Source of the DNA: Euglena gracilis
Taxonomy: Eukaryota
Assembly: GCA_039621445.1 (NCBI GenBank)
Contig: CP154954.1
Coordinates: 46,851,847-46,915,846 of the forward strand
Reading direction: 5' to 3'
Length of the DNA stretch: 64,000 nt
Made by a program: the position numbers and the translations under genes. Of this stretch, positions 1 through 64,000 are shown in pieces. Each line of letters starts with the position of its first letter. Within the stretch, counting starts at the first letter, position 1. The notes under the pieces were generated by a model. It saw nothing but the letters and a program-made list of their open reading frames with translations. It was not told where the DNA came from and made no database searches.

Positions 1-879
1 CTGAGGCCGTCCCACAACAATGATGAACAGCAGTATAGTATGTAAGCAACATACCACAATTTGGGACAGCAGCCAGAACCGACAAAGATCGGAAATCCAG
101 CATATGACACACAAAAAACCGGTTTGAGAATACTTCATGAGCTCCTCCGGTCCCCCCATCACCGGCCCATCACCCTTGCTCTATAAAAAAACAGCTTGCA
201 TTTGCATTGCACACGATTCTCATTGTATCCGACCCAGAAACGATGAGTCACAAAAGCCTGGTCTGAAAACACTTCATCTTCACGCAAGAAGACAAAACAG
301 GTTTTGGCCCACCAAGCTGGCCCATTCAGGGACCATGTAATTTGAGGCACCGCCAACCACTCGAGTGGGTTAGGACCGACAAAGATCGGAAAAACACACA
401 TGAGACACAAAAAGGTCGACAACGGCCCACTTACCCTGTGACAGATATCAAGTTGTGTATTGTAAATTACTCTCACCTCCACAACCTCGCTTTTTGTGAA
501 CTGTGCAGAACTGTGTTTTATTTTTCTTTTTCTGTCGCCTGGCCCACCGGGGCTCGCCGCCAACACTGCTTGCGAACTGAAATACTTGCTCGTTGGCACA
601 GATCCACGAGGGAATCTCATAGGCAGTTTTGTCTCTCTGTTATCCGTTTTTGCGGCACGTCAGAAGGTGGTCACCAAAAGGATCAATGGAGTCCGAACAG
701 AGGGGGCAGGAGCAATTCAGTTGAGGGGATGAGGGGTAAACCAATCCAAAACCTCAGCAACACGCGATATTCATCAGCAGCAAGAACTGAATGACTGTGA
801 ACTGAATCAATGTTGACTGCGCGGGAGGGCAAGACGGACATCTAGTTTTGGAGGGAAGAAGGAGGTTGGTAGAAATGGC

Positions 880-1120
880 GGGCAATGTCACGTGGAGGGG
901 CGCTGTCTTCCAGTTTTGCAAACGGATTGCATGCATGCGCTCGGCCCACCACGTTTGTGAAGCATGATCGGGGGTGGAGAGGGCCAAAGGGGCAGGATTA
1001 GCCAACCATGTTGCCAACGGCTCGCTTCGGGAGCCTAAGGTATCGCAGGATGCCAACGCCAGTGGGAGGGTGTCCGGCAGCAGGGCTGGGAGGTATAGGT
1101 CAAAGTCCTCTACCGCTATC
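880..1120 (-). pseudogene. Degenerate fragment of a CRE-like non-LTR retrotransposon ORF (post-RT region)
   Basis: Translation SEPLATWLANP...HASQTWWAERMH aligns by eye with LEPLQRWLDKP...QQSQHWWTTHLH in ORF 28175..30760. Confidence 0.7.
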
Positions 1121-1470
1121 TGACCCACCTCTACCTTCATCTCTACCTCTATGTCACCTCTATGTCCACAAAATGTCATAAACTGGCGCCAATGAGGCCA
1201 CAAAAGGCTCCAAATGCCTCAAATTTGGCAAATTAGCATCTCAACACATCTTATTTAGGTTGGGAATGAGAAAAAGTATTTGGATGGGTGTTTCAAAAAT
1301 TACCATAAGAGATTTCTGACAATTTCTGTGTTTTCCCCTAAAATTGCCTTCATTCGGCATAACTTTGCTTTGATAAGCCACTTTCCTTAAAAGTTTGACA
1401 TTGAGGTGAGGGATAGTAGAGGTAGAGGTGGCCGCAACCTCTACCTCCACCTCTAACTCCATCCCTCTAA
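1121..1470. repeat. Small element with CTCTAC/GTAGAG repeats and a GAGGGAT...ATCCCTC hairpin
   Basis: Repeated ctctac units; the same hairpin motif recurs at ~35552-35620. Confidence 0.45.
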
Positions 1471-1474
1471 CTCT

Positions 1475-2195
1475 TGTAGACCGTTGGGGGTCGTCAACGG
1501 TCTAAGGGGGGGGGGAAGCACCCAAAGGACCATTTTTCAAAGTCGCGCACAACATCGCTAAGTGCGCGCTTAAATTCACTTTTTGGAAACCTTCCAATTC
1601 ATTCTCGAGTTAGAACAAAAACCCCAAAGGTAGCTAATTATCCCCATTTCACAGACATTTGTGGGGTTTTTTTTATTGACCATTATCCGAAGTTGAAGTT
1701 TTGGAAGCGGAATTCAAGTCATCAAGGTTTCTTGGATATTTGACAACTATTTGAATTCTACGGTGGAAGTGGATTGATTCAATTGTGACAGGGGACTTTC
1801 CAACTGCCGGACGCCCTCCGGCCACCTTTTTGACCCATTCCGCTGTGTGTGGACTTCCGGATATCGGTGTTGGTGTGTGGCATTCTTTGTGCTATTTGCA
1901 TTTTTTTGGGTTGGCAAACCAAAGTTCATACATTTCGAAGGATAGCACCAAAGGTTTTCAATGGGAGTTTGGGGAATTTTTGAAATGTTGTTTCCGATCC
2001 TACGCGGGGAGTCCCAGCCGGGAAGGAACCCGGGGGAAACACCCGAAAATGACTTGAGCCCACCATTTTTGGGAAAAAACCCGGTTCCGGCGGGGGCACC
2101 CGCACCCCCCCACGGGCTGGTGGCTGGGGGGACGGACCCCGGCGAGGGGGGGCCTGGCCCGGCCCCGGCACGGGAGGGGGGTGCGGCCCTGAACA
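1475..2195 (+). repeat. 5' LTR of element A
   Basis: Direct repeat of 26577-27298; TGTAGA...TGAACA. Confidence 0.95.
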
Positions 2196-2208
2196 TGGTT
2201 AGCAGAGG
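2196..2208 (+). promoter_or_regulatory. Primer-binding site of A (initiator tRNA-Met-like)
   Basis: TGGTTAGCAGAGG directly after the LTR; one extra T relative to TGGTAGCAGAGG, the complement of the tRNAi-Met 3' end. Confidence 0.75.
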
Positions 2209-2856
2209 TTGCTTCACTGACCCTGTCAGTGAAGAGTTTTCAGAATCCCTGAACACGACAATCACAGGAGTTTTTGCCAGCCCTGTCGGCAAAAAGTTTC
2301 AAGCCCAGAAAACACGGAACGTCTTGATGGCACAGCCAGCAGAAATCTTGCTGAAAATTTTGGCATGGTCACAGATTTTTCAGAATCAAACACGAATGTC
2401 GCTGAATCTGTGAATGTGGAATCACAGAAGTTTTCAGGTCAGCCAGCAGATTTTTCAGAAACCAGCCCCCGCAATCAGAGTGTCAGACCTGCAGAATCTG
2501 TGGAATGTGATGGGTTGTTTCAATCAACTGATTGGTTGAGCGGTTGTAATCATTCAGGCTTTTCTGCAGTTTCTCTCAGCCAATCTTAAATCTCAAAGCA
2601 ATCTCAATTCAATTCATTTCCCAGCTCCCAGTCATTTAACACACAATCACAGGTTGCCTCAGATGATAATTCAGATTTCTCGTCTGAAAAATCAGGGGTT
2701 AGCCCTGAAAACCCAGTCCCCGTAAGGATGATAACTGCACAGGGGGAAAATTCACAGCCAGAAGGGGAAAATCAGCTGGTTTAGTGGGCAGAATCTGCCC
2801 CGTCGTATCAAAGTGACTGTGAAACGGAGGGGGAGGGTGTACAAAACCCAGACCGG

Positions 2857-5800
2857 TTGAGAGAAATGGAACATTTTTTGATTGCAACAGGCTGGGTACC
2901 ACCCAGAAATCAAAAGCTTGAACAAAATCTGCCTGAATTTTCTGCGAATTTCGGGTTTCTGATGCAAACCCCCCAGCTGCACAGCCAGTTTGGAAATAAG
3001 TGTCCAGATTTTGGGACACAAATTCCACAGATCGAGGGGGGTGAACCTGTACTTTTATTGGAGGACAGATTTTCAGTTAACCGTAGATTAACAGCCAACG
3101 AGGAGATGTTAATTTCTACGCAGCCAGCCCCTGAAAATTTAACGGCAGCAGTTTTAACAGCCGAATCTTCTAATCTGGCCATAGGGGGGCCAGCCGGGCT
3201 GTTAAATCAAGCAGGGTCCAACATGGAAATCAGGGGGGATGAGGAAATGGAACCAGAATTACCTGTTTTTCAGCCCCCTGTTTTTGAACCAAAGCCCCCC
3301 GAATCAAATTGTCAGATGATGGGGGGTGATGATTTTGACTCATGGGACCAATGGGCATATGGGGTGGATTGTTATTTACAGGAATTGAGCCGAAGCATAA
3401 CTAACTGGGAGAGCATAATTCCCCCCCCAGCTCGTAATTGAAAATCGGCTGGAAAATTTTGAGAAGAATTTGGCTGAAAAAAATGCCAGAGCACAGGCAG
3501 AACTTTTGCAATTCATCCATGAAAACTTGGAGAAACGAACGGCTGAAATGTGCAGCCAGTTTGAACACGAAAAGCAAAAAAGTCAGGATCAAATTCAGCA
3601 ATCAGTCAGCCAATTTATTTTACGGTGCCAGGAGGGGGGGAGTGCAGTTGAAAACATTGCAAACTGCCACAAACAACTTTTGGGGATCGAAATTCAAAGG
3701 CAGATCGAAGGAAAATTTCATGATTTTGAGAAAAAGTTACGAGATTTTCTGGGCAGTGAACTGGCACAACTTGAGAGCCGTGGAAACGATGTCCAAAACA
3801 AATTGTTTGCACCAGGTGAGTTGGTCGAGCAAGTTGGAATTTGTTTGCATTCTGTTGAGCAAATTAAGTCAGATTTTCAGAAGGAAATTTTGGCAATTCG
3901 ACAAGCAAATCGTGAGCTATGCTCTGGGGTGGACAAAAAATTTGCTGAAATCGCTGCTGGGCTGAAAATGGTGGGGGAGGAATCGAAGTCAAGTTTTGGG
4001 ACCTTAATCCAGGAAATTCAGCAGCGATTTGAAGCAACTAGAAACGAGAGCAAAGCTCTGGGGGGCAGGGTCGCAGCAGTTGAGAAATTTCTGGGAAACC
4101 AGGAGGTGCCTTGGGATAAGGTGGTTGAAATGCTGGGAAAATCAGAAGCAACAATTCAATTGGAAGTTCGGAGGGAAATGGCAGCCCAGGTCAGAAAAAT
4201 GATGGAAATTATGATGGTGCAAATGATGGATGAAAAGCTGAAGCAAACCCGAAAGGAAGAACATTTTGAAAAATTGCAAACTGACTTTGAAAATCGAGTG
4301 AAGCAGCAATTTTTCACAGGTTTGATGAACATGCAGATAGATTTTCAGCGTGAAAAGAGTCAACGGGAGGGTTTGCAAAAACTGTGTCAGACTTTGCAGA
4401 CTCGTTTGGATTTCATGGAGGGGAGGGTTCAGGAAATTTCAGCCGGAAAAACACAGCAAATTGACCCCAAGGCACCTGAAGTGGCCCAGCCCAAGGCAAC
4501 AAATCAGCCGAATTCTGGGATTTTTGGCATTAAGGGGGTGTCACCAGCTCAATCATCTGGGATTTTCGGGATTAAGGGGGTGACCCCAATGATGCCATGT
4601 GAAATCTGGGATGTTGATCTGGGCGGGTGCAGACCATCAAGTAGTTCACAGGGGGGTGCATTTGCAATAAATCAGGTCAGTGGCATTTGTGCCATTGGGG
4701 GGGCACCCCAGCGACCCCCAGTCATAAGTGTTGGTAACCCAGCGGTGCAGCATGTGTTGAGAAATTTGACTGCACCAAAATTTTCAGGGAAATCTCAAGA
4801 TTGGCAGCAATTTTCTGAGGATTGGCAAGCATTTTCACGGAAACTGAATTCTGCAGGGGGGGAAGTGAGTGAAGATTTGAAAGTTGCTCTTTTGGAGGAT
4901 TGTCTTGACGAAACGAGCAAAAAAATTCTGAAGCTCCATCTCAAGGAAGGGGGGATCAATTTTAATGCCGGGTGGGGTCACCTGGAAATGACATTTTCGC
5001 AGAATCAGGAATCTGGGGCAAGGCAAAATTGGCAGCAGGTGAGCCTTTTTAATATGGGCAAAGTAGCCCTTGAGCACTGGCTTTAATTTCAGGCAAATTT
5101 CAAGATGGCCAAGTGCAAGGTTAAGGATGCCGGGGAGGGGGAAGCAAAACGACTTTTGTTGCAGAAACTTCCCTCATTCATCTTGAAATGGGTTTCAGAT
5201 GAGGAGGAAAGGAGGCTGAATAATCAGCCAACTTTACGCCTGAAGGTGCCAGGGAATGGGAATTCAGAAATGGTTTCGGAAAGCTTGGGGAGAATACTTG
5301 GGAAAAGACCCACAAAAGTGTCGGAAATTCACGAGGGGGAATTTGAAATCATTTTCCCTGATATTTCTGCCTATGAAAAAGTCAAGAGTTTTCATGGCAA
5401 AGAGGTTGACGATTCAAACGTTTTGTTTCAGGTTCAGGAAATTGAACCAATTTTGACCACCGAGGATATTTTCAACCTCGTGAAAACAAAGTTGACACTC
5501 AGAAACAAGCATGACGCCTTACAAAGTTCTGTTTCATCCCCAGGCTATCAAGGGTTCAGGCGTTCAAGATCGGTGGGTGCTGAAAATCGAGGGGGGAGGC
5601 AATCGGGGAGTCGGAAGAATTCACCTGGGTCAACCCCGGGTAGGGCAATGACACCTCCCCCAGCCAGAAGCAAATCACAAATCAGCGAAACAGCAAAACC
5701 TGATCAATCTGTTGCGGTTTCATCTTCAAATGTGCAGCCATCAAGCAATTCTTCAAGACTTTCAACGGTGGAGAACCCACCCAATGTGCAAAGACCGGTA

Positions 5801-6084
5801 GTGGGGGGGGCACAATGGATCCCACCCCCCTCACAACCAACAAAGCCGTATGTTGCTAGACAAGCTCCGTGGAATAGAAACAATTTTCAGTCGTATGGCA
5901 AGGGCAGCCAATGGAAAGGGGGGAACAATTCCCAGGGATATGGGGCAAATAACTCCCAATGGTATGCGGGTAACCAACAGGGGTACAAGGGGAAGGGTGG
6001 TAAGGTAAGGAGGAGAGGCAAAGGTTATGACCAGAATTTTAGTGCCAAAGGGGGGAAGGGCAATAACAATAACCCTACACCAAC
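2857..6084 (+). pseudogene. gag: gag-like ORF of element A (disrupted; last 19 codons lie at 18567-18624 beyond element B)
   Basis: Coiled-coil region then PKFSGKSQDWQQF, homologous to GRFSGNADDWPQW of B gag; in-frame TAA at 5084-5086; basic GKG-rich C-terminus; start codon uncertain. Confidence 0.8.
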
Positions 6085-6726
6085 AGTTGGCGGACCGGCC
6101 GCTGCACCTTCCGTTGCCACTATTACAGCGTGCTGTTGTATATAGCGAACCACTGAGCTAATTCAGCATCAAAATAGCGCAAACCGCTCTCTAACTGTCC
6201 TATGTATTTCACTGCAGGCTCCCTCTCTTTACCTATGGTTTCAATTGAAGATTGTGCCTGCTGAATCAAGACCAAGGTCAAATTATATCAATTTTCAAGG
6301 AATTTCAAGGGAATTCAAAGAAAGGCGCTGGAGCGAAGAAAGTGCAAAAGTTCAAGAAAGTCAAAAAACCCAAGGGCGGAGCAAGCAAAAGATTACAAAA
6401 GATTGGATATCTGCTGGCGCAGGAAGAGCAGTACAAGCAGAAAAGGTGTTGGTGCTGGGGTACAAGAAGCCTAGGGGAGGGCAACCAGGCCTTTTCCTAA
6501 ACCCTCCCCACTGCCGGAAGGGACGCCAAGCCGGACTCCCCCCATCCAGCCACTCCCCAAAAGGAGGGCCTTCGGTCCCCGGGAAAGAATCCTACGTGTG
6601 AAGGGGAGTATCCCGAACCTACCCCTCTCCCCAGAGCCCATCGCGCCTACCCCCCACCCCGCCGGTACCCCCTCACGGACCCCCGGGAGTGAAGGCTGGG
6701 CAAAAAACAACAACATTCGGGAAACT
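6085..6726 (+). repeat. 5' LTR of element B
   Basis: Direct repeat of 17920-18562; termini AGTT...AACT. Confidence 0.95.
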
Positions 6727-6737
6727 GGTAGCAGAGG
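6726..6737 (+). promoter_or_regulatory. Primer-binding site of B (tRNAi-Met-like), overlapping the last LTR base
   Basis: TGGTAGCAGAGG, whose first T is the terminal T of the LTR. Confidence 0.8.
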
Positions 6738-7340
6738 TTTTTCACAGAACAAAATTTCGTGGGAACAAACCACACCGACAAGATTGATCCGGCTCCACAG
6801 GCTCACCCCGCCCCGGTGGTGGGTGTCCCCCACCATGGGACTCCCCAAAATGAAAAAGACCGCCCCATACCCAATCCCAATCCCCCGCAGACGCATGCCG
6901 CTGCTCAGTCCCCCTCAGCGTGCACAGCAGAAAAAGAATCCCCCATTTCCTCACCTAGCCCCGCTCAAGAAAAGGCGATAAGCCCAAACCCCCAGCTCCC
7001 ATTCCCACTCCAGCTCATATTCCCCACCCTGTCCACCCCATCCCCACCCTCGTACCTGTCCCAGTCCCTGCGCACCACCCCAGCAGCCACGCCGTCCCCG
7101 GGGGGGTCCGCGGCGGCGTCCGCGGCGGCGTTCGCGCTGGTGCCGCTCCAGCTGCCGGAGTTTCGGCTGGAGTCCCCGCGGGACGCCACGCCGCTGCGGG
7201 CCCGCTTCCCGCTGCTGGCCGTGGCGGGGGCGCTGTTCTCCCCCACCACCACCCCCAGAGGGAGCCGCAAGGGGGATCAAAGGGTGTGGGGGGAACGAAC
7301 CCCCTTTTCTGAAGCCTCATCGTCCCACCAGCCGCTCAAG

Positions 7341-10146
7341 ATGCCAAGGATCCTGGAGGAGATGGACGAGGATGCGGCAGAGGTGGAGTATGACGTGGCA
7401 GAGGAGACGTACGAGCAGACCATCGAGATGTACGACGAGGCTGGGCCCGCAGGTGAGGGATACGAGGAATATATGGCCCCCGAGATGTACCAGGAGGAGA
7501 TGGGTGCCGGGGACGAAGTCCCGGTGCAAGACCAGCCCATGCAGGACGAGTATCCCGGGGTGTCGGAGGAGGTGGCGGTGTTGCTGACGAGCTGCATCGA
7601 CGCCGTGGGTGCCCAAGTCCGCGGCGTGGAGACGAGTCTCGGGCAGGTGGTGGCCCAGCTCGACCTCCTGGGCAACCGCACCCGGGAGATGTGGGATGAC
7701 TGGCCCACCGCGGCGCTGGAGGAGATGGACAAGGAGATCAAGGCCACGAAGGATGCGTCCGCGGCGGCCTATCGGCAAGTGGCGGAGGGGCAAGGCAAGG
7801 TCATCGCGCAGTTCATGGAGACTATCCAAGCCCAGCACGGACGGCTCGAGGGCCAAGTGGCGCAAGCCAAGGCGGCCGCCCGAAAGGCGGCGGATGAGGC
7901 GGCCCAAGCAATCGCCGCCGTGCAGGCTGAGCACCGATGCCGCGAGGCAGAGGTGCAAGGCCAGACGGCGATGGTGCGTGCCGGCCCCGGCGAAGGTGCG
8001 GCCCGGGTGGTGGACCTGGAAACGGCAGTGGAGGTGGCCCGTCTCCGGGGAACCATGGTGACGCGGGAGGAGCTCGCCACGGTGGTGCGGCAGATGGAGG
8101 AGGGAGGTGGACCAAGTGGTGACGGCGCTGTTCAGGGAGATACAGATGGCGAAGGACGAGATCAAGCAGTGGTCTGTCAAGATGTCCGGTCTCCGCCCGG
8201 CCGGGGGACCCCCGGTGTCCGCGGCGGCTCAGACCACGCCGCCAGTGTCCCAGCGCCAACCGTCGTCCTCCGCTGTCCAGCGTGCACCGTCCCATCCGCA
8301 GCCGTCCCGCACGCAAGTGCAGCAGTCCGCGCTGTCGTCGCATCCGTCTGCACCGGCATCGCGTCCCTCCAGCACCGCCGCCCCACCAACGCACCGAGCA
8401 GCGCAGCATCCGGCATCACACCCGCAAGCCGCGACCGTCGCCATGTCCAAGCCGTCAGCACCGGTTCCGGTGCCGGTGGCTGCTGCCCAGTCTGTCCGAG
8501 TCCAAGTCCGACCCGTCTCCAAAGTCTCCGTGCCCGTGTCAATCCAGCCGCTGGGTGCCGAAGGCACCGATCCGCAGTGTGCCGAAGGCACGGTGTACCA
8601 GCAAGCCATCCATCCCAACCCATCGCATGCCATGCATCAGACACCCGCGGTGGCGTTCGCCACCGGGATGTCTCCCCAGCCAGCCGTGCAGTCATCAGCC
8701 CACCCTGCCGGCGGGCCCCCGCCGGTGATGCAGTCCGCGGTGCCGGCTGCGACTGCGGCCACACCGGCGGACTCAGCCAACCCGCCCGCGTCGCGGCTCC
8801 GACCGGAGCTGCGGCTCGTGCGATCCCGCCCGGTACCGACGAATGCAGCACCGATGCTCCTCATGCGTGCGGGGGCGAGCGTGCCCGCACCAGTGAGGGG
8901 AATCGCCATCCGAGAAGTCCAAGCAACCACCCTGCCGCTGGGGGCTCCCCAGCTGCAGATCCTGCCACCGCACCTCCTGGATGCGCTCGGGGGGAGGCAT
9001 CCGGGCCGGTTCTCGGGTAACGCCGACGACTGGCCCCAATGGAGGCGGCGGTGGCTCCCCTACCTCCGCGAGGTGGAGGGGATGGTCCCCCTCCTCACCG
9101 AGGCGCAGCGGGTGGCGCTGCTGTGGAGTACGGTGGACGAGGCGACGGCGTTGCACATCGACCTGATGGTGGAGACCTACCCCGAGATGCCGTTCGAGGA
9201 GCTGTGGGCGAGGCTGGACCTGGAGCTGGGTGGAGACGACCGAGAAGCACTACGAAGGAAGCTCCGTCACCTCAAGGTGGTGACGCGGGGCAAGCTGACG
9301 GAGCGAGAGTGGCGGGAGTACTTCGCCAACGCCAAGGCGCTGGCGATGCAGATCGGGGACATGACGGACGTGGAGATAGCCCGCCTGGTGGTGGATCAGC
9401 TGGGCCAGCCATGGAGGAAGCAGCTGGCCCATGAGGAGGATCGGCGCCGTGACCACGCGGCGCTGGTCCTGGAAGGCCTACCGGAGGATGTGACGGTGGC
9501 GGAGGCGACGGAGATGGTGGTGGAGGAGACGGGTGTCGTGCCGAAGAAGGTGGATCGCCAAGGCAGAAGAATCAAGGTGGTCCCGGCGGATGATGACCAC
9601 CGGGCGGCCATCAAGGCGGTGTACGACCGGCAGAAGCTGTCTGGTGGAGCCATCGTCCGGGTGGCACCGGACACCGTGGAGTTCACCGCCACCCAAGTCA
9701 ACGACCTCATGGTGCGGTGGCTGAGGGTGGACCAGCGGGCCGCCACCATGGGCGACCCCGAGCCGGCCCACCGCAAACCGGCGGCACCCACAAGATGGCA
9801 GCGGGAAGTGGATGTCGAAGATGAAGAGGACGAGACCGACACCACGGCCAATCAAGGAGTCCAGGAGGAGTCCAACATCAAGGAAGTGAAGAAGGAAGCG
9901 GTGAAGAAAGAAAAGGAAGGAGAAGCGAAGAAGGTGGACGAGACCAAGGACTCCAACGATGCCCAAGGCTTGGCTGGCCGAGGCAAAGGCAACCAGCAGC
10001 CGTGGAATGAAGGATGGACCGGCAAAGGTGAAGGCAAGAGGAAAGATGGTGGAAAAGGCAAAGGCAAGGGTAAGGGGAAAGGCAAAGGCGGTGAGAAGGG
10101 TTCCGGCAAAGGAGAAGCGGCCGGGACGACATCGACGCAGCAATGA
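7341..10146 (+). CDS. gag: gag-like ORF of element B (one frameshift near 8100)
   Basis: ATG 7341 (MPRILEEM...), coiled coil, Pro/Ala linker, capsid-like region homologous to A gag, GKGKGK tail, TGA 10144-10146. Confidence 0.8.
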
Positions 10147-13100
10147 CGGGGCCGTCCAGGTGAGGGGAAGGGCCTGGACCGGCAGTCAACCCCCCAGCCG
10201 ACATCCGCACCAGGGACGAGGCTGGTAAGAGCGGTGGAGTATGAAGAAGAAGGATGGCGGCTGGTCCAAAGAAAGAGAAGAGGCAGGAAATCTCCAAAGG
10301 AAGGGGAGAGACCCTGCCTGCGGCAGATGTCGAAGGCGAAGCCGACACCATCGTCCCCATCAACATCACCGAGAGTGCCGAAGGCGAAGGTGACATCATC
10401 GTCCTCATCAACGCCGACGGCATCGGCAACGAAGACATCATCGACCTCATCAACGCCGGCGGCATCGGCAACGAAGACAGCATCGAGATCGAGTCTACCA
10501 AGATCTACGTCATCGCCATCAACAACACCGACAACATCATCACCGAAGGCATCACCAAGTATCCACAAGACACCACCACAAGAAAGACAAGCACCGGCGA
10601 AGGAGGTGAAGAAAGCACCGGCGAAGAAGGAGAAGACAGAGCCGGTGAAGAAGGCGGCGAAGGAAGAGAAGGAAAGATGGGCGCTGGACCTGTTCTCCGG
10701 AACGGGAAGTGTGAGAAGAGCGCTGGAGAAGATGGGCTTCAAGGTGATCAGCGTGGACTGGGATGAGAAGTGGAAGCCGGACATCGTGGCCGATGTGAGG
10801 AAGTGGAGGTACTGGGAGCAGTACGCTCCCGGCCATTTCGAGGTCATCGCGGCGTCCCCGCCCTGTACCGAGTACTCCGCAGCCCTCACCACCCGCAAGA
10901 CGAGGCTCCGCATGGCGGACGCGGTGGTGAAGGCCACGAGGGAGCTGGTGGAGTACTTGGCGCCTACGCGGTGGTGGATTGAAAACCCGAGGTTCGGCTT
11001 GCTGCGGTGGCGACGAGTCCTGCGCGGAGTGCGGTACGTGGATGTGGACTACTGCCGCTTCGCGGAGTACGGGTATCGCAAGCCAACCCGCTTCTGGGTC
11101 AGCGACGCGATGGCGAAGGAGCTGGACGACGTCATCTGTGGTGGAAAGTGCGGCAGTAGTGGAAGGACCAGATGGCGTACGACGACATCGGCTGCAGCTG
11201 GGAGGCAGTGGCGCCGAGCGCAGGTGCACAAGGGAGCAGGCCTACCGCATCCGGGAGGGGGTGGTGCGGTACCTGTGCCTGGGGGAAAGGGCACGGGAAG
11301 AAGTGGCGGTGGTGGAGGAGGCGAAGAAGGTGCGGAAGGTGGTGGTGCGGCCGTGGCAGCACCTCCCGAACCGGCCGTTTACGGTCGGCCGGATGGAGCA
11401 CCGTGGGTGGTGCTACCAGCTGCTGATGGATGTGGAGGTGGAGGCAGGCGGGATGAAGATCCAGGCGAAGGCCTTGATCGATACGGGGGCGCAGACCTCC
11501 CTCGTGAAGAAGGAGCTGTTCCCGGAGTCGGTGTTCCACGCGGCGGCGAGACCCTTGGTGCTACGCACGGTGAGTGGAGAGGCGCTACCCGGAGGACAAC
11601 GAGAAGCAGAGCTGAAGCTGTCGTTCGCGGCCCATACCGAAGACGAGGAGCGGAGACCGAGGACGTGGACGACGAAGGTGGTGGCGTACGACGGTTGCAT
11701 CAGCACGGATCTGATCCTGGGGTATCCGTGGCTGCGGGAGAACCGCCTGGATGTCCAGCCATGGCGCGACACCTTGCAGCTCCACGCGGACCCCAAGTGG
11801 ATCCTGAGGCGGCGTGGAGACGAAGAGAAGAAGGAGGAAGATGGCGATGAAGACGAAGACGAGCTGGACGGCTACCTCTCCACGGTGAAGAAGATGCGGC
11901 AGCTGACCACGGACGAGGCAGCAGTCCGAGAGGTGGTGATGATGCTGAAGGAGGCCGAAGAAGCGGCGAAGGCGGTGCGAGGGGTGGTGGAGACAGAAGG
12001 CGACGTCGACCATCCCTTGACGCGGCAGCTGCGGGACGAGATCGTCAACGAGTTCGAAGGCCGGGTGTTCCGAGAGCGGGTGTGGCCGTGTCCCCCGGCG
12101 CGGGGCACCCATGGGAAGGCGGTGCTGAGGCTGAAGCCGGGGGCAACTCCGGTGGTGGGCCGGATCATCAACCTCAAGGGCGAGCGGCTGGAGGCCCTGA
12201 GGGAGATGGAGCGGGAGTGCCTGGCGGACGGCAAGCTGGAGGCGGGGCGGGGGCCGTGGAGGGCGGCCGCCTTCCCCATCCGCAAGAAGTCGGGCAAGTG
12301 GAGGCTGGTGTGCGACTACAGCTTGACCAACAAGATGCTGCAGATGGACTCCTACCCCCTACCGCTGACGGAGGACATCGTGAGCGAGCAGGCGAAGTGC
12401 GAGATCTTCTCGACGGTGGACCTGCGGGACGCCTTCCACCAGGTGGCCATGGCGGAGGAAAGCCGACCCATCACCAACATCCACCTGCCCGGCGGCCTCT
12501 GGCAGTGGACCGTGGTGCCCCAGGGCATCAACTTCGGTCCGGCGCTGCTCCAGAGGGACATCGACGCGACCTGCCGCAACGTCTCCGCCCACACCCACCC
12601 CTACTTCGACGACATCCTGGTGAGCACGAGGCGGCTGCCGGGGTGGAGCGACGAGGAGCTGATCAGGCGGCACGCGGGGGATCTGCGCGAGACCCTGCGG
12701 GCGCTGGAGGCGGATCGGTGGGTGGCGGACAAGAAGAAGGCGCAGCTGTTCCGCAAGAGGGCGGAGTTCGTGGGGCACGTGCTGGTGGAGGGCAAGCGCG
12801 TGCCCGCGAGCGGCAAGCTGGTGGCGGTGCAGCGGTGGCAACCCCCGGCCAATGTGACGAGTTTGCGCACCTTTCTCGGCCTCTGCAATCATTATTCGGG
12901 GTATGTACGTATGTACTCGGAGCTGGCCGCCCCCCTGCAAGAGAAGCAGAAGCTGCCGCGGGATTTATCCCGGGCGGGCAGCAAGCACCCCATCGGGTGG
13001 TCCGCGGCCGAGCTGGAGGCGTTCGAGAAGCTGAAGGCAGCGCTGGTGGCGGACCTGGAGCTGTGGCACGTGGACATGAACAAGCCGTTCGTGTTGCGCA

Positions 13101-15800
13101 CGGACGCCTCCGATTATGCGGTGGGCGCCGTGCTGGAGCAGCTGCCGAAGGTGGAGGGCATCCCCTCGGTGGAGGAGCTCCTGAAGCCCGGGGCGACGGT
13201 GGCGGTGGGCTTCATGAGCAGGAAGCTGACGGAGGGGCAGCGGCTGCGGTGGGATACCCGCGACAAGGAGACGTACGCGGTGGTGAGCGCGCTGGACAAG
13301 TGGGGCGGCTACATCACCGGGCAGAAGGTCCTGGTCCTGACGGACCATCGGTCCCTGGAGAGCTGGTACAAGGAGCACGTCTCCCGGGGATCGGGACCGC
13401 AAGGTCGGCGGGCGAGGTGGCACTCCAAGCTGAACGAGCACATGGTGGAGGTGGTGTACGTGCCGGGGGAGAAGAACGAGGTGGGGGACGCGCTGTCGCG
13501 GTGGGCGTACCCGGCCAGCCAGGAGTACCGAGACGACGCCGAGGAGATGGAGCAGCAGATCCGAGAGGAGAAGGCCGCGGAGCGCAGCTGCCCGAAGGCA
13601 GTACACCCGGTGGATAAGGTGTGCCCCCTCCCAACCGCAAATGCGGCATCCCCATCGCCGCCAGCCGGGACACCGGCAGCCACAGCGGCATCGGCCGGGA
13701 CACCGGCATCCGAGGCGGCGCCCGCCGGGATTCCGGCAGCCGGAAGACCGGCAATCCGACCGCCGCCCCCTCCGAACCCCACCGCGCCGGCTGCGACTGC
13801 AGCACCGACCGTGCGAGCGCCCAGTGGGACAGCGCTGGCGTCGCCCGGGCAGCCCGAGCAGCCGCAGCACCCAGCGGTGTCCGCGCAGCCCAAGCAGCAG
13901 CAGCAGCCCGCCACACCACGCACGGTGCGGTTTTCCGTATGGCCAGCAGGGGCACCGGCAGCAGCACCCGCTGTGCGATCCCCGTCCGCCGAGCAAGCGT
14001 CGTCTCCGCCCGCGACTAGCGCACGCAGCATCCCACCACCGTCCGCAGCAATCGCCGTGACCACCCGAAGCCAGGCGGCCGCCATGCCGCCCAGTGCCGT
14101 CGTCCCGAAGAAGCCAGCCGAGGGAGCGGTGCCGTCGGCCGGCCCACCCAAGGTGGGGGGGCACCCCAGCCCTCCCGCCGTGCCGCCAGTGGCAGCCGCC
14201 GTGCCGCCTGTGGCAGCCGCCGTGCCGCCAGCTGCAGCCACCTCGGCCGCAGCCCCACAAGACGAGGACCAGGACCTGATGGCGATGGACTGGAGTGAGG
14301 CGTATGAGAAGTGCCCAACGTTCAAAGAGCCGTGGCAGGCCATCAAGCACGGCCGGCCATGGCCCACCGGCTACCGGAAGGAGGCAGGCAAGCTGGTGAA
14401 AGATTCCGTCTGGTGCGTGCCGGATGCCCTGACCGAGCGGGCAATCCGAGAGCAGCACCGGGCGTCGGGGCACGTCGGTGGTGAGCGCCTCCTCGATGAG
14501 GCCAGTCGGAAATTCCAGTTTGCGGTGCCCTCCCGAGCACGCGATGCTGGCGGGCAAGATTCTGGCTGTGTGCGAGTTCTGCCAGGCGTCAGAGCACCCC
14601 CACCAACCCCTCCGGCTCCGCATCACGCCCACTCCAGTGCCGCCCCATGTGATGTGTTCGGTGAGCGTGGATCTGTTCCAGATGCCGGAGGTGGAGGTGG
14701 AGGGCGGCAGGCTGGTGAATGTGTTCGCAGCATGCATCGATCGGCACTCCGGCTGGGCGATCGCGACCGTGCACCACACCCGCGGGCTAACGGCGGAGGC
14801 AGTGGCGAAGGCGATGTATGAGCAGTGGGCGCAGTTCGGTGTGCCAAGCGTCATCACGTCGGACCGGGCCCCCACTTCGTGGGGGCCCGGTGGAGGGCAA
14901 TGTGCGCAATACTGGGGGTGCGCCATGCCTTCTCCCAAGCATACCACCACGAGGGCAACGCCCGTGCGGAGGTCCTCGGCGCGCAGATCCAGAAGCGGCT
15001 GAGGAAGATGAAGGCGGCGGAGGGCGTGGCGTGGCCGGAGGCGCTGCCGCGGGCCCTGCGGACCCTGCACGACAGTGCTGGGCCCAGCGGCCTGAGCCCC
15101 TTCCAGGTGCTCTTCGGCCGCGAGCGGTGGTACGGCGGGGTGCCGTACCAGCCGCCCACGCGGGCCGAGGACGCGGTGGCCTTCTTCGAGCGCATGCAGG
15201 ACATCGATCATCGTGTCGCGAAGATCTTGAACGAGGAGCACGCCAAGACAGCCGAGACGGTCAACAAGCGGAGGAAGGAGCTGCCGGAGCTGGAGATTAA
15301 CGACAAGGTCTGGTACCTCCGCCCGCGCACCCGCACCGGCGAGAAGCTGGAGACGTAATGGATCGGGCCGTGTGTGGTGGCAGAGCGCACCAGTGAGCAC
15401 ACGTACGTGCTCCAGATGGAGGATGGCCGGAAGCAGGTGGCCCACCGATCCCAAATCAAGAGCTACCGCCACGATCCAGCCCTCATGGGGCCACCGCTCC
15501 GCCTCTTCCACTTCCGCCAATCCAGGCCGGACGAGGGTTCCCGGCTGGACGAGTGGGAGGTGGAGGCGGTGGTCACCCACCGGCGCGATGCCAACGGCGA
15601 CCTCGAGTTCCTCGTCAAGTGGCTGGGGTACGAGGAGAAGACGTGGGAGCCGCTGCGGCACTTCTTCCACCGGTACGCCTCCCCGATCGTGTCGTACTTC
15701 GTCGAACACGACATCAAGGAGGACATCATGAAGTACCTCTCGAGGTTCCCGGAGGAAGCCCACATCGCCATCTGCCACGCCGTGGAGATCGAGAAGGAGA
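10147..15800 (+). pseudogene. pol: pol of element B: C5-MTase, aspartic protease, RT, RNase H, integrase, chromodomain
   Basis: IDTGA (~11480), YFDD (12602), RTDASDYAVGAVL, HHCC plus SVDLF/TSD integrase motifs, EWEVEAVVTHRR...FLVKWLGY...TWEP (~15551); frameshifts ~11160, ~14540, ~14870 and a stop near 15357. Confidence 0.9.
10678..11290 (+). other. C5-cytosine DNA methyltransferase domain in Pol of B
   Basis: Motif I ALDLFSGTG, motif IV SPPC (catalytic Cys 10864-10866), motif VI ENP (10981), motif VIII-like RKPTRFW. Confidence 0.9.
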
Positions 15801-16859
15801 AGGAGAAGGAGTTTGGGCTGTCCTGGGAGGAGCCAAGAGAGGAGTGGATGTGGCAGGACACCGAGGACGGAGATGTATGTCGAGAAGGTGATGATTCTGG
15901 AGACGATGATGAAGGTGATGGAGGAGACGAAGGAGATCGAGACCAAGAAGACGGAGGAGACGCTGGCCCGGCGGGTCCCCAACAAGCGGCCCACCCCAGG
16001 TACCCGGTCAGGGTCCACCGGCAGCCCGCGAGCGGCGAGCGCCCCGCTTCCGTGCGATCCGCGTCTGCGAGGGATGCGCTCTCCCGCGCTTCCCTTGCCC
16101 CTGCCCCACCGTCCACCACCCCATCACTCCCCATGTCCCACGCGTACCCACCCCGCAGTCCAGGCGTACCTCAGAGACCCGGTCCCCGAGTCTCCTCTGC
16201 CCCCACGGGTAGAGGTCGCCGCCCCCGCGTGTCGACCCGCAGGGACGCCCCAGCTCGGGATCCCCCGCTCCCACCAGGGGCCCCCGTTCCCGTGCACCCC
16301 CATGACCCGTCCCTGCGGCGAGGGGGCACCACCACCGGAGGCGTGCCCCTGCATGGCCACGGTGCGACCCGGCCCTTCCTTCACAACAAGGAGGCCACCC
16401 CTGCCCCCTGCCCTCACCCCATGGGGAAATGGAAAAGGCCTGGCGTCAAACTGGGATTTTCTCCATGGTGGTCGTGTTCCAGTTCATCTTTCTGTTCCTT
16501 CCCCTCGCCTTCGACGCTCAGGACAGGCGGCTGGCAGCGCGCGCGCAGGAGCTGAGCAGATGATCATGCTGGCTGTCGTCGTGAGGATATGCTGTGACGT
16601 CGGCGGCAGCTGGCTCACCCCCTACTGACCTGATGGATACTGTGGAGGCTCTCACCCACCAACCCAACCTCTTACACTGGTGTGCCACCCCTCCCATCTC
16701 TTCCCCAACCGAAGCTGAGTCACGGTGAGCCCGGCCGAGGCCGAGCCAGGAGAAAGGAGACCGGAGAGAGCCCAGAGAGGAGAGAGAGAGAGGAGAGGAG
16801 AGGAGAGCGACGAAGCACGGGGGCGAAAGCCCCGGGGAGAGGCGAGCAAAGAAGGACCA

Positions 16860-17605
16860 GGGGACCCAAAGGGGGGGGGGGACCCAACCGACCCCGGGGG
16901 CAAAAAGGGGGCCCAGAGGGGACCCAAGGAAGACCAAAGGACCCGGACCAGGGGAACCCAAGAGCGGCCAAGGGGGGGGGCCGCCCAAGACCACCCGGGG
17001 GGGGGGGGGCGCCCGGCCAGGAGGCCGCCCAGACCCCGGGGGGGGGGGGGGTACCCAAGAGCGGCCCAGGGGGGCCGCCCACGACCCCAGGGGGGGGAGG
17101 CGCCGAAAAAGCAGCCCAGGGGGGCCGCCCAGACCCGGGGGGGGGGGGGGGGCGCCGAAAAGCGGCCCAGGGGGGCCGCCCAGACCCCAGGCAGGGAGGG
17201 GGCGCCAAAGAAGCCCAGGGGGGCCGCCCAGACCCCAGGGGGGGGGGGGGGGCCGAAGAACGGCCCGGGGGGGCCGCCCGAGACCGCCCGGGGGGGGGGG
17301 GGGCACGCACGGCCCAGGGGGGCGGGCAAAAAAAAAAGCTGCCAGGGGGCCGCACAGACCGACCCAGGGGGGGGGACCCAAGAGCGGCCCAGGGGGGGGC
17401 CGCCCAGGACCCCAGGGGGGGGGGGCCAAGAAACGCGGCCCAGGGGGGCCGCCCAGACCCCAGGGGGGGGGGGGGGCGCCGAAGAACGGCCCAGGGGGGC
17501 CGCCCAAGACCACCCGGGGGGGGGGGGGGCACGCACGGCCCAGGGGGGCCGGCAAAAAAAAAAGGGCGGCAAGGGGGATCGCCAGCCCCAAAGGGGGGGG
17601 GGGCA
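16860..17605 (+). repeat. G-run-rich ~60-bp tandem array in the 3' region of B
   Basis: About a dozen degenerate units of GCGGCCCAGG(G)nCCGCCCAGACCCC(G)n. Confidence 0.85.
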
Positions 17606-17907
17606 ACCGAACCCTGACAAGAGCACCCACCAAGGAGAGCCAAGGAGAGCCAGAGCCAAAGCCCGAGCCCAGCCTATTCCTGAGGCCAGCCCGCAAGGCC
17701 GGACGACGTCAGCAGCGACGCCCACCGAACGCCTGCGGAGCACGGCCAGGGATTGGCTGGCGTCCACCCCCACCCGGACCACAGGAGCCCGCCCGCAGCC
17801 GGCACGCCAGGCAGCGGCGCAACGAAGGACCGGGAAGACCCGGCCAGGCTCCTGTGGCAGGGGGGCGAGAGAGGCAGCGGCCAGGCCCGGCAGCCGGAGG
17901 CAAGGCC

Positions 17908-17919
17908 GAGGAAGGGGAG
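17908..17919 (+). promoter_or_regulatory. Polypurine tract of B
   Basis: GAGGAAGGGGAG abutting the 3' LTR. Confidence 0.85.
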
Positions 17920-18562
17920 AGTTGGCGGACCGGCCGCTGCACCTTCCGTTGCCACTATTACAGCCTGCTGTTGTATATACTGAACCACTGCGCTAATTCA
18001 GCATCAAAATAGCGCAAACCGCTCTCTAACTGTCCTATGTATTTCACTGCAGGCTCCCTCTCTTTACCTATGGTTTCAATTCAAGATTGTGCCTGCTGAA
18101 TCAAGACCAAGGTCAAATTATATCAATTTTCAAGGAATTTCAAGGGAATTCAAAGAAAGGCGCTGGAGCGAAGAAAGTGCAAAAGTTCAAGAAAGTCAAA
18201 AAAACCCAAGGGCGGAGCAAGCAAAACATTACAAAAGATTGGATATCTGCTGGCACAGGAAGAGCAGTACAAGCAGAAAAGGTGTTGGTGCTGGGGTACA
18301 AGAAGCCTAGGGGAGGGCAACCAGGCCTTTTCCTAAACCCCCCCCACTGCCGGAAGGGACGCCAAGCCGGACTCCCCCCCTCCAGCCACTCCACAAAAGG
18401 AGGGCCTTCGGTCCCCGGGAAAAAATCCTACGTGGGAAGGGGAGTATCCCGAACCTACCCCTCTCCCCAGAGCCCATCGCGCCTACCCCCCACCCCGCCG
18501 GTACCCCCTCACGGACCCCCGGGAGTGAAGGCTGGGCAAAAAACAACAACATTCGGGAAACT
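17920..18562 (+). repeat. 3' LTR of element B
   Basis: Direct repeat of 6085-6726. Confidence 0.95.
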
Positions 18563-18983
18563 CAACGGTGGACCCCCTGTTTGCCTTTAGGGATGCCGGG
18601 GTAGAAAATTTCAGGGGTTTATGACCCCGGGCATTGGAAACCCCAACCCAGCTTCTAAACCCGACCCTTCCACCCGTAACCTCCAATCCACCAACCATCT
18701 TACCACAAACGAAATGACGGGGAGCGGAGCTTGGAGTGAAGTCAAATGGGCCGGCCGAGCCCAGCGTGATGGAGTGAGGGAGCGAGAAGCCAAGACCCCC
18801 CGGAGCCAAGGAGAGCAGGCACGGCCCGGAGGCGGGCGAAGGAGGTTTGAGGGGGAAGCGAATCCCCTCCCATTCCTTTCGCGTGCACATCCCTCCCCAT
18901 TCCACATGCCAAGCCAAAACTATTATGATTGTTTGAATGGGAATAGGCGGGCCTCAAACAAAAAGTGGGCCAGGAAATTTCCC

Positions 18984-19590
18984 AGGGCATTGGACCTCTT
19001 TTCTGGGAAAAATTCAGTGGGAAATTATTTGCGAGAAAAGGGTTATGAGGTGATTTCGGTGGACATCAACCCAGGTTTTCACCCAACCCATCCCGTGGAC
19101 ATCCTAGAGTGGGAGTATCGAGTATACCCCCCTGGATATTTCCAAGTCATAACGGCTAGTGTGCCTTGCACGGAGTATAGTCGTGCTAAGACGGTGGGAG
19201 AAAGAAATTTGGAGTGGGCAGACCAACTTGTGACAAAAACTTTGGAAATCGTGGAATATTTTCAGCCCAAATTATGGTGGATTGAAAATCCCCGAACGGG
19301 ACTTTTGCCAAAAAGGCATTGTGTGCAAAACTTGAATTTTATCGATGTGGATTATTGTCAATTTTTAGACTGGGGATACCAAAAACCCACTCGGATTTGG
19401 GGGAGTGAAAATCTGTTGAGTTTGAAGGACAAACTTTGTGATGGGAAAACCTGGTTTCATTTGATTGTGAGTGAGGGGGGTGGTTTGGTTCACAAAGAAC
19501 AATTGGGAGGAAACGGAATGAGGGTGAGCACTCAACAAAAATGGAGGGTACCTGAAAAATTGGTCGAGTACCTTCTTTCGGCCCTTGATA
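18984..19590 (+). other. C5-cytosine DNA methyltransferase domain in Pol of A
   Basis: RALDLFSG (I), VISVD (II), ASVPCTEYS (IV), WWIENP (VI), YQKPTRIW (VIII-like). Confidence 0.9.
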
Positions 19591-19619
19591 TTAAGGAGGA
19601 AAATTTTTCGTTTAAGTGT

Positions 19620-20012
19620 GAGGATTATGCCGTTCGAAACTCATTTGTGCAAATGATTGAGGAGAATTTTCAAAGGAGGGCCGAGGTGAATTGTTTTGCT
19701 TCTACCCAAAATTCTCAGTGCACATCATATTTGACCGAGAAGGAAAATGCTTTGGCGGTACCATGGGGAGGGGGGGGTACGGTTTGGTTGAACCCCCCCT
19801 GGACATTGTGGCCAAAGGTGGCAAAGAAATTGCAAAAGGACCCTTGTGATGCCATTTGCATCTTACCTGATTGGAGCAAAGGGTGGGTAAGGGAACTTGT
19901 TCGGAAGGCATCAAAAAAGTTGTATTTTCCACCCGGAACCAAACTTTTTGAGGTGGATGGGAAACCAATGGGGGGTGTGAGGTGGGGAGTTTGGACCTTG
20001 TTGATAGAGGGT
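19620..20012 (+). other. N6-adenine DNA methyltransferase-like domain (phage Dam / DIRS-type) in Pol of A
   Basis: NCFASTQNSQC (D/NxFAS..N), NALAVPW, WLNPPW catalytic motif (19791-19802), ICILPDW...W. Confidence 0.82.
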
Positions 20013-23000
20013 AATAAGGCCCCCGCCAACACTAGCAACCCCAAGAGAACAAAGGTGGTACATTTGAAATCGCGGATGGTTAAAAAGAGATACCCACCCA
20101 CAGGGATTGAGAAATTTTCGAAGGACCGACAACTTTTGATTCGGACAAGGGTTGTTTTAGGGAACGGGGAGGAACAAAATATGGACATTTTGGTGGACAC
20201 CGGTGCCGAGGCTAACCTCATAAGACAAGGGTTAGTGAGTGAGCACCTAATGTATTCGGCCGAACACCCCTTAAGGTTTGAAACCGCTAACGGTCAAGCC
20301 TTGAGTGGTGGGGGGAGGTGCACTAAGGTGGTGATGAAGTTGCAAGGGGAGGTGAGTGATAACACCCCACCCACAGATTTTGAGTTCGATGTGGAATTTT
20401 ATGAAGCCAATATCAAAGTAGACGCAATTTTATCATACCCATGGCTTGTATGCACAAAAATCGGAATTTTTCCACATCACCGTGTAGTGGAGGAACCCGA
20501 ATTGACATTTTTATTCGGTGTGAGAGATCATAGGAGAAAACGGCAAGGAAAAGTCCCTTGCACCCTACCCCAAGGGGGGGGGGTGACGAATTTGGAAAAG
20601 TTTGGTTTTCTCCTTCCGATGGAGGGTTTTGATCAAAGGGGACAAACCTTGGACGAGCACTCGCTCAAAATTTTGGGCCAGAATTTAGAGATGGCAAATG
20701 AAAACCCCCTACCTATTCGCAAAATGATCATTGCAAGGGAGGGGGAGGGGAATAATGAAACGGAATCCGAAGAGGAAGAGAGAATAAGGAAGCTAAGAGA
20801 GGAAATTTTTGGAAGGTATGATGGAACCGTGTTTCGGTCTAAGGTACAACCCGACCCACCCGTAAGAGGACCATATGGTTATGCATTCATACCTTTGCAA
20901 GAAGGAGCGCGGCCTACCCGACAAAAACCATTTTTCATGCACGGGGAACGAAAAGAAGCTTTGGAAAAAATCACTCAAGATTGGATCGATATGAAATTCA
21001 TCGCGCCAGCCACAACAAAAAATTCAGAATGGCTCTCACAAACATTCCCCGTACCCAAAAAGTCAGCCGATTTTCCTTGGAGGGGGGTTGTTGACATGAG
21101 GGGACCCAACAGCCAATCCCGTAGGTGCAACTACCCTCTTCCGAAAATCGAAGACATCCTGGTGAAGCATGGCGCAAACCAAATGTTCTCCATTTTGGAT
21201 TTAAAACAAGCCTTTCACCAACAGCCGCTTCACCCGGATAGTAGGCCTATAACTTGCTGCTTCACACCAAATGATCTTTACCAATGGAGGGTGAATGTAA
21301 TGGGGTTAACTAACGCCTCACAACAATTGCAACAAATGATGGATGACCGTTTAGCACCCGTAAGGGATATTGCTACCCCATACATTGATGACATTTTGGT
21401 AGGGACCACCGTCTGGGAGGGGGAGGATCTCCTCGAGGCACACAAAAGGGATTTGTGTAGGGTTTTGGATTTACTCGCCGAGGAAAGTTTTGTAGTGGAC
21501 CCCAAAAAAGCGGAATTATTCATCAAGGAAGTGGAATTTTGTGGCCAGATTTTGGGGCATCGGCCCCCGGCAAATTACGCGCCATTGAAAAATGGGAGGT
21601 TCCTACAACCATAACGGCCTTAAGGGCTTTCCTGGGCTTCACAAATTATTACAACACCTACATACACATGTATGCCCAAGTTGCGGCACCTTTGCAAGAT
21701 AAGTTGAAGGTATCTCGGGAGGAAGGCAAGAAAGGGAGCAAAAAATGGGTTGAATTCGGGGAGGTTGAACACAAAGCATTTGAGGAGTTAAAGAAACGGT
21801 TGTGTTCCGGATTAATTCTTCAAAGGGTAGACCCCGATAAACCCTTTGCTTTGAGAGTTGATGCGAGTGGGTATGCCGTAAGAGCAACTTTAGAACAACT
21901 CAAAGAAGGAAACGGTACGCCCACACCCCAAGATATTTCGGACAAAAAAACGGTGCCTGTTGCTTTTATGTCCCGAAAACTCACCGAGGGGCAAAGAAAA
22001 TGGACCCCCCGGGAATTGGAGACATATGCCATAATTTTGGCACTCCAAAAATGGGAAAGTTGGATTGGTCTCCAACCCATTTTGGTGTTGACCGATCACC
22101 AAAGTTTGGAGGCATGGGCAAAAGAAGTGCTCGACACCCCAAGTGGACCGGCGGGGAGGAGGGCACGATGGCACCAAATTTTCTCAAAATACGATTTGAC
22201 AGTGGGGTATATTCCGGGGAAGGAAAACACCATTGCCGACATTTTAAGTCGGTGGGCATACCCCGCTTCGCAAGCCCTAAGGGACATTAGTAAACATGGT
22301 TCGGCCGAAGATAAGAGGGAAATGGAGGAGCTCATAAGAGAGGAAAGGGAAGATGAGAAAAATTGCTTGTTGGTCAAAGTAAAAAATCAGCCTAACGCTC
22401 GTAATTTGTGGATAAGGGGAGTGGTAACCCGCAGCGGAAAAGAGGTGGCACCCAATTTTGTGGATGATGCATCAGGGAGAGGTACCGAGAGTGTAGAAGG
22501 TCCGGGAGGAATAAACACCACCAAAGACGCTCACTCACAAGGGCCTAGGGAATTTGGTTCGAAAAAGGGTAAGAGGAGAGTTACCTTTTGGGATGGAGTG
22601 GACCCTGCGGGAAATTTGGTGACCAACCCAAAACTTCCGACTAATGAGTTACCGAGGGGGGGAACTGGAGGGGGTGGGGCCCCACCAACTCCAAGTGCAA
22701 CCCCTAAGCTAACAAAATCAGTTTGGGAGAGAGATTGGGTGGTTGCGTATACCGAATGCCCCACTTGGAAGGAAAATTGGCTTGCAACTCAAAACGACGG
22801 TGAGTGGCCAAAGGGTGTGAAAGTTCACAAGGACCGAATGTTTTTTGAGGAGAAATTGTGTGTCCCACTTTCTTTTCAAGAATTCATTGTGCAAGAGGTT
22901 CATGAATTCTTGGGACATGTTGGTCCGGAAAAAGTGTGGAATTTCATCATTTTGCGGTACGCATGGGCTGATGAAAAAAGGGCACGTGTTTTCAATGAAA

Positions 23001-25464
23001 GTTGTTCCAAAAATTGTGTCACGTGCCAAGCAAGTTCAAGGGGGGAGACTTTGAAGGGACCCATAGATTCAACACTCATTCCACCGGCACCCATGGTGAG
23101 TGTGGCCTTAGATCTTTTCAAAATGCCATTGGTAAAGTATGAGGGGGAAAATTACAATACCATGGCGGTATGTGTTGACCGGCACTCCGGTTGGATCGTG
23201 GCCATACCTTTTTTAGAAAAAGGATTAACGGGTGCAAAATTGGCAAAAGCAATGCTCAAACATTGGAGGCTTTTTGGGATTCCTTCTATCATTTTAGCGA
23301 CCAAGGGAGTCACTTCGTGAACACATGGTGGCAAACCATGTGCTCGTTTTTAGGAATTCGGCAAGCTTTTTCTCAAGCCTACCACCACCAAGCCAACGGG
23401 CGGGTGGAAAGGGCGGGTCAACAAGTCATGGAAATTTTGAGGAAACTATTTGTGGACGGAAAAATGAATTGGGTTGAGGCTTTACCCCAAGCTTTGGATA
23501 GGATTCATGATGTGAAGGGGGAGGGCGGTTTTAGCCCATACCAAATTATGACCGGTAGGGAACGTCCCCTTGGGGGGATACCTTACCAAGCTTCCAAAGA
23601 GTGTGAGGATGCACAATAATTTTTTCATCGAATGAAGCTAATTGATGAAACGGTGGCAAAGGTTTTAAACCACACCCATGAGGTCAAAGCTAAAAGGATT
23701 AACCAAGGTCGAAGAGAAATGGAACCATTAAAAATTGGAACCCATGTGTGGTACAAACGACCCGAGGGTTCGGGTGAAAAATTAAACTCGAGGTGGATTG
23801 GTCCCGGTATTGTCAAAGCTCGGGAGGGAGAGAGGAGTTATGTTGTGGAAACCAAACCGGGTGTGCAAATTAAGACACACCGAAGTTTTCTCAAGGAGTA
23901 TAGGGAACCACCGGTTTTGGCAAAGGGGTTCCTTTGTATTTTTTCAAACGGACGGAAAAAGAGGAGGAGGCAATGCCCGATGAATGGGAGGTTGAGAAAA
24001 TTTTGGCCCACCGTAGGAAGGGGGATTCGTGGGAATTTCTCACCAAGTGGGTTGGTTATGAGGAGGGGGAAGAAACCTGGGAACCCATTGTAAATTTCAT
24101 TCATCGGTTTAGCCATGAGTTGGTTCGGTATTGTGCACACAAAAATTTGAAGGTGAATTTAATGGGGGAGCTTCAAAAATCTTTGTGAGCCAATTTTATT
24201 GAGGCTCAATTTTGCTTTGCTTTTGGATTTTATTTGACGGTGAGCTCAATTTTTAGAAGCTCTGGGAGGTGGAACGGGGCCAAGTGCCTTGCGGCACCGG
24301 GGGGCCTTGATTTCACGCTCCTATCCTCCATTTTGTATGTGCACGTTTCCTTTGGGTGCGGGCACATACACGGACGCGTCATTTTGCTTTGCGTGCACAC
24401 ATGTGCACACGTTATTTTGCTTGGCTTGCCCGCGTCACTTTGTTTTGCTTGTTCTCGTTGCTTTGTATTGGCCTTTTTGTCACAGGAGAGAAGCGGGAAG
24501 CTCCAGCACGCCGGGAGCCCCGACTTTGTAAATATTTGTAAATATTCACCCACGCATAGCTGGCGTTTTTTTTGTTTTTTTTAAAAAAAACGTTTTTTTT
24601 TGTTTTTTATTAAAAAAAACGGGCAAAAAAAACGGCAAAAAAAACAAAGGGGAAAATGATGGTCCAAATTTTGCCTTTGATCGCAAGGGTGAACCAATCT
24701 CAGCTCAAATGACTTGAAAACCAATACTTTTGGTTGTCTTCAACAAGAATGGTCAAAATAGGGCATTTTTTGCCATTTTGGGATGTTTCAACTTGAAACA
24801 TCCCAAATTTGGTATCTTTCTCTGACCGAGGATGGGTAAAAAAAGCTAAAATTAAAGGCAAAAAATTTTTTTGCCCTGGACCCTCAATGGCGTTTTTTTT
24901 GTTTTTTTTAAAAAAAACATGTTTTTTTTTAAAAAAACGTGTTTTTTTTGACTTCGTTTTAAACGAAGTGCCAGCTATGCACCCACGCGTGGGCATTCCT
25001 TCAAATGTTTGGGAGGAAGGAAGGAAAGGGGTTGGGGGTCCCCTCGGCAACAACCATCGCTATCTCCGACGACGCTACATTCGCCACCTCCATCATCTCT
25101 ACTTACACCAACACCAACATCACCACCCCGACAACACCGACCTCTACCAACATCGACGCCTCTACGGAAAGGGTGGTTGGCGGCGGTACGGAGGATTGCT
25201 CGTTTCACCCCTACCGCTACCTTTACATCAACGATTCGCACCTCATTTATAACCGTTACTCCTCCCTTCCCCCCACGCATCCCTACCCACACGCACGCGC
25301 ATACCCCCCCGGCAGTTGGAGAGTCCCGAGAGCAAAAATGTAAGTAGGGAGAGTGTGAGATTGGCCATAGCCCCTGTGCTATCGGTTGGACACTCGCAAG
25401 AATTCTTTTCGGTTTTTTCCCCCCAATTTTTTGAAGCCCTTCAAGGAGATGGAGTTGTGAGCAC

Positions 25465-25720
25465 ACTCTCCCCCGGGGGGGGGAAGGCCGATTTTTTCAA
25501 CTCCCCCGGAGGGGGGAGGGTGAATTTTTATTTTCCCCCGGGGGGGGGAGGCCGATTTTTTCAACTCCCCCGGAGGGGGGGGAGGGTGAATTTTTATTTT
25601 CCCCCCGGAGGGGGGGGAGCGAATTTTTATTCCCCCCCCGGGGGGGGAGGGCGAATTTTTAACCCCCCGGAAGAAAGGTTGCGGGCAATTTTTTCAATAC
25701 CCCCAAAAGGGGGGGGCAAG
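25465..25720. repeat. C-run/G-run tandem array in the 3' region of A
   Basis: Six or more units of TCCCCC(G)nAGG...ATTTTT. Confidence 0.75.
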
Positions 25721-26246
25721 CAATTTTACCCTTGGGAAAGGAGGAGCGGCCATGTATTTTCCCCCGAGTCAAAGGGGGGGGGGGCGATGTGCCATTCTCC
25801 TTGGCAAGAATTTCCATTGGACCGAAGGAATCTTTTGTTTGTGAGACCAATTCCTTTTTGTTCACCGGGTGAGTTGAGAGGTTTTGTAATTCTTTTCCTT
25901 TGCAATCAAGTAGGACGCTTCTTGGTTTCAAAGGATGATTCACTCTCACATTTTTCACCAGAAATTGTTAAGTAGGTTCAAGTTGGATCTTCCCTCATGT
26001 ATTTTCAAGTTATGTTTTTTGGAGAGGGATACACCATTCCAAGGGGGGGGGACATTTTCTCCCCACAACGATGACAAAAAAGGGAGGAAATGCTGCCCGT
26101 TTCATTCGCACATGGTCGCAAGAGCAACTAGAAGAGGGGGGAAAGGTACCAAGGATGTGAAGAAAGTCCCCCTTGCCCATCTTTCCATTGGGAACGGACT
26201 TCGGATTTAGACTTGAAGGCAATTGAAGGAGGAGTTGGACGCATGC

Positions 26247-26251
<5 letters not shown>

Positions 26252-26316
<65 letters not shown>
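26252..26316. repeat. (CA)n microsatellite
   Basis: Direct. Confidence 0.95.
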
Positions 26317-26322
<6 letters not shown>

Positions 26323-26565
26323 CTTTTTTTTGGGTGGCATCATGAGGCTTTTATGTGCTTGATTGGAAGATGGTGAACACATTGTATGGGTTGGCATACA
26401 ATGTAAGTTCTGAATTTTTGAGAGGGGCATAGGCCTGTTTGTTTATTCGGTTCCTCAATTCTCTCCAAAGGGTGTTCTTCGTGTTTCATCTTCGACCCCC
26501 CCCCCGCTTCCGAAAAATGCGACTTTTTGCAATTTTGATTTTTTTCGGAGTCCGACTAAAGTCGC

Positions 26566-26576
26566 AAGGGAGGGGG
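26566..26576 (+). promoter_or_regulatory. Polypurine tract of A
   Basis: AAGGGAGGGGG abutting the 3' LTR. Confidence 0.85.
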
Positions 26577-27298
26577 TGTAGACCGTTGGGGGTCGTCAAC
26601 GGTCTAAGGGGGGGGGAAGCACCCAAAGGACCATTTTTCAAAGTCGCGCACAACATCGCTAAGTGCGCGCTTAAATTCACTTTTTGGAAACCTTCCAATT
26701 CATTCTCGAGTTAGAACAAAAACCCCAAAGGTAGCTAATTATCCCCATTTCACAGACATTTGTGGGTTTTTTTTATTATTGACCATTATCCGAAGTTGAA
26801 GTTTTGGAAGCGGAATTCAAGTCATCAAGGTTTCTTGGATATTTGACAACTATTTGAATTCTACGGTGGAAGTGGATTGATTCAATTGTGACAGGGGACT
26901 TTCCAACTGCCGGACGCCCTCCGGCCACCTTTTTGACCCATTCCGGTGTGTGTGGACTTCCGGACATCGGTGTTGGTGTGTGGCATTCTTTGTGCTATTT
27001 GCATTTTTTTGGGTTGGCAAACCAAAGTTCATACATTTCGAAGGATAGCACCAAAGGTTTTCAATGGGAGTTTGGGGAATTTTTGAAATGTTGTTTCCGA
27101 TCCTACGCGGGGAGTCCCAGCCGGGAAGGAACCCGGGGGAAACACCCGAAAATGACTTGAGCCCACCATTTTTGGGAAAAAAACCGGTTCCGGCGGGGGC
27201 ACCCGCACCCCCCCACGGGCTGGTGGCTGGGGGGACGGACCCCGGCGAGGGGGGGCCTGGCCCGGCCCCGGCACGGGAGGGGGGTGCGGCCCTGAACA
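26577..27298 (+). repeat. 3' LTR of element A
   Basis: Direct repeat of 1475-2195. Confidence 0.95.
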
Positions 27299-27302
27299 CT
27301 CT

Positions 27303-27700
27303 ATCTAGCCCTGCCGGCAGAGGCTGAAGGGGCCAGGGGGCAGGGATGTTGAACCCCGGCACCCTTTGCGAGAAGCCCACACAAGCGGCCAGCTGGGCTG
27401 CTGTGCGTTCCACCGTGGGATCCGAGATGCCCCAACCGCTTTTGTTGAAGGGGAGCGTAAATAGGTTCCAGTGCAGAGGTACTACATTGCTGACCGCCTG
27501 GCGCCTCACGTCGGAGATGTTTTGGAGGGATGTTGTGGCGGAGGGGAAGATGCTCTCACGGAGGAGGTGAGTAACCCGACAGCCATCCAGGAAATTCCGC
27601 AGGAGACAGTGTTGAAGTTGAGGATAATTTTTGGAGACAGGAAACAGAGGTCTCCAACTTGACACAGAGACGGTGGTCGACCTCAAATGAGCCATATAAT
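27303..27700 (-). pseudogene. Degenerate CRE-like non-LTR ORF fragment
   Basis: HCLLRNFLDGCRVTHLLR...LPFNKSGWGISDP...AQLAA matches HHLLRNCADGCRITHLLR...TPLHLGGCGIKDP...ARLAA in ORF 28175..30760. Confidence 0.8.
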
Positions 27701-28209
27701 GTTGGGGGATGGTTTGGAACAGGAATGAGAATAGTATAAAGGCGGGGGGGGAGGAAAATGGTTGCATTGGCAGAGGAAGAGAGCAAGGTGAGAGGATGGG
27801 TGAGAAAAGGTCAAACTGGGGGAAGCGGACCGAAGGAGGGACAAGGAGTGGGCCTGGTAAGGCCCTGAAGCCTTGAGGAGGGGAGTAAAGAAAGGTGTGC
27901 GAGGTGAAGGTGACAGTCTGCTTCACTGCCAGGAGGACCGAGGGTTAAAAACAATACACAGAGGGTCAGAGCCGTTCGAGCGTGCGCGCAGTGGCACATC
28001 GTGGGCGTTCATAGGAGGTTAGGCGTCAACGATTATGCCGAGGTGATGAAATGTTGCACTAATAATGTACACCGCTCCCATCCGGAGACATGCCCCAAAC
28101 GCGCGCAGTGCAGTCGTCCGCAGGCTTCACGGGAGTGGCGCCAATCGCCTTACTGGCGCGCCGATGAAATCCGATCACCGCACCAAGCGGCAGGAAAATG
28201 GCGCCAACT

Positions 28210-28448
28210 CAAGGAGTCGGAGCGCCCGGAAGCCCATGTCCGTGACGCGGTTGTGGAGGAGCGATAAGTGAAGGGTCTGGAGGGTGGTGGGGTACGCCAG
28301 TTTCGATAGCGTCACGGCCCCGGCGTTGCCGATGGAGTTGTGGCTCAGGTCGAGGGTCAGTGCCGTCACCGACGCGGTGTCCGTGAAGGCGGACAGGGCG
28401 GAGACGCCCTCGTCCCCCAGGGATTTCTCCGCCAGCTGGTGGTCGACC
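28210..28448 (-). pseudogene. Leucine-rich-repeat (RI-like) coding segment, probably a host exon
   Basis: SLGDEGVSALS / LTLDLSHNSIGNAGAVTLS / LHLSLLHNRVTDMGFRAL; GC-rich, unlike the adjacent element. Confidence 0.75.
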
Positions 28449-31400
28449 TTTTTTTTTTTTTGGCACTGGTACTTGTTTGCTTTAATGTGGCGTTGTTCTC
28501 CCTCATGCCAGGAAGCTGCTCTCTGAATTATTCTTTTGATATTTTTGGCGCCTTCTGGGCCCCATCCACCCCATGTGCCAAAGGCAGCTGTCGCAAAACT
28601 CCAGCCTGCCTTTTGGCACGGTTCGTCATATTTGTCATGTTTTTGTTTTTCCTTTTGTTTCAGGAAGAGTTTCCATTTTTCTTTGCCTTGTCGGTTTGCG
28701 TTTTGCCAACTGTGGACCACTGTGAGGTCGAAGGCAGTGGGTTGGCCATTATCCCAGGCGGATAGCAGCAAGTCAGCGGGTCTGAGGTGTTGGTCTGGTT
28801 GATTTAGGATTTGTACTTCCTTGGTCACCCCCTGTCCAGAGATCCGGAGAATTTCAAACAATTTGTCTTGCAGGGTGTTGTGTCTCTCAGAATAGTTGTT
28901 GCGAATACAACAGAGTAGGTGATCTCCCCATTCATCGACTGTTGAGTTGCAACCTGGACACTTGGGTGCGTTTTGGGAGTGCAGCAACTGTAACCCGAGC
29001 CACCACTTCAATGAGAGGATGTATTCCTCCGATGACATGCTTGTGTGAAGTGTAGGCAGGGGTGTTGCCCGCATCCATGCTGAACCCAGTCCATTCTGTG
29101 TTTCTGACAGACGCGCTTGGTCTCGTGGTGGGCTGGCCGAGAGAAGTTTGTCCAGTGCTGCGCGGTGAAGGTGAGTTGTCCACCAATGTTGTGATTGTTG
29201 ATTTTCATCAGCCAGTTTGATGTCGTCTGGTTTGTCCAGCCATCTTTGGAGTGGTTCAAGGTTCAGGCCCGTGACAGCCGCCAGAACGTGAACAGCGTTT
29301 TGGACCATTTCATGGTTAACTTTCGCGGCATAAAGTGGCAGCTGTATCATTGTGCTTCCTTTGGCGTGGAATTTGGCCAGGGCCGCCAATCGAGCCGGGC
29401 CTTGAATGAGGCAGGGGTCTTTGATTCCACATCCTCCGAGGTGCAATGGTGTGAAGACTTGTTGTCTTTGGTTGCTTGTCAGGGCTGTCCCCATGATGTC
29501 TTCGAAGCCTTTGATAATTGTTTCTGAGCATTGTTTGATACTTTTGGACAGGTGTTGGGTGTCCGCGCCCCTGAGTAGGTGTGTGATTCTGCACCCGTCA
29601 GCACAATTGCGTAACAGGTGATGTGCGATTTGCCTGTCCCCCAAGCCGGTGATTTTCTCAATCAGGTTTTCCAAGTCTTCTTGCGCAGCATTCCATGAGC
29701 GCTCACGGAAGGTGGATGTGTTTGGAAAGTCAATCGGTATACCCAATACTTTGATTCCCTCCCCCGGTTGCCAATGTTTGTGGGTCATGTTGTGCTTTGC
29801 AGCAATTTCTGCACCACAGGGACCCCAGGTGATGCACTTTTGCGGGTTCAGGTGTAGGCCCACTGTTGGGCCCAGGTCCTTCAAGAGTTGTACTGCAGCA
29901 TTAATACTTTCTGGTTGACCGATGAGTACCCCATCATCCAAATACCACGCACTCCACAACATGCCTGTGTCGTTTCGTATTTTTTCCACAATTTCCTGTA
30001 ATACGAGTGAGAAACCAATGGGGCCCATAGGGCATCCTTGGTGTGTGCCCTGTTGTGAAGTGAGGATTTTTTGTCCGCAGAACAAGGGAGCTGGTTGTGC
30101 GTATGCCGTACAGAGGTAGTTCCAACAAGAGGGTGTTCTGGTCGCCGCCATTTTCAACATTTGTGTTCTGTGTGCATTGTTGAAGGCATTGCGTAGGTCT
30201 ACTTGTAATAGTGCCCAGTTGGCGGATGTTTGCAGCGCCTGCACCATGCTTTGTGTACCTTGTGCGATGAATTCAGTGGCATTGGGAACGCCCAGCCCCA
30301 GTTGGGTTGGGGGAAAGGAATCCAGTTCTTTGCGGACTTGTGGGTGCTTCAGGATTGTCTTTCCAGCAATTCTGCGCAGCGTTTCGCCCACGGCAATCGG
30401 CCTTGTTCCACCACCTTCTTTGGCGAGTGCTGTTAGGGCTGTTGAACACCAGATGGGCGAGTGAGGTTGAGGGATATCTCCTTTGTCCCACATGATGCAG
30501 AAATGAGTCATTGCTTGTTGTAATAGCGCCCCATTGCCAGGGCGGCGGAGGTTGTCTTGTAAATGGCTTATGCGGAGACCCGATGGACCTGGTGCGCTGG
30601 TGCGGTTGAATTTGAGGACACTTTCTTTGACCATGTTTGACCAAACAGCTGGGTCATGTGATTTGTTCAGGCTTTCTGAGGCAGGGCGTGTGAAGTAGTG
30701 GGGGGTCTGCTCTTGGGTGTAAGTCTTGTAAGGTTTGGAAGACGCGGGGGTCACTGACATCTTGGGTTCCTTTGCTTTGGAGAATTTGGATGGCCTTTCG
30801 TGCCGCTCCCTCTCCTACGAGTTGCCGGATCTTGCTTAAGAGGTGCCGGTTGCCAGCATGAGACGGATCTTCCCTGTATTTCTTCTGGGACCTTGTTTCT
30901 GTTCCCGGATGCTGCGCGGTGAGCGACTCCTCCATCAGGCTCTTGACAAGTTCTGCCCAGCTGCCTCTTCTGAAGAGGTGGAGGCGTTGTAGGATTGTCA
31001 CTTCAAGGATGTCCCTTGAGAACTTCCCTTTGAGCTTCACGGCTCTCAGAGTGAGCTTCGGCAACGCCAGGATGCCGAAGAGTGCCTCTTCTGTCGGTTG
31101 TGATGTGTATCGCAGTAGCGCCCAGGAAAAAACATCAGAAAAGGTTTGTTGGGTTGTCACCGGGAGGTGTCGAATGGTGGATACCGGTGTTTGCAACACC
31201 TCGAGGATGGGGAACGGCGCCGTCATGTCACAACAAAAGGGTTGGTCCGGGGTATGTCTTAAGTTTGAGATGTTGCCTGCCACATTTGTAATGGCTGCGG
31301 CATCTGTGCTCCCTAACGGTGGCGCTTCCGGGTGAGCTAAGTCCGTGAAATCGGCGGTTGATGGTGCCTCTGTATCCGGTTGCGGTTCCCCACCGCCCTC

Positions 31401-31910
31401 TTCCCTTGGCCGGATGCGGGAGGATTTTCCCGGGCCCGGATTTTGTTCTACATCCCCACATGTGAGAATGCTTCACCTTCCTTGCCGAATGTCCCTGTGA
31501 AAGTGCGCCGGGCCCGGTTGTGTGTGGAAGTACCCAAAAGCGGGGAGGTCCCCTCTGCCCTGTTGAGCCGATGGGCGTTCGGTGCCCCCGATTAGGTGAA
31601 ATGTCAGCAAGGTGTGCCTCCTCCTTCATGCTTGGTGTATCAGTATTATTTCCATGAGAATTCGGTGGTCGACCTAAGTAAGAAGCCCTCAGAGTAGCGG
31701 AACGGAGCGCGTCGTCTTGGTTGCTTTTGCACCCCAATTGCACTCTGTCATTTGTCTCCAGTCGCGGAGGATGGGCTGAAAATTGAAAAGATTGAACTTG
31801 AATTTGTCGAAGCTGTTCACTCTTGGGACTCGTATGTGTGCACGCTCAATTGATTACTCTGGTTTGTCTTCTGGAGCTGCTCTTTTTTTCGCTCTCTTTT
31901 CAACGATCCA
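28449..31910 (-). mobile_element. CRE-clade non-LTR retrotransposon (RT + Zn-knuckle + restriction-like endonuclease), 3' poly(A)13
   Basis: SAPGPSG, RPIAVGETLRR, DLRNAFN, GTHQGCPMGP, YLDDG, CPGC..DHLLCC..RHN, RPAD..FDLTV..KHDKY; frameshift ~30690; 5' boundary uncertain. Confidence 0.88.
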
Positions 31911-33570
31911 TAGGAATGGTTGTTTACGTTGACGTGCGTTGCCAAACCAGATTCCTCATAAGCCGGGGGAAATGCCATTTAATGGGTTGAACATCAAGAA
32001 GTTGTCTTGAATTTTTTGACAGAAATGTTGTTTTACTCTTTTTTGTGGTCAAAAAGTTTTCCAACACCAGTCCAAGGTAGCAAGCAGGGCAGGGTAGAGT
32101 GGGGATGTCCCCCCCCCCCCGACTGGATCAGGGGGACACCCCCCAAAAGGCCAACTTTTTCCTTCTGGCGCTCCACACCAAAAATGTTTGACATTTTTGG
32201 CAAGTTTTTGCCCAAAGTGCCCCAACTATCACATTGGGGGTTGAGCCCCCGCGTCCCCGCCCCCCCCCCCCCCCGCGTCCCCACCAAGTGGCTTGGTGTC
32301 CTTTTTTGAAGAGGCTTTTCTGCAATGTCCCGGCATGCTTGCTGTGATGAAACAAAGAAGAAGGGAGAAAGAAAAAAGAACGTTGCAAAAACAAGTGAGA
32401 AGGCAAAAAATTTTATCCTTGCCCCAACAAAAAACGGTACTCGTTCGCACCCTCACCCGTCGACTCTTCCATTTGGGGGGTGCCATTTGGGGGGTGGGTG
32501 TCATAGAACGAACAAGTTCCCAAAAAACCAGTTGTTGTGATGGGTGAAGGTTGTGACCTTACGTGTGTCCATGTTTTCCTTCCAGTTTGTTCAAGATGAT
32601 CAATGCTAATCCTAGAATGTCCCCCCGCAACCACTGCACACATTTCCTATTTGGTGTCCTCTCACCTGGAAATTCTGATCATGGTGTATCCCAAAGAGTG
32701 TTCCCCCGGGGGGGGGGGGGGGCACGGGGGAAAACCACATTTTCGGTGGCCAAATTAGGAATCACCGAAGACGAACTCTTGGGGGGAAATCCATAAATTA
32801 TGAATCCCCACACCTAAAATTTGAATTTTGACCCCGAATTAGGAGTCCCAAAATTTGCAAAATGTATGCCTCAAAATTAGGAATCTACCTCAATATTTTA
32901 TCAAAATAGGCTCACCTACAAAATTTGTTTCCGAGAAATTTTGGCCAAAAGGGGTCTTAGGTCGGGTCATCGTGACCCGAACCACCCTCTTGCCCCCCGC
33001 ATCCCCAACACCCCCATGAGCCATTTTGGGGGCCGCCACCGTTTATGTGGGGGGGTTCCCCGCCTCCCCACCTGCCCTTTTGTCAAACCAACAGTTCGAC
33101 AAAAAAAATTGCAAGGATTGTGGCGGGAGGTAAGGGGAAAAGGACAAAAGGCCGCTAACATTGCCTCCAGCAACGGCAGGCATTCCCTTGTGTGGGTTAA
33201 ATGTCAGCGGGCTTTCTTCATCCCTGCCACTCGTGCACCTTTGGGACCACGGCCCTGCCCAAGGTATGGCAGGGCAAATCATGAACCCTGCCAAGCCAAC
33301 TGGAATCCACTCCAAATCCTGCTGGGTGCTGCTGGGTGATCCGACTTGTAAATTCTTTGGTGGGGGTCGTCCAGCGAACCAGTACCGAATTTTTCAGCAA
33401 AACGCCAAAAAGTTGACCCCCCAAAATAAGACCCCCCTTGGGATTTTCAGCAACGGAACCCAAAAGCAGACCCGGTGTCTTATTTTTGATGGGGGTTGTT
33501 CCTTTCAACCCTTTGGCGTGAACATGGAACATGGCTGATGGTCCATGGGCCAAGGCTCTACTACAAAAAA

Positions 33571-33710
33571 GGGGGGGCGGACGCCGGTTCTGTCCTGAAC
33601 CCGGCGTCCCCGGACGCCGGGTTCAGGACAGAACCGGCGTCCGCCCCCCTTGTTTAAAGCGGCGTTTTAGAGACGCTGGGTTCAGGACAGAACCGCCGTC
33701 CCCGCCCTTT
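33571..33710. repeat. Palindromic GACGCCGGTTC/GAACCGGCGTC repeat cluster (also ~34845-34972, ~37165-37240, ~37920-38000, ~53068-53100)
   Basis: Long inverted repeat and dispersed copies of the same 11-mer core. Confidence 0.75.
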
Positions 33711-33859
33711 GGGCCAGATACGACTTAGAAACCCACCTATTTGTGTTCTCCTTTAGGCTTTCTTTAGCACAATGATGGGCGGTTCCCTCGCCGTTGTAGT
33801 CCGCAACGCTCTGCCTGCCAGCCCAACCAGTGCCCAATTTTTGGCAGGGTTGGGGGCCG

Positions 33860-34401
33860 CCTTGGAGCCTCAAAGTGAAGGGGCGCGATGACCTGCTTCG
33901 CCGGGCCGCCCGCGTTGCTGTTCAGGTTGCTTTCTTTAACAAAACATCGTTTTCGCTGCAAATTCCTCCAGCCGCCACCGAAGGTTCAGAAAATCGAACT
34001 GAAGACGGAGCTCAAGTCGGAGCCCGAATGCCAGATTCGGACTCCGATATTGAGGTCGCTCAATGCTGTGCGTTCCCATTGTTCACTGGACTGCCCCAGA
34101 TTTTGCAAGACGGTCGTGACCCTCTGCCGAGCATGCCCCTGGCTGACGCTGTTAGGCTATTGCCTGCAGAGCGGGTGTGGTACAACTGCTTAACTCTTTT
34201 CCAAGTCCTCTCCTGTCAGCCACCCGTCGACCCCGACGACCTCACCATCGACAACCTCAGCCAGTACCGCCAGCAGATGTTCGCCTACAGCCGGGCGGAC
34301 TACAACCACGCCGCCTTCTGTGCCCCACCGGCGGCGGAGGGAGCGGCCGTCAACAGCGACCTCAGCGACACACCCAACCCATTCGCCCCCTTCCGTGCGC
34401 G
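33860..34401 (+). CDS. Cluster of GC-rich putative host exons, product unknown
   Basis: e.g. ag|CCACCC...GCGG|gt encoding PPVDPDDLTIDNLSQYRQQMFAYSRADYNHAAFC; strong C/G third-position bias. Confidence 0.45.
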
Positions 34402-36497
34402 GGTGAACCATGGAGGTAAAAGTGGAGGGGGACAGTTGCACTGTTTGTGGTTTCCCTCAAAACTCGTGGGGGCAAGCGCCCCGTCATGTGTGATGTGTGT
34501 CACGAGTACCGCCACCTGTCGTGCGCTGGTCTTGATGCCCCCCCGGTATGGCTCTTGGTGTTGCTCTCGTTGTGAGGGTGCACCCCGTCCTGTTTCCCCG
34601 TCGTAATGTGTTTGCTTACCGGCAATACGTTTTGCCCTGTAATCGCTGCGGCTGTGGCAACCTGTATGCCTAGCAATCCCTTCCCCCTCCCCCTGGAAAC
34701 TTCAGAAACGCTCAGATGGTGCTGCCACTCATCAATCATATTCTGGCACTGTGCAGTTCTGCCTCCCATCCATCTCTTCAGACAAGGAAATTTTCGTTGC
34801 TACGGTCGCATACGTACATTTTTTGGCATAAAAAATAATCCAGATCCGGACGCCGGGTTTTGGACAGAACCGGCGTTCCTAACGCCGGGTTTTAGGACAG
34901 AACTGGCGTCCGGAAAACCCATGGGGGGGGACGCCGGTTCTGTCCTGAACCCGGCGTCTCAAACGCCGGTTTAAAAAAACTCCACGCACCATGCCCCCCC
35001 ATTCCCCCCCATTATGAACCTCCTGGGGGAGGTACATAATGGAGTAGAGCATGTCCTACCCTGGCAGTCCTACCCAACCCGACCCGTCTTTTGCTCTGGA
35101 TGCCTTTCAACCCCCCCCCCCCATTGTGTACCTCCCCCCACCCCCCATCAAGTTCCTCCCCCCCCAATTTTGGCCTCCCGGGGGGGGGGTCCCAAACCGT
35201 GGGGGGGTGAAATCCGTTCAGCCGGCTGGCTAGGTCCCGTGGGACACAGGGGCTTTGTTCATACAGTAACTAGTAACTGATGGTGGGCGCCGGGCGGTCC
35301 CCAGGCACCGAAGGCGCCAGGCCGCCCTCGCTGAAAACCGTTTTATGCTGACGGGCGCCCGCACTCCCCCTCAAATGACAAAATCCGGTACTTGTTCGCT
35401 AAGCGACCGCCACCGAAATTTTTTTAAGTCGGAATTTTCAGGGTTATTGAAGGAGTTGGGTAAGGGATACGACTCAGGCCAGAAGTCAGGCCTAACTTCT
35501 GGCCAACTTTGGTCCTAAAGTTAGGCCAGAAGTTAGGCCTAAAACCGTAACCGAGGGATGGAGAGAGAGGTAGAGGTAGAGGTAGAGGTAAAGGTCACCT
35601 CTACCTCTACCATCCCTCTATGTCTCGGAAAACTTTAATGGGCCAAAACTTGTTTGTGCTTCTGTAATGTGAAAGCATGAGAAGACAGACATTGAGGTTA
35701 CTTTCAAGTGCACTTCGACCCAAAGTGAACTTGTCCAAGTCAACTTTGACCCAAGTGGGTTCGGGTCATTAATGGGACTTGGCAAAGTCTACTTCTCAAA
35801 GAAATACCTGTACAGCAACTTTCGACATCGGAAGCCACCTGAAATCAGAAATTATCATTGAATCAAAAAAGGACTTCTTTTTCGCACCTGCACCACTTCC
35901 CCTTGGACAGAATTGGAGCTGCTAACAAGCACAGCTCTTGGAACGAAACAAAATCTTCTGCCGAGCATTTTGTGGAAATAGGGCTGTGTACAGAAAAAGT
36001 GTCATGACACTGCACCCCCCCGCGGGAATAGTTAGGGGGGGGACAGCAAGGGGGGGGGCATGGTAAACCATAGTGGGCACGCCTGTGTTTTTTTGACGTT
36101 GTTTTTTTTTGCTTTTTTTTTATATCTAACAATGTTATTTTTTTTTAGAAAAGCAAAAAACGCCCACAAGGTTTTGCATTGAAAATTTTTTGAATGAATA
36201 TTTTCAACCATTTTTGGCGACTTCTAGGTCATTTCTGCCAAAAACTTCCTTCCACAAAAAAATGAAAAAAGTCATAAAACTGCATTTTTTTTTGCATTTT
36301 GGGGATGTTTTTGAACATTTTTTTTGCACTTTTTGAACATAGTGGGATTCGAAGTATGGTTTGGGTGTTTCATAATGAGTTTTTTTTTTCAATGAAATTT
36401 CCCTTTTGTTTTTGTTGATGTTTTTCTTGGTCTTTTTTCAAAAAAAACACGTCGTTTTGTTTTTTTTGAAATAAAAGAATTCAACCATGGTGGGGAC

Positions 36498-36790
36498 CAG
36501 GCTTCTTTTTAAGTCAGCAGACCCCCCCCCCGGGGGGGAGGGGGGGGGGGTGGGTGGGTCCGGGCCGGCCCCCCCCCCCCCCCGGGGGGGGGGGGGGGGG
36601 GGGGTCCCGCGCCAGAGGCGCTGGGTATACCTTTTCGGCGCGAAGCGCCGAAAATTTTTGAAAATTGCCTTTAACGGGCCCGATTTTGGGAGGGGTCCCC
36701 CCCGGGGGGTCCTGCGCCACCCTGGGTGGGTGGGGGGGACCCCCCCCTCCCCCCCCCCCCCCCCCCCCGGGGGTCTTAAAAAGAAGCCTG
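36498..36790. mobile_element. hAT-type MITE
   Basis: TIR CAGGCTTCTTTTTAAG/CTTAAAAAGAAGCCTG; perfect 8-bp TSD GTGGGGAC; internal CGGCGCGAAGCGCCG hairpin. Confidence 0.9.
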
Positions 36791-37669
36791 GTGGGGACAT
36801 CCAAATGTGGCAATGCCATCTTTGGGGTCAAAAACTTTCTCATCCATCTGTGAAGGAGAATAGCAAAAAATTTTGGAGGGGAAATTTCTCGGGGGGGCAA
36901 AAAATTTTTGAGTCAAAAAACTCTCGGGGGGGAATCTCGGGGGGGGGGGCGCCCCCCTCCCCCCCCCCCCCAGTTTCTACACCAATGGTTGGATCAACCA
37001 TGCTCTGCCCAATTACGTACCCAAACCCGAACTCAACCAGTCAACTGAACCAGTTGGCATCCAAAATGATGTCAACCGGATTGCGTTTGTGCCCCAGGGT
37101 GTCTCAAACACATTGAACCACCTTTAGGGATTTAATTCTGATGTTTCTGATCTGAAAACTGTGTCCAGAACGCCGGTTCGGGCGTGAAGCCGTGTTTCAG
37201 AACGCCGGTTCGGGCGGCAGCCCGAACCGGCGTTCTGGACACAGTTGTTGAAACCGTGGATTAGGGGCTCTGGCTTCGCCCTAAATACCCATTTTCCGAA
37301 CATTTTTGGGCATTTTTGGGCTCCTTTGGGTGCATGGCCATGTCGATCGGCCGATTGAAGTTTTCACAAATGTGATGCCATGTTACCCATCGATCGAAAG
37401 CTCTTCTCAAGGGCTTTTGACAGATGGCCACAGGATTCAGCCATCATGCACACAGCGCTTATTTTCAGCGATCGTGCATTCCAAAATTTGACATCTTAAT
37501 TTGTGAAAGCTCACACCTCAGGTGCCATACAGCATATCAATTGAAAGCTCTCCCCAAGACCTTTCGCTTGGTACCCTCAGAACTCAACTACACTGCAGAG
37601 CACTCTGAAATCGGCCATCGCATTTTCCAACCCTGTTTGCAAAGTCGAAATTCCTATGTTTCACCACCC

Positions 37670-38030
37670 ATGTTGCCCATCGATCGAAAGCTTTTCTCAA
37701 GGGCTTTCAGCAGATGGCCTTAGATTCCAGCCGTGCTGCATGGTATTCTATTTCAAAAATTCCCCAAATTTGGCCAAATGGAAATTGTTGCACAAAATAC
37801 CCCAATATCTGGCCAACTACCCCCCAAAAACTGCGCAGATGTGATTGCCACGTGTCTGCTTACCATTTTGAACGCTTTTTGGTGCTTTTTATTTTCGGTC
37901 CCCTGGACGCCATCTTCCCGCCCGAACCGGCGTTCTGGACGCCGGTTCGGTGCAGAAATTTCTGCACCGAACCGGCGTCCAGAACGCCGGTTCGGGCGGG
38001 AAGCCAGAGCCCCAATACACGGTTTCAAGC
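37670..38030 (+). repeat. Interspersed repeat, second copy at ~52825-53130 and partial copy at ~37380
   Basis: Shared GAAAGCT(C/T)TTCTCAA...CAGATGGCCTTAGATT...GCTGCATGGTATTCTATTTC. Confidence 0.8.
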
Positions 38031-39801
38031 ACATTCCAATGTGTTTCCCAAAAAAAAAGAAAGAGATTGAATTTGGGGGGGGAAAGATCCCCCCCACTGG
38101 ACTCAGGGCAAATTTTCGGCAAGGTTGAAGATTTTACGGAATCCCCCATGAAGAAAGAAAGAAGAAACTTGTGTATTTTTTGCCATAATTTTGGACATTT
38201 TTGCCAGAATTTTTGGAACCTTTTTGAAAATAAAAAGACTACTTTTCTTCACAGATTTGGGACTGTGGTCTGACAGTTTTTAAACTTTTTTGCAAGTTTT
38301 TGGGACTTGCAATTTTTTTGTTCCCCTTTGCCTGCGGTGTGTTTTCTTTGCTGAATGCCTGTCCATCCAAACGCCAGCATAGCTGGCATCTTGTTTAAAA
38401 CGAAGCCAAAACGATGTTTTTTTGAAAAAAAGCCAGGTATGCGGGTTGAATGCTACACACGCAGCCCGAGATGGAGGTATCGCCATCTGACCGAGGACAA
38501 ACTGGAGGACATCCTCTGTTGCAAAAACTGCGTCTTAGATGCCTACCCTGTCCTGAGACTCAGACGGACTCAGGATGGGGTCCGCTAGCAGGGCTAGCTG
38601 GTGGAAAATTTTTGGTACCCACTTGCCTGAAATGCCCATCTTTTGGCAACAAAATACCCCCCCCCCCAAACATCCCCCCCTCGTTCCCCCCCAAGCGGAT
38701 CATCGGCCTCCGGGACAAGACGGCCAATTCCGGCAAGGCTGCAAAAAGGGCTCAGAAAACCTCCAAAAAACGACTGTTTCGAAAATTTAAAATTTGCCAA
38801 ATAAAAGAAAATTCATGACGAATCCCGCTGTGCACAGGTCTCCGAGGTCTTCCCCCTTTTTGCCCCCCCCCCCAATGTTGTTACTTCCTCACCTTCACCC
38901 TCCCCCCAAAGTGGCCACCCTTCAGGCACCATGAGGCCGCAAAATGGCCACTCTGGGGGAGCGGACACTTCAGCTGGGGGTCAAATTTTGGCCTCTCTGG
39001 CGTCGAAGGCAAATGGCCACTTTGAGGAGGGTTAACCAAAATTTGTCAAAAGGATTTGGCCACTTTTGGGGGGGGGTGAGGGTATGATCTCATGCTCTGA
39101 AGAGCTGTGGGGTTGCACCGATTTGTTCAGAGATTGCGCATCCAGTGATTTGTTGAATTTGGAGAGCTTTTGCAAAATGTCCCAAAAATTTTGACTGCCA
39201 AGTCTCAAAGTCTCTGCAACAGAATCTCAAATTTTTGACAACGATCTCAAAAATTTTGGCGAAAGGTCCCAGGCGTTTTGGCAAAAGAGCCCAAAATTAT
39301 GGCAAAAGTGTTCAACAATTTCAGCGGGAAGTCCCAAAATTGTGAGTGTTAGGTGTAAATAAGGGTGACCACGGTTATAGGTGGCGTTATATGCAAATAC
39401 AATGGGCAGAGGTGCACTTTTGCTGAAATCCATGGAGGTTAGGCCTGATCATATGGTTGGCCCTACCAACCACATAGTCGGACCGAACAGGTCAGCCCGA
39501 CCTGTCGGCAAAAGCCGACAGGTTATGTGGCACAATGGCCATTTCTGTCGGCCACCAGAAGTAGCATGGCCAATTTTCCGCTCAGGGCCAAGCCAGCCGA
39601 CCATTTTGCTCCAAAAGGGAATGCCATCTTTTTGCGCACATGGGTGATGGCCTTTTTTCGGGTACTGAAAAACCAGGCCACTCCCTTCACTTTTGGCCAT
39701 GCTACTTCTTGTGTCGGGCCGACCATGGTCAGCCCGACCATGAATGAAAACTTTGTAAAGTGCTAACTTAGTCGGCCTTCAGCCTCCTCTGGGGGGGGGG
39801 G

Positions 39802-40069
39802 CAGGGATTTTTTTAAGTTTGGACCCCCGGGGGGGGGGTGGGGGGGGGTGTGTGGGGGGGTACGGCCGCGGCCCCCCCCCCGGGGGGGGGGGTCCCCCCG
39901 GAGGGGGGTGGGATATACTTTTCGGCGCCGCAGGCGCCGAAAAAATTCTATTTTTAGCACTTTTCGCGATTTTCGGCCATTTTTTGTGGGTCCCCCGGGA
40001 CCCCCCGGGGGGTGGGCGGGTGGGGGGGACCTCCCCCCTCCCCCCCCCCCCGGGCTTAAAAAAACCCTG
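39802..40069. mobile_element. hAT-type MITE (same family as 36498-36790)
   Basis: CAGGG...CCCTG TIRs, G-run flanks, same internal GGATATACTTTTCGGCGC motif. Confidence 0.8.
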
Positions 40070-40291
40070 GGGGGGGCTGACCCAGACCCCCTCCCCAATA
40101 ATAAAATCCCTTTTATGTGTGCAAGGAAAGGCTGCCGTGGTTGAGTATGATTGGCCTGACCACCAAAAGCAACATGGCCAATTTTCCCTAGGGCCCTTGC
40201 AGTGGGTTCAGCTTTCTTTCCCCTGTATGTTTGCCCTTGGCCGAGACACAGATACTGACAAGCGTCACTGTCCAGCTGCTCACCGGTGGGG

Positions 40292-40723
40292 CAGGGTTGA
40301 TCAATTAACTGACTGTTTTTGGTCAACCGATTAAATTAACTGGGCCCTCGGTCAACCGATTAACTGATCTCTGGCTCCCGGGCTTTTGGAACCTTGTTTC
40401 ATGGCTGCAACAGCCTCACATCGTTGTGATGCTGACTTGTGAGCCACCACAGGTCCCCGCCTCTTTTTTTGCGGCCCTGTTTTTTGTACCGGGATGTTCT
40501 CTTCCGGCGGGTCCCCGGCACTTCTGAATCTCCAAAAAAAAATTTGCTGAGGAGCTTTTTTGAGGAGGTTTTTTGTCTTTTTGCCTCCCCCAAACAATCC
40601 AGGGCTTCTTTGCTCTCCATTACCCTTTAACCGATTGGTTAATTGTACCCCCCCCCTCAATTAGTCGATTAACTGCGGGGGTCATGGTTAGTTAACTGAC
40701 CGTTGGTTAAACAAACAACCCTG
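40292..40723. mobile_element. hAT-type MITE with AACCGATTAA subterminal repeats
   Basis: CAGGGTTG...CAACCCTG TIRs, GGTGGGG flanking duplication. Confidence 0.7.
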
Positions 40724-43700
40724 GGTGGGGGAGAAAGTTCAAAAGTGCAAAAACCTATGCTAGTTGTTGGAAGTGCGGACAAAAATTACGGGAGACAAAA
40801 ATTATGGGAAACCACCCCGATTTTCCCATAATTTTTTCCCCGTAATTTTTGTCTGGCGTACCTTTCCTACGCCCTTCATATGTGGTGACTCCAAAGAGGT
40901 TCGCAAAAAACAAACCAAAGAGTGAAAGTCCCAATGGACAGAGAACACTGTCCAAGGTGTAAATGGGGCAAACTGCAGAGGTGTGGTCAGAAAAGCAACC
41001 ATCGCAGACATGGTCACCACACACAACACATTTGCACCGCACAAAAAAAAATTGAAAAAACTGAAAATTTATCTCGTTGTCTTCCAAAATGAAAATCTTC
41101 CCATAATTAATATTTTCAAAAGCAAAATTTTCCCACATTTTTTTTCCCGTAATTTTTGTCTCCCGTAATTTTTGTCTTCACTGCAGATGCCAAAGGAAAT
41201 GTCTCACATCTCAATATTTGGGGTAACAATGTGCTGATGGTAAAATGCAGCTGGTTTACCTTTACCTTTTTTGGGGCTCAAAAAGCGCTTGCGCCATCCA
41301 CTCATCCATTCATCACACAAGGTCAACCTTCCGCTTGTGCTTGTCACCTCCCCCTTGAATGGTGTTCCGACACATGACGGACAACATGACAGGATGCAAG
41401 ATTATGGGAACCAAAAATAGCAGGGAAAAGTGATGGCAAAATTTCGATTTTTGGAAAATGGATGGATTTTGGGGGGCTGAAAACGTTTTCTTCCTTTGAA
41501 GACATTTGGGCCATCAGAGCTCGCTTTCTTTCCAGAGCTTTGCGAATGTGTTGTGTGGAGACACTTCCTCTCTGGTCCTCCACTTTGCCATTGGTGTTGT
41601 CAGATGACACACCATGGGGGCTTCTGAAGGTAGAAACAATCTGGGGGCTGATTCCCCAATGAAGTTGGTTAGTGTTTGTGATTGCTCCCCTGGACCCCCC
41701 CCCTTTCCCACCTACTAACCGGATGTGAAACCCTCATTGAACCCCCGACAACCCCCTACCTGGGGGGTCATGCCTGCTCTTTGGACCTGCAACCCTTGAA
41801 CAGGGGGGGGGCGCAAGACCAGGTCCCAAAACCTGTTTATCCGCAAAGGTCTCTTCTTTGGGGGGGAGGGTGGCCGTACCTGACCTGCAACTCCATTGTG
41901 CACACGATAGATTTCGCATCTGCTTAGGAAACAACATTTTTTGTCCAAATGCATTTTCCCAGAGGTGACAACAGTTTTTTTGTGCCGAAAAAATTTGCAT
42001 TCCGTCTTTTGACTTTTTTTTACTAAAAAGAAAAGGCTCACAGACGCCATTATCCATCTCCAAGGCACCCAGATCCGACCGGGGGGAGCACAGCCAAAGG
42101 TATTTAGGAACTCGCTTGACACCAATTTGTCTGCACATTACCTCTCAAAAATGTCTTTGCATTACACCCAGAATTTCCATTTTTTTGCAAAAATTTTGCA
42201 CTTGGCAAAATCGAGCCCGCCGGCCTTTGAGGTTCTTGAAGGGGACTGCTTAGCAGTCTCTTTGAAACCACCTCCAGCCTCACGTAGAAATCAGAGAGGC
42301 ACCCCTTTTATCATTGACAAAAAACCCAGGACTTAAAGATTTGGCTTCAGGAGTCACACTCCCAACCAACAATTACCTTGGACCAAAAAAATGCGTGACA
42401 AATCTGTTTTCAGACTTTTTTTGGAACCAAAATTGTTGGCAAGTTCAATTTAGGATCTAAAAATAGCTCGCAGAACAAGTACGGAGTCACAATTGCCCCA
42501 ATTTTGTGTCACATTATCTGTCAAAATTTGCCACCATTTCCCATTTTTCATTTTCCATACCCACACATCCCATTGAGAAAGAAAATGGTATTTTTTTTTT
42601 CACCAGTTGATTCAAGGCATACCAAAAACAGTTGGTTATCCCTGATGCATGGTCCCTGAGCACAGTGCATGCTCGCTGTGGCTAGCTTCAACTGAGGTTG
42701 TTCCAATTGATCGATCTTTGTAATCAGCTGACGAGTCGGCAAAATACCCACTCTGATGTATTAACAGGTCAAGTTCGCCAACTTTCAAGCCCCCTCCCCC
42801 CCAGAAAAGAATCCTATTCAGATAAAAATGCTCTCCGGTTGAATGCGAACCTCATCGGCTGTCACCTGCACTGCTCTGCAGTTTGTCTGCAGTGCAGTCT
42901 TTTGCAGTTCATGTCGCAAAATTTTCTTGTGATGCATTTTTCTCAGTCCTCCAAAAGAACACACAGTTCAAAATTCACATTTGCACAAATGGTAAATTTG
43001 AAATGAAATTGGCAATTGAGCTCCTTAAATCCTTTCCCTTGAAAAGTTTTCGGAAGTCTTCAGCCTTTGACCAACTTTCAGCTGGCCAATTTTTTTCAGG
43101 TGGTAAAACCTTTTCCCCAAAGAGTCTGGTCTGCATTACCCAAACAAGGAGTCAGGCATCGTTTGCTCTATGTCATTTGTCAGAACATCCCATGCTGCAG
43201 ACAATTCTCTCTCATACAGGGTTGGGGGGATTCCAAAAATGTCCTGCCTGCTCTGGGTTTTGACCCTTGCCCCCGGTTATGGGGCAAGTTCAGGGGGTAC
43301 AAGATCGGGGGGATTGCATTTTGCTCTAAAAGGTTTGGGCAGGCAACCCAGCGCTTTGTGGGCGCCAGGTTGTCTGATACCAATGGGAAGTTTGGTGTTG
43401 GAGTGCAATGTTAAGGAAAGTGGAAATCGATGCTTGCAATTTTTCAATCACTGTTGATTATCAAAGCTTCTGAGCAAAGGATTGAGGGGTGGAACATTGC
43501 AAGGCCTGCTGCTGTTTGAATTGCTGCTGATCACAGATGTGCAACACTTTGATGCAGCTCCTTCTTTTCTACCAATGATGCACCACCCCGGTGCTGTTTC
43601 TTTTTGTTCTTTGTCTCCTGAACCTCACCGCTCCCTGGGCCGTATGATTGCAGGCGGCAGCGCCTTCTGCCCCTGCCCTGGAAGAGAGTGTGAGGTGCAG

Positions 43701-43771
43701 TGGACCACGTTGTCCAAAAGGGGGGCATTGTGGTTCTGTGAGGCTGCTGTTGCATTGTGTACCGTGCACAG

Positions 43772-46700
43772 ATGTTCTCTCCTGGAGAAGAAATTGTCCA
43801 GCTACGAGGCCTGCCAGATGACACAAATGATTCAAATATCAAGACCCAAATTCAGGTTCCTTGCAGATTTCGTGCTTTTGGGGGTCTGTCTTCCTCTAAC
43901 ACATTGGCCGCGCCATTTTGTGCTGCCAACTTCGGGGGGGGGTATAGAGAGAGAGAGGGAGATTATCCCAATGTAAATAGCTCCTATCTTTTTGCACACC
44001 TTCATGCAATCAACACCCCAGACATAACTTTGAAACAGGGGTTTTTTTCAGTCTTGGACCGGGGGGGGGGGGGTAGGGTGGGTGGGTCTGGCCAAGCCCC
44101 CCCAGGGGGGCGGGTACCCCCAAAAGGGGGTGGGATATACTTTTTGGCACCTTTGGCGCCGAAATTTTTTGAAAAGGTGCTATTTTTAGCATTTTTCGTG
44201 TTTTTTGGACTTTTTGGGGGAAAGTGGGTTGGGTCCCCCGGGACTCCCCACCCCCGGGGGCGTGGGGGGACCCCCCCCCCGGTCTTGAAAAAACCCCTGC
44301 TTTGAAATTGCCGTCATTTTCAGCTTTTTCAGGCCTTTCAAAGGTATGGGGCAGGGTTTTTTTTTTTGAGTTGAGGCCAGGGTGCGGCTTCAGAAAACTT
44401 GACCCCTCCCAGGGGGTCAAATAAACCCTCCCCCTGGATGGAAGGCCCCCCCCCCCCATAGAAGCCTCGGTTTTCGACCAACGTTCCGGATAGTGCCCCC
44501 CCCCCCCGAAAAGTCTGCCCCGTGGTTGGCTTCTTCAGCCATTGGTTAAATGAGGCTCTGAGCTGGACCTGGGGGGGAGTCGTTAAAAAAGCGCCCTGGT
44601 TGAGGCCGACAGAGGCAGGCACTCCAAGGCACCCAGATCCTGCCCCCCCCCCACCCCGAAGGAGGGCACATGGCCAAAAGTGCCAGGGCACTCAGCCAGG
44701 ACACTGCCTCAAAGGCGCTAGACGCCCAGGAAACCACATTTTTGGGCAGTTTTTTTTTGCCCAGAACCAGGCAGACCCCCCCCCCGGGGTGCCTGCCTGC
44801 CTGCCAAAAACTGCCACCAGAAAAACTGGAAGAGGTGGTGGGGGGTGGTCGACCCCCCCACCCACCACCCACCACCCTAGCTGTTTGGCCGATTCCCGTT
44901 CTGCCCTGGTGGGTGGTCCCAGCCCCCCCCCCCCCCCCCGGGGGTCCTTGGCCGCAGGCCTAGGTCACTGGGAATGAAAAGGCTCAAATTCAACAGATCT
45001 CGACCACTGTGGAAAAAAAAAATCCTTGGGGTCACTCCCACTCTTCCCAAAACCATTCCGCCACTTTTCCTTTGGAACATTAGTGTGACTAGCAACCCCT
45101 GGGGGCTTCTTTCAGGAAGGAAGAATCAACCAGAAATTTCTTGTGCCTTCAGCGCCAGTTCACTTTGGCGTTTCTTTGACGACCCACCTGGGGGGGGTGG
45201 GGGTGAAAAGGGGTCTGAAAACCGGGGGTCGGCCAGTGACTGAATGATAATATGCCCTGGGTTATGAACCTTGAATGTGTTTTTGCTCTGGATTCATGCA
45301 CAGAAAAATTTAAACCATTGGTGGGAAATGTCCATTTTTTTTATTAAAAAAACATTTCAAATGTTGCACAAAACAGTTGCAAACCTTGGGACCAGATGAA
45401 AATGAAAAGGAAATGCGAAGAAAATGCTCCATGCCTTACATTGCGCCATCATGTCAACAACGTGACAATGTTTTGTTTATTGGCCCTCCGCATGATGCAC
45501 CCCCCTCCCCAGCGCTGGTCAAATCCCGCCTTGCATGGGGGCGGTCCAGCCAGTCAGCACCATTTTCCCAGCCACTGGCCCCTTTCCAGCCTTGGTGGCT
45601 TCCATTTAGGGAGTGGCCTGAGGGGGCCTAGCGGGCCGGGGCTTCTGATTGGGGTTCAACAAGGGTTCAACGGGTTACAATGGCATCGGCGTTTGCATCA
45701 AAAAAAAAATGCTTTTGTCAAAGAATGCTGTTACAACTCTGTTGATCACAACGTGCAGGCTGTTTATGGGCCTGTGGATTGGGTCATCACGTTGGCGCGC
45801 AACGGAGGGCGGATTGGATTCCTGACGTTCAAGGATGCAGAGACCGCAAGACAACTGATAGCAGCAGGAAGGTTGGAGGTTGCTGGCACAACTGTCACAG
45901 CAAGCCGCGCGGTTCCAGCTGATTTGCAAGGAGTGCCAGAGGAAGCTGAAGGTCTGCAAACCGATTCCTCCAGTGCAAGTGTTTGCCAACCTCACCCTCG
46001 TTATAACCCCCCCATTTTTAACCCAGTTTTGAATAGTGCTGCGCTCTTTGCGATGAGACCCCCCACGCCCCCCCCCCCCCGACCACCCCCGCCCCTCCCC
46101 CCTCTGAGGGGGGTGAGGGCGCCAATTTATTTTGCCATATATGCCCCCTCTACCCCCCCCCCACCCTCCCACTTCCCTTTTTGTAAGGACACTGCTTACT
46201 TTGATGTTTTTCGTTTAAGAAATGGTTGGGCGGGGGGGGGATGTTGGGGTAAAACGGAAGAAAAATTTCTCCTCATCTTTGCATTTTTGGAATCGCTGTA
46301 AAATTTGTTTTGTATGTTGGGGTCATTTTTGTCGTCAAATAAACAAAAAAAATTCATTTCAACGAAAATCAAAAGCATTTTGATTTTTACCTGGGGGGGG
46401 TCTGGGGGTTTATAAGTGGGGGGGTTTGGAGATATGGATTCATTTGGCAAAGCCTGGGAGGTTTTGATGTTTTCTTGACGCAACCCCCCCCCGGGTTCTG
46501 TGCTGCAGAAAAGAAAGCCTCTTTTGGGGTTGATTTTTTTTATGGAGGGAAAGTTGCCTTTTTGCGTGTAATGTGCACAGCTGCATGTGAGGTGCTGGAT
46601 AAAATATTAAAAGTTTTGGCAGCATCCACAGCAGGGGTGTTAATTATTTGTACACCCCCAAATTTTGTGGGTGGTACCCAACCCCCAGCCCCAAAGCTTC

Positions 46701-49700
46701 TGCATTCCATGGGATATGTGCACACTGGCACACCCTGCCCCACGCAGCAATTCCCCAGCCAGCTCTGCTGCCTTGCACTGACGAGTTTCACGAGAGCCAA
46801 AATTTTATGATTTCTGCCCCTCTCGTTCACCCCTCCAACCCCAGCTTAGGCGAGGGGGGCGAGGTGGTCCATATGGGGTGGGTAGCCTTGGACCCCACCT
46901 TTGAACAACACATGATGGCATCCCTGTCAACGCAGGTTGAGAGTGCAGTGACTCTCCCAAGGTGGCCATTTTGGACAATTTCAGCCCAAAATGGTCACCT
47001 TGGCAGACTCTCAGCCTGTTTTGACAGGGTTGCCATCATGTGTTGTTCAAAGGTGGGGTCAAGGATTCTGCGCCTTGACTCGATGTTGGACCAAGGCACA
47101 AACAGCACTTTCAGCAATCCATGATATTGACTGACAGTGGACCGGGTGTGGGTTTCGGCGCGAACCACCGAAAATTTTTTGGGAAATGCCCTCAGATGGC
47201 CCGAGTTTTGGGGTCCCCCCCCGGGGGGGGGGGTCCGGTCCTGTGCTGGGCTGGGTGGGTGGGGGGACCCAACTCAGTGCCCTGATGTTCTTGCCTTTGT
47301 GAAGAATTCTAAGTGTTTTCATCATTGCCACATCAAAGGTTTTGTAACCTGGTCAATTATCTCGATTTTTTTTTCCACAGGTGATCAGAAGAGTGTCTGG
47401 CTTGCGAAGTTGGAGAAGGTTGCATCTTTCCTGCTTCATCAGAGCTATCCTCATAATTCATGTTTATGGATGCATGAATGTATGGAAATATCGCATGTTA
47501 CAACTGGCGCCCTCCATATTCTTAGTTGGTTGACAAATCCTCGCAAAGAAATGTCAGAATTCATTTTGACTTTTCTGGATTTTGATATTTTGACATTTTG
47601 ACAAAAATTGTGACAGAAGTTCCAGAACGTTTTGACAGAGAATTTTCCCCAAATCCCAAAAATCCCAAAAATCCCAAAATTGCGATATTTCAGAATTTGT
47701 GAAGTTTGATTTGGGGAGATATTTGTTGCTTTTGGTATCTTAATGCCTCCAATTTGAACAAGGACCCCCCAAAATGCAGGGGATATGTTTTCCTTTTTGG
47801 CTTGAAGCACTGGATTGTATCTCGAGTCGTGTAGTTGCGCCCCCTGTCAAGTTTGTGCATAAATCCCCAAATCCCGATGGTTCTGGGTGGGGGTAGGTCG
47901 ACCACACACATATCCGCATCCTGGCGGATGGGGGGTGTGCCCCCCCACCCCGCCAACCAGGCTTTCCTGCCCCTTGTGGATAGGAGGCCACAATCATTTT
48001 GTCGCTGGCCGATCCTCGTCTGGGGGGTGACTGGTTTTATTCAGAGTGATTGACTGGTTTTTGGCCCAAACCCTCTGGGGGAGGTTGGCAAAAGAAATCC
48101 ATAACGTGACACAGCATTGCAGGTTTTTTTTTTGGATTATTGACGAAAATCCATTGATTTTGAGCCATTTTTGGCCGAGTGGTCAAAGTGACCGACCTCC
48201 CCCCCGGGGGAGGGGCAGGATGTTGGGGACTGGTTTTTGCAAAGTGATTGACTGGTTTTTTGAAAAGTGGAAAATGACCCCCCACTTCCCCACCAGGGGG
48301 TCGGTAAGCAATGGTATGGTCCCTGCCCCGAATGAGCAGAGCTGTCATGTCCCGGAAACTATACACCCCTGAAGATAGGAGAATGAATGCAGTGGGGATC
48401 TTGTGGATGGCCTATTTTGAGGATCTTAAGCGGCACATCTCGCATCGATTTGCGCATTTTTGCAAACCGACCAAGAACCGCTTCCGGCGCCGATGTTGCA
48501 AGAAGGGGCGAGACCGAGAGGAAGCAGGGTTGGACCAAATACGGGCAATTTCTCGTTTTTGGCATTGGCTTTCCTGGGAACTGCGTTTTTTTTTTTACTT
48601 TTTTGAAGCAGGAATGTCACAAAAACCCCCGGACCTATCCCCCCAAAGTGGAAAATCACCAAAACCCCCGGTGCCGCCTCCCCTCGTTTGTGTGATGCAG
48701 CTCTCCTCACTGGTTGCTGACGGCCTTGGCTGGCTCCCTGCAGAGAAGATGAGGTATGTTTGCGCAAATGCGCACACCATTAATGCGCATTTGCGCCAAC
48801 CGACCTGGTGTGCATTTGTGCAAAGGGATGCAATCAAGTGTCATGGCACACAAACAGGCCTCGCGCCTGAGCCTTTCTAATCAACAATAAGCGGAAGGGC
48901 TTACAACGCAGTCTCTCTCTGAAAACAGACACATGCATTGAAAGAACACTGGTATCAAACACCAGGTCGGAATAAGTAAAGGTCAGTTTGCGAAGTTGCG
49001 CATGTGGTTGGCATGACACATTTGTGCACACCAACCACGTGTGTAAAGATGCACGCCGTCGAAGTACGAAATGGGCACACCATTATGGCGTGTGCATTTG
49101 CGTCCACAATAACAAAATTTCAGACAGAACACATCAAACATGACCCCAAACACCACCTTCAATGGCTCTTTGGGAAGTACAATTTCATCTACCACACGTC
49201 CATGTGGAGATTGTAGATTGTAGGCCTTTAATAGGTGGCCCACCACAGACACATCGCGGCACATGTGCAACGGCGGTAATTGGTGGACCTCGAAAACCCC
49301 CGCCGCTTGCCCCCTGGCAAGGATTTTTTTTATTAAAAAAAATTGTCAATTTGCGCAATTGCGCACATCGACAAAGAAAAAATGTGTGAGATTGCATGTT
49401 TTGTGGACAATTTGCCTTTCTCTTGGCCAAAAGCACATATTTTTGCATATTTTTTTGTTTGTTCTGCACATCTTTTGAGTTTGTTTCAAGGAGTTTCCAG
49501 CCGCATGTTTGCCTTTTCTCACAAGTTCTTCCTGTCCCTTCTCGCGATCAAATCCCAGTACTCTACAAAAGGTGGCATTTTCGCCCCCCCCCCCCTGGGG
49601 GAGGTCGGATTTTGGGGTAGCAGTGCTGTAGCACACTCCCTGGCACCGAAGATGCTGAGGCCTAAAAAATGGCCATTATCAAGGGAAATTTGCTTGGGCA

Positions 49701-51937
49701 TCCCCCCCCTCCCGGACCGGGGGGGGGGGTCCGGACCCCCTTCACCTGACAAGGGGGTCCAGACCACCCCTGGGGGGTTCCTGGGACATTTTTTCCCCTT
49801 CTGGCACTTTGCACCGAAATTTTTTTGACAAATTTTGCCCAAAAGTGCCCATAATGGCATTTTTGGCTGTTTTGGGGTGTCAAAGTTTTCGGTCCGGCGC
49901 TTTGCACCAGGCTGAAAGTCAGTCACCCGGACCGCGTCACTGTTCAAGCGGGGGGCCGTGTCCCCCCCCCTCTTTTAACCAACCCCGAGGGGGGGGGGGT
50001 GCTTTGTGCGTCTTTTGGTCAATTTTTGGTTCTGGTTCAATTCCCAAGGTTTGCGATTGAGATGATGCAAGGGAAATGATGAAGGACGTGAACAGGGTGT
50101 TTTGAATAGCTTTTTTTCTCTCTCCCATTATCATTCCATTCCTGTGCAGCTTGCTGATGATTTGATGGAGCTGTCACCAGAGGAGTTACGGATGAGGGCT
50201 ATTCGTGAGTTTGGGCACCATTTTAGCCCAGATGTCTCAATTCCAGAAATGGTTCAGTGGTTCTGCATGAGAGAGACGGAACGTCTAGAATGGGTGTGCA
50301 GATATCTTTGCCGTGTGGTGTTCCCCGGTTCTTAAACCCTCAATCTCAACCTCAATCAAGAGACAATTTTTTTTGGATTTTTATTTTGAATTGTTAACTC
50401 TTTCCCTCAACCCCGACACCAGGGGTGTGGTTGCCGGATTGCCAACCGGTTGCCTGACTGCGCCCATTTGATTCCTGAAAACTGGAAAAAACCCAAATCC
50501 AACTGGGTTGAAAATTATTATTATTATCACCCAGAATTTCGAGGAAAAGCCCAAAGATAAAAACTCAAATGCCGTTTTTGGCCAATCCGAACCCTTTATC
50601 GGTCCAGCCCAGGTTTGCCAGGCTGGAAAAAAACCTCCAGCCTGGCAAACCAGGCTGGAGGTTCGCAAGCCTCCAGCCTGGCTGGCGAACCTCCAGCCAG
50701 GTAATTGTTGGCTGGAGAAGAAGGTTGTGGTTAGCTGAACCCCTCCCCCAGAGGGTCGGGACCCCTTTGGCTTCAGAAATTGTTTGTGTCTGCAACAAAC
50801 GATTAAGGTTTTAAAGAAATCGACAAACATCAGGCGGTGGGCTCCAACCCCTGCCACGGGAGGCAGTGCTTAAAGCAATGATGGGGTTACCTCTGGCTGA
50901 TCAGTTAACAGATTCATGTGATTATTTTTTGCCTCTCCCACCAGAATAAAGTATCACTCATCTGCATGACCTTCTCGGAAATTTCAAAAATAAATATGAA
51001 CATGAAATTTAAATATGAATGTTTTGCTCTTTTTGTGCCAAAATTTGGCTTTTTTTTCTGTTGAAAATTCTACATGTCTTTGGTGAGCATGGGAAGGTAA
51101 CGTTCCTTTCAGAGGTTTTTTTTGGACCCAGGGGAGGGCTGGGGGTTGACACCCACTGACCCACTTCCCACACAGCCCTGGCAGGGGTTGACCCCAGATG
51201 TGTATGTATGTGTGTATCAAAATGTCTCTGTTTTTGTCACAAATTCAAAAATCTGTCTTTTACACGACTGGCCTCGAATTTCCATGGATCTCTGCCCCAA
51301 AGCCCGAAGTTGAAAAGAACCATCGTTTACTCCCTCCCAGAAATTTCTGTTTTCGGCACGTTTTGGTAATTTCTGATTCACGAATACAAATACGAATCCT
51401 GTTGCATTCAGTATTGGGGCAGACGCCTGGTTGTATTTGCGGTGGTTTGGAGCAGAGGAATCTGTCAGTCATTGCTTACTCTTTTGCGGGACCTTTTGTT
51501 CAGGTGCCCCCCAGCACCGCAGCCCCAACGATACCACGCTCCCCCCCTCCTCTGCCAAGCCATTTGCTCTCCCAAGGGACGCCCACCTTTTCCCCTCCAT
51601 TCGCCACCCCCACCCCCTTCCCACCCCCTGTCAGGCCTGCCCCCATCCCCAGGCCCGCTGGCGAACTGTGCTCATTGCCCCCCTTTTTTTCCAGTGCGCG
51701 GGTTCAGAATGTCGTTGGGCACAGGCCACTCCCCGTCCCCCTCCCCCCTCACCGACCTTCGGATTTCGGCTCTTTTCAGCCACACACCCCACTCCCAGTC
51801 CCGCAGGCCTCCTATGCCCCTCCTGTGGCTCCTCCCCAAACTGGATACTCTGCAGGTTTGTTTGTATCATGCAATGCTGTGAGGGAAGGGGAGGGGTTGC
51901 GCCTGTTGTCCCAGGGGTTCACTGGATCTATGATTTA
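43772..51937 (+). CDS. Multi-exon host gene encoding an RRM RNA-binding protein (ends uncertain; may extend upstream to 33.8/38.4 kb)
   Basis: Exons 43772-43855, 45759-45951 and 47381-47418 splice GT-AG in frame to give IVQLRGLPDDTNDSNIKTQIQAVYGPV...RIGFLTFKDAETARQLI (RNP2/RNP1); further exon-like blocks ~48340, 48701, 50150, 51504. Confidence 0.7.
44036..44299. mobile_element. hAT-type MITE (same family)
   Basis: CAGGGGTTTTTTTCA/TGAAAAAACCCCTG TIRs; perfect 8-bp TSD CTTTGAAA. Confidence 0.9.
46891..47060. repeat. Foldback element (~170 bp hairpin)
   Basis: GACCCCACCTTTGAACAACACATGATGGCA has an exact reverse complement ending at 47060, and the inner arms also pair. Confidence 0.88.
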
Positions 51938-52151
51938 AATGGCAGCCCCATGCCACTGCCGGGGGTTGCCATGTTGTTGGAAAAGCGCCAGTGGACCCCA
52001 ATGCTTATGAAGATGGAGATATTATGAAGATTAATGACAATTATCATGAAGATGGGACCGACCCCCAAATCCCAAGGGACCATCATATGGCTGTTCTGAC
52101 ATTGGGTTATGTGCCAAGTTGCGTTTGATGTTAGCTGTAGTGAGCCTGGAG

Positions 52152-52618
52152 CATACATCTCTCTAAGGTTTTGCGAACCCCCGGGGGGGGGGGGGGGCGG
52201 CTGCAGCCAGCCCCGATTTGGGCCCAGCCTAGCCGCAGCAGCCCCCTCCCCCGGGGGAGGGGTGCTGCTAGCCCTAGCTAGCCAGCCCCTTTTTGGGGGT
52301 CCAGCCCAAAATTTTTTCGGCGCAAAGCGCCGAAATTTTTTGAAAAACTGTGTTCAAAAGTGGCCAAAAAATGGGGTTTGGGAGGCGTTTGGGGCATTTT
52401 TGGGGGGTTTCAGATGCATCATTTTTTCAAAAACTGTTTTGCAGGTCATTTTTGGGCATTTTTCCGATTTCAGTCCAGCTCGCCCCGGTTCGGGTCCAGC
52501 CGGGGTCCAGCCCCCCCCCCCCCCGGGGGGGGGCAGGCTAGCCAGCCCAAATTTCTAGCCAGCCCAATTTCCTAGCCCCAGCCCAGCAACCCCCCCGGGG
52601 TCCTTAAAGAGATGTATG
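52152..52618. mobile_element. MITE with 8-bp TSD and CCAGCC subterminal repeats
   Basis: TIR CATACATCTCTCTAAGG/CCTTAAAGAGATGTATG; TSD GCCTGGAG on both sides. Confidence 0.88.
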
Positions 52619-54499
52619 GCCTGGAGCAGTGACCATATGTCTCTTGAAGGTTTTGCAGACCCCTGGCTGCAGCAGCTGCGAGTCAGCCCCAATTTCAGCC
52701 CAACCCAGCCGCTTACCCCCTCCAAGTTGCTGCCAAAAAATTTCGGCACACAGCGCCAAAAATTAGAGAAAGTGGTCGAAAATGGTGAAGGGGAAATGGT
52801 GCTTTTGAGAGTTTGAAGGGGACCATGTTGCCCACGACTGAAAGCTCTTCTCAAATGCTTTCAGCAGATGGCCTTAGATTTCTGCCATGCTGCATGGTAT
52901 TCTATTTCCCCAAAATTGGCCGAATGGAAATTGTTGTACAAAAAAACCCCAATTTCTGGAGAAGACCCCCCAAAAAACTGCCCAGATGTGCTTACCACAT
53001 GATTACAAACCATTTTGGGCACTTTTGGGCAGTTTTGATTTTGGGTCCTCCAGACGCCAGCTTCAAGCCCGAACCGGCGTCACAGACGCCGGTTCGGGTG
53101 TGAAGCCGGAGCCCCCAGACATTGGTTTCAAAGCTAAGTGCGAGTTAGGCCGCCTAAGACGCTTGGCAGGACAATTTTTGGGAAGGAAAAAAAGACAGCG
53201 GTGCCAGGGACCCGCCTCAAGAGAAAACCCCAAGAACCAATTTCATCGGCTTGTTTTTCCCAAAAAGGCCGGGGCTGTGATATGATGTGATGATCCGCAT
53301 CACCAAGTGCGAAGTGACCACTTGGCGGGGCGGGGCAACCAAGGAAAGCAGCCCCATTCCTGTAGCCCGGGTGAGCTTCGAAAAAATCCTAAGTCCATTC
53401 AGACAGGAATTGACCGGAATAAACCAGAATAAATTCCGGAATAAACTGGAATAACCCAGAATAAACCGGAATAAAACATTGGAATAAAATTTTCGGCCGA
53501 CCGGAATATCTCCCTGCCCCTGCTTTCAGCACCAAAATATTTTTTGAGAAAAAAATTGGTCCTGATTTTTGGGCGAAATCAATCCGAAACGCAAGAAAAA
53601 TTGTCAGAAAATTGTTGATAATTATTTTTTCATTTTTGGGACAAATTTCATCGAAAGACGCACGGTGTGCAAAGTGTTTACGGTGTCCCACACGTTGTGC
53701 CGCACACCGTGCTTCGGCATCCCCAAAGGCCGTGCCAGAAATTCTTTTCGAGGGTTTTGGCCGATTCTGGACATTTTTCGGTGGGTGGGTGGGTTTTTGA
53801 ATAAAAAGCAGGTGGGTGGGCTTGGATGGGCATTTTTTAACTCAAAAAAATTCCAAAATTTTAAGGCATTTGAAAGTGCCTTTTCTAGGGCAGTCCGAAG
53901 GCTGTCCGGGCATTGAACCAACGTTTTTGATTGTGCACGGGGATCAAAATAATAAAACAAGTCCAAAAACACTTTTTTTGTGTTTTGGCAGGATGGAAAT
54001 GTGCCAAAAATATTTTTTTCTTCCCTAAGTTGGCCTCAGAAAAAATCCATCAAAATGCGGTCTAAAAAGGCCTAAAGTTGGCTTAAAATGGCCCAGATCT
54101 GTAATGCAACTCCAGCGCATTGGTGGACCACCCAAGTCCAACAGTGAAACGTATGCTTTGCTAAGCCCAGGTGTATTTCTCCCAGCAAAATATGTTGTCT
54201 TTTCTGCTTTTGGCGTGAGACAAAATCTTTGGACCACATCGAGTTGTTTGTTTGTTTTTCGGCACATAAATTGAAGCATGCGGTCCAGTCTCTGAGTCTT
54301 GGTTGCCGGTTTAGTCGTAGTCCCTTCACTGTCCCTTCACAGGTCCATCACCACTGGATACTTCAAGGTTGCCCAGTGTCGTGCACGCCCTTTTGGCCAA
54401 GACCCGGTCCACACCCATGCTTACCCGAGCCCTGCTGCTGTGAAAGAAACGGGTGCCGTGTTTCATTTAAAGCTGTTCGTCCGGCAAGGCAAATCCCCC

Positions 54500-57400
54500 T
54501 TGCTGCGCAATGGTGTGCTGCCGTCAAGGGCTCCCGTCAGCCCTGCCGAGGCCCCGCTGGATTTCCAGTTTGTGAAGGATTACTTGCCAGGGTTCGCTTC
54601 AGGGAACTACCTGCGGAGGCTTCTTCTTTTTTTTTTCCAACTCAGACCCCCCCTGGGTCTGAGGCCGGACCCCCCCTTCCCAGGCCGAGTTATGGGATTT
54701 GGCAAGAAGTGCTGGAAAAATTTTGTGAACCAAGGACGGATATTGGATATCGGTCCATACGGGTTTATCGAAAATCTTGAATTTATCAGGTCCCGAAGAA
54801 ATATCGTGAAATATCGGCTTTATTTGGGGGGGTAACGCACTTTTTTTTGTTTTTTTGGGCGATTTTTGGATTCTCCAAATCATAAAAATGAGGGTATCGG
54901 GGCACAAAATGATCATATCGGTTTATTGACTTTTATCGAGGATATTGTGCCAGTTTATCCAAATTTATCGGGACCCCCCCCCCTAAAACCAATATCAATA
55001 TCCATCCTTGAGTGAATTGCTTTCAGATGGCCCGATTTTGTGGGGAGGGGGCAGGCTGGGTGGGTGGGGGCAACCCCCGGGGCCAGAAAAAGACGCTTGG
55101 TCTGTGGAATCTTTGGCAGGTCTGGTGGTCTGAGCCAGTCGGGAGCGACCCCCTGCCCCCACTCCAGCTTGGAAAAGCTGACCCAGCCCGAGAAGTGGAC
55201 CATCGACACCCTGACCAGCATCGCCAAGGACGCCATGGATGATCATGCCAAGGAGATTGTGTATGCAATTGAAAGGTATGATGTGGATGTGAATGTGTAT
55301 GAGAGATTTTAGCGTCGAATGCTAAACCCGCCCCCAAATAATAACCCCCCAAATAATACCCCCCCCCCCGGAGGACCAACGTCAGCCACCCAAGTAATAA
55401 ACCCTCCTCTCTTGCAGCTGTGAAGGCATTAAAAAGAGGGAAAAAGCAGCAGAGATGTTGCAAAAAGAATCACAAAAATGGATGAAATCGGTGTAGAGAA
55501 TATGCAAAAAAGAACCAATTTTTTTCAAAAAGGACCAACAATTCCGAAAATGTGACCATTGGAGCCTCTGGAGGGGTTTTTGGGTCGATTTTTGACTTCG
55601 AATTTTCCCTCCCAAATAATGGGCACCCAAATAATTACCCCCCCCCTAGACCCACCCAGACTTCGAGTGTCCAAATGATAATTCACCAAGGGGGGGTCAT
55701 ATTTGGGGGGTTTACATGACACCTGGTCTTTTCAATGCCGCCGCCTGTGTTGGGGGCCCCAGGGGGGGGGGAGGGAGTCCAGGCAAAAAATTGTCAGTCG
55801 CCCTGAAAAAACCAGTCGCCCACCCCTTGGGGGGTCAGCCTGTGACTAAGCGCTTGTAAGCTCCCAACACAAATGTATGTTTTTTATTGCCGGAATTGGA
55901 TTGATCGACACAAAAAACACATAAACAGTAGTCAAAAGAACCTTAAATTTCAAAACTGGCTGGTTTCAATAAAATTTTGAGGGAGGGTTTGGTGCATTAG
56001 GTGCATTATCAGATATGGTGAAACAGCACCAAAAGCTGTTGTCCATCTCCTTTCAGCTTCTGGAAATATTTTATCACAAATCTATTTTCTTTTGATCTGA
56101 AGGTCCCTCTATCTCAGACAGCCTTTTCACCAAAAAAGTCCCTGGACCGTCAGCATTCCAGGAACTGGCGGTGCTTGGAGAAAAGAAACAAGCCCAGAAC
56201 AACATGCACACACCGCACAACACGATCGCGCGCATATGCGCACTTCCTTGTGCGCACCCATGCACAATCTGACCCTCCCCCCAATCGCGCACATATGCGC
56301 TTGATGTGACGAATCGCGCACAATCTGATCCCTCCAGTATGGTGTGTGTCTTGGTGCTGGGAAGGGGGGGGGTTGGCAAAAAACCACAAAAGTGACCTTG
56401 TGGTGAAGGACCCGGAAATTTTTTTGACCTGTTTTTCACATTTGTGGTCAAAATTCCTTTGGATTCCAGAGTCACCCACGCCACTTTTTTCGGAACACCA
56501 GTCAGTCACTACGATCAGCCACCCGGGAGGGCTGACTAGTTTTTGAAGCAGAAGTGATTACCCGGGGGTCAGAAATAATTGTATGGTTGAGAGATGGCTG
56601 GTTTGCACTTTTTCTTGCCGTCAAGAACCTCTTTGTTGATCCGAACAGGAGGATCTACAGCGCAACTGGTGATGCTAAATTGGCCGCTTGGTATCTGTTG
56701 GATTCCATTGCAAAGAACGTTGGTGGAGTCTATGTGACCCGATTCGCTGAGCATTTACCCAAAATGGCCTGCCGGAATATGCAAATTACTGGTGTCATTC
56801 CTCCCTTTCATCCTCCCTTGTTTGTGATACCACCCTCTGTCACCAGGGTGTCTTCCACTGATTCTTCCGAAAGAGCATTGCCATTTATAATCCCCGTCTC
56901 TGAATTAAAGTGCTGGTGCATTGATGGCAGACCGCCGCTTTCAGCAGCGGGAGTTGTGTTTCTATTTTTTGGACCTGTTTGATACCTTTTTTGGACCTGT
57001 TTGATTTCTGTTTATTTCTGGAGGCTTCCCATTAAAATTGGGGGTGCGCGCGCGGTGGACCGGACCGAGGGCAGACTTGTGGTGGTCCCACGCTTCTATT
57101 GGTTCCACAATATTGGGAAATATCTTTTTCAGGGAAGCAAACAGGGCACCAAGGTTTTCCACATTGCCAAAGAACAGGTACCCAGAGGGCCAGGGTCAGT
57201 AGGAGAGCTGTCCAGTGGTCTTTCCGGGGTGACATCTCTGTGCCACCGCAGGGTCCAATCAGCAGAAGTATGCAAAACTCCTGCGGACGTGGGCGGAGAT
57301 GGCCGTCTTCCCTCCGGAGGTCTTCCAACGCATCAAGGAGGAGGCAGCTCGGGCAGCCCAGCAGGAGAAAGAGAAGAAAAGTCGGGAGCGTGGACGGCAA

Positions 57401-57904
57401 GGAAACGAAGAGGCCTTTTGCCAGACAGGTCCATCGTCGCTCCTCACGCGCTTTGGGCACGCCACATCAAGCTGAATTCAGGGGGGAGTGTGCGGCAAAA
57501 ATGCCACAAAAAGCGCAGTTTTTTTTGCCAAGCCAACCTCACAAATGATTGAACAATTATCAAGGTGGGGTTGCAAGATTTTTTCTGCATGGTTGCCACA
57601 GAAAGACATCAATGTCAGTTTCATATCCATGAATATCCATACTAGGTATCCCCCATCTTCCCAAAGTCGGAAGAACGATTGGTATGCAATGTCTTCATTT
57701 CCAAAGTGGATAAACCCACCATTCATGAACCCCTGGGGTTGGTGGGATCTGGTTTGGTTTATCAGCCAAAGGGACAAAGGGCCAAAGGTCCAACAGTTCC
57801 TTACATCAAGGAATTGTTGATCAAAGCAGATCTCCAAAATCAGATCCCCAAAACGATCCAATACACCCTTCCAAATACCCATTTCCCCCAAAATTTCAAA
57901 AATG

Positions 57905-57961
<57 letters not shown>

Positions 57962-60900
57962 ATGGCAGGCGGGTAGCAGGGAGGTCCCTCCGGGGGGGGG
58001 GGGGGGGCCTGCTACCCACGACCCTGCACTGGGGTGTTGGGGTTACTGAAGGAGTGGGGTTTGGGTCCCGGCTGGCCGGCCTCTCCGGGACGCACATCCC
58101 CTCCCCACAATGTTTGGCCTCTGCCGCGCGTGCTCCCCCCCAGGACTGAACATTGCCCAGGGATGGGCAAATCCCTTGTGGGGGCCGACCGTTCGGCGGC
58201 CTTTATCTTTCTTTACCCCTGCCTGTCTGCCGCCTTTGGGAATCGCGCAGCATGGCCCAAGGGAGGGCGCGGGGGGGGATGTGCGTCCCGGAGAGGCCGG
58301 CCAGCCGGGACCCAAACCCCACTCCTTCAGTATCTCCAACACCCCAGTGCAGGGTCTGTGGGTAGCAGGGCCCCCCGGGGGGGCCCCCCCTGCTACCCGC
58401 CTGCCATATATATGTGTGTGTATGTATGTATGTATGTATGTATGTATGTATGTATGTATGTATGTATGTATGTATGTATGTATGTATGTATGCATGTATG
58501 TATGTATGTATGGCATCTGTGATCCAGGATCCGTGCTTATCCTGAAATGGATAACTCTGGATAACTACAGATAAGAACGGAGAAGTGCGAAACCCGAAAT
58601 ACGGATGACCATTGATAAACTACGGATAAATATGGATTATGTATGGATAAATGTGGATAACTATGGATATGGGGTCTGGCATAACTGAGGAGGGCTTTTG
58701 ACTGAGAGGACGGGAGGTGTTTCATGCATCGTGCACATCGGCATTTGGATGCCAGTCAAATTCTTTTGATTGGTATTTGGACGTCTCAGAAGTTGCATTT
58801 AATCCGCTTTTCCTCATTGCATTTCATTGCAATTTTTTTGGGTGTTTGGCCCAGTCAATAACCTCCCCCCTAAAAAGTGCACGGGTGCGCGCATTTTAAG
58901 GACATAGTTTCGTACCCTGCAGGGGTACGTGCACTCATTGGGGCACTGCTCACGGCAAGGCACAAAATACTAAACCACTCTTTCCACCACTCTTTTTCAG
59001 TTTTTCCTATTCTTGTGATGTCAAGCAATGAGTCAGGTGACTATGTGTCAAATTTGGGCTCAGATGATAGAAGTATTTGGTCTGAGGAAGACAGTATTGA
59101 GAAGGAACTTAAAGTCAGCATAATTGTGTGTGCTCTGACCTGATGTGGCAACAGTTTCTCCTTTGGGGCATGCACTTTTTAGGGAGGTAGTTTGGGACCC
59201 TTTGGTGGTGCGCATTAATTGGGGCACTGCACATAATTAGGGCACTGTGCACTTATCAGGGGGGTTACAAGCGTTTTTGCAGTTACGAATAATTACAGAT
59301 AATTATGGACAACTATGGATGACTATGGATGAGGATTTGACCCCCAACGATGGATAAGCACCAACCCCTGTGTGTGTGTGTGTGTGTTATTTTCACAAAG
59401 TCTCAAAATGCTGTCATATGTTTCATATATGATTAGCAGGGATCAGCTTGTTGAATGTGGGGCGGGTGTTTCATAGGACCGGGCTTGCTGCAAAAATTTC
59501 TTTTTGACGTACCCCCTCCCCCCAAATGAACCCCCTTGCCCCACTGTTTCTCTGATTTGAGATTCATTGTTGCTCATTCATGTTTCAGTTGTCTTCCAAT
59601 AATGGCAGCTCTGTGAAGGTTTTGAATTGCAGATTACATCTTTCAATGTAACATTCTGCTTTTTTTTATGCGACCTTCAGAGCATGCAGCTCATGACGCT
59701 GGGCCAGTCGGAGCAGCTCGCATGCAGCATTCTCCTCCACGAGATCGTATGTTCTTTTGCTTTCCAGTTGAAGTTTTTATCCATTTTCCCTTGTCTTGGA
59801 GGTTTTCCAGTTGCATTGGTGGCAAACTAAAGATGAGAATGCATGCTTTGAAGAAAATGTCCTTGTCTCATACTGTATGTGATGATTTGGCTAAAAGGTT
59901 CAAAAGTGGTCTTCTGTTTTTTTTTTATTGGGGCAACCGGATGACCCAAAATGTTATGTCGTGATTTTGATGTGTGTCACAGAATACTCTTTTGCAAATG
60001 ATTTCTGAATGGGCACTGCCCTTTTTTGTTACGTATGTCAGCTAGAACCAGGCCCGACCAGGGTCCAACCGGATCTACAAAATTAGCTTGGCAAAAAGGC
60101 CATCTCCCAAAACCTTTTATGCTTCTGTTCACCAATGCTGTAAATATTTCGACAGACAGGGTTGAATCATATAACTCTTGCCCCGGGACAGGCGCCTTTT
60201 CGCTGAATGGGGCACCTCTTTTCAGGGCCCCAACCCCACCCTCCCGACGACCTCGTCAGTCTGGCGTCGACGTTGCCGAAACCCCCAGAGGACCTTGTGG
60301 CCTGGCTGTGGCACAGGATTCTCTGCCAGAAACCTGCCACCCCCTTGCTGTGTATGAGGTCCGACACGTCATCGTTGGAATGACCAACTTCCAATTGCAT
60401 CTTCGCCTTTGAGAGAGGCCATCAATTCTCCCAACTGATGTGTGATCGCTGGGTGCAATGGACGTGGAGGATTTGGCCGCCGTTGACATTGCTGGGCCAC
60501 CGCATTGCCAGTGCCGAACCTCCGGCGAGTCAGAGCACAGAACGTTCCGAACACTGTTGCATTCCGGGTCGCCCACTCCGTTTGGTGTGCCCCGGCTTGC
60601 CCCGGCCCTGGTGGACGAGGGCGCGCCCACCCTTGGCACGGCCCCACCGCTGCCCCCCATGCCACCCCCACCCGCCGCCTTCCGGAGCGAGGGCCTGGGG
60701 CCCACCCCGCCCCGCCCAGCCTGGCCTCTGGTGGCAAACAGGAAGCCTTGGCTGCGACCGGCCGCTGCCTCCCCCCAGCCTGCGAGACTACGGAGCACCA
60801 CTCCCACCGACGCCTCCCCCCCTGCCCCCGGGTCCCCCAGTGCACCTCTCAGTGCAGCACCGTTCAGGCAATCTGGGCCAATCTGGGTTGGTGGGTTCCC

Positions 60901-63873
60901 AGTCAAAAAACAGTGTTTTCCAGTTCAACGCGTGGCAAGCCAAGCTGTGGTGGCACCGCCATCCAATGGACAAGAAATACGGCTTTTGCTCAGAAAGCGG
61001 ACGTTCGTTTGTTGCGAGGGAGAAAGTCCGCATCTTCCCCTATTCTCGACCTCCCCCCCCCCACATCCGGCTTCTCCTGTGCCTTGTGCCTCCCTCCGAC
61101 CCCGGTGGCCTGCGACGCCCCTCGCCATTTGCTGTCGGGGACGGGGCCCTCCCGCTCCCCCCGGTCCCGCCCCCCTCCTCCTCCCTGCTGGCGGTGGACC
61201 CCGAGCTGGCCCTGCTGCAGGAGCGGCACCGCCCGGGACATTGCCAAAGGGGACGCCGTGTACCCAGTGGTGGGTGGGCTCCCAACGGACTCTGGAGGAA
61301 CCCTCCTTCCCCCTGAACTGCTTGTTTTTTCCCCCCAAAATACACTGCCGACGCAGTGTGCCTCAGACACCCCCGGGTTTTTTGCAGAAATGGCATTGGT
61401 TGATGTTTGCCCGCAGACGGGCAAACATAATTGCCGAGGGCGCTCGTTACCGGGACTCAGAGACGTTGCAGGGACTTGGGGGCAGGCCCTTTTTTTTTGG
61501 CTTGTAAGACCCCCTCCCCTGTGCGCGCGCATGTTCACTCACCACACGGAACACACCCGGCCAGATGCGAAGTCCGCGCTGGCACTACAAAATTGAGCAA
61601 ACAGGAAACCTTTTTTGCATCAAAAGGGGGTCCGGAGCCAGGCTGGGTGGGGAACCCCTGGGGAAGTCTTCAAAAGAAGCCTGCTTGGGGGTCCGGGTTG
61701 TGGTGGAACGCGACGCCCTGGCGCCGCCTACAGCTTCTCCAGCTGGAGAGGGAGCGGGACGAGCTGCAGCGCCGCGTGGCGGACGCCGAAATGCGGCGGA
61801 GTGGCGTGCGACGGCTGACCGAAGACCGCAGACCCGCCCCCAAGGCCGCCAACCCTCCTCCGCGCGAAGAAGAGGTGTGGCGGCATGGGCCGGCCAGGCA
61901 TGTTGCCCACCGCACATCCATGCCATGTGAACATTGGGGTTGGGGGAAGGGCAAAGCTCACTGTTTCATGTCCTCTGTATTTGAGAGGGGCTAACAGCCC
62001 AAGTAGATTACCAGTCTTCGTTCTGAAAGGGGTGGAAAGTGTTTTGATTTTATCTCAATGGTGAGGTTAGCAATGTGGATTGGCGTGGATTGGGATGGAT
62101 TAGTTTGGATTGGGTTTGCATCGGTGATGGGCATCTTTTTTGAATTTATCATTTTCATTTTTTATCATATTCATATTTATCATTATTTATCATTTTTCAT
62201 TTTTTTTTATCATATTCATAATTATCATTATTATTGTTTGTTTTTATTACAGTTTTTTGTAGCTTTTGCATTTTTTTTTGTTTTTTGTTGTATGAACTGT
62301 ATGAATTGCATTCGCTTTCTCCCAGACTGTGGACCGCATCATGGCTGCGCCTGTGGAAGAAGTGCAGCCACCTCTACCCCCAGTGCCTCCTTGCCAGGCT
62401 TTTCCTCCTGTTCTCTTTGGTGTCAAATTCCATGCCGAAACACGGCAATGTGTTCACCCCCCCCCCCAGAGCTGACCCTGAGCCCCTTGGGTGGTGTATG
62501 AAGGGGGTTGTCCATTGAATATCCATTAGTGGGTGGGGTGGGTTGGGCTCCCCCCGCGCCAGGTTTTCTTTTTTCTTTTTCAGAACTTTCAACGGGGATC
62601 CTTCAGATGCCTTCAGTACCGAAGGAATTTGTCCTTGCGAGCTGGCATACCCACCGTGTGGCCCTGCCCCCCTGCTGCCCACCAGTTGGAGGGCAGGCAC
62701 AACACTTAGGGTATCCCGGTCCACTGGCTGACACACGGCAGGGCACCCCCCCCCTTTCTTTTCCAGGAATTCCTGGCTGGGTGGGCCCCACGGCCGCAAC
62801 CAAACCGCAGTGCCCAGTTTTCTGCACGTTCGGGTTCTCCCACGCCGAATTCGCATCAAAGTCCCCCCCCCCCTGATGGTGTCGGAGTGCTGTTTCACAA
62901 ACAAAAGCCTGCCCTCGGCCCGCCCCCACTGCCCGCCACCGCCCCGCCCAGCAGCGGCGGCATGCAGATCCGGCTGAAGACCGAGGACTTGACGCAGCTG
63001 CACACCGAAGAACGCGCAGCGGCGGTGGAGGTGGAGATGCGCGTCATCCCCAGCGTTGAAGGTGCTGGCCCATGAGTTCCACTCCGCACTCCCTCTGTCT
63101 GGTTTGAGCAATCTTTGTCCAACAATCCAGTTCAAGGCAAATCCTCCAATTTGACACAGTTTCGATCAAAATTTGCTTTTTCTGATTTTTGTGAACACTC
63201 ATCCAAAATGTTGGGAAAAAATTACCGCCCCTGCCAAGAGCTGGCTCCCCTCTTCTGTTGGAGTCAGGGGGTTTTTTTTTTGTCTTGGACCCTGGGGGGG
63301 TAGGGGGGGTGGGTCTGGCCGAGCCCCCCCGGGGGGGGGTCCCCCCAGGGGGTGGGATATACTTTTCGGCGCCAAAGGCACCGAAAATTTTTGAAAGAGG
63401 TGCCTTTTTTAGCGTTTTTGTTATTTTTTGGCCTTTTCAGGGAAAAGTGGGTTGGGTCCCCCAACCCCCCCCCCCCCGGCCCGGGGGTGGGGGGGTGGGG
63501 GGGGGGCCCCCCCTCCCCCCCGCTCTAAAAAAAAAACCCCTGGGTGGAGTGATCATGGTTGACAAAAGCAAACAGGGCATTTAGCCATTGTGCATGTATT
63601 ATGTGCCCATCACATCCCTCTGTTACGGCTTACACCGAAAGGTGGCTGTCGTTTTCCCTGGGGACAAAGACAGACTACGTGGCGATGCACACGCGGCCCC
63701 TTCTCTCTCAGTGGGCAATCCCCGGCCCGTTGCCTGGCCATTCGCGGAGGGGGCTGGGGCCAGTGCCCCCCCGCCAGCCCCGCCCCCGCCGCCCCCGCCC
63801 CCGCCTGCCGCCCCGGCGCTGTTCAGCGGGCCACCCCCGGACACCCCAGACCAGCAGCAGTGCCACCTTCAGG
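54500..63873 (+). CDS. PCF11: Multi-exon host gene: Pcf11-like CTD-interacting-domain (CID) protein; start and 3' end not defined
   Basis: Exons ...-54591, 55168-55275, 56649-56791 and 57252-57428 splice in frame to VKDYLPGLEKLTQPEKWTIDTLTSIAK...KEIVYAIERRI...KLAAWYLLDSIAKNVGGVYVTRF...KLLRTW (CID DSI motif); Pro-rich downstream exon-like blocks to ~63870 are less certain. Confidence 0.78.
54731..55010. mobile_element. MITE with ATATCGG subterminal repeats
   Basis: CAAGGACGGATATTGGATAT / ATATCAATATCCATCCTTG imperfect TIRs. Confidence 0.6.
57964..58405. mobile_element. Long-TIR (~140 bp) MITE inserted in a TA microsatellite
   Basis: GGCAGGCGGGTAGCAGGG... / ...CCCTGCTACCCGCCTGCC; flanked by (TA)n 57913-57963 and TATATA then (TATG)n to ~58512. 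Confidence 0.88.
58525..59370. mobile_element. Probable hAT-type element with GGATAA repeats, containing a nested TIR element (~58860-59268)
   Basis: CAGG..GTGCTTATCC / GGATAAGCAC..CCTG ends; inner CCCCCCT..AAGTGCAC / GTGCACTT..AGGGGGG. Confidence 0.5.
63265..63542. mobile_element. hAT-type MITE (same family as 36498/39802/44036)
   Basis: CAGGGGGTTTT/AAAACCCCTG TIRs; TSD GTTGGAGT/GGTGGAGT (1 mismatch). Confidence 0.85.
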
Positions 63874-64000
63874 TGCCAGAGCTCTCCAAATTCCCTTTGC
63901 ACTGTTCAGGGAATCAACGTAATGGAAATTATCACTTGCGTTGGGAGGGGTTGGTGAGTCGCCCAGCCAGTTGGTCTGACGGGTGGGGGTTTCTGGTGAT

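What the first reader, a model, noticed from the sequence alone, without database searches (positions are those of the whole stretch)
18621..24188. Chromodomain Ty3/gypsy retrotransposon whose Pol carries BOTH a C5-cytosine and an N6-adenine DNA methyltransferase
Seen: one open frame (18621-21614) encodes C5-MTase motifs (DLFSG, PC, ENP), then an FAS..N / NPPW / LPDW amino-MTase domain, then protease and RT; RH, IN and a chromodomain follow. Known: C5-MTases have been reported in retrotransposons of Symbiodinium dinoflagellates and Klebsormidium, and Dam-like domains occur in DIRS tyrosine-recombinase elements. I am not aware of both in tandem in a DDE-integrase LTR element. Inference: the two enzymes are packaged with Pol, released by the protease and mark the cDNA with 5mC and 6mA before integration, while the chromodomain reads host chromatin.
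Basis: partly seen in the sequence, partly recalled or inferred. Interest (0 to 1): 0.95.

Follow-up and report, generated by a model that had tools for sequence, protein, structure and literature searches.

The report
Dead copy of known dual-methyltransferase retrotransposon
This is a broken copy of a Euglena-type LTR retrotransposon whose polymerase gene really does carry both a cytosine and an adenine methyltransferase plus a chromodomain, but that design was already described in a 2026 preprint under the name EpiLTR.

Summary
Window 18591-21614 is one 1007-aa open frame reading C5-DNMT, Dam-like N6-adenine MTase, aspartic protease, RT. RNase H, DDE integrase and a chromodomain follow to 24188. 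Folds agree: DNMT3/HhaI for the first domain, and PCIF1, T4 Dam and EcoDam for the second.

The element is larger than reported. It spans 1475-27298, with 721/722-bp TG..CA LTRs and a CTCT target-site duplication. Its gag is split by a nested 12.5-kb chromovirus at 6085-18562.

This copy is dead. It has three private frameshifts, one TAA stop, and an Asp-to-Asn change in the Dam cofactor motif. Other copies in public runs lack these four indel and substitution lesions.

Uninterrupted 1804- and 1911-aa relatives keep the same module order.

The novelty claim fails. A bioRxiv preprint of May 2026 (10.64898/2026.05.21.726589) describes Euglena gracilis "EpiLTRs" with DAM, DNMT and a chromodomain. 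The window's protein is 94% identical to a protein whose source name looks like a Euglena gracilis transcript.

cDNA self-methylation remains untested. Side leads: a DNMT-only sister lineage, shuffled module orders, and phage-like stand-alone DNMT relatives.

The parts
1471..1474 (+). Target-site duplication CTCT, left copy, of the host element
   Evidence: Same four bases at 27299-27302.
1475..2195 (+). 5' LTR of the host (dual-MTase) element, 721 bp, TG...CA ends
   Evidence: Aligned to 26577-27298 with 4 mismatches in 720 ungapped columns (99.4%).
2196..2211 (+). Primer-binding-site-like sequence starting TGG directly after the LTR
   Evidence: Read from the sequence. The tRNA partner was not identified.
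3419..5083 (+). 555-aa ORF upstream of gag, in the gag frame, closed by TAA at 5084-5086
   Evidence: Pfam gives only one weak, sub-threshold coiled-coil hit (DUF7310, 17.6 bits against a cut-off of 40). Weak tblastn matches sit upstream of pol in L001 and L004.
5087..6084 (+). gag-like ORF, first part, cut by the nested insertion
   Evidence: Its frame continues at 18567 once the nested element and one TSD copy are removed (worked out).
6085..18562 (+). Nested GC-rich chromovirus. LTRs at 6085-6726 and 17920-18562, ends AGTT...AACT, TSD CAAC at 6081-6084 and 18563-18566. It carries a DNMT (10681-11302), PR-RT-RH, IN and Chromo, but no Dam
   Evidence: LTR pair: 12 mismatches in 642 (98.1%).
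18567..18624 (+). End of gag, with TGA at 18622-18624
   Evidence: Read.
18606..18612 (+). Candidate -1 frameshift heptamer A_AAU_UUC, inside the 34-nt gag/pol overlap (18591-18624)
   Evidence: Read. The pol frame is -1 relative to gag. No supported downstream structure (z 0.54).
18954..19580 (+). C5-cytosine DNA methyltransferase domain. Motifs DLFSG, PC, ENP, QKPTR and GGNG are present
19626..20015 (+). Dam-like N6-adenine methyltransferase domain (NPPW). The cofactor-motif Asp is changed to Asn at 19689-19691
20106..20465 (+). Aspartic protease (DTGA)
   Evidence: Weak Pfam hits. Aligns to the PR of relatives.
20871..21560 (+). Reverse transcriptase. Its 3' end is cut by the first frameshift, where other copies carry 13 more bases at 21560
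21758..22192 (+). RNase H (RT_RNaseH), in the second frame
22862..23383 (+). Integrase zinc-binding (H2C2) and DDE core. The core is crossed by the second frameshift, where other copies have one more C at 23294
23617..23619 (+). In-frame TAA inside the integrase C-terminal region
23985..24122 (+). Chromodomain, in the third frame, after the third frameshift (other copies have one more T at 23914)
   Evidence: Pfam Chromo E 5e-10..
24189..26576 (+). 3' non-coding region with a 32-nt tandem repeat (25465-25694) and the polypurine tract AAGGGAGGGGG (26566-26576)
26577..27298 (+). 3' LTR of the host element, 722 bp
27299..27302 (+). Target-site duplication CTCT, right copy

Best explanation
The locus is a recently inserted but already inactivated copy of a high-copy chromovirus (Ty3/gypsy) LTR retrotransposon family. 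This kind was described in 2026 as the Euglena 'EpiLTR'.

The element spans 1475-27298 and has this layout:
- LTR, then an upstream ORF and gag.
- Pol in the -1 frame, probably reached by ribosomal slippage on A_AAU_UUC.
- Pol order: short C5-DNMT, Dam-like N6A-MTase, protease, RT, RNase H, DDE integrase, chromodomain.
- A 3' region, then the second LTR.

What is shown: the anatomy, the folds, the conserved catalytic motifs, and intact relatives with the same module order.

What is inferred: both methyltransferases are made as part of Gag-Pol. They would therefore sit in the particle with the replication intermediate, and they would mark the new copy (cDNA or RNA:DNA hybrid) so that it fits the host's 5mC-rich, 6mA-bearing chromatin. 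The chromodomain would steer integration. I put this inferred step at about 0.35.

This copy does none of it. Its gag is split by a nested DNMT-only chromovirus. Its pol has three private indels, a TAA stop, and an Asp-to-Asn change in the Dam cofactor motif.
For: Domains and order: Pfam, PHROGs, a PDB profile hit to DNMT1 motifs IV-VI, and DNMT3/HhaI/DNMT1 by Foldseek.

Dam model: mean pLDDT 92.1. Best matches are PCIF1 (Z 11.1), T4 Dam (Z 9.3) and EcoDam (Z 9.0) (Foldseek).

The element is complete at its ends: LTRs 99.4% identical, TG..CA termini, TSD CTCT, and a PPT.

Nested insertion with its own LTRs and TSD CAAC.

The same order in uninterrupted relatives: P0272 (1804 aa, 66% identity) and P0273 (1911 aa, 60%) read DNMT-Dam-RT-RH-H2C2-rve-Chromo.

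Domain-wise identity to P0272 and P0273:
- DNMT 65-66%.
- DAM 57-62%.
- PR 48-62%.
- RT 81-86%.
- N-terminus and DAM-PR linker only 22-41%.

Catalytic residues: PC and ENP are at least 90% conserved in 90 sequences. N-P-P and the cofactor Asp are at least 90% conserved in 102 sequences.

Lesions private to this copy:
- At 19689, every contig laid in all 4 runs reads G.
- Contigs carry +13 nt at 21560 in 1 of 4 runs, +C at 23294 in 3 of 4, and +T at 23914 in 4 of 4 (in X11 only a small part of the depth). Not every contig in those runs carries them.

Family abundance: 5145 and 1842 contig pieces were laid from two DNA runs.

Host: 237 of 251 residues match a protein named EG_transcript_20987 in EukProt.

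Prior description: the EpiLTR passages.
Against: - The DNMT Pfam score of this copy is below the gathering cut-off (19.8 and 21.8 against 22).
- No enzymatic activity is shown for any member. The preprint reports no 6mA gain with representative eukaryotic DAMs in dam-deficient E. coli, and low or undetectable LTR expression in E. gracilis.
- The frameshift site has no supported stimulatory RNA structure.
- The species assignment rests on one source name and on coded run labels.
- I could not see the preprint's figures or supplements, so I cannot confirm that its Euglena EpiLTR has this exact module order.
- The nested element's LTRs look older than the host's. This is unexplained.
Confidence: 0.88

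Rival explanations
1. The Dam-like module is not a dsDNA enzyme. It methylates adenosine in the element's RNA or in the RNA:DNA replication hybrid, in the manner of PCIF1. The '6mA on cDNA' picture would then be wrong in substrate.
For: The best solved match of the Dam model is the RNA cap m6Am methyltransferase PCIF1 (VIA Z 11.1 over 133 residues; Foldseek TMq 0.57-0.63). It ranks ahead of T4 Dam (Z 9.3) and EcoDam (Z 9.0). rRNA adenine MTases (Erm, KsgA) fill the next ranks. The preprint found no 6mA gain in E. coli and itself raises a DNA-RNA hybrid substrate.
Against: Pfam and PHROG assign the domain to phage DNA Dam families (PF05869 E 2.6e-10, phrog_111 E 5.8e-10). Z values of 9-11 differ by less than a fold search can use to tell substrates apart. 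The preprint reports that more E. gracilis DAM-LTR insertions carry 6mA.
Confidence: 0.22
2. The two methyltransferase modules are passenger or relic domains with no catalytic role. They would be retained only as spacers or for binding.
For: Heterologous DAM assays were negative. This copy carries Asn in place of the cofactor-motif Asp. The target-recognition region of the DNMT is very short.
Against: The catalytic motifs are kept in uninterrupted relatives only 43-66% identical to this copy. Both domains are conserved as well as or better than the protease, and far better than the linkers. The Asn is private to this copy.
Confidence: 0.08
3. The apparent fusion is an artefact. On this reading a separate methyltransferase-bearing element or gene is nested in, or mis-assembled next to, an ordinary chromovirus.
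For: Nesting is common here, since one element sits inside another in this very window. The preprint warns of nested insertions and assembly artefacts in E. gracilis.
Against: A single uninterrupted 1007-aa frame runs from the DNMT through the RT. There are no repeats or TSD around 18954-20015. The same order occurs in single ORFs of 1804 and 1911 aa from other contigs. A named transcriptome protein spans DNMT end, DAM and PR.
Confidence: 0.02

Closest known systems
Euglena gracilis EpiLTR / Euglena DAM-LTR (bioRxiv 10.64898/2026.05.21.726589; I read the outline, passages, and sections 9 and 10)
   Same: [quoted passage not shown] The host is very likely the same: the window's protein is 94% identical to a protein named EG_transcript_20987.
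   Different: No difference in kind was found. This copy is degraded and carries a nested element. The preprint's figures and supplements were not available, so I could not compare the exact module order or clade.
Cymbomonas tetramitiformis EpiLTR (same preprint)
   Same: A chromovirus with DAM, DNMT and a chromodomain. The preprint says the DNMT modules of both hosts form one clade.
   Different: There the DNMT is appended to the 3' end of pol. Here the DNMT is the first domain of pol, directly before the DAM and upstream of the protease.
KnitGypsy-Dnmt3 of Klebsormidium nitens (de Mendoza 2018, PMC5890265, passages)
   Same: A C5-DNMT inside the Pol ORF of a Gypsy-type element.
   Different: That element has a Dnmt3-type DNMT, no Dam domain, and a DIRS-like repeat arrangement. 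Here the DNMT is a short one of about 210 aa whose best family match is phage phrog_757.
DIRS1-like retrotransposons with a Dam-like methyltransferase
   Same: The same Dam family (PF05869, NPP[WFY] motif). The preprint derives LTR DAMs from DIRS DAMs.
   Different: DIRS elements use a tyrosine recombinase and split or inverted repeats. This element has a DDE integrase, a chromodomain, direct LTRs and a 4-bp TSD. No Phage_integrase hit appeared in the 15 ORFs scanned.
SymbioDIRS-Dnmt3 and SymbioLINE-Dnmt of Symbiodinium (PMC5890265)
   Same: Retrotransposon-borne DNMTs in a host with pervasive CG methylation. The authors propose self-methylation of the cDNA.
   Different: Different element classes (DIRS, LINE), different DNMT types, and no Dam.
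PCIF1/CAPAM, T4 Dam and EcoDam (solved structures)
   Same: The amino-methyltransferase Rossmann fold with an NPP[FWY]-type catalytic motif.
   Different: There is no detectable sequence match to any PDB chain. The domain is much smaller (about 130 aa), with no separate DNA-recognition domain.

Membership tests
EpiLTR (LTR retrotransposon with DAM + DNMT + chromodomain) | Direct LTRs flanking the element, with a target-site duplication | tested here: met
   LTRs at 1475-2195 and 26577-27298, 99.4% identical, TG..CA ends, TSD CTCT.
EpiLTR (LTR retrotransposon with DAM + DNMT + chromodomain) | DAM domain with the Asn-Pro-Pro catalytic triplet | tested here: met
   PF05869 at 38.7-40.7 bits against a cut-off of 28.1. 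NPPW is present. The fold matches N6-adenine MTases.
EpiLTR (LTR retrotransposon with DAM + DNMT + chromodomain) | C5-DNMT domain in the same polyprotein | tested here: met
   Same ORF as the DAM and RT. PF00145 is just under its cut-off in this copy, but 13 of 15 relatives match at E <= 0.01. DNMT1 profile hit E 1e-5. DNMT3/HhaI fold.
EpiLTR (LTR retrotransposon with DAM + DNMT + chromodomain) | Chromodomain | tested here: met
   PF00385 E 5e-10 at 23985-24122.
EpiLTR (LTR retrotransposon with DAM + DNMT + chromodomain) | Placement in the Euglena DAM-LTR clade of the preprint's RT and DAM trees | not testable with these tools
   The preprint's sequences, figures and supplements are not held. 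There is only indirect support from 94% identity to a protein named EG_transcript_20987.
Chromovirus (Ty3/gypsy with a C-terminal chromodomain) | Order PR-RT-RH-IN with a DDE integrase and a chromodomain at the integrase C-terminus | tested here: met
   Pfam order. The copy is colinear with P0272 residues 61-1801.
DIRS-like retrotransposon | Tyrosine recombinase instead of a DDE integrase | tested here: not met
   No Phage_integrase hit in the 15 ORFs scanned. rve and Integrase_H2C2 are present.
C5 DNA methyltransferase (PF00145 superfamily) | Motif I (FxGxG-like), motif IV Pro-Cys, motif VI Glu-Asn-Val/Pro | tested here: met
   DLFSG, VPCTEYS and IENPRTG are in the translation. P89, C90, E129, N130 and P131 are at least 90% conserved in 90 sequences. 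They align to DNMT1 motifs IV-VI.
C5 DNA methyltransferase (PF00145 superfamily) | Catalytic activity on DNA cytosine | not testable with these tools
   I found no assay for this DNMT type. The passages of de Mendoza 2018 that I read refer to de novo CG methylation by retrotransposon DNMTs of the Symbiodinium and Klebsormidium work.
Dam (PF05869) N6-adenine DNA methyltransferase | Conserved cofactor-motif Asp (D-x-F-A) intact | tested here: not met
   This copy has Asn (VNCFAS). The column is at least 90% Asp in 102 sequences. Every contig laid at that place in all 4 runs reads the Asp codon. The family feature is intact in relatives. The lesion is private to this copy.

The most novel reading that the evidence does not exclude
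Two leads together go beyond the text of the preprint that I could read.

(a) The short DNMT module may be a phage/virus-type C5-MTase. A chromovirus lineage without a DAM would have captured it first. The nested element at 6085-18562 and the intact P0279 represent that lineage. The DAM would have been added later, and the modules then shuffled repeatedly. The orders seen are DNMT-DAM-PR, PR-DAM-DNMT, DAM-PR-DNMT and PR-DNMT.

(b) The DAM module may act on the RNA or the RNA:DNA replication intermediate, as PCIF1 acts on RNA, rather than on duplex DNA.
Probability: 0.2. Interest if true: 0.6.

Novelty: already known. Interest (0 to 1): 0.3.

Why it matters
A retrotransposon that carries writers for both 5mC and 6mA plus a histone-mark reader is a striking case of a mobile element bringing its own epigenetic toolkit. 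It has already been reported for Euglena gracilis and Cymbomonas in a 2026 preprint.

This locus adds a fully resolved anatomy:
- LTRs, target-site duplication and polypurine tract.
- A candidate -1 frameshift site.
- MTases placed upstream of the protease.

It is also a worked example of decay and nesting. Beyond that, it gives leads on a DNMT-only sister lineage, on shuffled module orders in environmental relatives, and on the substrate of the Dam-like domain.

Tried and rejected
- Whole-genome census: no genome is held for this window. Copy counts, intact-copy counts and codon-level dN/dS could not be done.
- Sequence search of the MTase block against PDB chains gave 0 hits. The Dam profile against the PDB gave nothing below E 0.75. 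No solved member of this Dam family was found by sequence.
- The search for related loci:
  - The single protein found 0 relatives among 101 stretches.
  - A tighter alignment then gave 27 loci.
- RNA structure downstream of the slippery heptamer: MFE z-score 0.54, and 144 of 200 shuffles fold at least as well. There is no support for a stimulator.
- A Dam domain in the nested element or elsewhere in the window: none. The best other tblastn hit had E 0.19.
- Expression:
  - Runs X15 and X17 hold contigs of the family, but their RNA label is a guess by the tool. I do not count them as evidence of transcription.
  - The only transcript evidence is the EukProt name of P0009.
- A variant genetic code as the reason for the in-frame stops: I considered it but did not pursue it. 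There are only two TAA stops. The frame breaks are explained by indels that other copies lack.
- An MTase block as a separate nested insertion: rejected (see rivals).
- DIRS context of the nearest Dam relatives: 10 longer representatives were scanned.
  - All 10 gave a Dam hit, 5 of them above Pfam's cut-off.
  - One also has a DNMT, one has a weak RVP, and none has a recombinase.
  - The DIRS link therefore rests on the literature only.
Full report
**The observation**

From stop to stop it runs 18591-21614 (1007 aa), and the ATG at 18621 is internal to it.

Pfam places four domains on it:
- A C5 DNA_methylase segment at residues 175-242 (E 5.8e-4, 19.8 bits, just under the cut-off of 22).
- A Dam domain at 353-442 (E 1.1e-9, 38.7 bits, above the cut-off of 28.1).
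- A weak aspartic protease at 526-580.
- RVT_1 at 841-987.

Three further pieces in other frames give RT_RNaseH, Integrase_H2C2, rve and Chromo (E 5e-10).

The weak DNMT call is confirmed in other ways:
- A profile of 90 relatives aligns to motifs IV-VI of DNMT1 in the PDB (E 1e-5).
- The domain matches phage family phrog_757 (E 7.1e-11).
- An AlphaFold model was built for the 387-aa MTase block (mean pLDDT 81.9). Block mean pLDDT is 91-98 over residues 31-200 and 81-97 on to about 230. Its best Foldseek matches are DNMT3B, DNMT3A, HhaI and DNMT1 (E about 1e-7).

The Dam part was modelled alone (mean pLDDT 92.1). It has no sequence match in the PDB. Its fold is nearest to N6-adenine methyltransferases (Foldseek agrees):
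- PCIF1, Z 11.1 over 133 residues.
- T4 Dam, Z 9.3.
- EcoDam, Z 9.0.
- Erm and KsgA enzymes next.

**Anatomy of the whole element**

The finding covers only pol.

A 721/722-bp direct repeat at 1475-2195 and 26577-27298 has these features:
- It begins TG and ends CA.
- It differs at 4 of 720 aligned positions.
- It is flanked by CTCT on both sides.
- It is followed by a TGG-initiated PBS-like sequence.
- It is preceded by the polypurine run AAGGGAGGGGG.

Inside this element, a second pair of 642/643-bp repeats lies at 6085-6726 and 17920-18562. These have ends AGTT..AACT, 12 mismatches, and flanking CAAC on both sides. They bound a GC-rich (0.67) element of 12.5 kb.

Removing that insert and one CAAC joins the gag-like ORF 5087-6084 in frame to 18567-18624, where it ends at TGA.

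The pol frame opens at 18591 in the -1 frame. The 34-nt overlap contains the heptamer A_AAU_UUC at 18606-18612 in the correct register (read). By my own estimate, such a heptamer in register within 11 codons is expected by chance about 2-4% of the time. No downstream structure is supported. The -1 frameshift is therefore an inference.

**State of this copy**

Two uninterrupted relatives serve as guides: P0272 (1804 aa) and P0273 (1911 aa). Against them the window copy is colinear over residues 61-1801. It changes frame near 21560, 23296 and 23919, and has TAA at 23617-23619.

I laid contigs of four public runs on 18400-24300. Contigs carry:
- 13 extra bases at 21560, in 1 of 4 runs.
- An extra C at 23294, in 3 of 4 runs.
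- An extra T at 23914, in 4 of 4 runs, though in X11 this is only a small part of the depth.

Not every contig in those runs carries these bases. Every contig laid at 19689 in all four runs reads G, where the window has A. That base turns the Asp of the Dam D-x-F-A motif into Asn. The Asp is conserved in at least 90% of 102 sequences.

The lesions are therefore private to this copy, and gag is split by the nested element. The locus is a dead copy of a family that has intact members. The family is abundant: 5145 and 1842 contig pieces were laid from two DNA runs.

**Relatives**

A search with the MTase block gave 183 hits.
- The best named hit is 93% identical (237 of 251 residues) and is called EG_transcript_20987 by EukProt. 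I read that as a Euglena gracilis transcriptome protein. It spans the end of the DNMT, the DAM and the start of the PR.
- Of 15 aligned relatives, 13 match Dam and 13 match DNA_methylase.

P0272 and P0273 carry DNMT, Dam, RT, RNase H, H2C2, rve and Chromo in one ORF, in the window's order.

Identity between the window's Pol and these two, by domain:

| Region | Identity |
|---|---|
| DNMT | 65-66% |
| DAM | 57-62% |
| PR | 48-62% |
| RT | 81-86% |
| N-terminus and DAM-PR linker | 22-41% |

Both methyltransferase domains are thus kept about as well as the protease.

**What is in print**

De Mendoza et al. 2018 (PMC5890265; I read passages) describe SymbioLINE-Dnmt, SymbioDIRS-Dnmt3 and KnitGypsy-Dnmt3. 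They note Dam-like enzymes only in DIRS elements.

A bioRxiv preprint of 22 May 2026 (10.64898/2026.05.21.726589) covers this architecture. I read its outline, passages, and sections 9 and 10. It reports:
- DAM domains in non-DIRS LTR elements.
- An independently assembled Cymbomonas version, with the DNMT at the 3' end of pol.
- That the EpiLTR DNMTs are sister to DNMT4.
- That representative DAMs gave no 6mA gain in dam-deficient E. coli.
- That E. gracilis DAM-LTRs are more often 6mA-marked.
- That LTR expression in E. gracilis is low or undetectable.

Searches for 'EpiLTR' and for Euglena/LTR/chromodomain/methyltransferase terms found no other paper on the architecture.

The preprint's figures and supplements were not available to me, so I could not compare module order or clade.

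**Mechanism**

Shown: both enzymes are encoded in the Pol frame upstream of the protease, with catalytic motifs conserved across relatives.

Inferred: they are translated as Gag-Pol, so they enter the particle and can act on the replication intermediate or the new insertion, while the chromodomain guides integration. I rate this at about one in three.

The fold ranking (PCIF1 first) and the negative E. coli assay leave open that the Dam-like domain works on RNA or on the RNA:DNA hybrid.

**Leads beyond the finding**

- *DNMT-only lineage.* The nested element carries a DNMT 43% identical to the host's, followed directly by PR-RT. It has a chromodomain but no Dam. P0279 (2513 aa) is an intact relative of that DNMT-only type.
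- *Other module orders.* Environmental relatives show PR-DAM-DNMT (P0013, P0015, P0019), gag-DAM-PR-DNMT-RT (L001), gag-PR-DNMT-RT-RH-IN (L004) and DNMT-PR (L002).
- *Stand-alone DNMTs.* DNMTs of 212-222 aa, 35-40% identical, sit in compact contigs. One of the two I examined, L005, has phage-type glucosyltransferase matches. This hints at a phage-type origin of the DNMT module and needs a proper phylogeny.

**Unexplained**

The nested element's LTRs (98.1%) are more diverged than the host's (99.4%), although the insert must be the younger of the two.

**Verdict**

But it has already been described, and this copy is non-functional. Hence a low to moderate interest score.

Noticed in passing
window 6085-18562: The nested GC-rich (0.67) chromovirus has a C5-DNMT (10681-11302, 43% identical to the host element's) directly before PR-RT. 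It also has a chromodomain (15359 onward) but no Dam domain. It is itself frameshifted. P0279 (2513 aa) is an intact relative of this DNMT-only type. I found no description of DNMT-only LTR elements of Euglena in the texts I read.
   Followed up: partly
L001, L002, L004; proteins P0013, P0015, P0019, P0179: Relatives carry the same modules in other orders: gag-DAM-PR-DNMT-RT, DNMT-PR, gag-PR-DNMT-RT-RH-IN, PR-DAM-DNMT and DAM-DNMT. The two methyltransferase modules have moved within Pol repeatedly.
   Followed up: partly
L005 619-1257; L009 4007-4675: Stand-alone 212- and 222-aa DNMTs, 35-40% identical to the element's DNMT, lie in densely coded contigs. L005 also has matches to phage glucosyltransferase families (PF20691, phrog_25200, phrog_842). 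Possible phage or virus origin of the DNMT module.
   Followed up: partly
window 28178-31472, minus strand: A non-LTR retrotransposon-like ORF pair. It has RVT_1 (E 7.2e-16) with a C-terminal LRR_6 match. The upstream ORF begins with a 2A-like 'DVEQNPGP' peptide.
   Followed up: no
window 1475-2195 / 26577-27298 versus 6085-6726 / 17920-18562: The host LTR pair is 99.4% identical, but the LTR pair of the element nested inside it is only 98.1% identical. This is the reverse of the expected age order.
   Followed up: partly
window 16993-17607 and 25465-25694: A tandem repeat of about 50 nt (9 copies) lies in the 3' region of the nested element. One of about 32 nt (5 copies) lies in the 3' region of the host element. 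Both are G/C-run rich.
   Followed up: no
window 5084-5086: An in-frame TAA separates a 555-aa ORF (3419-5083) from the gag-like ORF in the same frame. Whether it is a mutation or a real ORF boundary is not resolved.
   Followed up: no
window 10144-10146: In the nested element the ORF before pol (8062-10143) and the pol ORF (10147 onward) are in the same frame, separated by one TGA. The host element uses a -1 overlap instead. The two related elements seem to differ in how pol is reached, unless this stop is a mutation.
   Followed up: no

Follow-up and report, generated by a model that had tools for sequence, protein, structure and literature searches.

An LTR retrotransposon of Euglena gracilis, here termed element A, is almost devoid of the trinucleotides CAG and CTG over most of its length, and this deficit is confirmed as real, motif-specific, and independent of codon usage and base composition. 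The element lies in a 64,000-nucleotide stretch of contig CP154954.1 (the window, to which all coordinates refer), with all features described on the forward strand. Selection against CAG and CTG, caused by avoidance of the RNA-processing code of the host, is the explanation tentatively preferred here, although it is held at somewhat less than even confidence. We infer that selection rather than mutation made the deficit, with splicing as the selective agent. CWG is used below as shorthand for CAG plus CTG, and O/E denotes an observed/expected ratio.

Organisation of elements A and B

Element A is a 13-kb Ty3/gypsy chromovirus, and the region of interest spans its pol, 3' untranslated region (UTR) and LTR. 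The 5' LTR (1475–2195) has TG…CA ends and is CWG-poor, with an O/E of 0.33 up to 1815 and 0.45 thereafter; the 3' LTR (26577–27298) is CWG-poor as far as ~27117, and the two are 99.0% identical across 723 columns. A 4-bp target-site duplication, CTCT, is found on either side (1471–1474 and 27299–27302). Directly 3' of the 5' LTR is a primer-binding-site-like TGG… sequence, TGGTTAGCAGAGG, and the polypurine tract, AAGGGAGGGGG, occupies 26566–26576, directly 5' of the 3' LTR. The non-coding 3' region (24204–26576, CWG O/E 0.20) includes this tract, a 32-nt tandem repeat (25468–25716) and a (CA)35 array (26246–26316).

The gag region (2194–6084), assigned from its open reading frames (ORFs), comprises a repeat-rich N-terminal extension (2194–3426), a coiled-coil and a capsid-like part, with a CWG O/E of 1.7–3.1. 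The EukProt protein EG_transcript_5069 (P0041) aligns with 2189–3988 at 82–95%, and a second protein (P0039) with 3548–4921 at 94%, so the N-terminal extension is coding in an E. gracilis transcript. Overall, gag and DAM fragments of A match EukProt ‘EG_transcript’ proteins at 94–95%.

Pol (18591–24203) was delineated using Pfam and tblastn. It begins with a putative C5-methyltransferase (C5-MTase; ~18980–19580) carrying the motifs DLFSG, PC and ENP, but with GKN in motif I, where the consensus of its homologues is GxG; PF00145 scores 19.8 bits, under its cut-off of 22, and homologues carry precomputed PF00145. A Dam-like N6-MTase follows at 19647–19916 (PF05869 at 38.7 bits, cut-off 28.1), with the catalytic Asn-Pro-Pro triplet present as NPPW at 19791 (ORF residue 401). 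Downstream are a protease (~20166–20330, protease models below Pfam cut-offs), a reverse transcriptase (RT; 21111–21551, PF00078 (RVT_1), 60 bits), an RNase H (21758–22192, PF17917 (RT_RNaseH), 81 bits), an integrase zinc domain (22863–23035, Integrase_H2C2 at 23.2 bits, below cut-off), and an integrase core with chromodomain (23296–24203), the last probable from 63–70% identity to protein P0002. Over pol as a whole, P0002 aligns at 62–70% identity (tblastn), and PF00665 and PF00385 are among its precomputed Pfam annotations. The nearest relatives with a DAM are P0001–P0003, at 60–62% identity. The order protease, RT, RNase H and integrase, with a C-terminal chromodomain, places A among the chromoviruses. 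In this copy pol contains open stretches of 885 and 582 codons, and its frame changes near 21560, 23300 and 23930.

The gag of A is interrupted by element B (6085–18562), a nested 12.5-kb LTR retrotransposon with LTRs at 6085–6726 and 17920–18562 and the target-site duplication CAAC at 6081–6084 and 18563–18566; beyond B the gag frame resumes, with a stop at 18622. B is a GC-rich relative of A (interior 67% GC) with a normal CWG O/E of 1.1, and carries a C5-MTase, protease, RT, RNase H, integrase and chromodomain, without a DAM. Its C5-MTase is homologous to that of A, as is its gag (24% over 220 amino acids, E 4e-14). Both elements are very high-copy. Copies of A with an empty site are indicated by a 6084>18573 joint in DNA run X1 (depth 3511, shorter side 20) and in run X16 (shorter side 27). 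Within the window, blastn found no further A-like fragment, an Rfam scan gave no matches, and Pfam detected no families in ten other ORFs. A viral contig scan with the RNase H–integrase ORF found no relative.

A motif-specific deficit of CAG and CTG

Between 19900 and 26880 there are 38 CWG, compared with 161.0±9.9 in 300 dinucleotide-preserving shuffles (minimum 134; z -12.4). Both triplets are affected, as the sequence-only reading had proposed: 21 CAG and 17 CTG occur where the Markov-1 model expects 101 and 60 (O/E 0.21 and 0.28), and the respective values in the background (27201–60000) are 1.23 and 1.12. The counts made by eye in that earlier reading were accurate, with 33 CWG (23 CAG and 10 CTG) in 3961–4560 of gag, two in 21601–22200, one in 22801–23400 and two in 25801–26400, as was its expectation of about 19 per 600 bp at uniform composition (exactly 18.75). 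Its dinucleotide observations also hold, CpG being retained in pol (34.8/kb vs 23.0/kb in gag) and gag being TpA-poor (21.8/kb vs 37.7/kb in pol).

The deficit is wider than 19900–26880, beginning at ~18.6 kb (~14 CWG per kb in 18763–19900) and ending at ~27.1 kb, and the 5' LTR up to 1815 is likewise depleted (O/E 0.33). Pol from 19901 onward has an O/E of 0.19, and CWG is absent from 22968 to 24077, a gap of 1109 bp that is unsurpassed in the window. The gag region (2196–6084), conversely, is enriched, with 205 CWG vs 127.3±8.5 (z +9.2). The claim that depletion reaches non-coding DNA stands for ~2.4 kb that are truly non-coding (14 CWG vs 53.7±5.4 in 24204–26575, z -7.4), but most of the 3' DNA that the earlier reading took for non-coding, as far as 24203, encodes the integrase and chromodomain with shifted frames. 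The transition is gradual, with CWG density falling from 47 to 15, 14, and then 5 per kb, without a sharp break, and one island of seven CWG occurs in 251 bp at 21007–21257.

Specificity is apparent from symmetrised k-mers, in which CAG/CTG is 5.4-fold under background (log2 -2.43) and no other trinucleotide falls below -0.69, and all eight CWG-containing 4-mers are reduced 4–9 fold. Neither GATC nor ApT shows a regional pattern along the region. Simple codon bias had been considered unlikely, and this judgement is upheld by the depletion of the non-coding 3' part and by synonymous codon shuffling of pol, which yields 86.4±6.5 CWG vs the 38 observed (none of 1000 shuffles being as low as this; z -7.5). 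Gag codon usage applied to pol would give 160. Glutamine is encoded by CAA and CAG in a ratio of 65:6 in pol and of 37:41 in gag, and GAG, AAG, AGG and GTG are not avoided in pol. Third-position frequencies of A, C, G and T are nearly identical in gag (.28/.15/.31/.26) and pol (.27/.18/.29/.25). The same shuffle is neutral for B pol (z -0.8) and for a neighbouring RT ORF (z +1.0), whose CWG content is normal; in gag, cross-codon CWG are slightly in excess in the N-terminal half (71 vs 62.1±2.8) and neutral in the C-terminal half.

With z at -12.4 after dinucleotide correction and -7.5 after codon correction, the probability is practically negligible that composition, codon usage, chance, or faulty assembly of modified motifs produced the deficit, and nothing was found in favour of such an artefact. 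Among the eight best-supported of the differences listed against public contigs for 18763–21400, one restores a CWG (19366) and one removes one (20679). Since only one of the eight restores a CWG, the assembly does not systematically miscall the motif.

Mutational decay and recombination as unlikely causes

A mutational footprint, in which CWG cytosines were methylated by the C5-MTase of A or by the host and subsequently deaminated, was among the causes first proposed, and is now very improbable. In its favour, no symmetric trinucleotide is more enriched in the depleted domain than CTA/TAG (12.45 vs 8.51 per kb), and CAA and TTG are the main pol codons for glutamine and leucine. However, the expected products gain only ~12/kb (~4 for TAG/CTA and ~8 for CAA/TTG), under half of the CWG loss of ~30/kb, and the leucine share lost by CTG is taken up by CTC to much the same extent as by TTG or CTA. 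Cross-codon NCW-G sites, which lie beyond synonymous C>T or G>A removal, are depleted too. Differences in run X1 over a 20-kb stretch including B show no deamination bias among copies (178 C>T/G>A vs 197 T>C/A>G). Default methylation in the host is reported to be at CG (10.64898/2026.05.21.726589), yet CpG itself is not depleted, with an O/E of 0.68 in the region compared with 0.56 in the background. The long open stretches of pol also speak against mutational decay, as does B, which has a homologous DNMT and normal CWG. An APOBEC-like minus-strand gradient was separately considered and rejected, as the loss affects CAG and CTG alike, the plus strand is not G-poor, and U3 is depleted too.

A second early proposal was a gag/pol chimera, with gag recombined onto a pol–LTR module that was already CWG-poor. 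Modular exchange has been described among Euglena DAM retroelements (10.64898/2026.05.21.726589), the dinucleotide signature distance is larger between gag and pol (127) than between pol and the 3' UTR (85), and the seven-CWG island within pol would also be consistent with recombination. Against this, the third-position composition of gag and pol is nearly identical and CWG density declines gradually; the gag of A is homologous to that of B, as expected if gag and pol co-evolve, and copies without B share the same gag–pol junction. The proposal, which would in any case merely shift the question to why the pol module is depleted, is accordingly given little credence.

A candidate spliced RNA lacking gag

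Evidence that RNA of A meets the host splicing machinery comes from a search for joints in Logan contigs (likeness set at 90), in which contig depth was not taken as a rank of expression. A joint at 1813>18761, which slides by 2, was found in all three runs labelled ‘RNA?’ (the label being a software guess), at depths of 391, 799 and 375, each time in a single contig whose shorter side measures 29–32 letters. It was found in none of the contigs of the single DNA run compared, although contigs can drop rare forms. The candidate nonconventional (NC) intron defined by this joint (1816–18762; 4465 nt in copies without B) would excise the 3' part of the LTR, the entire gag and the first 196 nt past B, leaving the LTR fused to the beginning of pol.

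The experimentally defined NC code reported for Euglena is 5'-N3CDG…CH'GN5-6/R (the slash marking the splice site) in which the middle bases of the two triplets are complementary, with a CAG-CTG consensus whose CAG, close to the 5' end, pairs with the CTG close to the 3' end (Nomura et al. 2025, PMC12501133). In A it is matched in the 1816–18762 register alone, as CTC-CGG…CCG-AGCCC/A, a CGG-CCG variant with a purine after the intron. Of 300000 pairs drawn at random from the window, 938 (0.3%) match the code by chance, as do 0.9% in the GC-rich B. The duplex between the intron ends has a predicted energy of -40.9 kcal/mol vs -36.5±4.9 for shuffles, a value reached by 91 of 500 shuffles. Inspection by eye does show a 6-bp CCGGCC/GGCCGG helix at the candidate intron ends.

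Within the LTR, CAG/A at 1652–1655 appears to serve as a splice acceptor for spliced-leader (SL) addition and for one other upstream exon. One contig of run X18 consists of adapter, TTTTCG, and sequence from 1655, resembling an SL tag, the 3' end of the E. gracilis SL being reported as TATTTTTTTTCG (PMC4778363); contigs of run X16 have a different upstream exon joined at the same site. Past the candidate intron, the first in-frame pol ATG (18906–18908) is followed by 902 open codons, and residue 8 of P0002 aligns at 18969; judging from this alignment, the ATG would start a gag-less pol protein where its homologue begins. RNA contig depth falls after ~19400. A further joint specific to RNA contigs, 20748>20853, was rejected as a splice, as it misfits the NC code and sits in a variable acidic linker; it is read as subfamily divergence.

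Proposed avoidance of host RNA-processing signals

Two observations favour splicing as the selective agent. Firstly, CAG/CTG, one of 32 reverse-complement trinucleotide classes, coincides with a known host signal: besides the CAG-CTG consensus, the swapped CTG-CAG pair is reported to be functional, and NC introns to make up 71.8% of introns in E. agilis (PMC12501133), and CAG is reported as the 3' splice-site consensus of E. gracilis for cis introns and, in SL trans-splicing, for outrons (PMC11170887). Secondly, the RNA of A appears to encounter this machinery, given that the 1816/18763 joint fits the code and that an SL-like tag occurs at 1655. An AT-rich RNA of 8 kb at normal CWG density would present many cryptic splice sites, and purifying selection may have stripped CAG and CTG from the 5' LTR, pol, 3' UTR and 3' LTR while sparing gag. 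The purged part would then be what remains in the processed RNA, and the unpurged part, from leader to gag, would sit in the NC-type intron, whose excision would give a gag-less pol RNA. By a heuristic of our own, 14 candidate CAG/CTG-type cryptic NC introns occur in 7.8 kb of pol and 3' UTR and 1368 in 36.7 kb of background, a low count that is a consequence of the depletion itself and adds no separate support.

Several findings weigh against avoidance of splicing signals. B is related, high-copy and lies inside A, yet its CWG O/E is 1.1, and the RT ORF neighbouring A is also undepleted. The same is true of six related metagenome retroelement contigs lacking a DAM (L001–L005 and L007; O/E 0.76–1.52), which came from a scan with patterns chosen in the C5-MTase domain; among the 80 loci kept, six also had a retroelement protease/RT and none a DAM. 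CWG avoidance is clearly not obligatory, since host exons, with a transcriptome GC content reported as 63%, are taken not to be CWG-free. Gag is unpurged although the genomic RNA also needs an intact gag, and the functional variants CGG/CCG are not depleted (27.7/kb in pol vs 25.5/kb in background). In addition, CWG changes gradually, with no sharp coincidence with the intron borders, and the pairing of intron ends is no better than that of shuffles. Of the causes suggested by the sequence-only reading, avoidance of host splicing signals nonetheless emerges as the best, on the basis of the published CAG…CTG code, while the normal CWG content of B, the relatives and gag counts against it.

A possible DNA-level code for methyltransferases

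The selected motif could instead act in DNA, CAG/CTG being the target of the Dam-like N6-MTase or the C5-MTase of A, or of a host CWG reader or modifier. This is unlikely on present evidence. Sites would be retained in the first 4 kb past the LTR and purged elsewhere, either restricting modification to a gene-like 5' domain or allowing the body to evade a CWG-directed host system. The strand symmetry of the loss (21 CAG, 17 CTG) is as expected of a double-stranded site, and there is a 5'-to-3' polarity, from the slight cross-codon excess in the N-terminal half of gag, through its neutral C-terminal half, to strong depletion. Among the elements compared, the one with a DAM (A) is depleted and none of the seven without (B, L001–L005 and L007). 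The 5' domain is CpG-poor as well (23/kb vs 35/kb). Furthermore, 6mA downstream of transcription start sites is reported only at genes without promoter CpG methylation, and DAM-LTRs are reported to carry more 6mA (10.64898/2026.05.21.726589).

Conversely, the site would be arbitrary under a DNA-level code, leaving the match to the host splice code (one class in 32) unexplained, and the association with a DAM has n=1. Eukaryotic DAMs are reported to have shown no activity in E. coli, and 6mA was scored at ApT (10.64898/2026.05.21.726589). No characterised relative informs specificity: the DAM region of A gave chance matches only against PDB sequences and, against NCBIfam, a generic phage N6A-methyltransferase model alone, below its cut-off.

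In a more specific form, which we regard as improbable, the CAG/CTG distribution would act in cis as an address for the DNA methyltransferases that A itself encodes, with sites packed into the first 4 kb past the LTR and erased elsewhere. The Dam-like enzyme or C5-MTase would write a 5'-restricted, gene-like mark on new copies, and this mark would imitate the rare ‘6mA-positive, CpG-unmethylated’ promoter class of the host.

Relation to known systems and implications

LTR elements of E. gracilis that combine a DNMT, a DAM and a chromodomain have been described as ‘EpiLTR’ (Fernandez-Moreno et al., bioRxiv 10.64898/2026.05.21.726589), and A has the same domain set, with a putative C5-MTase, an NPP Dam-like MTase and a chromovirus pol, and apparently belongs to the same host. 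The main text of that preprint does not mention CAG, CHG, CWG, trinucleotides, depletion or GC content; the present analysis adds the avoidance of the motif, its contrast between gag and pol, and the candidate spliced RNA without gag. With respect to Euglena NC introns, both purged triplets are the core of the consensus, and the 1816/18763 joint of A fits the CGG-CCG variant. The introns reported in PMC12501133 lie in host genes, and the synthetic ones are 50 bp, whereas the candidate in A is ~4.5 kb; the passages of that paper on CAG/CTG do not mention exons or transposons that avoid the code. In the literature, no report was found of NC splicing shaping the sequence of a transposon.

CpG is suppressed in HIV-1, through ZAP, and L1 bodies are CpG-poor while the L1 5' UTR is CpG-rich. 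As in A, a short motif is rare in coding and non-coding parts and a 5' domain is exempt; A differs in that its motif is a trinucleotide pair, and host CpG methylation leaves no comparable mark in it. Phages avoid restriction sites, and plants methylate CHG/CWG through CMT3; A has in common with them that a short site is lost from both strands alike and that its context is CWG, but the deamination signature is absent in A. No reader of CAG/CTG is known to us besides the splicing machinery, and we know of no CWG-specific methyltransferase, nuclease or reader in euglenids.

If the motif proved to be tied to the Dam-like or C5-MTase, it would provide the first clue to the target of the DAMs of eukaryotic retrotransposons, and a cis-encoded address would mean that a transposon has had its primary sequence moulded to the specificity of one of its own enzymes. 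If avoidance of splicing signals is correct, A would apparently be the first case of Euglena NC splicing visibly shaping a transposon, and would offer a natural 8-kb ‘code-free’ sequence beside a 4-kb code-rich one, apt for tests of recognition. Under either explanation the CWG pattern is a cheap genome-wide marker for the A lineage. Should splicing be the agent, the AT-rich, CWG-free A and the GC-rich B nested within it would suggest different ways of coping with the same host.

CAG/CTG depletion in element A

In element A, a 13-kb Ty3/gypsy chromovirus LTR retrotransposon, the deficit of CAG and CTG (together CWG) is real, extreme and specific. CAG + CTG had earlier been counted by eye in four 600-bp segments, and every count proved exact on recount; the proposed loss of both trinucleotides in 19900–26880 also holds, with 21 CAG and 17 CTG against Markov-1 expectations of 101 and 60. 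Background DNA (27201–60000) has Markov-1 observed/expected ratios of 1.23 for CAG and 1.12 for CTG, and 300 dinucleotide-preserving shuffles of 19900–26880 contained 161.0 ± 9.9 CWG (minimum 134). The probability that the pattern is an artefact is negligible. The limits first given to the low-CWG domain were, however, too narrow, the true domain being larger: CWG per kb is ~47 in gag, 15 directly after element B (a GC-rich relative nested in A), 14 in 18763–19900 and ~5 in 19901–26575, while the 3′ LTR is CWG-poor to ~27117 and the 5′ LTR up to 1815. The longest CWG-free stretch of the window is 1109 bp, at 22968–24077. Within the otherwise purged pol there is an island of normal density (7 CAG/CTG in 251 bp, 21007–21257), just upstream of the RT domain and overlapping its start.

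The pattern belongs to the nucleic acid, and neither protein nor base composition explains it, as follows from k-mer specificity, codon shuffles, controls and the non-coding tail. Among strand-symmetric k-mers, CAG/CTG is 5.4-fold under the window background, the next trinucleotide being 1.6-fold under, and all eight CWG-containing 4-mers are reduced 4–9 fold. The Gln codons CAA:CAG stand at 65:6 in pol and 37:41 in gag, and CTG makes up 3 of 53 four-fold Leu codons in pol and 15 of 33 in gag; GAG, AAG, AGG and GTG are in free use in pol, and third-position base composition is alike in gag and pol. Shuffling of synonymous codons in pol, with the protein and its own codon counts fixed, gave 86.4 ± 6.5 CWG against 38 observed, with 38 or fewer in none of 1000 shuffles. 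Under the same test neither B pol (z −0.8) nor the neighbouring RT ORF (z +1.0) departed from expectation, and gag had a slight excess over its N-terminal half (71 CWG, with 62.1 ± 2.8 expected). Depletion does reach non-coding DNA, as the sequence-only reading had claimed, the 2.4-kb tail having 14 CWG against 53.7 ± 5.4; this, with the codon-shuffle deficit in pol, upholds its view that simple codon bias is unlikely. The observed/expected difference persists after dinucleotide and codon correction.

Structure of elements A and B

The layout is explained by two nested LTR retrotransposons. The LTRs of A (1475–2195 and 26577–27298) are 99.0% identical, with TG…CA ends and CTCT on both flanks; the 5′ LTR is followed by a TGG… site that resembles a primer-binding site, and ahead of the 3′ LTR lies a polypurine tract. 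Its pol (18591–24203) has C5-methyltransferase-like (C5-MTase), Dam-like N6-methyltransferase (DAM), protease, RT, RNase H and integrase regions and a putative chromodomain, assigned by homology to the protein P0002; the DAM region matches PF05869 above cut-off and has an NPPW motif. Fragments of gag and DAM match EukProt EG_transcript_5069 and EG_transcript_20987 at 94–95%; together with the spliced-leader tag described below, this assigns the window to Euglena gracilis or a very near relative. Elements of this kind, E. gracilis LTR elements with DNMT (C5-MTase), DAM and chromodomain, have recently been described as EpiLTRs (preprint 10.64898/2026.05.21.726589, May 2026); a text search of the main text of that preprint found no mention of CAG/CTG depletion, and the literature searched and read does not speak of avoidance of this motif.

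The window copy has three frame changes in pol, a stop at 5084 (G in all other contigs compared) and a stop at 18588 that reads TGG in one contig lacking B, all private defects of this copy. In an E. gracilis transcript (P0041) the segment 2196–2784 is protein-coding, not a non-coding leader. With B taken out of 6067–18624, pol of the window copy lies in frame −1 relative to gag, with a short overlap; one public B-less contig has an extra C in the run 18573–18577, with which gag and pol would be in frame. The A family may use either a frameshift or a fused gag-pol. In 2196–4750, TTTTCAG recurs eight times and its reverse complement CTGAAAA six times, accompanied by CAGATTTT and CAGCCAG. Over its first 600 bp this part codes for repeated F-T/A-D/S-x-V-S-E-E-F-like peptides, and can fold into hairpins in whose stems CAG is paired to CTG. 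The 3′ untranslated part has 32-nt tandem units on C5-G9 runs (25468–25716) and a (CA)35 repeat (26246–26316).

Element B (6085–18562) sits in the 3′ end of A gag, with LTRs ~98% identical, AGTT…AACT ends and CAAC on both flanks. Since public DNA contigs carry the empty site (joint 6084>18573), A also occurs in B-less copies, and its gag-pol junction belongs to the family as such. B encodes a C5-MTase and a chromovirus pol, with the DAM segment absent. The composition of the two relatives is far apart: the B interior (6727–17919) has 67% GC, and 90% G/C in third codon positions, against 46% GC for A. For E. gracilis a transcriptome of 63% GC is reported, so that B resembles the host in this respect and A differs from it. 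LTR divergence is higher in B (~2.0%, 13 differences in 643) than in A (1.0%, 7 in 723), although B must be the later insertion. This excess may be a chance effect, or may come from LTR gene conversion in A or from the composite A[B] unit having been re-mobilised or duplicated. The 3′ untranslated part of B has ~50-nt G-rich tandem units (16975–17564). RNA contig depth is ~300 over 9405–10738 and near 0 over the remainder of B, the loose ends being AAGGGCAAGGGC-type repeats; a Lys/Gly-rich low-complexity stretch here is probably common to abundant host transcripts. Adjoining A, an 879-aa open frame on the reverse strand (28175–30814), with an RT domain, a weak leucine-rich-repeat match and normal CAG/CTG, is probably a third, unrelated retroelement.

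Mutation, chimerism or selection

Since the predictions of deamination fail, the CWG pattern is taken to reflect selection in the A lineage against this motif. Decay by CWG methylation and deamination, the footprint first proposed, would leave TWG and CWA, yet such products are up by only ~12/kb against ~30/kb CWG lost; CTC took over the Leu codon share given up by CTG to the same degree as TTG or CTA, and NCW|G sites, beyond the reach of synonymous transitions, number 21 against ~55 expected. Differences between the window and X1, a public DNA run, have no C>T or G>A bias (178 places, vs 197 with T>C or A>G, counted through all 20 kb with B included). CpG is indeed retained in the depleted domain, at an observed/expected ratio of 0.68 over a background of 0.56, despite CG methylation being the reported host default (preprint 10.64898/2026.05.21.726589), and B carries a homologous C5-MTase yet its CWG is unaffected. 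Such decay is thus a most improbable source of the deficit. Joining of gag and pol from two differently composed lineages had also been suggested, but is unlikely: third-position composition is identical in the two, CWG density declines gradually, and the gag genes of A and B are homologous.

Splicing signals and the RNA of element A

Trinucleotides fall into 32 reverse-complement classes, CAG/CTG being one, and besides splicing we know of no system in the Euglena host that uses exactly this pair. The deficit is ascribed, tentatively, to selection against host CAG/CTG RNA-processing signals. The code of Euglena nonconventional (NC) introns is given as 5′-N3CDG…CH′GN5-6|R, with the consensus CAG-CTG; a single substitution in either triplet kills splicing, swapped CTG-CAG is functional, and 71.8% of E. 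agilis introns are NC (PMC12501133). The 3′ splice-site consensus of E. gracilis cis introns and outrons is CAG (PMC11170887).

A joint 1813>18761 (2-base slide) occurs in contigs of three runs labelled ‘RNA?’ (a presumed label) from three studies, with one contig per run, short sides and a likeness threshold of 90, and in no contig of the one DNA run compared. Set in the register 1816..18762, the excluded stretch is CTC-CGG…CCG-AGCCC with an A after it, a CGG-CCG variant of the NC code, itself among the variants tested (PMC12501133); random pairs fit the code at 0.3% in the window and 0.9% in GC-rich B. After this candidate intron (4465 nt without B), the first in-frame ATG (18906) heads 902 open codons, at the point that corresponds to the N-terminus of homologue P0002. 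In one contig from an ‘RNA?’ run, adapter plus TTTTCG is joined at CAG|A (1655), and this tag matches the end of the E. gracilis spliced leader, TATTTTTTTTCG (PMC4778363). The RNA of A thus appears to be handled by the host NC-splicing and CAG splice-site machineries. RNA contigs running from 1816 into gag have, upstream of 1812–1814, 105–169 letters foreign to this LTR; these letters are C-rich, alike in the ‘RNA?’ runs X15 and X18, and matter for the transcript start. They could come from a subfamily whose U3 differs, or from a further upstream exon.

Avoidance of host splicing signals, as raised by the sequence-only reading, stands in part: the code match and RNA joint favour it, but B and other related elements are undepleted, gag is exempt, and CGG and CCG, for which no avoidance was found, are kept. 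CWG depletion was not found in B, six related metagenome retroelements or the neighbouring RT ORF, so avoidance is not required in this host. Genomic RNA must also preserve gag, a misfit to selection on splicing signals, as are a CWG density change that is not sharp at the candidate intron borders and intron ends whose pairing is not above shuffles. A is the sole DAM-bearer among eight elements compared at the DNA level, and CAG/CTG reaches high density in the CpG-poor first 4 kb alone; a DNA-level code, tied to A's own methyltransferases or a host CWG reader, is for these reasons a live if rather doubtful rival. The probability beyond these five readings is unexplained. The processed RNA that carries the 1813>18761 joint would keep the CWG-poor part of A and the CWG-rich part would be removed, as the candidate intron would take in all of gag.
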